Below, piece after piece: positions 1-44,602 of a stretch of 44,602 nucleotides of DNA. The stretch is taken from assembly GCA_049691175.1 (NCBI GenBank), contig JBAVNP010000113.1, positions 1-44,602 on the forward strand, in the 5' to 3' direction. Both the position numbers and the translations under genes were made by a program. This DNA is from Sedimentisphaerales bacterium. GTDB lineage: Bacteria > Planctomycetota > Phycisphaerae > Sedimentisphaerales > UBA12454. The notes beneath the pieces were generated by a model. That model saw only the letters and a list, made by a program, of their open reading frames with translations, searched no databases and had not been told where the DNA came from. Every line of letters begins with the position of its first letter. Positions within the stretch are counted from its first letter, which is position 1.

Positions 1-65
1 ATCTTTGAATTTTGATTCATCCGTTTTCAAGTCCCCAGATTAATTTCACAACGGCGCATAGAAAA

Positions 66-81
66 AGTTTCACGTGGAACA
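66..81. promoter_or_regulatory. parS: parS-like ParB binding site, degenerate copy
   Basis: AGTTTCACGTGGAACA read directly. It matches the canonical parS palindrome TGTTTCACGTGAAACA at 14 of 16 positions and lies 125 bp upstream of a perfect copy, in the parB leader. Confidence 0.6.
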
Positions 82-190
82 GAAAACTATAAGCCAGATA
101 TTTACCTTTTGCTTCCTGCCTCCTGCATCCAGCTTTCTTCCTTCTGCACTGTTAGCCTGCTTTATTTTCTACTATTTTGGCAAAATTAGG

Positions 191-206
191 TGTTTCACGT
201 GAAACA
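191..206. promoter_or_regulatory. parS: parS centromere site, perfect consensus
   Basis: TGTTTCACGTGAAACA, a perfect 16-bp palindrome identical to the Bacillus-type parS consensus, about 100 bp upstream of the parB start. Confidence 0.85.
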
Positions 207-303
207 ATTGATATTTTTTGCTGGAAAATGGAAAATGAATCTGCTAAAACCGCAGCAAATAACTCTTACAAGGACGAACAAATCTATAGAAAAGGAGCTG
301 TAT

Positions 304-1245
304 ATGACAACACAAAAAAAGGAAAAACCAAAACATCTCGGCAGGGGACTGGAGTCTCTAATAGGTCCTATAACAAATATCGGACAAGAAAACTCCGATA
401 TATCTTTGGGCGACAATTTATCTAACTTCCCTGTTGACAAGGAGTTACAGGATAATTTTATTGAAATAAGTCTAAACGATATAAACCCAAATCCGTATCA
501 GCCACGGCAGAACTGGGAAGTCCTGCAGCTTAAAGAGCTTTCGGACTCCATCAGAGAAAACGGTGTTATTCAGCCAATAGTAGTCAGGCGGAAGGGCGGC
601 AAATTTGAGATTGTGGCAGGGGAGAGAAGATTCAGAGCCGCTCAAATGGCGGAAATCGGCAAGATACCGGCAATGGTCAGAACGGCAAATGATTCTGAAA
701 TGCTGGCCCTGGCTTTGGTGGAAAATATTCACAGAGCGGATTTGAATCCGATTGAGAAGGCAAAAGCCTATCAGAATTTTATGGAGACTTTCAGCCTGAC
801 ACAGGAACAGGCTGCGCAAAAGTTAGGCCAGGACCGCTCGGTTGTCGCGAATTATGTTCGGCTGCTCAATCTCCCCGCTGAAGTAAAACAAATGCTTGTC
901 GATGGTTCTTTGGATATGGGACACGCAAGGGCGATACTCGCTCTGCCGACAGATGATTTGAGAAAGAGACTTGCCAATCGCGCACTGGCAGGGCGGCTGA
1001 GTGTCCGTGAAGTTGAGAGACTTGTAAGACTCGCATTGAGTGAAAAAGACGAGACGAAACAAAAGCAGATAGTTGAAAAGCCTGCGCATATAAGAGACCT
1101 CGAAGAAAAAATCAGGAGCAGACTCGGCACAAAAGTAAATATACAGGCAAGGAAAAACGGCCAGCGCGGCAGAATAGTTATTGAATTCTATTCACTCGAT
1201 GAATTCGACAGCATCGCTGAAAAGCTCGGCGTTAATTCAGATTAA
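304..1245 (+). CDS. parB: ParB/Spo0J chromosome partitioning protein
   Basis: The N-terminal KHLGRGLESLI box, the GERRFRAA arginine patch (CTP-binding motif) and the HTH region SLTQEQAAQKLGQDRSVVANYVRLL are all present. AAGGAG lies 8 nt before the ATG at 304. The ORF-track start at 190 (GTG) runs through parS and is rejected. Confidence 0.93.
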   Translation: MTTQKKEKPKHLGRGLESLIGPITNIGQENSDISLGDNLSNFPVDKELQDNFIEISLNDINPNPYQPRQNWEVLQLKELSDSIRENGVIQPIVVRRKGGKFEIVAGERRFRAAQMAEIGKIPAMVRTANDSEMLALALVENIHRADLNPIEKAKAYQNFMETFSLTQEQAAQKLGQDRSVVANYVRLLNLPAEVKQMLVDGSLDMGHARAILALPTDDLRKRLANRALAGRLSVREVERLVRLALSEKDETKQKQIVEKPAHIRDLEEKIRSRLGTKVNIQARKNGQRGRIVIEFYSLDEFDSIAEKLGVNSD

Positions 1246-1284
1246 AAAATTGTTTGCGGCTATCTATCCTTAATTTATAATGAT

Positions 1285-1300
1285 TCCTTTAATTAAAGGA
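1285..1300. other. 16-bp perfect AT-rich palindrome TCCTTTAATTAAAGGA between parB and the GH31 gene
   Basis: Read directly. It is either a weak hairpin after parB (no clear U-run) or a dimeric protein binding site. Confidence 0.4.
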
Positions 1301-1346
1301 TTTAGAAATGACTAAAGAATATTTTCCAAAATAGGTAAATAATTTT

Positions 1347-1376
1347 TTGTAAATCTGATTGCGTTTTGGGTAATAT
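1347..1376 (+). promoter_or_regulatory. candidate sigma-70 promoter for the GH31 gene
   Basis: TTGTAA-N18-TAATAT, 25 nt upstream of the ATG at 1401. Confidence 0.35.
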
Positions 1377-1400
1377 ACGTAATTAAAATCGAAACAATCT

Positions 1401-3812
1401 ATGGAAATAAAAATGATAAAAACCAGAAATAAAATATTAGTATCATTACTGCAGTTCGTTTTTGTCTGGGCAAATAATGCATATTCCATTGATGTACGCA
1501 ATAACAGCGTATTGATTCCAATAAAGAATCACGAATCTTCAAAAGTAAAACTTGTGAAAATTAACGTATGTTCGGACAGCATCGTTCAGGTGATAGTTTT
1601 GCCCGCTAATTCAGCTACAGAACCAGAAAGTTTAATGGTTGAAAAAAGAAATTGGAAAAAAGTAGATTTTAATGTTAAGGAAAAAGGTAACGAGATAATT
1701 ATAACGACGAAAAAATTGAAGCTGGTCGCCGATAATAATACCGGAAAGATTATTTTTAAGGACATAAATGATTCGATTATTTTGAAAGAGGGAGACAGAG
1801 AAATTTCTCCGGCTCAGGTGTTAAGCGAAAAAACGTTTAACATTAAACAGCATTTTATCTTTGCTCAAAATGAGGCGTTGTACGGTTTGGGACAACATCA
1901 GGAAGGGACAATGAATTGGCGAGGCCACTATGTAGAACTGTTCCAATATAATATGCGTATTGTTATTCCGTTCTTGTTATCCACCAAAGGATACGGTATT
2001 CTTTGGGATAATTATTCATACACAAAATTCAATGATAATCAGTTTGAATCATATCTGTGGTCAGAGGTTGCTGATGCGATTAATTACTATTTTGTTTATG
2101 GGCCTGAGCTGGACGAAGTAATTTCCGGTTACAGAATTATTACAGGTAAAGCCCCAATGTTTCCGAAGTGGGTTTTTGGGTATATCCAATCTAAAGAGCG
2201 TTATAAAACACAGGAAGAATTATTGTCTATTGCCAGGGAATACAGGGAAAGAAAGATTCCAATGGATGTGCTGGTGCAGGATTGGCGATATTGGCAGGAT
2301 GGTATGTGGGGGCAAAAAAGTTTTGATAAATCCCGGTTCCCCGACCCGTCGGCAATGATGGAACAACTGCATAAAGACTACAATATCCACCTGATGATAT
2401 CCATTTGGCCCAGCATGGCTCCCAAATCATATGACTATCAGGAGATGGTGAAACATCCGGGTTTTTTATACTCCGACAAAGAATCCTCTTGTTATGATGC
2501 CTTTAATGAAAAAGCCCGCGCCCTTTACTGGAAACAAGCCAATGAAGGGCTTTTCCGTCACGGCATTGATGCCTGGTGGTGCGACGCTACAGAACCGGAA
2601 TTCCTCGGCGGTTGGGATTTTTGTAATGACTATTTTAGAACGCAGATGAAACCTTATATAGGTTCAGGGGCACGTTATATGAATGCCTACTCCCTGATGC
2701 AGACAAAAGGGATGTATGAAAATCAGCGTCAGGTTACATCTGAAAAGCGAGTTTTTATTATGACCCGCTCATGCTATGCCGGCCAGCAAAGATATGCTGC
2801 GGCGACATGGTCCGGCGATATCGTGGCTAATTGGGATGTATTCAAAGCACAAATTCCTGCAGGGTTAAATTTCTGTATGTCGGGAGTGCCCTATTGGAAT
2901 ACGGATATCGGCGGATTCTTCGTTCAATCTGCCCAAAAAGGAGAGCTTGGCAAGGGGATGTGGGGAAGAAATGGAAGTTACGACTTGGGATTGTCGGATG
3001 ATAATTATAAAGAGCTTTATGTGAGATGGTTTCAGTATGGCGCTTTTTGTCCTTTATTCCGCGCACATGGAACAGATGTTCCCAGGGAAATATGGCAATT
3101 CGGCCAACCTGGACACTGGGCATACGATGCATTGTTAAAATTCGACCAATTAAGATATCGTTTGATGCCGTATATTTATTCGACGGCATGGATGGTTACA
3201 AATGACGATTATACCATGATGCGCGGCTTGGCGATGGATTTCAGAAATGATTCTCATGTATTCGATATTGACGACCAGTTTATGTTTGGCACATCACTAA
3301 TGGTAAATCCTGTAACGGCGCCAAAAGCAACTTATAGAAATGTCTATTTGCCCATAGGGTCAGACTGGTATAATTTCTGGACAGGAAAAAAATATTCAGG
3401 GGGACAAACAATTCCTGTGCCAACGCCAATTGATCAAATCCCTGTCTTTGTTAAAGCAGGCTCAATTATACCGCTGGGGCCGGTTATTCAATACGCAACT
3501 GAAATGCCCCAGGCTCCTGTTGAACTGAGAATTTATGCGGGAGCCGATGCCGTGTTTAATCTTTATGAAGATGAAAACGATAACTACAATTACGAATCGG
3601 GGAAATATACAATAATCCCAATAGTTTACAGTGAAGACAATAAAACCTTAACAATTGAAGAAAGAAAAGGTCAATTTCCGGGGATGATTAAGGATCGTCT
3701 TTTTAAAATTGCTATTGTCAAAGAGGGACAAGGAACTGACATTGGTTTGGTTCAAAATCCGGATAATAGCATAAACTATGATGGGAAAAAGCAGGTAATA
3801 AAACTTGAGTAA
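1401..3812 (+). CDS. secreted glycoside hydrolase family 31 (alpha-xylosidase/alpha-glucosidase-like)
   Basis: 803 aa. The N-terminal signal-like segment is KILVSLLQFVFVWANNAYS. The GH31-type nucleophile region is GIDAWWCDATEPE and the acid/base region is ATWSGDIVANWD. The start could instead be the ATG at 1413. Confidence 0.88.
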   Translation: MEIKMIKTRNKILVSLLQFVFVWANNAYSIDVRNNSVLIPIKNHESSKVKLVKINVCSDSIVQVIVLPANSATEPESLMVEKRNWKKVDFNVKEKGNEIIITTKKLKLVADNNTGKIIFKDINDSIILKEGDREISPAQVLSEKTFNIKQHFIFAQNEALYGLGQHQEGTMNWRGHYVELFQYNMRIVIPFLLSTKGYGILWDNYSYTKFNDNQFESYLWSEVADAINYYFVYGPELDEVISGYRIITGKAPMFPKWVFGYIQSKERYKTQEELLSIAREYRERKIPMDVLVQDWRYWQDGMWGQKSFDKSRFPDPSAMMEQLHKDYNIHLMISIWPSMAPKSYDYQEMVKHPGFLYSDKESSCYDAFNEKARALYWKQANEGLFRHGIDAWWCDATEPEFLGGWDFCNDYFRTQMKPYIGSGARYMNAYSLMQTKGMYENQRQVTSEKRVFIMTRSCYAGQQRYAAATWSGDIVANWDVFKAQIPAGLNFCMSGVPYWNTDIGGFFVQSAQKGELGKGMWGRNGSYDLGLSDDNYKELYVRWFQYGAFCPLFRAHGTDVPREIWQFGQPGHWAYDALLKFDQLRYRLMPYIYSTAWMVTNDDYTMMRGLAMDFRNDSHVFDIDDQFMFGTSLMVNPVTAPKATYRNVYLPIGSDWYNFWTGKKYSGGQTIPVPTPIDQIPVFVKAGSIIPLGPVIQYATEMPQAPVELRIYAGADAVFNLYEDENDNYNYESGKYTIIPIVYSEDNKTLTIEERKGQFPGMIKDRLFKIAIVKEGQGTDIGLVQNPDNSINYDGKKQVIKLE

Positions 3813-3924
3813 TATTCATAGATGAGGTAACGGGATTTCAGGTCGTTAGAGATAGATGCATTAATGATTCATAACCTCAATTTTATTTCAAATACACCCG
3901 TTTTCAATAATTGCGTAAAGATTT

Positions 3925-3956
3925 GCCGCAAAAAATCCGGCCTTTTTTATTTTTTT
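3925..3956 (+). terminator. weak intrinsic terminator after the GH31 gene
   Basis: A short GCCG/CGGC stem is followed by T6-A-T7. The T-run is part of the 36-nt repeat at 3942..3977. Confidence 0.4.
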
Positions 3957-3977
3957 GTCGCAAAAGGGGGATTTTCT
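3942..3977 (+). repeat. 36-nt intergenic repeat, copy A (CTTTTTTATTTTTTTGTCGCAAAAGGGGGATTTTCT)
   Basis: 33 of 36 positions are identical to 7977..8012, and the first 25 nt are identical. Both copies start at the U-run of a terminator and sit upstream of the next operon. Confidence 0.8.
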
Positions 3978-4009
3978 GCACTATATAGTGAGAGTTCGAA
4001 TTCTTAATA

Positions 4010-4567
4010 ATGATGCTTTTTGAGATGTTAATGGCTGAAAACGATAACTACTTTATTGAACAGTGTTTAGACGGCAGGCCGGACGAGTTTCGTCATTTAG
4101 TTCGACGGTATCAAACGGCCGTGACAGCGTATTTGACAAGTAAATTAGGCAATAAATCCAATGCCGAAGAAGCGGCTCAGGAAACTTTTGTACGGGCGTA
4201 TTTCAATTTGTCCGACCTGAAAAAACGCGACTCTTTTTCTTCCTGGCTGCTCGGTATCGCCGGTCGCGTTGTCAAAGAACAATTGAGAAATAAAATTCAG
4301 CTTGTCGATGTGGAGCTGGCCGAACCGCGGGCCAAAGAGCAAAAAACCGAAGACGATTTCGAATTGCAGCGGGCATTTGCACAGCTTCCGGATTCTCACA
4401 GAGAAATACTTCTTTTGAGATTCTATGCCAGTCAGTCTTGTCAGCAAATCGCAGCCAATCTCAATATGCCGCTGGGTTCAGTAACGAAAACGCTCTCGAG
4501 AGCTTACGTGGAATTACGCCGACTGCTTGAAAAACAAAAAATGAAAGACAACGAGGTGCAAAGATGA
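4010..4567 (+). CDS. ECF (group 4) RNA polymerase sigma factor, copy 1
   Basis: Region 2 (FRHLVRRYQ..., ETFVRAYFNL) and the region 4 HTH (SCQQIAANLNMPLGSVTKTLSRAYVELRRLL) are present. It overlaps the next gene by 4 nt (ATGA). The true start may be the ATG at 4031 (MAEND...). Confidence 0.9.
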   Translation: MMLFEMLMAENDNYFIEQCLDGRPDEFRHLVRRYQTAVTAYLTSKLGNKSNAEEAAQETFVRAYFNLSDLKKRDSFSSWLLGIAGRVVKEQLRNKIQLVDVELAEPRAKEQKTEDDFELQRAFAQLPDSHREILLLRFYASQSCQQIAANLNMPLGSVTKTLSRAYVELRRLLEKQKMKDNEVQR

Positions 4568-5901
4568 ATTGCACAGAAATTAGAGAACAACTTGTTGAAT
4601 ATATCGAAGGTCTTCTGCCAGATGAGCAGAAACAACAACTTGAAGCGCATCTGAAAAATTGTCGGCAGTGTCAAACCGAATTAGAACAGTTAACCGCTCT
4701 TGGAAAAAGATTAACTTCCGATTCTGAAAACAAACAATCGGACGAATTCGAAAACGCGATATTTAACCGTATTATTCGTGAACAAAACAAAAGATTAAAA
4801 CAGACTGACGGGGTCAATCGCCAGTTTAATATATGGAGAATAATTATGAAAAGCAAAATAACAAAATTTGCTGTTGCGGCGACGATAGTCATAGCAGCAA
4901 TTTCAGGAATAAGTATTCTTAACAGAACAGTTCCAATAGCTTTTGGAATTGAGCAGGTAATTGAAGCTTATAATAACATCCGCTATTTGCACATTAAACA
5001 ATTCAGAGCTAATCAACAGGAACCAGCCGAGTTCTGGATTAAATCGGACCAGCAAGGTCGTGTCGCAAAATCAAGATACTACCTGCCTGTAACCGAAGAT
5101 GGCGTAAAAGTCATTACCTGGTCGCCCGAAAAAGCGGAAATCTGGTTTAAAAGTAAGAAAGGCTATCTTATTTTCAAAACTAAACGGATTGAAGGCTGGA
5201 TGCAAAGTCTTATAGAACAATGTCAACCTAAATTGGTTATGGAAAAACTTCTCGATGACCAAAAGACAGGCATTGTTGACATCAATACTGTAAAACCCCA
5301 GAACAAACAGGAACCTGCCACAATTATTGCAACCTATAAATCCAAAGCCAGAAAGGAAATTTACTATATAAACCAGGCGACGGATTTAATTACTTTAATC
5401 GAATTTTACGATATCAAAAACAATCAGAATAACCTGGTTTCAACAACGGAATTCTATGACTACAACGTTCCTATAGACGAAAAGATGTTTACTCTCAAAG
5501 ATGAAGTTCCAAAAGATATAGAAGCAGTCAATCAGCTTGAACAACTCATCGGTATACCACAGGGGGATATGACGTATGAACAGGCGGCGGCAGAAACCGT
5601 CCGTCAGTTTTTCCAGGCGCTGATTGATAAGGATTATAAAAAAGCAGGGCAAATATTCTGTGGGCTATCTGAAGCCAAAGCAAAGGAATATTTCGGCAAA
5701 CTCAATGTTACCGCGATTATTTCGATCGGCGACCCGACACCATATCCAAAATGCGGACCGCATAGTTTTAAAGTTCCCTGCAAACTGGAAATTACCAGCC
5801 CAGATGGGCAAAAGACTATCTGGGAGCCTTTTGGTCCATTTGCAAGATGCGGCGATGACGAAATGCATCCCGACCGTTGGATAATCCACGGCGGAATTTA
5901 A
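4564..5901 (+). CDS. membrane-spanning zinc-binding (ZAS-type) anti-sigma factor with a roughly 330-aa extracytoplasmic domain
   Basis: It has the H-x3-C-x2-C motif (HLKNCRQC), one TM helix (ITKFAVAATIVIAAISGISIL) and translational coupling to the ECF sigma gene. Confidence 0.75.
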   Translation: MNCTEIREQLVEYIEGLLPDEQKQQLEAHLKNCRQCQTELEQLTALGKRLTSDSENKQSDEFENAIFNRIIREQNKRLKQTDGVNRQFNIWRIIMKSKITKFAVAATIVIAAISGISILNRTVPIAFGIEQVIEAYNNIRYLHIKQFRANQQEPAEFWIKSDQQGRVAKSRYYLPVTEDGVKVITWSPEKAEIWFKSKKGYLIFKTKRIEGWMQSLIEQCQPKLVMEKLLDDQKTGIVDINTVKPQNKQEPATIIATYKSKARKEIYYINQATDLITLIEFYDIKNNQNNLVSTTEFYDYNVPIDEKMFTLKDEVPKDIEAVNQLEQLIGIPQGDMTYEQAAAETVRQFFQALIDKDYKKAGQIFCGLSEAKAKEYFGKLNVTAIISIGDPTPYPKCGPHSFKVPCKLEITSPDGQKTIWEPFGPFARCGDDEMHPDRWIIHGGI

Positions 5902-5933
5902 AAAACACTTTGATTTTCAGACAAGTTTTACAA

Positions 5934-5960
5934 AGGCCGGTTGAAAAATCGGCCTTTTTT
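5934..5960 (+). terminator. intrinsic terminator after anti-sigma 1
   Basis: AGGCCG stem, 10-nt loop, CGGCCT, then T6. Confidence 0.7.
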
Positions 5961-5968
5961 GTTGGTTT

Positions 5969-5997
5969 TTGGATAAAATACACCAAAGGCGTATAAA
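5969..5997 (+). promoter_or_regulatory. candidate sigma-70 promoter for the second ECF module
   Basis: TTGGAT-N17-TATAAA, about 85 nt upstream of the ATG at 6083. Confidence 0.45.
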
Positions 5998-6082
5998 TAT
6001 AATTTTCTTTAGACTAAAATGGCTGATTATGTGTCTTATCAGTAACGGTCGTCAGTTTCGCGAAACTTATAGGTAATTACAG

Positions 6083-6619
6083 ATGTTTGAAGACAAATGG
6101 CTGATTTGGAAGCTAAAGCAGGGCAACAGTGATGCTCTTTGCCGGATATATAAAAAGTACAAAAACAATATGCTGGCATTGGCTATCGCTCTTTCAAATA
6201 ATAAAACTGCCGCAGAAGACATCGTACACGATTGTTTTGTCTCTTTTGCGCAATCGGCGAGGGGGCTTCAATTGAGAGATAGTTTAAGAAGCTACCTGCT
6301 AACCTCTATCGCAAATCGTGTACGGAATTCAGACAGGGATAAAATAAGGCCGGCATTAGACGTCGATGAAATTGATATAGCCGGACCCGATTCCGATTGT
6401 CCGTCGCACTTGGCAATATCAAAAGAGCAAATGCAGCGAATTAATCTTGCTTTAAGTAAACTGCCTTATGAACAGCAGGAGATAATAATTCTGCATCTGC
6501 AAAGCGGATTAAAATTTAAAGAGATAGCCGAATCGCAGAGTGTTTCGGTTAATACAATTCAAAGCCGATACCGGTATGGAATAGACAAACTGCGGTCAAT
6601 TTTAGATGGTGAGGTATAA
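6083..6619 (+). CDS. ECF RNA polymerase sigma factor, copy 2
   Basis: Region 2 (DIVHDCFVSFAQS) and the region 4 HTH (KFKEIAESQSVSVNTIQSRYRYGIDKLR) are present. A membrane protein gene follows 2 nt later. Confidence 0.88.
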   Translation: MFEDKWLIWKLKQGNSDALCRIYKKYKNNMLALAIALSNNKTAAEDIVHDCFVSFAQSARGLQLRDSLRSYLLTSIANRVRNSDRDKIRPALDVDEIDIAGPDSDCPSHLAISKEQMQRINLALSKLPYEQQEIIILHLQSGLKFKEIAESQSVSVNTIQSRYRYGIDKLRSILDGEV

Positions 6620-6621
6620 AA

Positions 6622-7884
6622 ATGAATACTGCAGAAAATATAGAAAAGTTAATCAAATCGTTTTTTAAAGCAAAAAAATCATACTCCGCCGTCTCCTCTC
6701 AGATGGACGAAAAAGTTCTCGATGATGCATTGGCGGCGTTTGAGAAATCTAAAATAAACACATCGGCTGATTTACAGCCGAGTGTATGGAGAATAATTAT
6801 GAAAAGTTCAATTACAAAAGTGGCAATAGCCGCAGTATTGCTTATCGCAACTGTACTAACAATAACGTTTTTAAACAAATCAGCCGCACCCGCTTATGCA
6901 TTTGAACAGACTATGACGGCGGTTGATGGTATGCGGTATTTTCATTTTAAACAATTCGGCGATCCCACAAATATTAGAAACCTTGGTAAAGAGGCCTGGG
7001 TTGAATACGGCCCAACCGGCGTGGTAAAGAATTTGAGATTTGATGTTTATGACAAAGGCGAAATTTCCGAATCAGTGGCATGGAAGGAGGGCAAAACAGA
7101 ATGGTGGAGGAGGGACAAGAAGAATCTTATGTTTTTTGAAGATGAAGGTTATACGGCAAAAATTTTGTTTTTTGCATCGCGATATAATCCCAAAGGCGCG
7201 TTGGAATACCTCGACAGCTTAGAGAAAGAGGGCAAAGTTAAAATCCAAATAGAAGAACCGACAACAAGTCAGGGCGATATTTTAGTGACAGCGATATATG
7301 AACCGAACACATATTTGTTACGGCGTCAGATGCCGGCCATTAAAGATGTTTATCATATTGATAATGCCAGCAGGCTTGTTAAGGCCGTGGAAATATTTCT
7401 ATTAGACCCGAACGGCCCAAAAGCTATTGGAAGGTGGGAATACTGCGATTATAATCAACCGTTTGCGCCCGAGCTTCTTGACCTTAATAAAGAAGCGCCT
7501 CCCGATGTCAATAGGGTTGATATGATGGCTATGGATATCGGAATCGAACAAGGCGATTTAAGCGATAGTGCAATTGCCGTAGAAACAGCCTCGCAATTTT
7601 TGGATGCGATTGTTGATGAAGATTATACCTTGGCGGGCAAACTTGTAAACGAAGGAATGACAGAACAGCAGGCCAGGCAGGAATTTGGGGATTTCCATAT
7701 TTTGCAGGTAATTTCGATAGATGAGCCAAAAATGGATCAATATATGTTCTGGATGGTGCCGGTTAAAGTTATGACTGAGAAAGACGGCAAAACAATAGAA
7801 CAGAAATTTACCTTAAAATCTGGTAAGGTTTTGGGGCATCCAACCAGATGGGCGGTCCGAGAATTAAAACCTGGATGTAAATAG
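6622..7884 (+). CDS. putative anti-sigma factor, paralog of 4564..5901, lacking the zinc motif
   Basis: Shared blocks with 4564..5901: WRIIMKS(K/S)ITK(F/V)A(V/I)AA around the single TM helix, (I/M)RY(L/F)H(I/F)KQF, and the C-terminal Q(F/F)(F/L)(Q/D)A(L/I)(I/V)D(K/E)DY. There is no HxxxCxxC in the N-terminal segment. Confidence 0.65.
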   Translation: MNTAENIEKLIKSFFKAKKSYSAVSSQMDEKVLDDALAAFEKSKINTSADLQPSVWRIIMKSSITKVAIAAVLLIATVLTITFLNKSAAPAYAFEQTMTAVDGMRYFHFKQFGDPTNIRNLGKEAWVEYGPTGVVKNLRFDVYDKGEISESVAWKEGKTEWWRRDKKNLMFFEDEGYTAKILFFASRYNPKGALEYLDSLEKEGKVKIQIEEPTTSQGDILVTAIYEPNTYLLRRQMPAIKDVYHIDNASRLVKAVEIFLLDPNGPKAIGRWEYCDYNQPFAPELLDLNKEAPPDVNRVDMMAMDIGIEQGDLSDSAIAVETASQFLDAIVDEDYTLAGKLVNEGMTEQQARQEFGDFHILQVISIDEPKMDQYMFWMVPVKVMTEKDGKTIEQKFTLKSGKVLGHPTRWAVRELKPGCK

Positions 7885-7889
7885 AGTGC

Positions 7890-7914
7890 TGGGGCATCCA
7901 ACCAGGTGGGCAGT
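7890..7914 (+). repeat. 25-nt relic copy of the 3' end of the anti-sigma 2 gene
   Basis: TGGGGCATCCAACCAGGTGGGCAGT matches 7832..7856 (TGGGGCATCCAACCAGATGGGCGGT) at 23 of 25 positions. The copy lies just past the stop codon. Confidence 0.75.
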
Positions 7915-7953
7915 TGTAGTTCAGGAATGAAAATAGTTTTAGAGGCAAGTAAA

Positions 7954-7983
7954 GGCCGGGCACTCATCCGCTCGGTCTTTTTT
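7954..7983 (+). terminator. intrinsic terminator after anti-sigma 2
   Basis: GGCCGGGC pairs with GCTCGGTC in an 8-bp stem that includes two G-U pairs, followed by T6. Confidence 0.55.
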
Positions 7984-8012
7984 ATTTTTTTGTCGCAAAA
8001 GTGGAGTTTTCT
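7977..8012 (+). repeat. 36-nt intergenic repeat, copy B (CTTTTTTATTTTTTTGTCGCAAAAGTGGAGTTTTCT)
   Basis: See copy A at 3942..3977. Confidence 0.8.
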
Positions 8013-8072
8013 TGTTTTTGGGGGCTAAAAAGGGGGTTTTTAAAAAATTCTTCCAAAAAATGTAAAATTTAC

Positions 8073-8123
8073 TTGACATTATGTAATGTCTGGCTTACAT
8101 TATGTCCTGTATAGATTACATTA
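8073..8123 (+). promoter_or_regulatory. sigma-70 promoter with a three-fold ACATTA operator array for the 4-TM/XRE operon
   Basis: TTGACA (8073-8078), N17, TACATT (8096-8101). The hexamer ACATTA starts at 8076, 8097 and 8118, exactly 21 bp apart. The first copy forms the inverted repeat ACATTA-TG-TAATGT (8076-8089). The sites overlap the -35, the -10 and the RBS. Confidence 0.6.
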
Positions 8124-8136
8124 AGGAGTTAATAAT

Positions 8137-8565
8137 ATGAACAGGGCACAAAAAATAGCTTGGTTATTCGTAATTACTATATCTTTAGCAGTTGTAAGCA
8201 GTCTTGCGGCCTTTGCGATTTTATATATTAAAGTTGGAATCCCAAAAGCATTTGCTGGCTTTGCTCTTTTAGGGATTGCTGGCTTTGGAGGATTCGGGCC
8301 GATTGTTTTTCCCAAAGATAAAGGCAAAATTACCTGTGACGAACGAGACACTTTCATTGACCGGCAGGCCGCTATTGCTGGTTTTGCAACAGCATTTTTG
8401 GTTGTAGGATTAGCGTGCATGCTTCCGTTTTTCATACTTGGGCCACAGGCGACTGTAGCCGTTTGGTGGCTGCCTAATATTTTTGGGGCGGCTGGTTTGG
8501 CCACATTTTTTGTACATTCTGTAGTAATTCTGGTTCTTTACGGCAGGAGTGATAAAAATGAATAG
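8137..8565 (+). CDS. small 4-TM membrane protein, paralog 1 (DUF2178-like architecture)
   Basis: AAGGAG RBS, MNRAQKIAW N-terminus, four hydrophobic helices and the loop motif KITCDERDTFIDR between TM2 and TM3. Confidence 0.75.
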   Translation: MNRAQKIAWLFVITISLAVVSSLAAFAILYIKVGIPKAFAGFALLGIAGFGGFGPIVFPKDKGKITCDERDTFIDRQAAIAGFATAFLVVGLACMLPFFILGPQATVAVWWLPNIFGAAGLATFFVHSVVILVLYGRSDKNE

Positions 8566-8983
8566 GGCACAAAAAATCGCGGTTTATAATCTTGTAGTCT
8601 TTGGCACAGCTTTGCTGCTGGCAACAGTTGCGATAATAATCCTATATTGTCTTTTCGGCTGGCAAATAGCCACGGCAGGAATGGCCTTTCTGGGCATTGG
8701 TGGCTTTGGGGGGCTTGCTCCATTTATATTCAAAAAAGATGCCGGAAAAGTTACCTGCGATGAAAGAGACATATTGATTAACCGCACCGCGGCATTGGGC
8801 GGCTTTGTAACAGCGTATCTATGGTTTTGCCTGGTAGGCACGATATTTATCTTTTTGTTTGAGCCGGAAGTTCTTAAAAGGCTTGGCTTGCCGGTGCTGA
8901 TTTTTGGCGGAGGGTTTGTAGTCTGGATAGTGCATTCAATTATGATTCTTGTTCAATACGGCAGGAGCAAAAATTATGAATAA
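8558..8983 (+). CDS. small 4-TM membrane protein, paralog 2
   Basis: MNRAQKIAV N-terminus and loop motif KVTCDERDILINR. The start overlaps the previous stop by 8 nt (ATGAATAG) behind GGCAGGAG. Confidence 0.75.
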   Translation: MNRAQKIAVYNLVVFGTALLLATVAIIILYCLFGWQIATAGMAFLGIGGFGGLAPFIFKKDAGKVTCDERDILINRTAALGGFVTAYLWFCLVGTIFIFLFEPEVLKRLGLPVLIFGGGFVVWIVHSIMILVQYGRSKNYE

Positions 8984-9422
8984 AGCGCAAAAGAGAGCAT
9001 GGCTGGTGCTTGCAATTTCCATCGCGACACTATTAGCCGCAGCCGCTATAATAATTTTTGCATACGTAAACCACATAGATATTATTAGTATTTCTAAACC
9101 GCCACTAATAACGCGTATATTAGGCCTTGTAATGACTGTCCCTTTAATCCTGATAGTTTTAACAGCGTGGCGATTTCCGGGAAAAGATTTTGACGAACGG
9201 GATAAACTTATAGACCATAAAACAGTAGCTTATGGGTATTTAGCAGCCTTTATTTTTTTGGCCGGAGCCGGATGGTTTGTAATTATCTTAAATCATCTTG
9301 GCACAATGAAATCGATGCTGATAATCTATTTGATCTACCTTGCCTACTTTGTTTCTGCTTCGGTATCATCCATCGCTGCGTTGATTCAATACAGGTGTGG
9401 AGGCGGCGATGAGCGAAACTAA
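8976..9422 (+). CDS. small 4-TM membrane protein, paralog 3 (more divergent)
   Basis: MNKAQKRAW N-terminus and loop motif FDERDKLIDH. It uses the same 8-nt overlap junction (ATGAATAA) behind GGCAGGAG. Confidence 0.72.
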   Translation: MNKAQKRAWLVLAISIATLLAAAAIIIFAYVNHIDIISISKPPLITRILGLVMTVPLILIVLTAWRFPGKDFDERDKLIDHKTVAYGYLAAFIFLAGAGWFVIILNHLGTMKSMLIIYLIYLAYFVSASVSSIAALIQYRCGGGDERN

Positions 9423-9621
9423 AATCAAAAATAATCTACGCCAGTTCCGATTTGAAAATAATCAAATAACCCAGGCAGAACTTGCCGACAAGGCCGGTGT
9501 TACACGCCAGACAATCATCGCAATAGAAGCAGGGCAGTATAGTCCATCTCTCGAACTGGCTATCCGAATCGCAAGAGCCTTTGGCAAAAAGGTTGACGAT
9601 GTATTTGAGTACGAGCAATAA
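9409..9621 (+). CDS. XRE/Cro-CI family HTH transcriptional regulator (about 70 aa)
   Basis: HTH ITQAELADKAGVTRQTIIAIEAGQYSPSLELAIRIARAFG. GGAGG lies 5 nt before the ATG at 9409, and the gene overlaps the preceding gene by 14 nt. Confidence 0.85.
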   Translation: MSETKIKNNLRQFRFENNQITQAELADKAGVTRQTIIAIEAGQYSPSLELAIRIARAFGKKVDDVFEYEQ

Positions 9622-9706
9622 TTTTCTTCTTTTTTAAGGAGATAAACGGCCTTTTTGCCTCAAAAACACGGTTTTTCGATAATTTTTCAAAAAATTCACT
9701 TTTTTG

Positions 9707-9751
9707 TTGCATAAATGTTTCTCGATATTATAATGATATCAAAATGATATT
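9707..9751 (+). promoter_or_regulatory. sigma-70 promoter plus repeat elements for the SPFH/Arc operon
   Basis: TTGCAT-N16-TATAAT (perfect -10 at 9729-9734). The inverted repeat GATAT-N7-ATATC spans the -10, and ATGATAT occurs twice directly after it. Confidence 0.55.
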
Positions 9752-9814
9752 TATTGAAATTTAAGGAGAATAATTATGCAAGAGCATCAGGTAGAAAGAT
9801 TGAACGGTTAGTTA

Positions 9815-10720
9815 ATGCTGCCAATAACAATAGCATTGTGGCTGTTTGTGCCGGCGATTATCTATTACGGCGTTAAACACGGACAGGATACGAGCATCGT
9901 GCCTTATATCGTTTTGGCGGCAATATGCGATGTTTTACTGGCAATATTTTTGTCCGCGGGATTTTTCACGCTGCAGCCGAATAAAGCCAGGGTATTGATT
10001 CTTTTCGGCAAATACGTCGGCACGGTAAAAAAGGACGGATTTCACTGGGCCAATCCTTTTACAGTTCTTCGCGGCGGTTCTATAACAACCAGCAGAGGCA
10101 GTATCCCATTCGGCTCAAGCAAATATCATCTTTCGCTGCGAGCCCGCAATTTTCAGACTGATATGCTCAAGGTTAACGACCAGAGAGGAAACCCTATAGA
10201 AATTGGAGCGGTGGTTGTATGGCAGGTGGCTGATACGGTTAAAGCCCTGTTCGATGTGGACGATTACGAGCAATATATCAAAGTGCAGAGCGAAACAGCG
10301 ATAAGACATTTGGCAAATATATATCCTTATGACCAGGGAGATGATAACGAGGAAGCGGAACTGACTTTGCGGGGCAGCAGTGAAACCATCAATAACGCTC
10401 TTAAAAGCGAATTGGAAAGCAGATTGGCAAAGGCAGGTGTTGTAGTTGCAGAAGCCCGGCTAACTCATTTGGCATACGCGCCTGAGATTGCGGGTGTGAT
10501 GCTACGGCGCCAGCAGGCAGAGGCGATAATCGCCGCCAGAAAGAAAATTGTCCACGGTGCAGTAAGTATGGTAGAGATGGCACTGTCCGAATTGTCGGCT
10601 AAAGAAGTTGTCAAGCTCGACGAAGAGCATAAAGCCACAATGGTCGGAAATCTTCTGGTTGTACTCTGCGGCGAAGCTCAATCAGAACCAGTAATCAACG
10701 TAGGAACACTCTATCGTTAA
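9815..10720 (+). CDS. SPFH/Band-7 (stomatin-prohibitin-flotillin) domain membrane protein
   Basis: Two N-terminal TM helices are followed by a Band-7-like core ([50 protein letters not shown], and the coiled A-rich segment [16 protein letters not shown]). An in-frame ATG with a strong RBS at 9776 is separated from this ORF by a single TAG (see findings). Confidence 0.8.
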
Positions 10721-10751
10721 ACGAATTTGAAAAAATTTCTCGTTTTATACT

Positions 10752-10934
10752 ATGGCACAAAAAAAGGATTTTCTTTTACGTATTGACCCCGCACTGTGGC
10801 ACGAGCTACAGGCCTGGGCTGCTGATGAATTGCGGAGCGTAAACGGGCAAATCGAATTTATCCTCCGCAAAGCGATTGAATCTCGGGAACGAAAAGTGCC
10901 ATCCGACCAAGTAAAGGACGATTCAAAACCTTAA
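10752..10934 (+). CDS. Arc/MetJ-type ribbon-helix-helix DNA-binding protein
   Basis: 60 aa. FLLRIDPALWHELQAWAADELRSVNGQIEFILRKAI fits the Arc-family beta-strand plus two-helix pattern. It lies 31 nt after the SPFH gene. Confidence 0.7.
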   Translation: MAQKKDFLLRIDPALWHELQAWAADELRSVNGQIEFILRKAIESRERKVPSDQVKDDSKP

Positions 10935-11016
10935 TACGAACGGCAATTTTTTAGAGGCAAAAAACCACTTTTTTACACCAAAAACGCACATTTTTGAAAA
11001 TTTTTTCAAATTTATA

Positions 11017-11054
11017 TTGACAAAGCTTAAGAAGTGTATTAGTTTAGTAATACA
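11017..11054 (+). promoter_or_regulatory. promoter plus palindromic operator for the GntR/ABC operon
   Basis: TTGACA (11017-11022), N17, TAGTTT. The perfect inverted repeat TGTATTA-GTTTAG-TAATACA (11035-11054) overlaps the -10 region, a position typical for an autoregulatory GntR operator. Confidence 0.55.
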
Positions 11055-11078
11055 GTGATACTAAAGGATTAAAAGTTG

Positions 11079-11492
11079 ATGTTACTTGAAATTGACCATC
11101 ATAGCGGCGTACCGATTTACCAGCAGGTAATCAGGCAAATCCGCCAGCAGATAATGACCGACGGCTTGAAAGAAGGCCAGCAGCTTGAAACTGTCCGCGA
11201 CCTTGCCGCCAGATTGAAGGTTAATCCTATGACTATCAGCAAGGCATATTCATTTCTTGAGGCCGAGGGACTCGTTGAACGCAAAAGAGGAGTCGGCCTT
11301 TTTGTTGCAAAAGTAAAAGAGGAACAAAAAGAGCAGATTAAGGGTCAATTACTGGACAATATTATAAACAAAGCGGCAGTAACCGCAATTCAACTTGGCG
11401 TCTCGGAAGAGGAATCAGTGGAGTTTTTCAAAAAACAATACAGAGAATACGATTCCGAAAATATAAAAGTCGGAGGCAAAAATGACGAATGA
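11079..11492 (+). CDS. GntR family transcriptional regulator, short YtrA-like subtype
   Basis: Winged HTH PIYQQVIRQIRQQI...ETVRDLAARLKVNPMTISKAYSFLEAEGLVERKRGVGLFV, with only a short C-terminal helical tail. It is followed by an ABC ATPase gene. Confidence 0.88.
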   Translation: MLLEIDHHSGVPIYQQVIRQIRQQIMTDGLKEGQQLETVRDLAARLKVNPMTISKAYSFLEAEGLVERKRGVGLFVAKVKEEQKEQIKGQLLDNIINKAAVTAIQLGVSEEESVEFFKKQYREYDSENIKVGGKNDE

Positions 11493-12375
11493 AAATACCA
11501 TAGTTCAGATGCACAACATCTCCAAAAGGTTCGGAAAAATACAGGCGATGGACAAAATTAATCTCGATATATCATGCGGACAAATCATCGGCCTTCTCGG
11601 CGCAAATGGCGCAGGTAAAAGCACGCTGCTGCGTCATATAATTGGTTTGTATCTTGCTGATGAAGGACAATGTTTCACATTTGGCACAGACGCAGGCAAA
11701 CTATCTCCTAAAGAACTTGGCCGAATCGGTTATGTTCATCAGGAAGGCGAACTCCTCGGCTGGATGACAGTTGAGCAGTTAATCCGTTATGTAAGCGCAT
11801 ATTATAAAACGTGGAATAAGCAATTGGAGGAAAAATACATTGCCGATTTCGGCATTTCAGTTAAAAGCAGGGTTGGAACTTTATCGCCCGGCCAGCGGCA
11901 GCAGCTTGCGATTCTGCTGGCAATAGGGTTTGAACCCCAGCTTCTTATTCTTGATGAGCCGGCATCGGCGCTGGACCCGATTGCAAGAAGTCAATTTCTC
12001 GATTTACTTTTGCAGATAATCCAGGATGAAAAGCATACTATAATTATTTCATCGCATATATTAAGCGATGTTGAAAAGGTAATCGACCATACGCTGATTA
12101 TGCGTGAGGGAAAAATACTTCGCGATTGCAGTTTTGACAATTTGAGGGAGGAATTTCTCAGATTTACCCTCACATCTTTAAATGGTGCTTTGCCTAAGCA
12201 ACTGCCATTTGAAAACATTATAAGCTGTCAAAGAAACGATAATAAAGCCTTAATAATTGTGCAGAATAATACAGAATGGCAATTACAGAACAAGGCCAAA
12301 AGTATGAATTGTGAAATCGAAATCAGGTCGCTGTCGCTGGAAGAGATATATAAAATTGTAGTTACGCAAAAATAA
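11482..12375 (+). CDS. ABC transporter ATP-binding protein
   Basis: Walker A GANGAGKST, signature LSPGQRQQ, Walker B LLILDEP and H-loop SSHIL. It overlaps the GntR gene by 11 nt. Confidence 0.92.
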   Translation: MTNENTIVQMHNISKRFGKIQAMDKINLDISCGQIIGLLGANGAGKSTLLRHIIGLYLADEGQCFTFGTDAGKLSPKELGRIGYVHQEGELLGWMTVEQLIRYVSAYYKTWNKQLEEKYIADFGISVKSRVGTLSPGQRQQLAILLAIGFEPQLLILDEPASALDPIARSQFLDLLLQIIQDEKHTIIISSHILSDVEKVIDHTLIMREGKILRDCSFDNLREEFLRFTLTSLNGALPKQLPFENIISCQRNDNKALIIVQNNTEWQLQNKAKSMNCEIEIRSLSLEEIYKIVVTQK

Positions 12376-12386
12376 AGGCGGATTTA

Positions 12387-13751
12387 ATGACTATCTTGCA
12401 GGCAAATTTTAAACATTTATATCAAGGAAGAATCTTTTGGCTGAAGTTGCTATTGTTTGGTTGTCTGACTTTTCTTATAATTATTGGGACCGCCGGAGGG
12501 TTAGCAGCTTGTTTCACAATATTAATCATCTGGATGTTCCTTTTTGGGGCAGTTGCCGCCGAGACGCAAAAAGATGTTTTGACTAAACCTTTTTCTTATT
12601 GCCTGCCGCGACATCCTGAAATACCCAGAAAATTTTTATTTTGTACCGGTCTTGCCGCCTCATTTTTATTGTCTATCATTTTTCTGAGGTATCCGGCTCC
12701 AGATTTTACAAAGGCAATATTAACGTGCGTTTCCGTATTTTCTGTTGGTACTATTTTCTATTGGCTTGGTGTCTGGTTTGTTTTTCGCTTTCCGATATGG
12801 ACTTATTCAATGGCGTTTTTGGTGTGGGCAATCATCATTGGACAAATTCTGAATGTTCATGCATATATTATTACTCATTACCCTTTACCGATAATTATCG
12901 CAGGCAGTCTGGTTAATTTATGGGCATGGATTCACTGGGGACGGGAGGGTCTTGCCAGACAGTATTGCGGCAGGATGTGGATGGGGGCCTTCGATGCGTG
13001 GGACAGGGAAAAACTATCCAAATACACGGAGGCCAGACTGGTGGAAAAGAAAAAAGACTTTCCTGTACATATATTGCCGAAGATAGAAACTTTTTTTATC
13101 AGCCGGATTTCCGGAGCAGGGGAAAATCTGAGCCGATATATCTGGGGCGGTTTTTATAAATCGTTTGCGGTTATGTTTTCCTGCCTAAGCTGGATTGGGG
13201 TTTTAACTGGTACTTTACTGACGCTGTTGTTCCTGGGGTATATAAGCCCAGGACGTAATATAATTTTCATTCTGCCGGTTTTTTTGGTACTGCAAGCAAA
13301 CCTGCATGTACATTCACCTCTGCTGATTAGCGGGGGACGGCGGGAAAGATTCTGGATCGCACTGGCCCTGGGAACTGCTGTAACTTTGTTTATTACCGTA
13401 TTTGTAACATTGGCGGCATTGATAACGTTATGGCTGGAGCCGATTATGCCTGTTTTAACGCTAAATGGGCGACACTTCTATTTTAAGGCGATTGACATAA
13501 ATCTTTCTTTTATGACTTTATTTGTGCTTCCTGTCGCGTTTACTATTGGGCTGGTTTTCGACAAAAAACCGATGATGAAGATGATTGTCCTGATGTTATT
13601 ATTCCAGCTGATTATATTTTTCATTCTCACGCTATCCGATAAACAAATCGTATTTACTCCATCGCAAATAATAACTTCGTTGCTGTGCAGCTGGGCTATG
13701 TTTACGGCGGTTTCGCGTTATATCTGTATGAAGTGCAGTCTTGTAAAATAA
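12387..13751 (+). CDS. polytopic integral membrane protein, probable permease partner of the ABC ATPase (family not recognised)
   Basis: 454 aa with roughly ten or more hydrophobic helices. It starts 11 nt after the ATPase gene. I recognised no motif. Confidence 0.6.
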   Translation: MTILQANFKHLYQGRIFWLKLLLFGCLTFLIIIGTAGGLAACFTILIIWMFLFGAVAAETQKDVLTKPFSYCLPRHPEIPRKFLFCTGLAASFLLSIIFLRYPAPDFTKAILTCVSVFSVGTIFYWLGVWFVFRFPIWTYSMAFLVWAIIIGQILNVHAYIITHYPLPIIIAGSLVNLWAWIHWGREGLARQYCGRMWMGAFDAWDREKLSKYTEARLVEKKKDFPVHILPKIETFFISRISGAGENLSRYIWGGFYKSFAVMFSCLSWIGVLTGTLLTLLFLGYISPGRNIIFILPVFLVLQANLHVHSPLLISGGRRERFWIALALGTAVTLFITVFVTLAALITLWLEPIMPVLTLNGRHFYFKAIDINLSFMTLFVLPVAFTIGLVFDKKPMMKMIVLMLLFQLIIFFILTLSDKQIVFTPSQIITSLLCSWAMFTAVSRYICMKCSLVK

Positions 13752-13799
13752 AATTTTAGTGGTATCATATTAACAGAATAATTTTTTAGGAGAATTAAA

Positions 13800-14762
13800 A
13801 TGAAGATTAAGAGAATAGTTTCTATTTTCGTGTATGTTCTTGTTTTGTCGGCAGTTGTGTGTTCTGCCGCGCAGGATAAGGTGGACCTGAAATTGCGTCT
13901 AAAGGCGGGCGAAAAACACGAAATGAAGATGACGCAGAACCAGAACATCGCTCAGACGATGAATGGTCAGGAGCAAAAAATGACCCATACGCAGGAAATG
14001 GTTATGGGCTTCGATTGTTTGAGTGTCGATGCCAATGGCGTAATGGATATCGAAATAACCTATAAATCTATGAAGATGATTATGGAAGGCCCAATGGGAC
14101 GTATGGAATTTGATTCAGCAAATCCCAAACCGGTTGACCCTAACAGGCCGGACCAGCAAATGATGGCCGCCATGGTTTCGGCGATGGCAGGCAGCGAACT
14201 GCAGATGAAAATGACTCCCACGGCCAAAATCTCAGACATTCGCGGTATCAAGGAAATGCTTGCAAAAATAAAGGAAAAGATGATGGGCGGCAATCCTGAA
14301 ATGCAGCGGATGGATTTTTTCGATAAAATGTTCGATGAAAAACAGGTTAAGGAAATGACCAGCAGTATGATGGGTGCCTTTCCCGCTGAACCTGTAGCTG
14401 CCGGCGATACCTGGTATGACACCATAAGTATGAATTTCATTATGCCGATTGATATTGACACAACTTATATGCTCAAACAGCGCAAAGACGGCATCGCATA
14501 CATTGACTCGGTAGCCAAGATGGATATGGGCGACAGCTCAAAGCCTCTTGAAATAGACCCGAACAATAAGGTCTCTATGCAAATATCCGGCACAATGAAC
14601 GCAGCGAGTGAAGTGGATGAAAAGACCGGCCTTACCCGCAAGAGCAATATTACGATGAATTTTTCAGGCGTAATGAAAATGGGTGGAAATCCGCAAATGC
14701 CGGAAGGCATGACAATGCCGATGACAATTACAGGCAATGCGGTTATAGAGCTGATTAAATAA
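13800..14762 (+). CDS. secreted, extremely methionine-rich protein (possibly DUF6263-like)
   Basis: AGGAG RBS and signal peptide IVSIFVYVLVLSAVVCSAAQ. I counted about 42 Met in 320 residues, many in MxM or MM pairs (HEMKM, SMKMIMEGPMGRM, QQMMAAM, GMTMPM). Confidence 0.75.
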   Translation: MKIKRIVSIFVYVLVLSAVVCSAAQDKVDLKLRLKAGEKHEMKMTQNQNIAQTMNGQEQKMTHTQEMVMGFDCLSVDANGVMDIEITYKSMKMIMEGPMGRMEFDSANPKPVDPNRPDQQMMAAMVSAMAGSELQMKMTPTAKISDIRGIKEMLAKIKEKMMGGNPEMQRMDFFDKMFDEKQVKEMTSSMMGAFPAEPVAAGDTWYDTISMNFIMPIDIDTTYMLKQRKDGIAYIDSVAKMDMGDSSKPLEIDPNNKVSMQISGTMNAASEVDEKTGLTRKSNITMNFSGVMKMGGNPQMPEGMTMPMTITGNAVIELIK

Positions 14763-14780
14763 GCAGGAAACAAATAAAAG

Positions 14781-14811
14781 CGGCCTTTGGAAAATTTCCA
14801 AAGGCCGTTTT
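14781..14811. terminator. bidirectional intrinsic terminator
   Basis: CGGCCTTTGG, loop AAAATTT, CCAAAGGCCG (10-bp stem), flanked by A4 on the left and T4 on the right. It sits between convergent transcription units. Confidence 0.85.
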
Positions 14812-14828
14812 AATTTTCACAGGAGTTG

Positions 14829-14900
14829 TTATTTTTTCTTTTTGGCTTTGGCTTTTTTAGCCTTTTTCTTGCCGCCACCGCATCCGCAAGTCGAACACAT
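14829..14900 (-). CDS. unannotated mini-ORF encoding the Cys/Gly-rich, poly-Lys-tailed peptide MCSTCGCGGGKKKAKKAKAKKKK
   Basis: Hand-translated; it is below the ORF-track cutoff. AAAGGA lies 7 nt before the ATG at 14900, and an alternative in-frame ATG at 14906 gives MIMCST.... It lies about 40 nt downstream of speB, on the same strand, before the terminator. Confidence 0.4.
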   Translation of the reverse strand: MCSTCGCGGGKKKAKKAKAKKKK

Positions 14901-14946
14901 AATCATATCCTTTCATAAAATGGTATCTATTTTATACATCTATCGG

Positions 14947-15831
14947 TTATTTCGACTCGACTGAGCTCGCCGAAGTCAGACAAAATCTGTAGCTTAAAAG
15001 TTTGTAAATCAGTTTCGCTGCGAGAAAATCCGAAGCCTTGTTTTTTAGATTAGGACACAGTTCAACAATGTCAAAGCCGACGACGTTTTTCTGTTTCATC
15101 AGCAATTTAAGAAAAGCCAGAACCTGATACCAGCCAAGTCCACCCGGTTCAGGTGTGCCCGTTGAGGGCATTATCGCAGGGTCAAATACATCAAGGTCAA
15201 TTGTCAGATAGACATTTTTTGTGAGTTTCTTGAGGCATTTACTAAACCAGTTATTATTATCGTAAATATTTTGAGCAAAAAAGATATTATCTCTTTTTTG
15301 TATCAAATCTCTTTCTGTAATATCTGCGCTTCTTATGCCGACCTGCACAACCGGAGCAATTTCCCTTGCCCGTGCCATAACGCAGGCGTGATTGAATTTT
15401 GAGCCGTGGTATTCCTCTCTCAAATCCGCGTGCGCATCAAACTGCAGAACCGAAACGTTTTTAAAAGATTCGACGTGAGCCTGTATAGTCGCTGCGCTAA
15501 TGGAATGTTCCCCGCCGAGCGTTACGACATATTTTTTGTTTTTGATGTGTTTGAGAACTCTGGCTCTCAGTTCAGCGACCATTTTTTCAGGTGATTTTTT
15601 TTCTTTTATGGGTTTATCGGTAAATATGCCCTGTTTATAAACTTCGGAGTCTGTCTCGATATCGTAGGTTTCCATATTCGCCGAGGCTTCGATAATCGCC
15701 GCCGGACATTTGTCTGCCCCTTTTATCCAGGTGCTCGTGGCGTCGAATGGAGCGGGGAGAATGACAATTTTAGCCGTCTGATACGCACAATATCTTTGCG
15801 GCAGGTCGCCAAATCCAATTTCCTTCTTCAT
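14947..15831 (-). CDS. speB: agmatinase (ureohydrolase family)
   Basis: Ureohydrolase metal-binding motifs are present: GGEHSIS, QFDAHADL and LTIDLDVFDP. Confidence 0.9.
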   Translation of the reverse strand: MKKEIGFGDLPQRYCAYQTAKIVILPAPFDATSTWIKGADKCPAAIIEASANMETYDIETDSEVYKQGIFTDKPIKEKKSPEKMVAELRARVLKHIKNKKYVVTLGGEHSISAATIQAHVESFKNVSVLQFDAHADLREEYHGSKFNHACVMARAREIAPVVQVGIRSADITERDLIQKRDNIFFAQNIYDNNNWFSKCLKKLTKNVYLTIDLDVFDPAIMPSTGTPEPGGLGWYQVLAFLKLLMKQKNVVGFDIVELCPNLKNKASDFLAAKLIYKLLSYRFCLTSASSVESK

Positions 15832-15846
15832 ATATTTCCCTGCCTG

Positions 15847-16413
15847 TCAATCAAACAGAAACATCGCGATGGCAACTGTGGTTGTCCACATACCTTTTTG
15901 GCCTCTCGCGGCTTGTGTGCTGTTTGAAGTTCTGATGATAAGGCCGCTGGATTTATATTCCTGTTCCCTTTCGCTCCAGGCTGTATTGGGGTCAACTTCA
16001 AGGCCGAGCGTGGTGCCGAGCATTTCAGCCGCTAAGTCTTCCGCCAAATCGCCTGCCTGCTGCTCATTCATTCCGTGGCCGTGCACTTCGCTCAGATAAC
16101 CCCAGTTGTTTTTGTCTTTCGGCAGGGCCATTCCGATAGAGGTGGCGATGAGTCTGCCGTGCTCGTTAGTGTCGCATCTGGCCATAACACAGAAGGCGAT
16201 GGAACCCGGCACAAGCTCCTTTAGGCCGTTTTCCCTGCTGATGATTTTGCAGTGGGGGGGCAGAATTGAGGATACCTGCACGAGGTTCTGATTCGCAACG
16301 CCTGCGTCTCGCAGGGCCTCCTCGAAAGATTTCAACTGGTATCTGTGTCTTCCGACACCTTTTGTTAAAAAAATTCTTTTTGCTACGAGACAATCCGCCG
16401 AGATATTTGGCAT
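15847..16413 (-). CDS. pdaD: pyruvoyl-dependent arginine decarboxylase
   Basis: 188 aa with PdaD-type architecture and a Ser-Ser self-cleavage site context (LVQVSSILPP). It lies 15 nt upstream of speB. Confidence 0.85.
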   Translation of the reverse strand: MPNISADCLVAKRIFLTKGVGRHRYQLKSFEEALRDAGVANQNLVQVSSILPPHCKIISRENGLKELVPGSIAFCVMARCDTNEHGRLIATSIGMALPKDKNNWGYLSEVHGHGMNEQQAGDLAEDLAAEMLGTTLGLEVDPNTAWSEREQEYKSSGLIIRTSNSTQAARGQKGMWTTTVAIAMFLFD

Positions 16414-16548
16414 TTCTTTCAGTTCCTTTCAAAAATAATATACAAACTGATTTCGTGATTATACTACAGGTGAAAACAAAATATAAAAAAGAAAAAATAA
16501 AAATTTTTTTGTTAATCCGTCTCAAAAACAAAAATTTGCCGTAAAAGC

Positions 16549-16570
16549 AGTAATACCGGCCGGCATTACT
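16549..16570. other. 22-bp near-perfect palindrome AGTAATACCGGCCGGCATTACT in the pdaD/dnaK divergent region
   Basis: Read directly. The arms are 10 bp plus 1 A/C mismatch. No U-run fits either flanking gene as a terminator, because both genes are transcribed away from it. Confidence 0.5.
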
Positions 16571-16722
16571 ATGCCGGCGAGGCTAAACAGTTTTTAAATT
16601 TGTGTCAATTCGCGTTCATTCGTGGTTAATTGAGTAATAAATCTGCCAAAATGGCACTTGACAGCTTTTGGGCAGCGGTGTTAACCTGTTTATTCATAAA
16701 AGGTTAAGTTTTTTGCTTTTGT

Positions 16723-16738
16723 TGGCACAGACTTTGCA
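16723..16738 (+). promoter_or_regulatory. sigma-54 (-24/-12) type promoter upstream of dnaK
   Basis: TGGCAC-AGACT-TTGCA matches the TGGCAC-N5-TTGCW consensus exactly, with correct GG/GC spacing, 49 nt upstream of the dnaK ATG. Confidence 0.5.
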
Positions 16739-16786
16739 GTTTAGGCTTTTGAGCAAGATTTTTTTTGTCAAAAGGAGACAGAAACT

Positions 16787-18724
16787 ATGGCAAAGATTAT
16801 TGGAATAGATTTGGGAACGACGAACTCGGTCGTGGCGGTAATGGAAGGTTCACAGCCGAAGGTTCTGATAAACTCATCCGGCGGCAGATTAACGCCTTCA
16901 GTGGTGGGTTTTACCGACAAAGGCGAACGTCTTGTCGGCCAGATTGCCCGCCATCAGCAGGTAACCAATCCCGAAAACACCGTTTTTTCCATCAAGCGGT
17001 TTATGGGCCGCAGGCACAATGAAGTCGCAACTGAGGAAAAAACGGTGCCATATAAGGTAGTTGGCGGCTCAAACGAACTGGTAAAGGTAAACGTAAGAGG
17101 CAAGGAATATACTCCGCCGGAGGTTTCGGCGATGATTCTGCAGGACTTGAAAAAGACCGCTGAGGATTATCTCGGCGAAAAGGTCGAGCGTGCCGTAATT
17201 ACGGTTCCCGCCTACTTTAATGACGCACAGAGGCAGGCTACTAAAGACGCCGGCACAATAGCTGGTTTGAAGGTCGAGAGAATCATAAATGAACCGACCG
17301 CAGCGGCTCTCGCTTATGGCATAGAGAAAAAGAAGAATGAAAAGGTAGCCATATTCGACTTCGGCGGCGGCACATTTGATATTTCAATTCTCGATATCGG
17401 CGACAATGTTTTCGAGGTGCTCAGCACTAACGGAGATACCCATCTCGGCGGCGATGACCTTGATGAGATACTGATAAATTACCTCGCTGATGAGTTCAAG
17501 AAGACAGAAGGCATCGACTTACGCAAAGATCCAATGGCACACCAGCGACTCAAAGAGGCCGCCGAAAAGGCCAAGTGCGAGCTTTCTACTCAGGTTGAAA
17601 CAACGGTAAATCTGCCGTTTATTACGGCTGACGCTTCCGGGCCGAAACACTTGCAGTTAACACTTACACGAAGTAAATTCGAGGCACTGGTAGAGCCGAT
17701 ATTCGAAAGACTCAAAAAGCCCTGTGTTCAGGCATTGAGCGATGCAAAGATGAACCCATCCGATATAGCAGAGGTTCTACTTGTCGGCGGCTCAACAAGA
17801 ATCCCGAAGGTTCAGCAGATAGTCAAAGACCTGTTCAAAAAAGAGCCGAACAAGAGCCTCAATCCGGATGAGGTTGTGGCAATCGGCGCTGCTGTTCAGG
17901 GCGCTGTTCTTGCAGGCGATGCAGGCGTAAAGGATATTCTCCTTCTAGATGTTACGCCATTGTCTTTGGGCGTTGAGACGCTCGGCGGCGTTATGACAAA
18001 ATTGATTGAACGCAATACGACAATACCAACAAGCAAAAAGGAGATTTTCTCGACCGCTGCCGATAGTCAAATGACAGTCGATATTCACGTCCTGCAGGGC
18101 GAACGCGAGTTCGCACAGTATAACAGGACACTTGGCAGATTTCAGCTTTCCGATATTCCACCTGCTCCTCGCGGTATCCCGCAGATCGAGGTTGCTTTTG
18201 ATATTGACGCCAACGGCATATTGAATGTTTCGGCGAAAGACCTCGGCACCGGCAAACAGCAGTCGATTCAGATTAAGTCCAGTTCCGGCCTGAGCGATGA
18301 GGAAGTCAAGAAAATGCAAAGAGATGCCGAGGATCACTCTGCCGAAGACAAGAAGCGGCGAGAAGTGGTTGACCTCAAGAATCAGGCCGACCAGATGATT
18401 TATTCAACGGAAAAGACTCTTAAAGAGCACGGCGCTAAGGTTTCAGCCGATACGAGAGGCAAAATCGAATTGGCGGTAAATAACCTTAAAGAAGCCGCCA
18501 AGGGCGAAGACGGCCAGGCTATAAAGAATGCGATGGAAAACCTCAGCAATACTGCTCAGGAGCTTGGCAAAATTCTCTATGAAGATGCAGCCAAGAAGCA
18601 GGCCGGCCAGCCTCCGCCCCCGCCGGGAGCCAAACCTTCGGAGCCGAAGGGCGGCGAAGGCGAGGTTCACCGAAAAGGCGGCGACGATGTAATTGACGCA
18701 GAATTTGAAGCAAAAGACAAATAA
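16787..18724 (+). CDS. dnaK: molecular chaperone DnaK (Hsp70)
   Basis: The Hsp70 signatures [17 protein letters not shown] and [14 protein letters not shown] are present. The RBS is AAAGGAGA. Confidence 0.98.
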
Positions 18725-18754
18725 CGACATCGACTTCCAGATGCGTTTTCATAA

Positions 18755-18783
18755 CGGCCTCTGACACAACAGAGGCCGTTTTT
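18755..18783 (+). terminator. intrinsic terminator after dnaK
   Basis: CGGCCTCTG, loop ACACAA, CAGAGGCCG, then T5. The U-run overlaps the stop codon of the convergent mnmE. Confidence 0.85.
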
Positions 18784-20164
18784 ATTTACCGATGCAAAAA
18801 CGGGAGAAGATTTTTTCAAGTATTGCTTCGTCGATATGCTCAGCCTCGAAACTCGACAGGTTTTGAATCGCCGAACGCAAAAACATCGCAGCGATTTCTT
18901 CGTTATTTCTTTTCATTTCAGCAGAAACAGCTTCGATATTTTTAGCCGCTTCAATTACCGCAGTTTTATGTCTTTCGGTAAGAGCTGTTTTTTCAGCGGC
19001 CTCGGCTGTGTGCGAAGTTTGTTTGATTATATCCCGCTGTATAACCTCTTTAAGTTTATCAAGGCCGGTCAGATTTTTTGAGCTGGTTGCCAAAAAGTCG
19101 CAGCCGAAAACATTTTTCAGTTTTTTGATTTTTTCAGCGGTATTGGCATTATTTAATAAATCGCATTTTGCTGCCGCGTAAATTACAGGCTTTTTTGAAA
19201 GACATCTGAGAACTTCCAAATCGGTCGAATAATCCTTTTTTGTGATATCCGCACAGAAAATTATTACCATCGAATCCTCGATTGCCTTTAACGCTGCGGT
19301 GTTGGCAAGAGTTTGGATAATATCGGCAGGCTTAATGACGAGGCCGGCACAATCGAACAGGATGCAATCGCATTTGTCCAATTTCAGCCAGTGTTCAAGC
19401 ACATCGCGGGTCGTGCCGCTCTGGTCTGAAACGATGCTTCTTTTTGTTCCGACAAGCGCGTTCACAAGACTGCTCTTTCCTGCGTTTGCAGTGCCTGCAA
19501 TTATTACCGAAGGGGCGTCGATAATCTGCTCGAATGTGATTGAGCCGGCAAGAAGCTCATTGAGACTATCGTGAATTTCCCCCGCTCTTTCAATCGCCTT
19601 TTTTGCGCTGATTATTTCTATGTCTTCTGCGGCAAAATCCAGTCCTGCCTCGATTAAACTGAGAAGCTCAAGCATTTTCTCGCGAATCTGCCGAACTGTC
19701 TTTTCGACTGAGCCGCTAAAGAGCCTGCGGGCAGCGGATAACTGGTATTGGTTTGAGCTTTGAATCAGCTGTGCCACCGCCTCGGCCTGGGACAAATCCA
19801 TTTTCCCATTTACATAAGCCCTGTATGTAAACTCACCGGCCTGTGCCGCTCTGCCGCCAAGAGCGGAAACTTTTGAAAAAAGAATTTCGATAACTTCATT
19901 GCCTGCAAAAATATGAATTTCGGCAAGGTCCTCGCCCGTATAGGAATTCGGAGAAGGGAACAGGTAAAGTTTTGCTTCGATGGCAAAATCGTTTGCGATT
20001 TTCAGCAGGGCAGGTGCAATTTCTTTCTGTTTGCCCGGGCGATTGTCTTCGGCAAGCGATTTAAGAATGTCGAAAGTTTTATCGCCGCTGATACGTATGA
20101 TTTTCTTTATCGAAAAAGTTGTCCCGCTCGATACCGCAATTATCGTATCATCTATATTGTACAT
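18782..20164 (-). CDS. mnmE: tRNA modification GTPase MnmE (TrmE)
   Basis: G1 motif GTANAGKSSLVNAL and the C-terminal FCIGK motif characteristic of MnmE. 460 aa. Confidence 0.92.
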   Translation of the reverse strand: MYNIDDTIIAVSSGTTFSIKKIIRISGDKTFDILKSLAEDNRPGKQKEIAPALLKIANDFAIEAKLYLFPSPNSYTGEDLAEIHIFAGNEVIEILFSKVSALGGRAAQAGEFTYRAYVNGKMDLSQAEAVAQLIQSSNQYQLSAARRLFSGSVEKTVRQIREKMLELLSLIEAGLDFAAEDIEIISAKKAIERAGEIHDSLNELLAGSITFEQIIDAPSVIIAGTANAGKSSLVNALVGTKRSIVSDQSGTTRDVLEHWLKLDKCDCILFDCAGLVIKPADIIQTLANTAALKAIEDSMVIIFCADITKKDYSTDLEVLRCLSKKPVIYAAAKCDLLNNANTAEKIKKLKNVFGCDFLATSSKNLTGLDKLKEVIQRDIIKQTSHTAEAAEKTALTERHKTAVIEAAKNIEAVSAEMKRNNEEIAAMFLRSAIQNLSSFEAEHIDEAILEKIFSRFCIGK

Positions 20165-20233
20165 ATTTAAGACGTTCTCATAACAGTCACTTTAAAGTAT
20201 ATACTATTTTGAGGCAGAGAAATATATCGGATT

Positions 20234-21586
20234 TTAGCCTATAAAGATAGTTTCCGTTGCATACTCATAGAGAACGGGTTTTTGTCTGCCGATAAAGAAA
20301 AGGCACGCCGCCAAAGGTCCGATACGTCCAATGAACATTGTAACAATCAATACCATTTTGCCAATAGGACTCAAGCTGGAAGTTATGCCCATAGATAAGC
20401 CGGTGTTGCCGAGAGCCGAAACAGTTTCAAAGAGTATTTGCAGATAAGAGGCTTTTTCGGTTGCAGACAATACGACCATATCAACAATAATGATAAGAAT
20501 AAACCAGGCAAAAACGCTAAAGGCTCTATAGATAAGGTCAGGCAGGATTCTTCTTTTAAAGATATTAATATCTGTTCGCGTGGTTTTTAAATGAGACCAT
20601 AGAAATACGAACAAAAGGCCAAGTGTTGAAGTTTTTATTCCGCCACCAGTGCTGCCTGGCGAAGCGCCGATAAACATAAGAAACATAATGAAAGTAAGGC
20701 TTGTTGGCGTCATTGCGCCGATATCGAGGGTGTTAAAACCATCCGTGGTAGAGGCGGAAACAGCCTGAAAAACCGATGCCATAAATTTTTGGCCGGGATT
20801 TGTTGACTGCGACCAATTTTCAGCAAAAAAGATGACGGCTGTGCCGAGGGACATAACAGCAAAGGAAACAAGGATTACAAGTTTGGAGTGCGCGGATAAT
20901 CTTCTGGGGTATTGTTTCCTTAGTATTTTGAGAAAATAAATACATAAATCATAGAGAACGATAAAACCGATACCACCGGCAATTGATACAACTATAATGG
21001 TAATATTCATTACGGAACTTGTTTTATATCTCATAAGACTGTCGGAGAATATGCCAAAGCCCGCGGTGCAGAACGTTGAAACAGAATGGAAAATACCCAA
21101 ATAAATTGCTCGACCCAGTGGGAATTCCTTACTCCAAAACAACGTTAAAACGATTGCACCTGCCGTCTCAAACAGGAAAGTAAATGTCAGAACCGACAGG
21201 AAAAATCTGCCCAGCATCCTATAATCGGGACCCGATAACGATTCTCGCGCGACCGCTTTTGCGATTACAGGCAGTTCCATCTGAAGCAGATACGCCAATG
21301 ATATAATAAATGTCATATAACCGATGCCGCCGATTTGAAATGTGCATAAAAGCACAATCTGGCCGAACATACTATAGTAAGAGCCGATATCAACGGGTGT
21401 TAGCCCTGAAGTGCTGATGCCTGACGTGGCAACAAACAAAGCATCGAGAAATGGCTGGTGTTTTCCTGCGGCAGTAGAAATGGGCAGCGACAAAAGGAAT
21501 GCACCAAAAAATACAACCAGACCATAACCTGAAACAAGAATCTGAAACGCGGTCAGATTCCTCAACCGGTCTTTTATGGTATTCAT
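20234..21586 (-). CDS. trkH: TrkH/KtrB-family potassium uptake membrane protein
   Basis: Four P-loop-like glycine motifs spread along a polytopic protein: STSGLT, CTAGFG, TTDGFN and GNTGLS. Confidence 0.88.
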   Translation of the reverse strand: MNTIKDRLRNLTAFQILVSGYGLVVFFGAFLLSLPISTAAGKHQPFLDALFVATSGISTSGLTPVDIGSYYSMFGQIVLLCTFQIGGIGYMTFIISLAYLLQMELPVIAKAVARESLSGPDYRMLGRFFLSVLTFTFLFETAGAIVLTLFWSKEFPLGRAIYLGIFHSVSTFCTAGFGIFSDSLMRYKTSSVMNITIIVVSIAGGIGFIVLYDLCIYFLKILRKQYPRRLSAHSKLVILVSFAVMSLGTAVIFFAENWSQSTNPGQKFMASVFQAVSASTTDGFNTLDIGAMTPTSLTFIMFLMFIGASPGSTGGGIKTSTLGLLFVFLWSHLKTTRTDINIFKRRILPDLIYRAFSVFAWFILIIIVDMVVLSATEKASYLQILFETVSALGNTGLSMGITSSLSPIGKMVLIVTMFIGRIGPLAACLFFIGRQKPVLYEYATETIFIG

Positions 21587-21618
21587 TTTTCCCTTTACCC
21601 TTGGGCAAAGGGGCGCAA

Positions 21619-21642
21619 TAAAAAAACTGCCGGGCGGCAGTT
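21619..21642 (-). terminator. intrinsic terminator acting as the expression platform of the c-di-AMP riboswitch
   Basis: Minus strand: AACUGCCG-CCC-GGCAGUU followed by U7, located between the aptamer and the trkH RBS. Confidence 0.7.
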
Positions 21643-21664
21643 CTCTATCTTTGCCATTGCCCTT

Positions 21665-21788
21665 TCAAATGCCTACGAGGTTAGCTGACGGGCGAGGGCT
21701 TGAAAGTGCCCCTCCCGATTTTCATCGGGATAAGCCCCAAAGTTTGGGTCCCCCGTATTTGTGCAATTACGCACAAATCTCGGCTACA
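21665..21788 (-). promoter_or_regulatory. c-di-AMP riboswitch aptamer (ydaO/yuaA class)
   Basis: The minus strand carries the class-defining blocks ACGGGGGACCCA, GGGGCUUAUCCCGA and CGCCCGUCAGCUAACCUCGUAGGC, in the correct order and spacing, in the leader of a K+ transporter gene (the classic regulon of this riboswitch class). Confidence 0.85.
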
Positions 21789-21901
21789 ATAATTATTCAC
21801 TTGTCGAGTATATTTTCCCTTATATAAGATTAAATGTCAAATGAATAATTTCCCCTAAGTGCTTGTTGTCAAAGAAGTTATTCACATGATTTTGCCGGTT
21901 A

Positions 21902-23899
21902 TTACGAAAACTTAATAGGCGGTTTTGGCTTTTTCTTTTTTAATTTTCCGCCAAGTTTGCTCGTTGTGGGCACAAGGCCTGTCTGTTCAAGTGCTTCTTT
22001 TTCCTGAATGTGTTTTTTTATGACGTATTGCTCAACAACTCCGGCAATCGTGCTCGACATTATGTAAAGATTTAGTCCCGAAGGTGCCCTGTAGAGAAAC
22101 AGAAGCATCATTACAGGCATCATCCACATCATCATTTTCTGCTGCTGAGCCGCCTGCGGATTTGTCGCAGCCGACGAGGAAGGCATAAGTTTCTGCTGCG
22201 CGAACATCGCCACACCGAGCAGAATCGGCAGCAGGTTGAAACTTGTACCGATGAAAGAGCCGATAAACGGGATTTTTTCGGCAGCGGCAGGAAAATAAAA
22301 CAGCGCATCAACGGTCGAAAGGTCTGTTATCCAGAACGGCAGGAATTTCGCTCCCCTGAACTCGATGCCTGCGTAAATGGCGCTGTAAAGCGCAATCCAG
22401 ATAGGCATCTGAAGCAGCATAGGCAGACAGCCCATTACCGGCGCCGCACCGTGCTCTTTATAAAGCGACATCATTTGCTTGTTCATTTCCGCTTTATTGT
22501 CGGCATACTTCTGCTTTATTTCCTCGGCTTTCGGCGCCAGCTTTGACATCTTCATCATTGAAATCTGGCTTTTCTTCGTAATCGGATGCAGTATAAGCCG
22601 CACGATAAAAACGAAAATTATAATAACAACGCCGTAGTTATGAACGTACTGATACAGCCAGTTCATAGCGCTGAGGATTAAGAAGCTCAGGCGGCTGAAT
22701 GTATTTCCGAAACAGGCCTGGAAATCAATTACATTCATAAAGCCGAGCTTGTTATAAAGCGGGTTGGCGCTGAAGAGATGTCTGTCTTTCGGCCCTATGT
22801 AAAGCTGATAATCGCATTTCTGTTCTTTTCCCGGTGCAAGGTTAATCGGCGTGGTTTGCAGTAAAATGCCCGCGTTTTCGTCGCCGCTGTTCATTATTCT
22901 GTCGGGGTCATATTCCAGCGCGACTTTCTGCAGTATCCATTCCGGCGACAAATTGTTCGCCTCCTGCGGAACAGGCCTTACAATCGCGGTGAAGTATTTA
23001 TTTGACAGAGAAGTCCATAAAAATTTATAGTCGGCGTTTTTGGGAATCAAAAATCCTTCCCTGCTGCCGAACACTTTGGCTAATTTCGTGATGTTTAGTT
23101 TCTCTGCCGCGATGGTTCCCTGAGGGGTTAAAAAACCTGTCGTAATTGTCCTTGTGTCTATTCTTTCCTGTTCTTTTGAAATTCCCGCGGGGCCGAGCAT
23201 TTCAAGGGAAGTTTTAATCTCGGCGTCGCTTGCGTTAGCGATAACGACAGAGCAGTCCAGCAGGTAATCTTGGGGCTTTAAAGTGTATGTTTTCGTTAAT
23301 TTGATAAATTCGCCGCCGTCTTTGAGTATTATCGCGTAAAAACTTATCGTCTGTGAGCCGTCGCTATTTTGAGTTGCGCCGCTGCTTTGCCAATTCAGCT
23401 TGTCGAGAGGAAAGGATTTTGTCATAGCCGGCAGCAGCAGTCTTTCGCTTGACATAGTATTTGCCGTATCAACTGTCGAAAGAAGTTCAAGAGGTTGAGG
23501 ATTTTTGCGGTCGCGGTTGTCGTAGTCTCGAAGTCTTACGGACGAAACAGCTGCGCCTTTTGTGGTAAGCGTAATCTGGAGCTTATAAGGATTTTCTTTT
23601 GCAAGTAAAACCGAGCCGAGCGTAAATGTTTTTTCCTTGGCGCTGGCAGCGGTAATCTGCGGCGCGGAAGTGTCTCTATCCGGCAGAGAGGTAATCTGGG
23701 GCAGAGCCTTCGGGGCAGGCAAATTAACCTCGGCGGCGAGCGTCAAAATCCCCTGCGGATTATTCTGCTGTCCTGACCTGCCGCCTCGACTCGCGTCGAG
23801 AGACGCGGAGGCGGGAAATATGCCTGAGTTGAATATCAAAATAGTGCATATAATCAGATATGCGGAAACAAAGAGGATGGCCAGTTTTTTTACATCCAT
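21902..23899 (-). CDS. yidC: membrane protein insertase YidC (long form with a large periplasmic domain)
   Basis: 665 aa: N-terminal TM helix, a periplasmic domain of about 380 aa, then the conserved 5-TM core (HPITKKSQISMMKMSKLAPKAEEIKQKY, GCLPMLLQMPIWIALY) and a basic C-terminal tail. Confidence 0.9.
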   Translation of the reverse strand: MDVKKLAILFVSAYLIICTILIFNSGIFPASASLDASRGGRSGQQNNPQGILTLAAEVNLPAPKALPQITSLPDRDTSAPQITAASAKEKTFTLGSVLLAKENPYKLQITLTTKGAAVSSVRLRDYDNRDRKNPQPLELLSTVDTANTMSSERLLLPAMTKSFPLDKLNWQSSGATQNSDGSQTISFYAIILKDGGEFIKLTKTYTLKPQDYLLDCSVVIANASDAEIKTSLEMLGPAGISKEQERIDTRTITTGFLTPQGTIAAEKLNITKLAKVFGSREGFLIPKNADYKFLWTSLSNKYFTAIVRPVPQEANNLSPEWILQKVALEYDPDRIMNSGDENAGILLQTTPINLAPGKEQKCDYQLYIGPKDRHLFSANPLYNKLGFMNVIDFQACFGNTFSRLSFLILSAMNWLYQYVHNYGVVIIIFVFIVRLILHPITKKSQISMMKMSKLAPKAEEIKQKYADNKAEMNKQMMSLYKEHGAAPVMGCLPMLLQMPIWIALYSAIYAGIEFRGAKFLPFWITDLSTVDALFYFPAAAEKIPFIGSFIGTSFNLLPILLGVAMFAQQKLMPSSSAATNPQAAQQQKMMMWMMPVMMLLFLYRAPSGLNLYIMSSTIAGVVEQYVIKKHIQEKEALEQTGLVPTTSKLGGKLKKKKPKPPIKFS

Positions 23900-23904
23900 G
23901 ACTT

Positions 23905-24681
23905 TTATTGTCCTTCGCTCAATCTGTCGGCTTCGAAATTGTCAAGTTCCTCGACAGCATAGATTTTACTCTGCGTGGTTTTGTAATCGTATGCAAGCCT
24001 TACAAAATGGACGTTGTTCTTTTCGACATAAACGTAGCTTGCCCTGTTGTCTCTGTCCCTGGGCTGGCCTACGGAGCCGACGTTTATAATAGCCCTTTCC
24101 TCCGGTACTATCGGATAGACATAATCAAGCTCGTCCGGAGCGTAGAAGTCGGGGTCGTCGAGAAAAACGCCCGGCAAATGAGTATGCCCTATGAAGCAGA
24201 TATGCCTGACACGGTCGAATTGTGCGGTTATTTTTGCCGGCGTTGTATATACATCGTCCGGGAAAATATATTCATTGATAGGTCTTCTCGGTGAAGCGTG
24301 CACAAAGTCCAGAATGGCTTTTGCGCCGTCAAGTTCCATAGAAAGAGTCCATCTCATTTGCTGGCTGCCCAGATAATTCCAGCGGTTGTGCCGTTTTTCA
24401 GGCCCCTGTTCGATTTCGAGCTGGTTTCTCGTCCAGAAGCTCGCCCGTTCGGCGCCGAGATTGAAATTTGTCGGTTCGTACAATATCGCATAGTCGTGAT
24501 TGCCCATCACACAGGCCTGTGTTTTTGCAATTACAAGGTCGAGACAGTCCTTTGGGTCCGGGCCGTAACCGATTATGTCACCAAGGCAGTAAACAGTCTT
24601 TATGCCCCGGTTTTCAATATCGGCCAGCACGGTTGTCAACGCTTCGAGATTCGAGTGTATATCGCTTATTATCGCAAACAT
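23905..24681 (-). CDS. calcineurin-like metallophosphoesterase
   Basis: Motifs SDIHSN, GDIIGYG, GNHD and GHTH. It ends 5 nt upstream of yidC on the same strand. Confidence 0.85.
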   Translation of the reverse strand: MFAIISDIHSNLEALTTVLADIENRGIKTVYCLGDIIGYGPDPKDCLDLVIAKTQACVMGNHDYAILYEPTNFNLGAERASFWTRNQLEIEQGPEKRHNRWNYLGSQQMRWTLSMELDGAKAILDFVHASPRRPINEYIFPDDVYTTPAKITAQFDRVRHICFIGHTHLPGVFLDDPDFYAPDELDYVYPIVPEERAIINVGSVGQPRDRDNRASYVYVEKNNVHFVRLAYDYKTTQSKIYAVEELDNFEADRLSEGQ

Positions 24682-24812
24682 GCAGCATTCCTGCTTATCT
24701 GAATTACTATCTATTCACAGCCAGAGGAGGTGTTTATACCAGAAAAATTACTGTTATTCCAGTGTCAAATAAAACAACTGCAAAGAAAACCTGTGCTATC
24801 CGGAAATGGTGG

Positions 24813-25751
24813 TTATTCCTCTTTAGTTCCTTCGAGCCAATACTCTGACATAACTTGTAAATCATTGAAGTTAACGGGGCCGTCTCCGGTCAGGTCGGTG
24901 CCAAGCAGACAGTTGGTGTTGGGGTCGTTATAAAGGGCTGGGTCGCTGTCAGGGTCGTTGTGGATGTTGGGGTCATTACAGTTGCAGAGCCAATCTGCAA
25001 CAAAAATGGCCAAATCCTGGAAATTTACCGTGCAGTCACAGCTAAAGTCGCCGGTTACTAGCGGGTCGTGGCACAGAACAAGTCCGTCAACGGCAAAATA
25101 TGTATCATAGCCGTCATCCCCTACATAATCACTGACGAATATAGTCAGGTCATAGGTACCTGCCTGATTAACATCAAAGGTATATTCAAATCTCTTCCAG
25201 CCGCTCATCGAATTATCCGTGTAGGCGCCGATGCTTCCCACCTGATTGACATCCACATGAACAATATTCACATCCTGAAAGTTTAAATCTGCCGGAACGA
25301 GCTTTATTTCTGCCCAGTCGTTAAATTCCGGGTAGTACGATATATAATCACAAGTGCCGAAAAAGTATACACCGGTAAGTTTGTCGCCGGCTTCAATGGT
25401 AATACTCTGCTGGACTTTTGCATATATCGACACCCCAGGGACATCTCCCGTGCTAATCACGAGAAAGTGTTCTCCCTCAAAAGGAAACAGTCCGGTTGTG
25501 GTGTCAATCCGCCAGTTTGTGAACTGACCTTGATATTCCGCTGGATGAGGTATAAAATTCCCAACAACATCAGCATAGTTTTCATGCTGCCAGCCTATAG
25601 GGACGTTAATATCAGGAACCTCGTTAAACTCGTAAAGCTCGTAAAGCTCAAATCCTCCGTTATTGACATCAGAAGCACAAAAGCCTTGCGTGGTTAGAAC
25701 GACAGCGATCAGGCTAATAGCATTCCAAAGATGCATGCGTTTACTGCTCAT
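24813..25751 (-). CDS. secreted jelly-roll/CBM-like protein with a dockerin-like C-terminal module
   Basis: Signal peptide, then an NGGFE...GW-type beta-sandwich N-domain. The C-terminus carries two EF-hand/dockerin-like segments: GDFSCDCTVNFQDLAIFVADWL and DLTGDGPVNFNDLQVMSEYWL. Confidence 0.7.
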   Translation of the reverse strand: MSSKRMHLWNAISLIAVVLTTQGFCASDVNNGGFELYELYEFNEVPDINVPIGWQHENYADVVGNFIPHPAEYQGQFTNWRIDTTTGLFPFEGEHFLVISTGDVPGVSIYAKVQQSITIEAGDKLTGVYFFGTCDYISYYPEFNDWAEIKLVPADLNFQDVNIVHVDVNQVGSIGAYTDNSMSGWKRFEYTFDVNQAGTYDLTIFVSDYVGDDGYDTYFAVDGLVLCHDPLVTGDFSCDCTVNFQDLAIFVADWLCNCNDPNIHNDPDSDPALYNDPNTNCLLGTDLTGDGPVNFNDLQVMSEYWLEGTKEE

Positions 25752-25896
25752 CTTGTCTTGATAATGGCAACTAATGCCATCTTCTCAACTATTATTTTAT
25801 TATAACCCACAAATACAGAAAATCAAGCAAAATTGGCCTCCCAAAATATAAGTTTAGACGATAATCCATCAAAAAACAATGAATAGACACAATTTC

Positions 25897-25916
25897 AGCA
25901 GTTTTTAGCAGTTTTT
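25897..25916. repeat. perfect 10-bp tandem direct repeat (AGCAGTTTTT x2) in a divergent intergenic region
   Basis: Read directly. Confidence 0.6.
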
Positions 25917-26101
25917 ATAGGACTCGTGCCTTCAATAATCCGAGTTTTAAAAATAAATTACACCAGTTTTAGTTTGTAACTGCTTATAAACAAAGGACAT
26001 ATAAATTTTTATACATATATGTTTTCAAAGGCAACCTTCTGTAACGATTTTAGCAAGTTAATTTATATATGATGTTTTTGAATAGTTGCGGCTAATTTAT
26101 C

Positions 26102-26130
26102 TTGACAATATTGCCCAATTCTGATATTTT
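26102..26130 (+). promoter_or_regulatory. candidate sigma-70 promoter for the LRR protein gene
   Basis: TTGACA-N17-TATTTT. It would give a leader of about 130 nt containing the hairpin TCCGG-N8-CCGGA (26221-26238). Confidence 0.5.
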
Positions 26131-26263
26131 AAAGGTTGCTTGTAAAGTTAGGGAAATTAGGCAGGGAAGGGAAAATGCGACAATTTTTGAATTGCATAGG
26201 TGAGTGATACCACCAATTCTTTCCGGTGTAGAAACCGGACTAATGATTAAGGAGGTACTTTTT

Positions 26264-27112
26264 ATGAAACGTATATTTGTTTTTTTATTGGTCTTAGCCG
26301 TTGCGGGTATTTCGCAGGCAGCACCGGTTAACATTCCTGATCCGAATTTAAAGGCGGCAATCGAGGCAAAGCTCGGCATACCAAACCCAGATGCCAATCA
26401 AATGCTGCTACTTACACACTTAGATGCAAATTCTCTGGGCATTTCCGACCTGACAGGACTTGAGTGGGCGACAAATCTAAGAAGCCTGCGTTTGAACTTG
26501 AACCTGATTTCGGATGTGACTGTACTGTCGGGATTAACGAATCTGTGGTATTTGAATCTGATAGACAACAATGTCACCGATATAAGCCCTCTTCAACCGT
26601 TGACAAAGCTTATATATCTTTATCTGGACCGAAACGATGACATTTCCGACATCAATGCCGTGAAAGATATGAACAGTCTGGCAGAGCTTGGGCTCATTGA
26701 TGTCAACCTGGTCGATATTACCCCGCTGGCCGATGTGAATCAGCTAAAGTATTTATGGCTTGGAACTAATCAAATACAGGACATCAATGTCTTAAGAGGT
26801 TTTTACAGTTTGATAAGGCTTAATCTCGGTACCAACAATCCATTGAGTTTTATATCGAGGTGCGACTATCTTCACCAGATTGCAGCCAACAATAGCGGCA
26901 ATCCCGGCTTCTCTGTAAACCCCGTCGTCAGCGGTGATATTAGTGCCAACTCAACAGATTATAATGACCTGCAGATTTTTGCCGACCAGTGGCTTAAGAG
27001 CGGCTGTAATACATACAATGGGTATTGTAAATGTTGCGATTCGACCGAGTCTGGCACAGTAAATTTCGATGATTTTGTTGATTTCGCCGATGTGTGGATG
27101 GAACAGCTTTAA
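26264..27112 (+). CDS. secreted leucine-rich-repeat protein with a dockerin-like C-terminal module
   Basis: AAGGAGG RBS and signal peptide MKRIFVFLLVLAVAGISQA. It has about 7 LRRs of 22 aa (LxxLxLxxNxIxDIxxL) and the C-terminal segments GDISANSTDYNDLQIFADQWL and ESGTVNFDDFVDFADVWM. Confidence 0.82.
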   Translation: MKRIFVFLLVLAVAGISQAAPVNIPDPNLKAAIEAKLGIPNPDANQMLLLTHLDANSLGISDLTGLEWATNLRSLRLNLNLISDVTVLSGLTNLWYLNLIDNNVTDISPLQPLTKLIYLYLDRNDDISDINAVKDMNSLAELGLIDVNLVDITPLADVNQLKYLWLGTNQIQDINVLRGFYSLIRLNLGTNNPLSFISRCDYLHQIAANNSGNPGFSVNPVVSGDISANSTDYNDLQIFADQWLKSGCNTYNGYCKCCDSTESGTVNFDDFVDFADVWMEQL

Positions 27113-27130
27113 AAGGTATTTATGATATTT

Positions 27131-27162
27131 AAAAAGGCCGCTGCAACAAGCGGCCTTTTTTT
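27131..27162 (+). terminator. intrinsic terminator after the LRR gene
   Basis: GGCCGC, 8-nt loop, GCGGCC, then T7, preceded by A5. Confidence 0.85.
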
Positions 27163-27174
27163 ATGCGCATAAAA

Positions 27175-27206
27175 AAGGAAGGTTCTTGCAAACCTTCCTT
27201 TTATTC
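27175..27206 (-). terminator. intrinsic terminator ending the EPS operon
   Basis: Minus strand: AAGGAAGGTT, loop TGCAAG, AACCTTCCTT, then TTTTTAT, about 60 nt after the GT2 stop codon. Confidence 0.75.
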
Positions 27207-27264
27207 ATAGTCCGCTGCCGGCGGAACTTCGTCAAAAGCCGGCAAAGCCGCGGACATCAGGGAT

Positions 27265-28104
27265 CTATATACCTAATTTAATTCTTGCCCGACGTATAAT
27301 ACCCTGCGGTAGCAGAGTGGCGGCAGAACGGATTATTACATTTCGCAGAAACTGCCACTTATTTATAAAACCGATTTTCAGAAATTCTCTTTGCAGCTTT
27401 ATCTGTAGAGATGCTCTTTTAAATCCGCTTCGTCTTTTCAGAAGTCCTTTTTCCCATCGGTGATAATAAAGAACCTCTCCGATAGTTGCCATTTTGCTGC
27501 CGTTTAAAAGCATTTTTGCCCAAAGGAGGTAATCCTCAAGACCAGCGAAGGGGGTATAATTCCCCGCCTTCAGAACAGCTTCTTTTCTGAACATTGCCGC
27601 GGGATGATTCATACAAAATCTGAACCGGAATTGCTTTTCTATCTGTTCGTGCAGGAGGGGGCCACGCCGGACGAACAGCAGCTTTTTGACATTTTTGTCA
27701 AAGGCCGCGGCAAAACAGCTCACCACGTCAATATCAGGATTGTTTTTCAAAAATTTTAATTGTTTCTCAAATCTGTCCGGGCTGCTTATATCATCGGCAT
27801 CCATTCTGGCGACAATATCGAATTCGCAATTCTTAATTCCCTCAGCAAGAGCGACGCCAAGCCCTTTATTTCCCGTAAGATTTACAATTTTTAAAATATT
27901 ACCTGTTTTTTGTTTATATTCGCCGATTAGGTTCTCAAGTTCTGCGCTTACGGGACCATCCTTGACAAGCACAATCTCGTCAGGTTTCACAGTCTGGTTA
28001 AGAATACTGTCGATCGCCGTTTTGAAATAATCAGGCTTATCTTTTTCATAAACGCTCATAAGAACGGAAATTTTAGGCAGGATTTTATCGTCAAGCGAAT
28101 TCAT
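27265..28104 (-). CDS. family 2 glycosyltransferase
   Basis: N-terminal PKISVLMSVYEKDKP and the DxD motif (ARMDADDIS) are typical of the GT-A fold in GT2. Confidence 0.88.
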   Translation of the reverse strand: MNSLDDKILPKISVLMSVYEKDKPDYFKTAIDSILNQTVKPDEIVLVKDGPVSAELENLIGEYKQKTGNILKIVNLTGNKGLGVALAEGIKNCEFDIVARMDADDISSPDRFEKQLKFLKNNPDIDVVSCFAAAFDKNVKKLLFVRRGPLLHEQIEKQFRFRFCMNHPAAMFRKEAVLKAGNYTPFAGLEDYLLWAKMLLNGSKMATIGEVLYYHRWEKGLLKRRSGFKRASLQIKLQREFLKIGFINKWQFLRNVIIRSAATLLPQGIIRRARIKLGI

Positions 28105-28109
28105 ATCTT

Positions 28110-29252
28110 TTATAAAACTCCGACTTTCCTGTAAACTTCGATAAGGTTATCGACCATTTTCTCGCTAGTGAACTCATTTTTCCATTTTTCAAAACCGGCC
28201 GTTCGCATCTGTTCAAAATCCCCGGCCTTGTGCGTAAAAACATATTGCAGACAATCGGCGAAACCTTTGGGGTCTTTGGGTCTGCAGAGAAAACCTGTTT
28301 TTTTATCATCGACAATTTCACTGACGCCGCCGGTGTTGCTTACGATAACTAATTTTCTGAGACTCATAGCTTCGAGTATGCAGTTCGGCACACCTTCGCT
28401 ATCGGATGGCAGAACAACCACCGGTATTCCAACAAGAGCGCTAAAAACATCTTTAGTATAGCCGTAAAATTCGACCTGTTCGGAAACGCCAAGTTCTTTT
28501 GCGAGTTTTTTTATTGCTGATGTATTATCCTGTTTTGTGCTGCCGCCAATAAGTCTGGCCGTAATCATTATGTTTTCCTTTTTCAATATGGCGAGCGCCT
28601 TTATAAGACAGTCCTGCCCTTTGCCCTGCATAAAATTTGCTATCATTGCAATTTTTGTCGGCAGAGATTCATTCGGTTTATCGCAGGGTTCATCCGGCGG
28701 GCCGATTGAATCTCTGCCGTTGATTACAACCTCAATTTTTGAAGGGTCAACGCCGGAGTGATTGACAATTTCATCTCTGAGGTATCTGCCGTTTACAATG
28801 TAGAGATCGACATATCTTGATGTCGTCCTGTCGAGCAGATAATAAAGAAATTTTGCTGCTTTGCTGTTTCTTGAGCAGCTGATGTATGTCTGTGCACGCA
28901 GTATATGGCGGATATCGGGTCTTTTTTTTCGGACGGCTTTGCCTATTAGGCTTTCGCGGAAAAGATGAGTCTGGATGAACGCAACGTCTCGCCCTTTCAG
29001 AGCCTGTGCAATTTTTTTTGCTGCTGAAAGTATTTTTGCTGCTGAAAGTATTTTTGCCCTGCTCATCGGGACAGACAGCACCTCAAAGCCGCGGGCGGCA
29101 AAAATCTGTGCAAAAGCTGACCGGATATCCGATGTTATCAGGACAGGCTTGAAGCATCCTCGGGAAAACAACTTCTCCGCAAGCCTTACAATCTGCCATT
29201 CGACACCACCCATATTCTCCGTACTTTGTCTTATAAAAATTATCTCTTTCAT
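28110..29252 (-). CDS. family 4 (GT-B, GT1-type domain) glycosyltransferase
   Basis: The C-terminal E-x7-E region is LPSDSEGVPNCILEAMS. 380 aa. It contains an in-frame 18-bp tandem duplication. Confidence 0.88.
   Translation of the reverse strand: MKEIIFIRQSTENMGGVEWQIVRLAEKLFSRGCFKPVLITSDIRSAFAQIFAARGFEVLSVPMSRAKILSAAKILSAAKKIAQALKGRDVAFIQTHLFRESLIGKAVRKKRPDIRHILRAQTYISCSRNSKAAKFLYYLLDRTTSRYVDLYIVNGRYLRDEIVNHSGVDPSKIEVVINGRDSIGPPDEPCDKPNESLPTKIAMIANFMQGKGQDCLIKALAILKKENIMITARLIGGSTKQDNTSAIKKLAKELGVSEQVEFYGYTKDVFSALVGIPVVVLPSDSEGVPNCILEAMSLRKLVIVSNTGGVSEIVDDKKTGFLCRPKDPKGFADCLQYVFTHKAGDFEQMRTAGFEKWKNEFTSEKMVDNLIEVYRKVGVL
29015..29050. repeat. perfect 18-bp tandem duplication inside the GT4 gene
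   Basis: TTTTTGCTGCTGAAAGTA x2, plus a partial third copy (TTTTTGC). In the protein it encodes AKILSA-AKILSA. Confidence 0.9.
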
Positions 29253-29268
29253 CCGTTCTTAAAATCTC

Positions 29269-30762
29269 TTATGTAAAAATAAATAACCGACAGTATAAAT
29301 ATGCATATATGACAAACACTGCATACACGGCTATGATGATTCCGTTCTTCCAGCTTCTTGGCAAGGCCACAAAATCTTCTATTCCTGCGCCTATAATGAT
29401 GAAAGCTATAGGGGCAAGCGAATCTCTGTATCTTAAAACGTTCGCCTCGAGTCCCCCGAGCAGCAAAGCTGAAGTGCTCATTGCGACTATGTAAGGCAGC
29501 AAAAAAGCTAGAAATTCTCTTCGTTTGGTAATTATTACAATTACTCCTACTATCAAAAACGGCAAAGGCAGCCACCACTGACAGATATTGGCCAGCAGCA
29601 TGACTTCATAGAGTTTATTTTCCTCGGTATAAATATGATGCAGGTTTTTGGGCGGCGGATTTAGCAGAGAAAGCGGTATATTAAGCAGTCTAAGCGGTCC
29701 GTGTGATTGATATATTTTATCTATTATCGCAACTTTCTCCGGCACACCTCTTTGTCCCCGTTCTCTAAGTGTGTATTTATCAAACATATCTTCAGCCTTG
29801 TTTGTCAGTTGTTCAAACTGATAAAAAAAGATTATCACGCCAAGAAAAATCAGTGATAGAACAGCGACAGTTTTTCCGGCGGGACTACTTTTATGTCTGA
29901 AACAAATGGCGATTAGAATGGCGGCAATGGACATCAGGCCGTATTCAAGCCGCAGCCATATAAAAATCGGGCCTGCTACTGCAATTGGCAATATCGCCGT
30001 GAACAGCTTTTTGTTTCGAATTATTGCGGCAAAGCTAAAAACCATTAGGCTTACTGCAAAAATTATCCATATTTCCTTGAGAAATTCTACCGAATAAAAT
30101 GCTGTCTGCGGAGCTATAACGCAAAGCAGCGAAACAATTGCCGAAGTATCCTTACTGAAAAGCTCCTCGGCCGCCAGACATACAAACGCAGCACCAAACG
30201 CGCCCAAAAATGCTCCGATAATTCTGGGCCATACAAATTCGTCTCCAAAAAACCTGAATATTCTCGACATCAGAAAACCCGCCCTGTGTGCATTTTTCAT
30301 AAGCTCCGGCGAATTTATAAATTCGCCGATTGTCATATCGCTGTATCTTTGTCCCTGATAGACATAGAAAAATTCGTCCGCCTGAAAGAGCATCGTGTTA
30401 TAATGTCTTATCCATGGAAAGTCTCTTGTTCTGATATCATCAGTCATATATGGCGTCGAATTTTCGAGCGCAAAAACAAGACTCAGCCTCAAAAGCAGGG
30501 CTGTCGCAAATGTAAACGCAGCCAATTGCGAACCTTTTAGCCTGAAGAAAAGGAACCCCGCGACTGCTGTTGCGCAGAATATGATAATGTTAAGAACCAC
30601 ATCGGTAGTGTCGCTTAGTTTAGTTACAAACAGGGGCAGGATTGCGAGCAGGGCAATCGCAGCTAATATTACAAAAATCTGATATTGTGCCGCACTGTTC
30701 CAGAAAGCCGCTATTGCCTTAAAAAATCTGCTTATGATATTGTCATTATGGTTTTTCAGCAT
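29269..30762 (-). CDS. polytopic membrane protein in the EPS locus (GT-C-like glycosyltransferase or polymerase; function uncertain)
   Basis: 497 aa with roughly 12 hydrophobic helices. It overlaps the upstream flippase gene by 7 nt. I recognised no diagnostic motif. Confidence 0.5.
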   Translation of the reverse strand: MLKNHNDNIISRFFKAIAAFWNSAAQYQIFVILAAIALLAILPLFVTKLSDTTDVVLNIIIFCATAVAGFLFFRLKGSQLAAFTFATALLLRLSLVFALENSTPYMTDDIRTRDFPWIRHYNTMLFQADEFFYVYQGQRYSDMTIGEFINSPELMKNAHRAGFLMSRIFRFFGDEFVWPRIIGAFLGAFGAAFVCLAAEELFSKDTSAIVSLLCVIAPQTAFYSVEFLKEIWIIFAVSLMVFSFAAIIRNKKLFTAILPIAVAGPIFIWLRLEYGLMSIAAILIAICFRHKSSPAGKTVAVLSLIFLGVIIFFYQFEQLTNKAEDMFDKYTLRERGQRGVPEKVAIIDKIYQSHGPLRLLNIPLSLLNPPPKNLHHIYTEENKLYEVMLLANICQWWLPLPFLIVGVIVIITKRREFLAFLLPYIVAMSTSALLLGGLEANVLRYRDSLAPIAFIIIGAGIEDFVALPRSWKNGIIIAVYAVFVIYAYLYCRLFIFT

Positions 30763-32069
30763 AACTTCGCCTTTGAAATGTATTTAACGAAAAACAGCAG
30801 CATAAACAGCGAATAAACTGCAAAATACATAACTTGTGCGACAGCCGCTCCGACAAGTCCGACGTTGGCGAGCAACAAATATAATGCCGGCAGAAAGACT
30901 GCAAATGCTGTTATCTCAACCAGCAGGATTTCCCCTGCCTTGCCCATCGCCAGCAATCCGGCAGATAAACAGGAACTAAATCCCCACATAACAAGGGCAA
31001 ACATAAAAATAATCATAACCCTCCAGGCGCCTATGAATTCTTCTCCTGCCGCGATACTCAAAATCCATTTGCCGAAAATTATTGAGACAAGCCATATGAA
31101 CATAGCTATGCTGCCGGTGATGATTGCTGTTCTTGTGGCGACACGTTTCATATCTGAGAATCGTTTTTCAGCCGCCAGGTGAGCCAGTTCAGGATAGACT
31201 GCTTGTGATACCGGCTCGATTAGATGCACCAGAACCCCGGCAAACTGTCTTGCTATTTTGTATATGCCGGTCAATGCCGGCCCCAGAACCGCTCCCGTAA
31301 TCAGGACATCACATTCTCTCGAAGCCTGTCGGACAGACAGGTTCAAATTGGTGCTCAATACGAATTTCCAGATGGTTTTATCTTTTGCGATGGGACTCAA
31401 TTTTGCCTTCAGGAAGTTATCGCCTGTTTCCCTATAAACTTGTCGCCATCCCGCGAATAGCAAAAAGGCGGATTCCACAATACCGGCAACTACCCAGATA
31501 ATTACGAATACAAGCAGGCTGCTGGAAAACTTATACGCAATCGCTGCGAGAATCAGTTTTAAAAATTCAGCGGTTATCATCGCCGCGGAAATAAGCCTGA
31601 ACTTATTAAACAGCCGCAACAGACCAGTGGCAGTGTTCCTTAAATTAAAAAGTATCCAGCAACTGTAAGCGATGGCCGCATAGACCGTCTGTTCCTGCCA
31701 GCCTTTCCATTGGCCGAGTATATAAATAATGACTATTGCTATAAAAGCCCCCGCGGCAGCAGTCGCAGCATCGAGAATCGTGCAAAATTTGGCAAGTGCT
31801 TTAAAATCTTCTTTTCTGTCCTGCTTGAGAAAATCAGCGCCGAATTTTATAACTGCCTGCCAGCACTGGAAGTTCATAAGTCTGTCAATGATGAATACGT
31901 ATGACTGAATAATCGCAAAGACCCCCAGCTTTTCAGCGCCTAACGTTCTGGCGGCAAGAGACAGGCTGATTAGTCTCATCAGCCCGGTAATAACATTGCC
32001 GCTGAAAAGCACTGAAGCGTTTTTGAACATCCTTTTCAAAATAATGTCATTAAATATGGTTTTTAACAT
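30756..32069 (-). CDS. wzx: Wzx-type oligosaccharide flippase (MOP superfamily polysaccharide biosynthesis protein)
   Basis: 437 aa with about 12 TM helices and the N-terminal pattern NASVLFSGNVITGLMRLISLSLAARTLGAEKLGVFA, typical of polysaccharide biosynthesis (Wzx) proteins. The locus context supports the call. Confidence 0.75.
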   Translation of the reverse strand: MLKTIFNDIILKRMFKNASVLFSGNVITGLMRLISLSLAARTLGAEKLGVFAIIQSYVFIIDRLMNFQCWQAVIKFGADFLKQDRKEDFKALAKFCTILDAATAAAGAFIAIVIIYILGQWKGWQEQTVYAAIAYSCWILFNLRNTATGLLRLFNKFRLISAAMITAEFLKLILAAIAYKFSSSLLVFVIIWVVAGIVESAFLLFAGWRQVYRETGDNFLKAKLSPIAKDKTIWKFVLSTNLNLSVRQASRECDVLITGAVLGPALTGIYKIARQFAGVLVHLIEPVSQAVYPELAHLAAEKRFSDMKRVATRTAIITGSIAMFIWLVSIIFGKWILSIAAGEEFIGAWRVMIIFMFALVMWGFSSCLSAGLLAMGKAGEILLVEITAFAVFLPALYLLLANVGLVGAAVAQVMYFAVYSLFMLLFFVKYISKAKLC

Positions 32070-32081
32070 AGCAAAAAGTTC

Positions 32082-33158
32082 TCAGCGATATTTTCTCCGC
32101 AGCGCACGCATAATCTGCCTGACGCCAACGGCGCCGATAACGTGAAAAATCAGAATAATCAGCACAAGTATTGAAACAAACATTATAATGCTTCTCACAC
32201 TTCTGGTCGCCATAAGGAAAACGCCTGCGCCGGTCGCAAGCAGCGTAACTATATAAGCAAGGACCGCTACGTGCCTTTGTTTCAATCCAAGCCTTAAAAG
32301 CCTATGATGAAAATGCTCCGTATCGGGCATATATACCGGTTTTTTGTCGCCGAACCTGTTGAGCATAATAAACAGCGTGTCAAATATCGGTATTCCCATC
32401 GCCAGCAGCGGAAGCGCAAAACCTACAAGCGCCTGTGATTTTGCGGTGCACATAACGGTAGCAGAAGCAATGGTAAACCCGAGAAACAGGCTGCCGCAGT
32501 CTCCCATAAATATTTTCGCGGGATTAAAATTAAAAAACAAAAATCCTGTAAGTCCGCCCGCCAGCGCGAGCATCATTACGCACAATACCGTCTGCCCGAA
32601 ATAAATTGCCAGTGCCGCGATTGTTCCGCACGCTATTGCGCAAATACCGGCCGCAAGGCCGTCCAGCCCGTCAATAAAATTGACCGCATTCGTAACGCCT
32701 ACAATCCACAGAATCGTGAAAGGCCAGGAAAATACACCAAAGTCCAGACTGAACAAATCGGGTACGTTTATCACCTTTATTCTTATTCCGAATGCACAAA
32801 CCAGAATTGCCGCTGCTGTTTGCGTCAGCAGCTTTATCCACGTTTTGACAGGCTTTATGTCGTCAACCAAACCTGTTACAAAAACCAGCGTTGCTCCGCC
32901 GAGCAGCGCCAAAACTTTTGTGCCGAGCTGGCGAAAATTCTCGCCGATTCTATTTGGCAGCAGATACACCGCAGCGATCATACACATCATCGAAATGAAA
33001 ATAGCCAGTCCGCCGATTCTCGCTATCCTGCCGGAGTGCACCTTTCTCGGCCCTGTGCGGTCGAACAGCTCATATCGCACCGCTATCGCAATTATCGCCG
33101 GCGTCAGTATCAGCGACATAACAAGCGAGCCAAGATATGTAAGAATATAAGTCTTCAT
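32082..33158 (-). CDS. MraY/WecA-family polyprenyl-phosphate sugar-1-phosphate transferase (initiating enzyme)
   Basis: Contains the NAVNFIDGLDGLAAG motif plus MGDCGSLFLGF. 358 aa with about 10-11 TM helices. It overlaps the upstream gene by 4 nt. Confidence 0.88.
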   Translation of the reverse strand: MKTYILTYLGSLVMSLILTPAIIAIAVRYELFDRTGPRKVHSGRIARIGGLAIFISMMCMIAAVYLLPNRIGENFRQLGTKVLALLGGATLVFVTGLVDDIKPVKTWIKLLTQTAAAILVCAFGIRIKVINVPDLFSLDFGVFSWPFTILWIVGVTNAVNFIDGLDGLAAGICAIACGTIAALAIYFGQTVLCVMMLALAGGLTGFLFFNFNPAKIFMGDCGSLFLGFTIASATVMCTAKSQALVGFALPLLAMGIPIFDTLFIMLNRFGDKKPVYMPDTEHFHHRLLRLGLKQRHVAVLAYIVTLLATGAGVFLMATRSVRSIIMFVSILVLIILIFHVIGAVGVRQIMRALRRKYR

Positions 33159-35701
33159 TTTATGGTGAGCTCCGTCGAACCATTCTGCTCTATCCCGCTA
33201 ATATTCTGTTTCATCACTTCCGGTTTTATCGAAAGTTCCGCCAGCAGTTTTTCAGCCTGCCGATACTTCGGCTTGAGTTTGAGGCATATTCTCAGTTGTT
33301 TGACGGCCTCGTTTGCCTGTCCGCTTTCGGCCAGAGCCTGCGCAAATTTCAGCCTCAAATCAGCGTTGCCATAGTCCGCCGCAACTGCCGCACCGAGATA
33401 TTCCGCCGCCTTTTGACTATTGTTGTTTTTGCGATAGTAATCGCCGAGCAGAACAAGTTCATCAGCATCAGCGGTGTTGCTTAATGCTTTTTTCTCTGCC
33501 AGCGCGACCAGTTTTGATTGTGCCTGTTCAACCTCGGCGGCAAAATCATCATTCTGCGACAGCATATCAGCAACATATCTTAATCTCCTTGTGTTGTCTG
33601 CAGCAATTTCAACGGCAAGGTCCGCTCGTTTTTCCTGCTCGATATAAATCCGGACAATATCCCTGAAAAATGTTCCGCCCAGACCAACGGATTTGCTGAA
33701 CTTCTCAACAGAGCGTTCAATTTCGCCTGCGCTTATATCCAGACATCCGGCGGCAAAAAGCGTTATTTCGTCGTTGGGTTCAAGCATAAATCCTTTCTTT
33801 ATATTGTCCTCGCCCGCAGGTTCAAGCAGCACAAATTTCTGCAGCTGCCCCAGCAGACAATACACCGGCCCGAATGTCGGACATACAGCTCGTGCCTTTT
33901 TAAGCTCATCCACGATGCCGTAAACTTCCTCGATGGCTTTATTTGTCAGTCCGCCTGTTTCCGAATCCGTCTTGCCGGCTGCGTTCTGCCATTTCCAGAC
34001 ACCCAGCCAATATCTGTATTCAATATTATCCGGCTGTGCCTGCACGGCCTTGGCCGCATAAGAAATCAGTTTCTCAAAATCCCTGTTGTCATTGATTTCG
34101 TTGTTGGTTTTTGATTTATTTTCTATTTTGTGCGCTTCCCGCCACCATCCCTCGGCAATTCTTGCCTTATCCGCGTCGATTAAGGCCCAGCCGTATAAAC
34201 ACGCAAGAACCGCAGATAATATTAATAATACCGGCTTTCCTATTCGGACCGTGTAATCTGTTTGTTCGCCTTTTGAGCGCCTGCCGAGTATTATTATCAA
34301 TCCACAGAAAATCGCGGAGAGCATCGCATTAGCCGGCAGATGCTGACCGAAGTCGGTAATGCTGTGAATGAGAACCGCCATAAGCCCGAATCCAAGACCG
34401 TACACCGCGATACTGACGGAATCTTCCTTGTTCCGGACGGCCCTGATAAAATTTACCGCCACAATGAAAGCGAAAATAAGCATTATTACAAAACCCGCCA
34501 AGCCGGTTTCTTCCAGAAGCTGAGCGTATTCATTTTCGGCATATCTGAACTGAAGGGCCGTATATATGCTTTGAAACATCGGATATATAACCGCATGGCT
34601 TCCCAATCCCGTGCCGAAAAAGATAAACCGTCTTACAGGCTCGGTCATATCTTTCAGCATTTCCAGTCTTGTCTGGTATCCATCGAGCGAACTAAGTGTT
34701 GCCAGTCTTTCATATACCGTATCGAATCCCGTGTATAAAACACAGACAAGTGCCGCCAATGCGATGATAACGACTATCCAGCCGTGCTGCCTGAGAGACT
34801 TTCGGGCCGATAGAAGCAGAACCGTAACGCTCATCGCGATGAGCATTGACAGCATACCGCCTCTTGTGAGCGACGCAAAAACAGCCGCTGCCGATATGCC
34901 TGCCGCTGCGACCAAAAGCCATAACGCCCTTGCCCGGGAAGAATCGAAATAATCGAATACTGTCGCGACGGTAATTTCTCTTTTATCAAATTCACGGTGC
35001 AGTATCAGCAGCGTAAGCGACAAAATAGCTCCAATGGACATATTCATAAACTGCCCGAAGTGGCTGTGATTGACAAACGGCCCGCTGATAGCTTTTGACG
35101 GAGCAGAAACAAACCAGTAAATTTTCCCGTTCCCGGCGACATTCTGTGCTATCGCCAGCAGGGCCGCCGCCGTTCCGATAATTACGATTGCCTTCAAAAG
35201 TCTTTTAATTTGCTCGGTGGATTTAAAAACATTCAGCACGACAACGAAAATCGCTCCAATGCTAAGAATGATTCTTAAGTTATCTTTTGTCCCGCGGGGA
35301 TAAAAACTGAGCGTAAAATTCTCTTTCTGATTTGCTGCCCCCGTGTTTTCTGAGAGAAGTTCATTTTTGAGTGAAACGGTTTGGGGCGAAAACGCTGAAA
35401 CAACCTTCTGCGGCATTGGAATAATGGTAAATATTGCCAGAAGGATAAACGCCGCTATAGGCACATAAGCCCGCGTGAAAACAAAACCTTCAGCGGAAAA
35501 TATCTGCCTGATGAGAAAAATAAAAAACACAACCGCGAAAATGACAACAACAATCTCCTGGCTCAGGTCATGGACTGCACCGAACGCCAGCGGCATAAAA
35601 GCCAGAAGCGTTATCAGTAGAATCTCGATGACTCTGTCTATGAGCCGTATATATTCTGCCGGCAGACCGGCAGTTTTATTTATTCTTCTTCCCGTAACCA
35701 T
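33155..35701 (-). CDS. O-antigen ligase/Wzy-like polymerase domain fused to a C-terminal TPR domain
   Basis: Polytopic N-terminal half with the Wzy_C-type motif YAENEYAQLLEETGLAGFV, and a C-terminal half of about 350 aa of TPR-like helical repeats. The start is set at the ATG at 35701; the track ORF extends to 35932 but that part overlaps the wzc coding region. Confidence 0.75.
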   Translation of the reverse strand: MVTGRRINKTAGLPAEYIRLIDRVIEILLITLLAFMPLAFGAVHDLSQEIVVVIFAVVFFIFLIRQIFSAEGFVFTRAYVPIAAFILLAIFTIIPMPQKVVSAFSPQTVSLKNELLSENTGAANQKENFTLSFYPRGTKDNLRIILSIGAIFVVVLNVFKSTEQIKRLLKAIVIIGTAAALLAIAQNVAGNGKIYWFVSAPSKAISGPFVNHSHFGQFMNMSIGAILSLTLLILHREFDKREITVATVFDYFDSSRARALWLLVAAAGISAAAVFASLTRGGMLSMLIAMSVTVLLLSARKSLRQHGWIVVIIALAALVCVLYTGFDTVYERLATLSSLDGYQTRLEMLKDMTEPVRRFIFFGTGLGSHAVIYPMFQSIYTALQFRYAENEYAQLLEETGLAGFVIMLIFAFIVAVNFIRAVRNKEDSVSIAVYGLGFGLMAVLIHSITDFGQHLPANAMLSAIFCGLIIILGRRSKGEQTDYTVRIGKPVLLILSAVLACLYGWALIDADKARIAEGWWREAHKIENKSKTNNEINDNRDFEKLISYAAKAVQAQPDNIEYRYWLGVWKWQNAAGKTDSETGGLTNKAIEEVYGIVDELKKARAVCPTFGPVYCLLGQLQKFVLLEPAGEDNIKKGFMLEPNDEITLFAAGCLDISAGEIERSVEKFSKSVGLGGTFFRDIVRIYIEQEKRADLAVEIAADNTRRLRYVADMLSQNDDFAAEVEQAQSKLVALAEKKALSNTADADELVLLGDYYRKNNNSQKAAEYLGAAVAADYGNADLRLKFAQALAESGQANEAVKQLRICLKLKPKYRQAEKLLAELSIKPEVMKQNISGIEQNGSTELTIK

Positions 35702-37904
35702 AGCCGTATCCATAGTAACCATAATGAGAATAGTAACCGTATCGGCTATGTCTCGGCGAAACATCGTTGACAATCGCTCCGAGCACGTGCGCTCCGACGC
35801 CGACCAGAGCTTCTTTCGCCTGTTGTGACGCTTTTTTCGTCGATTTCTCCGCACGAAGCACGAGAATGGTCGCGTCGCAGATAGCCGCCAGTATCTGGCT
35901 GTCCGCCACAGGCGTAATCGGCGGCGAATCAATCACTATTCTGTCATAGCGGTGCGTCAATTCCTTCAGCAGGTTTGCAAACGCTTCGCTGTTGAGCAGT
36001 TCGCTGGGGTTCGGCACATCGGGCCCGCTTGTCAGCAGGTCCAGCCCTTCTGTCGGGCAGTGTCTTATCGCCTCGTCGAGGGAAATCTGGCCCGCAAGCA
36101 CGCTCGACAGACCTTTTTCAATTTCGTTTGTGAAGCCGAATACATTATGCTGCATCGGTTTTCTGAAGTCCGCATCGACAACAAGCGTTTTCTGGCCTGC
36201 TTGAGCCATCGCTATGGCAAGGTTGCTTACCATAGTAGTTTTGCCGTCGTTTGGCGCCGGCGAAGTAACCAGAATGGTTCTTGCCTGTCCCTTCGGCACG
36301 CTGAAGAACACTGCGGTTCGTATAGTCCTGTATGCTTCGGCAACAGAGGATTTAGGTTCAAGATGAACCTTTTGTCCGTGGTCGGTAACGGTCTTTTTGC
36401 CCTTTCCGCCCATAGACGGCACGATTCCGAGCACCGGCACAGCCAGAATAGCCGATATTTCATCGGTGCTTCGCAGTCTCCAATCCATCAATTCTCGGAT
36501 TACAGCAATGCCGACTCCGAATAGAATTCCAAGTATGAGACTTACTGCTACAATTTTTGCTCTTTGAGGGCTTGTCGCCAGTTCGGCGGGTCTTGCCGCT
36601 TCGAGTATGTTCACGTTAAGCGCTCCGGTGTCTTCCGAAACGTTCAATTCCTTTATCCGTTCATCGAGTATTTCGCAGAACCTTTTGCTCCGTTCGAGCT
36701 TGGACTCAATAACCGCGTATTCCGTCGCCTTGATATTGAGGTCCTGTGCTGCTTTTTCTTCCTGTTTATATGACGCCATCAGCTCATCTTCTCTCTGTTT
36801 GGCGGTCTGATATTTAATATCCAGAACTTCAATATATGCCTTTGCCTGATTGTTTAACTGCAAGGCAAGCTGTCTTTCGATATCCGCTATTTTGCTTTTC
36901 AGCGCCTTGACCGTCGGATGGTCATCGCTGCACTGCAGAAGCGCGCTTTCAAGCTCGGTTTTTGACCCATCCAATTCGATACGAAGCCGTTTTTCGCTGT
37001 CTCCTTCGAAAAGTCCCTGGCTTATATTTAGCTGAGTCATTGCGTATTGCTTGATTTTCAGCGAGTCTTCGGAAAGTTTCTGCACGGCTTCGAACTCGGC
37101 CTTTGCGTTAATGGCGGAAAGCTGGGCCTCGGCCAAAGAAACGCTGAGGGTTCTAAGCCTCTGGAATACTGCATTTTCATTACTTCTTTCGAACGATACA
37201 ACACCGTATTTCCGCGTAAAATCGAGGAGTTCCTCAAAATTCCCCGCAAGTTCTTTGTCGCGTTCTATCTTTTCCTTTTGCAGAATTTTCAATACTTCTG
37301 AAACGGTGCTTTTCTTCTGACTTGTCTGATAATTTACATAAGATTCAACTATAGCATTGACAATCTGAGCCGCTTCCTCTCTGTAATTCGATTCACAGCT
37401 TACCGCGATTATATCGTCTTTGATTCCGATTTTTACGTCGATGATTTTCTTCAGATAAACCACGAGATTATCAATCTCGCCTACTTCGATTATCGGTTCC
37501 GCCAGCCCGATTCGGTTCTTTATTTCTTCCGCGATAGTCGTGGGTTTTTCCTTGAGTGTTTCCAGCTTCTTTATGTCGCTTCTTTGTGCAACCTGCGCAA
37601 GTATCGGCGTGGACCTAATAAGCTCTCCCTGCGTGTAAAGATAATTCTTTGACTGTGTCATAATCCCTTCGTATTCGGTAATGATTCTGGGGCCTGTCTG
37701 CTCAACATAGAGCCTCGCGGTGCTTGTGTAAGTCGGCACAGCCCTTGAAATATAGAAAATCGCCGCAGCTACAAAGACTACTGTTACAATAAGTATGCTC
37801 AGCTTTCGTCTTTGCAGTGTTACCGCAAAAGTTCTGCCTTTGCCCTGTGTCAACTGCTCGGCAGCGACTGCCTGATTTCCCGTATTTATGTTGTTCTCTG
37901 TCAT
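35676..37904 (-). CDS. wzc: polysaccharide co-polymerase / BY-kinase (Wzc/GumC-like tyrosine autokinase)
   Basis: Wzz-like N-terminal TM helix plus a long coiled-coil periplasmic domain, a second TM helix, then a cytoplasmic P-loop (TSPAPNDGKTTMVSNLA, VVDADFRKP, IVIDSPP) and a Tyr-cluster tail (RYGYYSHYGYYGYGYGYGKKNK). Confidence 0.9.
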   Translation of the reverse strand: MTENNINTGNQAVAAEQLTQGKGRTFAVTLQRRKLSILIVTVVFVAAAIFYISRAVPTYTSTARLYVEQTGPRIITEYEGIMTQSKNYLYTQGELIRSTPILAQVAQRSDIKKLETLKEKPTTIAEEIKNRIGLAEPIIEVGEIDNLVVYLKKIIDVKIGIKDDIIAVSCESNYREEAAQIVNAIVESYVNYQTSQKKSTVSEVLKILQKEKIERDKELAGNFEELLDFTRKYGVVSFERSNENAVFQRLRTLSVSLAEAQLSAINAKAEFEAVQKLSEDSLKIKQYAMTQLNISQGLFEGDSEKRLRIELDGSKTELESALLQCSDDHPTVKALKSKIADIERQLALQLNNQAKAYIEVLDIKYQTAKQREDELMASYKQEEKAAQDLNIKATEYAVIESKLERSKRFCEILDERIKELNVSEDTGALNVNILEAARPAELATSPQRAKIVAVSLILGILFGVGIAVIRELMDWRLRSTDEISAILAVPVLGIVPSMGGKGKKTVTDHGQKVHLEPKSSVAEAYRTIRTAVFFSVPKGQARTILVTSPAPNDGKTTMVSNLAIAMAQAGQKTLVVDADFRKPMQHNVFGFTNEIEKGLSSVLAGQISLDEAIRHCPTEGLDLLTSGPDVPNPSELLNSEAFANLLKELTHRYDRIVIDSPPITPVADSQILAAICDATILVLRAEKSTKKASQQAKEALVGVGAHVLGAIVNDVSPRHSRYGYYSHYGYYGYGYGYGKKNK

Positions 37905-37924
37905 TTTTGTTCTCGCTTGTTTAA

Positions 37925-39637
37925 TTATAGAGCTAAGGGGTTAACATAAACTCCAAAATTGATGCGAAGCATTTGATTCAGAATCACGTTCCTTTTTGTC
38001 CTTGGCGTAACATCGATTGAGATAACATCGCCCGGTTTTATCTTCACGTTACAGCTTTTAGCCATAAAATCTCTGTCGATTCTGAAGACTGCCGAGACAA
38101 TTTCACCCTTTGCATCCTGCCTGTAAACAGTTACGAATCTCGGGTCGGCTATAAGGTCAATGCCGCCTGCGAAGCCGACAGCCTGCATAAGGTTGTATTC
38201 AACATCCGGCGGATATGGAAAAGCGCCCGGCAATTTTGCCAGTCCTATGACGGTAAAGACCGCAGGATTAAGCCTCTTTACTTCGATAAGGTCGCCTTCC
38301 ATCAACGGCACATCAGCAAACGGAATGTTCAGTCCCTTCACAGGCAGAACAATCGCGTCGGTAGTATTGGCTGGCGGCGCTACTGCCGCCGGCTGCTCTT
38401 TGCTCTCGACAGGTTCAATGAATTTTACTTCATTAACGTTATCGACAGGCTCGGACTTAACTTCGTTTTCAACCGGAGTCTCAATGTATTTTTGATTGCT
38501 CGCCTCGGCGGAACTCGCCGGTGCCGGGCAGCCGGGACAGTCCTCTTTCTTTTCGGTATCCTGGCTCTCGGTCTTGCTGTTTTCTAAGTCATTTGCCGCT
38601 TCGAGGAGTTCTGTTTCTTCCGAATCAGGCTGTTTTTCCTGGCTCGCCGCAATCGCGGGTGAAAACTGCTCGGCAAGCTGTGTTATCGCCTGACCGACTA
38701 TGTATGCCTGTTCGGCGCCGATAACGTTCTGCAGCTCTTTTATATATTCAGCTCGCTGGGCCGCATTCTTAATGTCTATTCTTTTTGTATAAAGTATTTC
38801 AGAGCCGCGCTGAACAAGCAGGTTTCCCTGCGTTGCGCCCGGACTTTCAGGCTGAAATGCGAGGTCGGCTGCAAGTGCGGAAAAATCAGTCTCGCTCTTC
38901 GGCGTTTCAGCATCTTTTATATATTTCTCATCGACACCGGTATCAAACTCGGCCAATTGCTTTATTTCATCGGCCCCTTTTATTGTCTGAGGACTGGGGG
39001 TATATTTTCGTTTGGGATTTTTGATTGTGATAATGCTTGCTCCGCCTTCAACAATGCCGCCTGCTTTCATAAGAGCGTTTACCAGCGACATCTCGTTGCT
39101 CTGGAGCTTATAAACGCCCGGCTGAACAACCGCTCCGACTATCGTAACGTTTTTCAGATAATATTCCTTGACGTTGCATACGACACTGGGCAGGCTGACA
39201 AGATACTTGGGATAATATGCGTTAACTATTTCATTTTCTATCTGAGCCAGTGTTTTGCCTATAACATTTATTTGGCCGAGCATCGGCAGTGTGATTGTGC
39301 CTGAATCTGACACTCTGCACAGATACGGCTGGACCTGCTGTTGCTGGTATTGAATGTCTTTATAAAGTTTTGGCGATACTGCCGTCAATATCGTCGGCAT
39401 TTGCAGTTCCAGAACGTCTCCCGCCCCAACTGCATATGTGCCGTAGTTATCCTTGGCGATGAGTAATTGGTCAAGGTCAACTTTTGGAGTGATAGGGCCC
39501 GCCAGTTCAAACGCCTTGACTTGTTCATTGCCAGATAACCGCGGCTCTCCCTGACAGCCGATAAGAAAAACTGCTGCACAGACAAACGCTGCGATTAGCA
39601 GACTCATTTTGGATATACTCTTTATTGTCGTTGCCAT
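37925..39637 (-). CDS. wza: Wza-like polysaccharide export lipoprotein with a large inserted region
   Basis: Lipobox FLIGC. Poly_export-like YAVGAGDVLELQ...GTITLPMLGQINVIGKTLAQIE. Two SLBB-like units (VTIVGAVVQPGVYKL...AGGI and FTVIGLAKLPGAFPY...AGGI) are separated by an insert of about 220 aa whose second half is acidic and low-complexity. GGAGG/AAGGTGA lies before the ATG at 39637. Confidence 0.8.
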   Translation of the reverse strand: MATTIKSISKMSLLIAAFVCAAVFLIGCQGEPRLSGNEQVKAFELAGPITPKVDLDQLLIAKDNYGTYAVGAGDVLELQMPTILTAVSPKLYKDIQYQQQQVQPYLCRVSDSGTITLPMLGQINVIGKTLAQIENEIVNAYYPKYLVSLPSVVCNVKEYYLKNVTIVGAVVQPGVYKLQSNEMSLVNALMKAGGIVEGGASIITIKNPKRKYTPSPQTIKGADEIKQLAEFDTGVDEKYIKDAETPKSETDFSALAADLAFQPESPGATQGNLLVQRGSEILYTKRIDIKNAAQRAEYIKELQNVIGAEQAYIVGQAITQLAEQFSPAIAASQEKQPDSEETELLEAANDLENSKTESQDTEKKEDCPGCPAPASSAEASNQKYIETPVENEVKSEPVDNVNEVKFIEPVESKEQPAAVAPPANTTDAIVLPVKGLNIPFADVPLMEGDLIEVKRLNPAVFTVIGLAKLPGAFPYPPDVEYNLMQAVGFAGGIDLIADPRFVTVYRQDAKGEIVSAVFRIDRDFMAKSCNVKIKPGDVISIDVTPRTKRNVILNQMLRINFGVYVNPLAL

Positions 39638-40226
39638 TTTCACCTTGACCCTCCGAAAAGAAACACAATCACCCGCATAGGGATGATGATTATTTTTCAG
39701 CCCCGAAAACCTGCTTTTCAATTTCAATAACATCGCTGCAGGATAGCCAAAACTATCTTTTTTGACGAAGTTCACTTTCCTAACCCTTTATTAGAAAGAC
39801 CTTACGCCCTGTTCGCAAAGTCGAGAATTAACTGAATATCAGAGATGAATTGCCCAGCTTTCCAGTTTTGCCTATCTTAACACACGAAAGTCAAAAAGTA
39901 AAGCAAATTATGTTGCTATAAGGCTTTACAGTAAAAAAATGTGGATTTTATACTTTAAATCAGCAAATTATAGGACGGTCTTTAAATCTTTTTTCACAGG
40001 GATGAATTAATCCAAAAAGGGTCCGATGAACACGGCCATGACGGTGAAGGGGGTAGCTGTTTTTTAATACTGAAAAATGGGTAAATTTTCGTCCTTTTGT
40101 CCGATAAAGCCTAAAGTTTCTAACCTGCAAAGGCCGAAAATTCCAATATAGGACTTTTTCTCTACGCGCTAAAGCGGCGGTTTTTAGTGCTGAAAATGCG
40201 TTTTAAATTGAATAAAGGATTATCCA

Positions 40227-41492
40227 ATGAGAACGGTGGCTATAATAAATCAGAAAGGCGGCTGCGGAAAAACAACTGTTGCTATAAATCTTGCCAGCGC
40301 CTTGGCGGCTGAAAACAAAAAAACTTTACTCGTTGATATAGACCCGCAGGGACATTGTGCGGTCGGCCTTGCTGTGCCGGAAGAACAGATTGAGCAGAGC
40401 ATCTATGATGTGTTGATAAGCTCCCGCCGCGGCGAGCCTGTCAAGCTCACCGAGATTCTATGGGAAATCGGTGATAACTTCGAGCTTGCGCCGGCAAGTA
40501 TCGACCTGGCCGCGTTTGAACAGCAAACAAATGGCGTTACTGACCGCGAAAACTGCCTCAAAGATGTTCTTAAAACCGTCGAACAGGAATTCGATTATGT
40601 CGTTGTTGATTGTCCTCCCGCCGTAGGAATTTTAACATTCAACGCCATTAGAGCTTCCACCGATGTTGTTGTGCCGGTGGAAACAGGATATTTCTCGCTG
40701 CACGGCTTGAGCAGACAGCTCGATACGCTCAGCGTTCTATGCAAACAATGCTCGCAGCACATAAACGTTATGGTGCTTGCAAGTATGTATGATATCCGAA
40801 CCAAGATGGGCAGAGAAATTCTCGCCGACCTTCGAAAGCACTTCTCCGGCAGAATGTTCCAGACCGTTGTCAATTTCAATACCAAGCTCAAGGAAGCCGC
40901 CAGTCTCGGCCAGCCAATCTGCGAGTATGACCCTGCCAGCAGGGGACACAAGGATTTTCAGGGCCTTGCTCAGGAACTGATAGCGACCGATACGATGGTC
41001 GAGCCGAAACAAGTCGTAAGTGCGCTTCAAAAAACAGAATCCATAACGCAAATTGTTGAGAAAGAGCAGGATAGAAAGGAAATCGTCAAAAACTTCGATG
41101 ATAAACTCGATGCTATCAGTTCATCGGCACAGGAGTTGATGGCAAGCCTTAACGAACCGCAGCCGAAAACCAGGGCAAAGATTGTGCGCGACGTTGACGG
41201 CAGATTAAACGATTTTTACGGCACAAGGCAGTTCGGCGGCGCGGTTAAATTCGTTTCGCTTTATCCGCGAGCCAGAAGTGTTCAGATTGCGGGAGATTTC
41301 AACAACTGGCAGCCGCAGCAGACAACTATGAAACCCGCCCAGGACGGCAAATGGGAGCTTGCTCTGACGCTTGCCCCGGGCAAGTATCGTTATCGTATGG
41401 TTGTTGACGGCCAGTGGCAGCAGGACCCTTACAACGAGCAGGTGGAAATGAATCCCTTCGGTGAATTCAACTCCGTCCTCGAAGTCAAATAA
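40227..41492 (+). CDS. ParA/MinD-family P-loop ATPase fused to a C-terminal CBM48/AMPK-beta-type glycogen-binding domain
   Basis: Deviant Walker A NQKGGCGKTT, then LLVDIDPQGH and DYVVVDCPPA. After a linker of about 80 aa comes VKFVSLYPRARSVQIAGDFNNWQP...GKYRYRMVVDGQWQQDPYN...GEFNSVLEV, which matches the AMPK-beta GBD/CBM48 pattern (GsFNNW, G.h.YkF.VDG.W..DP). Confidence 0.85.
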   Translation: MRTVAIINQKGGCGKTTVAINLASALAAENKKTLLVDIDPQGHCAVGLAVPEEQIEQSIYDVLISSRRGEPVKLTEILWEIGDNFELAPASIDLAAFEQQTNGVTDRENCLKDVLKTVEQEFDYVVVDCPPAVGILTFNAIRASTDVVVPVETGYFSLHGLSRQLDTLSVLCKQCSQHINVMVLASMYDIRTKMGREILADLRKHFSGRMFQTVVNFNTKLKEAASLGQPICEYDPASRGHKDFQGLAQELIATDTMVEPKQVVSALQKTESITQIVEKEQDRKEIVKNFDDKLDAISSSAQELMASLNEPQPKTRAKIVRDVDGRLNDFYGTRQFGGAVKFVSLYPRARSVQIAGDFNNWQPQQTTMKPAQDGKWELALTLAPGKYRYRMVVDGQWQQDPYNEQVEMNPFGEFNSVLEVK

Positions 41493-41499
41493 CCCTCCG

Positions 41500-43212
41500 C
41501 TATGGCTTCCAGATTACCCTGTAAAGCGTCTTTTCGCGCAAGGCAATTGTCTCAAATCCTTCACCGACAGCCGTGGGAAGACAGATAATTCCTTCATACT
41601 TCGGCCCGGCGATGTTATCAACAACAACCATTTGTCTGTCGCCTTTCACCGCTGCATAAGCCGCGTGATTGCCATCGGAACTAAACACGACCGTGCCTTC
41701 CACAATTTCATCGTATGCCGGACCGTTTTGGTCATCAACAACTACCTGCCATTTATTGTCTTTCCGCGCTGCGTATGTTATATGCCTGCTGTCCGCGCTG
41801 AAAACAGGATGGCCCTTTCTGATAGCGTCATATTCCGCCCCAGCGTTGCCATCAACAACGACAATTTGCTTGTAGCCCCTTTTTGCCGCGTATGCTATAT
41901 GCTTGCTGTCAGGACTGAAAACAACCGTGCCATCCAGAACGGCATCGTACTGTGGCCCACCTTGACCGTCGACAATAACCTGCCATTTGCCGCCTTTCCA
42001 CACTGCGTATGCTATATGCTTGCTGTCAGGACTAAAAATGGGAGTGCCTTCTTTAATAGCGTCATATTCCGCCCCGGCATTGCCGTCAATTACAAGCTGC
42101 CACTTGTCGTCGTTTTTGGCCGTATACACCATACGATTGCCGTTTGCGATGAAAACGACAGAGCCTTGTCTGATAATATCATATTCCGGCCCGGCGATGT
42201 TATTATCAACAATAACAATCTGCTTGTAGTTGCTGTTTCTGGCCACATATGCAATGTGGTTACTGTCGGGACTAAAAACAATCGTGCCTTCCGGAATATT
42301 GTCGTAAACCGGTCCGTTCTGGTCGTCAACGATAACCTGCCATTTGTTGTCCTTCTTTACTCTGTATGCGATACGTTCGCCGTTCGGACTGAAGACAGGA
42401 AACTCTTTCCCGATTTCGCTGTACGTCGCTCCCGGCCGACCGTCGATTACTACCTGCCGGTTGATGCCTTTGCGGCCTACATATGCTATGCGTTTGCCGC
42501 CCGGACCAAAGGCAGCAGAACCGATATCGTCATACACCGGCCCGGCTTTGCCATCGACTGCCACCAGCTTTTGAGCGCCCAGCCACACTATATAAGCCAC
42601 GCGATTACTGTCGTCGCTGAATACCGGCGCACTTCTCATTGTTAAAAGGTCGTATTCCGGCCCGGCCTGACCATCGATAACAAGTCTCGCTTTATCATTC
42701 TTCTGCGCTATATACGCTACGCGCTTGCTGTTCGGGCTGAAAGCGACAGTACCGATGTTCTCGTATACCGGACTGGCGACACCGTCGATAACAACCTGTC
42801 TTGTGCTGCCGTTTTGGGCCACGTATGCCAAGTGGTTACTGTCAGGACTAAAAATCAAGAAGTCTTGTCCGATTGTCTCATACACCGCCCCGGCATTGCC
42901 ATCGACAACGACCTGGAATTTTCCATCTTTCCCTGCGATAAGGGCTATGTGCCGCTGGTCGGGGCTGCGGACGATACCAAATATCTGGTCGGGCAGCGTT
43001 CCCAGCGAAACCTCAGCAAAATTGCCGGTCTTGTTTGGTTCACTAAGCTTGGCAGGCCCTTTTGGCTCAACCGAATTCGCCTGCCCTGAGCCTACCTGTG
43101 GTGAGCTTGTCGAACCAGTCGAATGGGCCGAAATCTGCCCATAAGATGCCGCCGCTGCAAGCAAAAATGCCGTTACAACCGCCATACACAGAACACATTT
43201 ACAGCCATTCAT
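41500..43212 (-). CDS. secreted beta-propeller repeat protein (12 PD40/TolB-like repeats)
   Basis: AGGAG lies 7 nt before the ATG at 43212, followed by a signal peptide. It has 12 repeats of about 40 aa: V(V/I)DGxxGPxYDxIxxGxxVFSPDSxHIAYxAxKxxKWQV. Confidence 0.82.
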   Translation of the reverse strand: MNGCKCVLCMAVVTAFLLAAAASYGQISAHSTGSTSSPQVGSGQANSVEPKGPAKLSEPNKTGNFAEVSLGTLPDQIFGIVRSPDQRHIALIAGKDGKFQVVVDGNAGAVYETIGQDFLIFSPDSNHLAYVAQNGSTRQVVIDGVASPVYENIGTVAFSPNSKRVAYIAQKNDKARLVIDGQAGPEYDLLTMRSAPVFSDDSNRVAYIVWLGAQKLVAVDGKAGPVYDDIGSAAFGPGGKRIAYVGRKGINRQVVIDGRPGATYSEIGKEFPVFSPNGERIAYRVKKDNKWQVIVDDQNGPVYDNIPEGTIVFSPDSNHIAYVARNSNYKQIVIVDNNIAGPEYDIIRQGSVVFIANGNRMVYTAKNDDKWQLVIDGNAGAEYDAIKEGTPIFSPDSKHIAYAVWKGGKWQVIVDGQGGPQYDAVLDGTVVFSPDSKHIAYAAKRGYKQIVVVDGNAGAEYDAIRKGHPVFSADSRHITYAARKDNKWQVVVDDQNGPAYDEIVEGTVVFSSDGNHAAYAAVKGDRQMVVVDNIAGPKYEGIICLPTAVGEGFETIALREKTLYRVIWKP

Positions 43213-43281
43213 ATTATGACTCCTTTTTTTATGTATTTGCCAAATCACTGTTCCGCCCGTGCCTCGGAATTGTGCTTACGC

Positions 43282-44292
43282 TCACTCTTTACTCGGCGGC
43301 TGGTTGCCGTCTGCCACCGGCACAAGCCTGAACTTCGCCTCCACAGGGTCGCCTTTGAGTCTGATTTTATCCTCGCGAACGTATTGCACGGGAAATCTAT
43401 AAATCAACTGCCGGCTCACCTCCGGCTTGCCTATATCGTCGTCCTGTATTTCAAGCAGAACATCGAACTGCTCTTCTTCATAAGCGGTTTTTGCCTCCTC
43501 GGTGGCAATGATGGGAATATTGCCGATTTCAGGCCTTTTGGTAAACTCCACTTTATACTGACCTGCGAGATTCGCGCTGAAAATAAAGCCCAGAGTGCCG
43601 CTGATTGTGTATTGCTTCATATTTTCCTGTGTTACAGGCAATTCAACCTTCACCGTAGTATCAGCGTATCTTGTTTCGCCGACGGAAAATTCGACATAAG
43701 GTTTTTTGTCGATGGTCCCGCCGCGAGCCTGCTTCTTCTCGGCCAGCGTTGCTATCTTTACCTTCACCTCGGTAACCTGTTCAGGCACAAGCATAACAAT
43801 AACGTCGGGCATTATGTGGGCGCCGGTTATTTCGCTGTCCGTTTCATCCACGCACTTTATCGGCAGCGTCTTTTCCTTCAGCTCCACCACTTTTATTCGC
43901 TGCAGTTTGTCCGGCCTTGCCCCCCTGACAGTCAGTCCGTATTCCTGAATCTTTTTGCTCTCCGCGACAAACTTTCTCAGGTCTGGCAAAGTGTATTCGC
44001 CCGCGGCGTTCATATTCTGCTGTTCCGCGTCGAACATAACCTCTAATTTTTCCTTGCCGCCTTCTATCTTTTTGGAAAGTTCGCGCACCTTTGCCACAGA
44101 CCCTCTCAGGTCGGCTTTTATCTGTATTTCCGGCTTGCCTTCCAGCGTAATCCACAGCTTGGGGTTTGCCTTGCTTGCTGTGATGGTTATCGTCTGATTA
44201 TCGAGGTTTTCGTCAAGGCTTAAATCCGCCCACACCCATATCAGGCAGGTTATAAATATCACAAGAACCGCTTTTTTGATTTTGCCAAACAT
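43282..44292 (-). CDS. membrane-anchored hypothetical protein (N-terminal TM helix plus repeated beta-rich domains; possibly YbbR-like)
   Basis: N-terminus KKAVLVIFITCLIWVWADLSL, then about 300 aa of alternating beta-strand-like segments. The YbbR-like assignment rests on weak pattern recognition only. The overlapping plus-strand ORF 43123..44046 has junk composition. Confidence 0.55.
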   Translation of the reverse strand: MFGKIKKAVLVIFITCLIWVWADLSLDENLDNQTITITASKANPKLWITLEGKPEIQIKADLRGSVAKVRELSKKIEGGKEKLEVMFDAEQQNMNAAGEYTLPDLRKFVAESKKIQEYGLTVRGARPDKLQRIKVVELKEKTLPIKCVDETDSEITGAHIMPDVIVMLVPEQVTEVKVKIATLAEKKQARGGTIDKKPYVEFSVGETRYADTTVKVELPVTQENMKQYTISGTLGFIFSANLAGQYKVEFTKRPEIGNIPIIATEEAKTAYEEEQFDVLLEIQDDDIGKPEVSRQLIYRFPVQYVREDKIRLKGDPVEAKFRLVPVADGNQPPSKE

Positions 44293-44345
44293 CTCAACTT
44301 AACTATATATAAAAACCCGTATTTGTAAAGAAATATTCCCCGTAT

Positions 44346-44444
44346 TTAGCCCCCAGTTTCACTGGGGGTTTTCGGTTCGTGGTTAGCCCCGCCAATACTT
44401 TGCCGGGGTCATTTAGCCGCCGCCGCTTGAGGCGGCGTTATTTT
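44346..44444 (+). other. cluster of three GC-rich hairpins, each preceded by TTAGCC
   Basis: Hairpin 1: CCCCCAG-TTTCA-CTGGGGG followed by TTTT (44350-44372). Hairpin 2: CCCCGCC...GCCGGGG, imperfect (44387-44408). Hairpin 3: CGCCGCC-GCTTGA-GGCGGCG followed by TTATTTT (44418-44444). The U-runs occur only in the plus orientation. Confidence 0.35.
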
Positions 44445-44602
44445 AAAATAAACGTTTCTGGCTTGTCTGAATAACAAATCCGTTTTTCCGCAGTATTTCA
44501 AGATATTCGTCTTTGCTGATACGCTGGAAATCCTTTATTTTGCTTTTTATTTCCGTATTCCAATAATCATCATAATCTAACATTTTCGGATTGAGGTCTT
44601 TT
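44443..44602 (-). CDS. 3' end of an ORF that may continue beyond the window; the C-terminus resembles a truncated HicA/YcfA-like segment
   Basis: Hand-translated: ...KDLNPKMLDYDDYWNTEIKSKIKDFQRISKDEYLEILRKNGFVIQTSQKRLF*. RISKDEYLEILRKNGFVI resembles the HicA pattern (SGKEhIKhLEKxGF), but the ORF stops before the expected GSH. There is an internal ATG at 44583. Confidence 0.3.
   Translation of the reverse strand, partial: KDLNPKMLDYDDYWNTEIKSKIKDFQRISKDEYLEILRKNGFVIQTSQKRLF

Follow-up and report, generated by a model that had tools for sequence, protein, structure and literature searches.

The gene located at positions 40227..41492 (+ strand) of the window, which is the whole 44,602-nt stretch of DNA analysed here, was found to encode a ParA ATPase fused to a C-terminal CBM48/AMPK-beta-type glycogen-binding domain. 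The protein belongs to a subfamily of Soj-like ParA ATPases that occurs widely and has not been characterised. The most likely function of the fusion protein, proposed with moderate confidence, would be to tether or partition glycogen granules on the nucleoid. ParA/MinD ATPases are a general bacterial means of placing chromosomes, plasmids, carboxysomes, chemoreceptor arrays and division sites. To our knowledge, no active positioning system has been described for glycogen, the commonest bacterial carbon store. In Escherichia coli, glycogen is inherited asymmetrically (PMC4836754). A glycogen-binding ParA family would add a new cargo class as well as a new mode of cargo recognition.

Domain architecture and predicted glycogen-binding site

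The fusion gene is a single uninterrupted ORF (421 aa plus stop codon), preceded by a Shine-Dalgarno-like AAAGGA, read from the sequence at 40214..40219 (+ strand), with the ATG 7 nt further 3'. The starts of homologues coincide in the alignment with the N-terminal MRT(V/I)A(I/V)INQKGG, and full-length homologues of the protein (61-97% identity) were identified. The product consists of a ParA domain (aa 1-256), a flexible linker of ~70 aa with one helix, and a CBM48/AMPK-beta-type domain (aa 330-421). A complete ParA joined to a C-terminal CBM48 module had been proposed in the preliminary description from a series of motifs. All of these (KGGCGKT, DIDPQ, VVDCPP, GDFNNW, GKYRYRMVVDGQWQQDP and GEFNSVLEV) are present in the ORF translation, and the architecture was confirmed by Pfam searches, in which AAA_31 and CbiA were matched and AMPK1_CBM and CBM_48 scored above their cut-offs.

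The ParA/Soj-like ATPase domain (40227..40994, + strand) was assigned by Pfam, by sequence matches to PDB entries and by Foldseek. AAA_31 matched residues 1-180 (E 1.4e-48) and CbiA was matched with E 8e-18. The deviant Walker A motif KGGCGKT (aa 10-16; 40254..40274, + strand) contains the signature lysine K10 and the P-loop lysine K15, and residues K10, G11, G12, K15 and T16 were invariant in 59 diverse fusions. The Walker A' aspartate D39, equivalent to D60 of Myxococcus xanthus ParA, was kept in 80/80 homologues, and the Walker B aspartate D128 was likewise invariant among homologues. All catalytic motifs are present in the ATPase. By sequence, the solved structures nearest to this domain are those of chromosomal ParA/Soj proteins, with E values of 3e-50 for 8RAY, 2e-42 for T. 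thermophilus Soj and 2e-39 for H. pylori Soj; its PDB matches include 8RAY, Soj 1WCV and 6IUB. A Foldseek search with the model of the domain also returned Soj/ParA as the best match (target-normalised TM 0.81-0.86).

Basic residues occupy the positions that bind non-specific DNA in Soj/ParA, as judged by alignment only: R191, kept in 72/80 homologues, and K220, which is K or R in 74/80. K220 aligns with R238 of M. xanthus ParA, and the variant R238E of that protein has lost DNA binding (PMC12462528). The retention of these basic residues makes a nucleoid-to-glycogen bridge plausible.

The variable linker (aa 257-329; 40995..41213, + strand) was mostly modelled with low confidence or as disordered, the AF2 pLDDT being <50 at 256-283 and 309-321. 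It contains a clade-conserved helix (aa 279-308; 41061-41150, + strand; pLDDT 50-60 in the AF2 model), in which R283, L294, I297, S298, A301, E303 and L304 are conserved within the clade. Family members differ in linker length, which lies between 10 and 224 aa. The linker helix at first seemed to be anti-correlated with the partner gene described below; this idea was dropped, since a divergent helix is found at the same place in other clades.

The C-terminal domain (41214..41489, + strand) was identified as a CBM48/AMPK-beta-type alpha-glucan-binding domain by Pfam, phmmer, structural modelling, Foldseek and residue conservation. An HMM search and a structure prediction had been suggested in the preliminary description as checks of this domain, and both supported the assignment. 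AMPK1_CBM matched residues 349-421 (E 2.8e-13, 50.3 bits, cut-off 26.8) and CBM_48 matched residues 341-402 (E 2e-9, 38.1 bits, cut-off 22.4). In a phmmer search against solved structures, the nearest sequences were the CBMs of AMPK beta1/beta2 (E ~4e-8). The model of the domain (pLDDT 91.8) has the CBM48 fold and superposes on the glycogen-binding domain of AMPK beta1; the top 50 PDB matches found with Foldseek were all CBM48 modules (50/50), with TM 0.82 for 1Z0M/1Z0N.

The five residues predicted to contact the sugar are W361 (41307-41309), R390 (41394-41396), W397 (41415-41417), F411 (41457-41459) and N415 (41469-41471), all on the + strand, which correspond to W100, K126, W133, L146 and N150 of AMPK beta1, respectively. 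In 80 homologues from several phyla, W361 and W397 were found without exception (80/80 each), R/K390 in 76/80, F/Y411 in 72/80 and N/D415 in 78/80. The predicted glycogen-binding site of the fusion is therefore complete. CBM48 modules are specific for alpha-glucans. The translation lacks a signal peptide and the protein is a ParA; the fusion is consequently predicted to be cytoplasmic, which points to an intracellular alpha-glucan as its natural ligand.

Distribution of the fusion family and its neighbouring genes

The fusion architecture was present in ~140 of the best 150 clusters (50% identity), and a set of species-representative genomes contained at least 576 matched stretches. The phyla represented include Planctomycetota, Omnitrophota, Myxococcota, Rokubacteria and Gemmatimonadota, among others. 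When its phylogenetic distribution was mapped, as had been proposed in the preliminary description, the fusion was thus found in several phyla, and it is not an isolated oddity; the window gene is a member of a very large and old multi-phylum family. Literature searches on the fusion or on links between ParA and glycogen returned nothing relevant to such a family. A putative subfamily without the CBM was rejected, as the few close homologues that lack it (P0124, P0128, P0141, P0144, P0147, P0166 and P0194) appear to be products of frameshifted or truncated gene predictions.

In a neighbour-joining tree, 80/80 fusions were separated from 80/80 canonical ParAs in 50/50 bootstraps. The fusions carry their own signature residues in the ATPase domain, namely C13 (77/80), H43 (80/80) and F156 (78/80), with H159 as a further one. 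The window protein reached 108 bits with the NCBIfam equivalog ParA_partition (cut-off 180). No parB gene was found within 10 kb of the fusion gene in any of 80 loci, whereas in a control set parB was located immediately downstream of canonical parA in 69/74 loci. The ParA domain of the fusion can therefore be placed in a paralogous clade that is distinct from chromosomal ParA and unlinked to parB. Given the clean split in the tree and the lack of parB adjacency, the family cannot be described simply as "Soj with an extra domain".

Outside the clade that includes the window gene (the window clade), the gene following the fusion codes, in 39/58 loci, for a partner whose N-terminal peptide resembles that of ParB. 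The activating peptide of this partner, LGRGL...SHLFLS (sequence in other lineages: LGRGLEEISHLFLS), shares the pattern L-x3-L-x2-(L/I) with ParB. The fusion family brings with it an undescribed partner protein. No partner gene was adjacent to the fusion in the window clade (0/22 loci), and searches with profiles and jackhmmer did not find the partner in the window, in the fusion loci of the window clade or in 80 loci of related ParB proteins. The proposal that a single polypeptide could dispense with a separate adaptor consequently does not hold for the family as a whole.

The presence of a conserved partner gene after the fusion in many lineages would also fit an alternative in which the C-terminal domain is a module co-opted for protein-protein contacts, for instance with the partner, and the cargo is not a glucan. 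Sugar binding is absent from some CBM48-like domains. We consider this explanation very unlikely: the strong conservation of all five glucan-contact positions across phyla would be unexpected if sugar binding had been lost, and the window clade keeps the CBM (58-92% identity) without a partner gene nearby.

In the window, the fusion gene is located in the ori-proximal region together with parB, mnmE and yidC. It is apparently monocistronic, being divergent from an upstream exopolysaccharide (EPS) cluster and convergent with the following gene, which encodes not the partner but a PD40-repeat protein; 7 nt separate the stop codons of the two convergent genes. No glycogen-metabolism gene was identified within the 44,602-nt window. 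In 7 Omnitrophota-type loci, a gene for a GH57 alpha-glucan enzyme is situated two genes upstream of the fusion, which connects the family with alpha-glucan metabolism through independent genomic evidence. When 134 conserved neighbours in the other lineages were surveyed with Pfam, no enrichment of glycogen genes was seen beyond GH57 in this Omnitrophota subset.

The position of the fusion gene, divergent from a Wza-Wzc-Wzy-WecA-Wzx-GT cluster in an arrangement kept in a relative with 85% identity, raises the alternative that the protein serves EPS export by placing the secretion machine in a BcsQ-like manner. BcsQ, a component of cellulose secretion, resembles the fusion in combining membership of the ParA/MinD family with an association with a polysaccharide, and Pfam CBP_BcsQ matches the fusion (E 7e-13). 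However, the score obtained with the BcsQ equivalog TIGR03371 was 89.6 bits (cut-off 157.85), no bcs genes are present in the window, and the specificity of CBM48 modules, well established for this family, is for alpha-glucan and not cellulose. The neighbourhood is, moreover, gone at 66% identity and absent in other clades. With the divergent Wza/Wzc layout confined to near relatives, the link to the EPS cluster was rejected, and a function of this kind is regarded as highly improbable.

The orphan parB of the window

The window contains a parB gene (304..1245, + strand; Pfam ParB_N, HTH_ParB and ParB_C) which, as noted in the preliminary description, has no adjacent parA. Bases 1-303 are non-coding and contain two parS-like sites upstream of parB, AGTTTCACGTGGAACA (66-81) and TGTTTCACGTGAAACA (191-206); parB is monocistronic, with a GH31 hydrolase gene downstream. 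In the closest relative, a divergent glyA is found upstream of parB. At least one parS-like site was detected in 74/80 related ParB loci, while a ParA-like ORF within 6 kb of parB was found in none of them (0/80). With ParB in an orphan state in the window clade, it may be asked which ParA serves it.

The N-terminal peptide of ParB in the window is KPKHLGRGLESLLG, the ParA-activating peptide also being given as KPKHLGRGLESLLGPI, and its G(R/K)GL core is present in 77/80 related loci. The retention of this activating peptide argues that a ParA partner still exists, and within the window clade the peptide is a candidate activator, in trans, of the fusion ATPase. The fusion may accordingly function together with the orphan ParB in this clade, i.e. 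as the chromosomal Soj of a ParABS origin segregation system, with the CBM as an accessory for localisation or regulation. We regard this as possible but doubtful. It is favoured by the features of parB just described (monocistronic, with parS sites, no ParA-like ORF within 6 kb in 80/80 loci, peptide core kept in 77/80), by the ori-proximal position that the fusion gene shares with parB, mnmE and yidC, and by Soj/ParA being its nearest relatives among solved structures. In addition, a dedicated downstream partner is missing precisely from the window clade (0/22), and the partner peptide of the other lineages matches the L-x3-L-x2-(L/I) pattern of ParB.

On the other side stand the placement of the ParA domain in a paralogous clade apart from canonical ParA and its score of 108 bits against the 180-bit cut-off of ParA_partition. 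The pocket that accommodates the ParB peptide in M. xanthus ParA is non-polar at five of six positions in the fusion (V133, I135, F138, V170 and C175), but the sixth is polar (M. xanthus V116 -> Q99). The distance between the fusion gene and parB, 39 kb in the window, is not conserved (~39-46 kb, ~330 kb and ~850 kb in three genomes), and a canonical parA may exist elsewhere in the genome. The earlier suggestion that the fusion might be the chromosomal Soj is weakened by the separate paralogous clade with its own signatures and by the lack of parB linkage, but a second role with ParB, orphan in 80/80 related loci and with its activating peptide kept, may still exist.

A role with ParB is compatible with a role in granule positioning, and both could hold. 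The combined reading, in which glycogen is a true ParA cargo and the fusion has also replaced Soj in Sedimentisphaerales-type Phycisphaerae, driven by the orphan ParB, is judged unlikely. If true, one nucleoid-bound ATPase would partition both the origin and the carbon store, or would make segregation or replication dependent on glycogen status.

Proposed function and comparison with known systems

In the proposed granule tethering or partitioning, ATP-bound dimers of the fusion would sit on the nucleoid, and their two CBMs, carried on long tethers, would grip cytoplasmic glycogen (alpha-glucan) particles. Since the granules would be tethered to the nucleoid in this way, they would be spread over it and inherited with it, rather than drifting to the poles. 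ATP hydrolysis would release the tether and give rise to ParA-type dynamics; in most lineages, the trigger would be the dedicated partner, the product of the following gene, acting through its ParB-like peptide. The lack of an activating partner encoded nearby in the window clade is a point against the granule role, as are the absence of glycogen-metabolism genes from the window and, GH57 apart, from the conserved neighbours in other lineages. Moreover, the location of the CBM on the ATPase, and not on the activator, does not match the usual layout of a diffusion ratchet; rather than working as a motor, the fusion may serve as a static tether or as a sensor.

As a sensor, the CBM would not be a cargo handle; bound glucan would instead alter the ATPase cycle or sequester the protein, and a ParA-controlled process would thereby be coupled to the state of the carbon reserve. 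Segregation, replication control and division-site choice are processes of this kind. Glucan sensing via the CBM has been proposed for AMPK beta, whose CBMs are the closest relatives of the domain in both sequence and structure. A CBM located on the ATPase is more in keeping with a regulatory input than with a ratchet, and the genes around the fusion vary and mostly have no relation to glycogen. Against this, no contact between the CBM and the ATPase was seen, and the linker, with its great and variable length (10-224 aa) and its disorder in the model, fits a tether better than an allosteric module. A sensor function is thus considered quite unlikely, and granule tethering or partitioning is retained as the preferred interpretation.

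Compared with chromosomal ParA/Soj proteins (B. subtilis Soj, T. thermophilus 1WCV/2BEK, H. pylori 6IUB, M. xanthus 8RAY), the ATPase of the fusion has the same fold and size, and shares the signature lysine of the deviant Walker A motif, the catalytic aspartates and the basic DNA-binding positions. The two groups differ in their motifs (KGGCGKT, DPQGH and GYFSLHG in the fusion; KGGVGKT, DPQGN and EYYALEG in canonical ParA), in the occurrence of an operon with parB (0/80 vs 69/74), and in the C-terminal extension of ~165 aa ending in CBM48, which is found in the fusion only.

The McdA/McdB system of carboxysome positioning and other orphan ParA cargo systems (PpfA/ParC, PomZ) follow the same concept, in which a large cytoplasmic cargo other than DNA is distributed by a ParA-type ATPase bound to the nucleoid. 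Many fusion lineages have in common with McdA/McdB-like systems a two-gene unit composed of an ATPase and a partner with an activating N-terminal peptide; the window clade differs in having no adjacent partner gene. In the fusion, the cargo domain is located on the ATPase itself, and not (or not only) on the partner, and the fusion resembles McdA only weakly in sequence (E 4e-10).

The CBM of the fusion has the same beta-sandwich as that of AMPK beta, with target-normalised TM values of up to 0.82-0.87 for isolated chains and an rmsd down to 1.3 A for AMPK beta in heterotrimer structures. It shares its five sugar-contact positions with AMPK beta and with the CBM48 of glycogen/starch branching enzymes; relative to AMPK beta1, K126 is replaced by Arg and L146 by Phe or Tyr. 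The module is attached to a ParA ATPase in the fusion, to a kinase scaffold in AMPK beta and to a GH13 catalytic domain in branching enzymes.

A functional analogue of the proposed role is provided by PhaM of Ralstonia eutropha, which attaches to both the PHB granule and the nucleoid and thereby distributes granules to both daughter cells. PhaM is unrelated to the fusion and is not an ATPase, and it serves another storage polymer.

The ParA-CBM protein and its predicted glucan-binding site

The ParA-CBM gene (40227..41492, + strand) is a single uninterrupted frame of 421 codons plus stop, with a Shine-Dalgarno-like AAAGGA ending 7 nt ahead of its ATG. Each motif listed in the preliminary description was found in the translation, and the fusion of a ParA ATPase to a CBM48/AMPK-beta domain that it had proposed was borne out by Pfam: residues 1-256 form a ParA-type ATPase domain (AAA_31, E 1.4e-48; CbiA, E 8e-18), residues 349-421 match AMPK1_CBM (E 2.8e-13, 50.3 bits against a cut-off of 26.8) and residues 341-402 match CBM_48 (E 2e-9). 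Among the sequences of solved structures, the N-terminal domain is nearest to Myxococcus xanthus ParA (8RAY, E 3e-50), followed by the Soj proteins of T. thermophilus (E 2e-42) and H. pylori (E 2e-39), McdA being a weaker match (E 4e-10). The final 97 residues match the carbohydrate-binding modules of AMPK beta1/beta2 (E ~4e-8), and then the CBM48 domains of pullulanase and GlgB. This architecture is confirmed, well past chance. The product is a cytoplasmic protein, and its ATPase is predicted to be Soj-like and catalytically complete.

A full-length AlphaFold2 model (47-sequence alignment, mean pLDDT 73) comprised a ParA fold (residues 1-257), a lone helix (279-308) and a confidently modelled beta-sandwich (~330-421). 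Residues 256-283 and 309-321 were of low confidence and are presumably flexible; as modelled, the tether between ATPase and CBM would be long and flexible. The top Foldseek matches were Soj/ParA structures (target TM 0.81-0.86), with MinD, McdA, BcsQ and plasmid ParAs ranked below them. For the C-terminal domain modelled by itself (pLDDT 91.8), all 50 best PDB matches were CBM48 modules. The AMPK beta1 glycogen-binding domain (1Z0M/1Z0N) matched with a TM of 0.82 and AMPK heterotrimers with an rmsd down to 1.3 Å; other matches were branching enzymes from E. coli, cyanobacteria, rice and human, several of them in complex with maltooligosaccharide or cyclodextrin.

Five AMPK beta1 residues, which we take from its cyclodextrin-bound structure to be the glucan-contact set (W100, K126, W133, L146 and N150), align with W361, R390, W397, F411 and N415 of the fusion. 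Across 80 homologues drawn from several phyla, both Trp positions are invariant (80/80 each), and the others hold R or K (76/80), F or Y (72/80) and N or D (78/80), respectively. Such conservation is expected from selection for sugar binding, and the glucan site is predicted to be intact. Fold and contact residues both agree with the role first suggested for this domain. Two lesser rivals concern the same module: a function of the fusion as a glycogen sensor, which we consider unlikely, and co-option of the CBM for protein binding, distinctly improbable given the contact-residue pattern.

Distribution and gene neighbourhoods of the fusion

In a collection of 5.8 billion proteins, the 120 best matches all share the ParA-CBM architecture (61-97% identity). 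They derive from Phycisphaerae, Sedimentisphaerales and Anaerohalosphaeraceae MAGs, and are named just "AAA family ATPase" or "chromosome partitioning protein". An exhaustive search over 50%-identity cluster representatives found ParA with a C-terminal CBM in ~140 of the 150 best clusters, down to 36% identity; a CBM-less subfamily was rejected, as the few clusters without the CBM appear frameshifted or truncated. Giant proteins with 17 (P0123, 1812 aa) or 7 (P0200, 1436 aa) tandem CBM48-like repeats were among the top scorers against the fusion's CBM in the cluster search. Signature peptides of the subfamily matched more than 600 stretches in a one-genome-per-species collection, at least 576 of which were confirmed. 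The best 80 of these are full-length fusions, one interrupted by a contig end, from Phycisphaerae (Sedimentisphaerales, Tepidisphaerales, Phycisphaerales), Omnitrophota, Myxococcota, Rokubacteria, Gemmatimonadales, Eisenbacteria, an Anaerolineales-labelled MAG and Ca. Auribacter. The ParA-CBM gene is no oddity, and its phylogenetic distribution, which the preliminary description had proposed to map, is multi-phylum. The nearest relative of the window is a lake-sediment Phycisphaerae MAG (fusion 97%, ParB 95% identity).

In the window, the fusion is divergent from a Wzx/Wzy-dependent exopolysaccharide (EPS) cluster (27265-39775, - strand) and convergent with a gene for a PD40 beta-propeller protein with very regular repeats (41500-43248, - strand), the two stop codons lying 7 nt apart. 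The cluster encodes a 616-aa Wza-like export protein that contains a long low-complexity insert, a tyrosine kinase resembling Wzc, a 925-aa protein joining Wzy to TPR repeats, a WecA-like GT4, Wzx, GT1, GT2 and a 497-aa protein without a Pfam match. This arrangement is kept at 85% identity, lost at 66% and was not found at the fusion loci of other clades; it was treated as local synteny, and a role of the fusion with the EPS cluster is highly improbable. A 394-aa ORF (41461-42645, + strand) was rejected as a gene, being the shadow of the opposite-strand PD40 repeats.

Elsewhere in the window, a c-di-AMP riboswitch (21655-21795, - strand; Rfam RF00379, 83.8 bits, E 3.5e-18) precedes the gene of a TrkH-family cation transporter (20234-21586, - strand). 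A pyruvoyl-dependent arginine decarboxylase gene adjoins an arginase-family (agmatinase-like) gene (14947-16413, - strand), which suggests a putrescine pathway pair. Two successive ECF sigma factor genes (4010-7884, + strand) are followed, respectively, by genes for a zf-HC2 anti-sigma protein and a 420-aa protein without a Pfam match.

Beyond the window's clade, 39 of 58 fusion loci carry a partner gene directly downstream on the same strand (e.g. L053:11128-12045, L029:11479-13086, L069:11052-11711, L026:3018-4451 and ~35 further loci), in Tepidisphaerales, Phycisphaerales, Omnitrophota, Myxococcota, Rokubacteria, Gemmatimonadales and others. The partner protein is fast-evolving: it carries LG(R/K)GLE(E/D)(I/V)SHLFLS or a variant in its N-terminal region, most cores have weak, sub-threshold ParA-fold similarity without a Walker A motif, and the C-terminal regions are variable. 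Within the window's clade, none of 22 fusion loci has a partner gene beside the fusion, and no homologue was found in ~1.3 Mb of sequence sampled from that clade. No curated NCBIfam model gives the fusion a name, and our literature search found nothing relevant on a ParA-CBM fusion or any ParA-glycogen link; the component families are known, and their combination, its breadth and the partner protein appear to be undescribed.

Seven Omnitrophota-type loci (L059, L071, L073, L074, L076, L077, L080) carry a GH57 gene two genes upstream of the fusion and in its orientation (Pfam E 3e-67; GH57 proteins also lead the PDB matches). Substrates of the GH57 family are alpha-glucans, and this is the one conserved link between the fusion and an alpha-glucan enzyme. 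In the shared string, GH57 is followed by a membrane-anchored protein of 190 aa, then by ParA-CBM and lastly by a 136-aa protein; several loci have a porin-like (Alginate_exp) gene ahead of GH57, and some encode a small DUF4870-like membrane protein between ParA-CBM and the 136-aa protein. The 136-aa protein has a very Lys-rich N-terminus and could be an McdB-like partner.

The orphan parB and canonical ParA proteins

As the preliminary description had pointed out, parB (304..1245, + strand) lacks an adjacent parA, and this proved general: no ParA-like ORF was found within 6 kb of parB in 80 related loci. The gene is monocistronic, with a GH31 gene next downstream, and is preceded by 303 non-coding bases containing two parS-like sites, AGTTTCACGTGGAACA (66-81) and the perfect palindrome TGTTTCACGTGAAACA (191-206). 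Such sites, usually two, occur at 74 of the 80 related loci, and the closest relative has glyA upstream of parB, in divergent orientation. The window is ori-proximal (parS/parB, mnmE, yidC, dnaK). The orphan ParBs have a nearly unaltered N-terminal ParA-activating peptide, KPKHLGRGLxSLLGPI (core G(R/K)GL in 77/80), which points to a ParA partner of some kind still being present. It favours the main rival, that in the window's clade the fusion also serves ParB in origin segregation; however, the parB-to-fusion distance is not conserved (~39-46 kb, ~330 kb and ~850 kb in three genomes). This role, compatible with one in granule positioning, is possible but rather doubtful.

The reading of the fusion as the chromosomal Soj, which had also been considered, was weakened. 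For the control, M. xanthus ParA served as query to retrieve 80 canonical ParAs; they span many phyla, among them Myxococcota and Gemmatimonadota, where fusions occur too. Signature residues of the C13/H43/F156 type set the fusions apart: Cys in KGG(C)GKT (77/80) against canonical Val, His (80/80) at the Asn of canonical DPQGN, and Phe in GYFSLHG (78/80) against canonical EYYALEG. Identity is 45-100% among canonical ParAs and 29-50% between them and the fusions. The canonical loci have parB directly downstream in 69 of 74 testable cases and all lack the CBM; parB lies within 10 kb at none of the 80 fusion loci. In a neighbour-joining tree of 160 ParA domains, the fusions and the canonical ParAs separated completely in 50/50 bootstraps, and the fusion, at 108 bits, falls short of the 180-bit cut-off of the NCBIfam ParA_partition equivalog. 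The fusion family is thus distinct from canonical ParA, and more than a Soj that has gained a domain.

Proposed role and relation to known partition systems

We propose, as the likeliest reading, that the fusion tethers glycogen granules to the nucleoid and partitions them, a mechanism that, taken as a whole, could equally well prove right or wrong. ATP-bound dimers would cover the nucleoid, with their two CBMs gripping glycogen particles; granules would therefore be spread along the chromosome and inherited together with it. ATP hydrolysis would free the particles, triggered by the partner's peptide where a partner exists, and in the window's clade by an unlinked partner or the peptide of ParB.

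In comparison with known systems, R191 of the fusion aligns with an Arg conserved in both canonical reference ParAs, presumably the position of the DNA-binding R189 of B. subtilis Soj. The M. xanthus ParA variant R238E loses DNA binding (PMC12462528); R238 aligns with K220 of the fusion, Lys or Arg in 74 of 80 fusions. By this alignment, the residues required for sitting on the nucleoid appear to be kept. In the pocket with which M. xanthus ParA binds the ParB peptide, five of six hydrophobic positions are non-polar in the fusion, V116 being replaced by Gln, and a related amphipathic peptide could dock there. The N-terminal peptide of the partner protein resembles the ParA-activating peptide of ParB.
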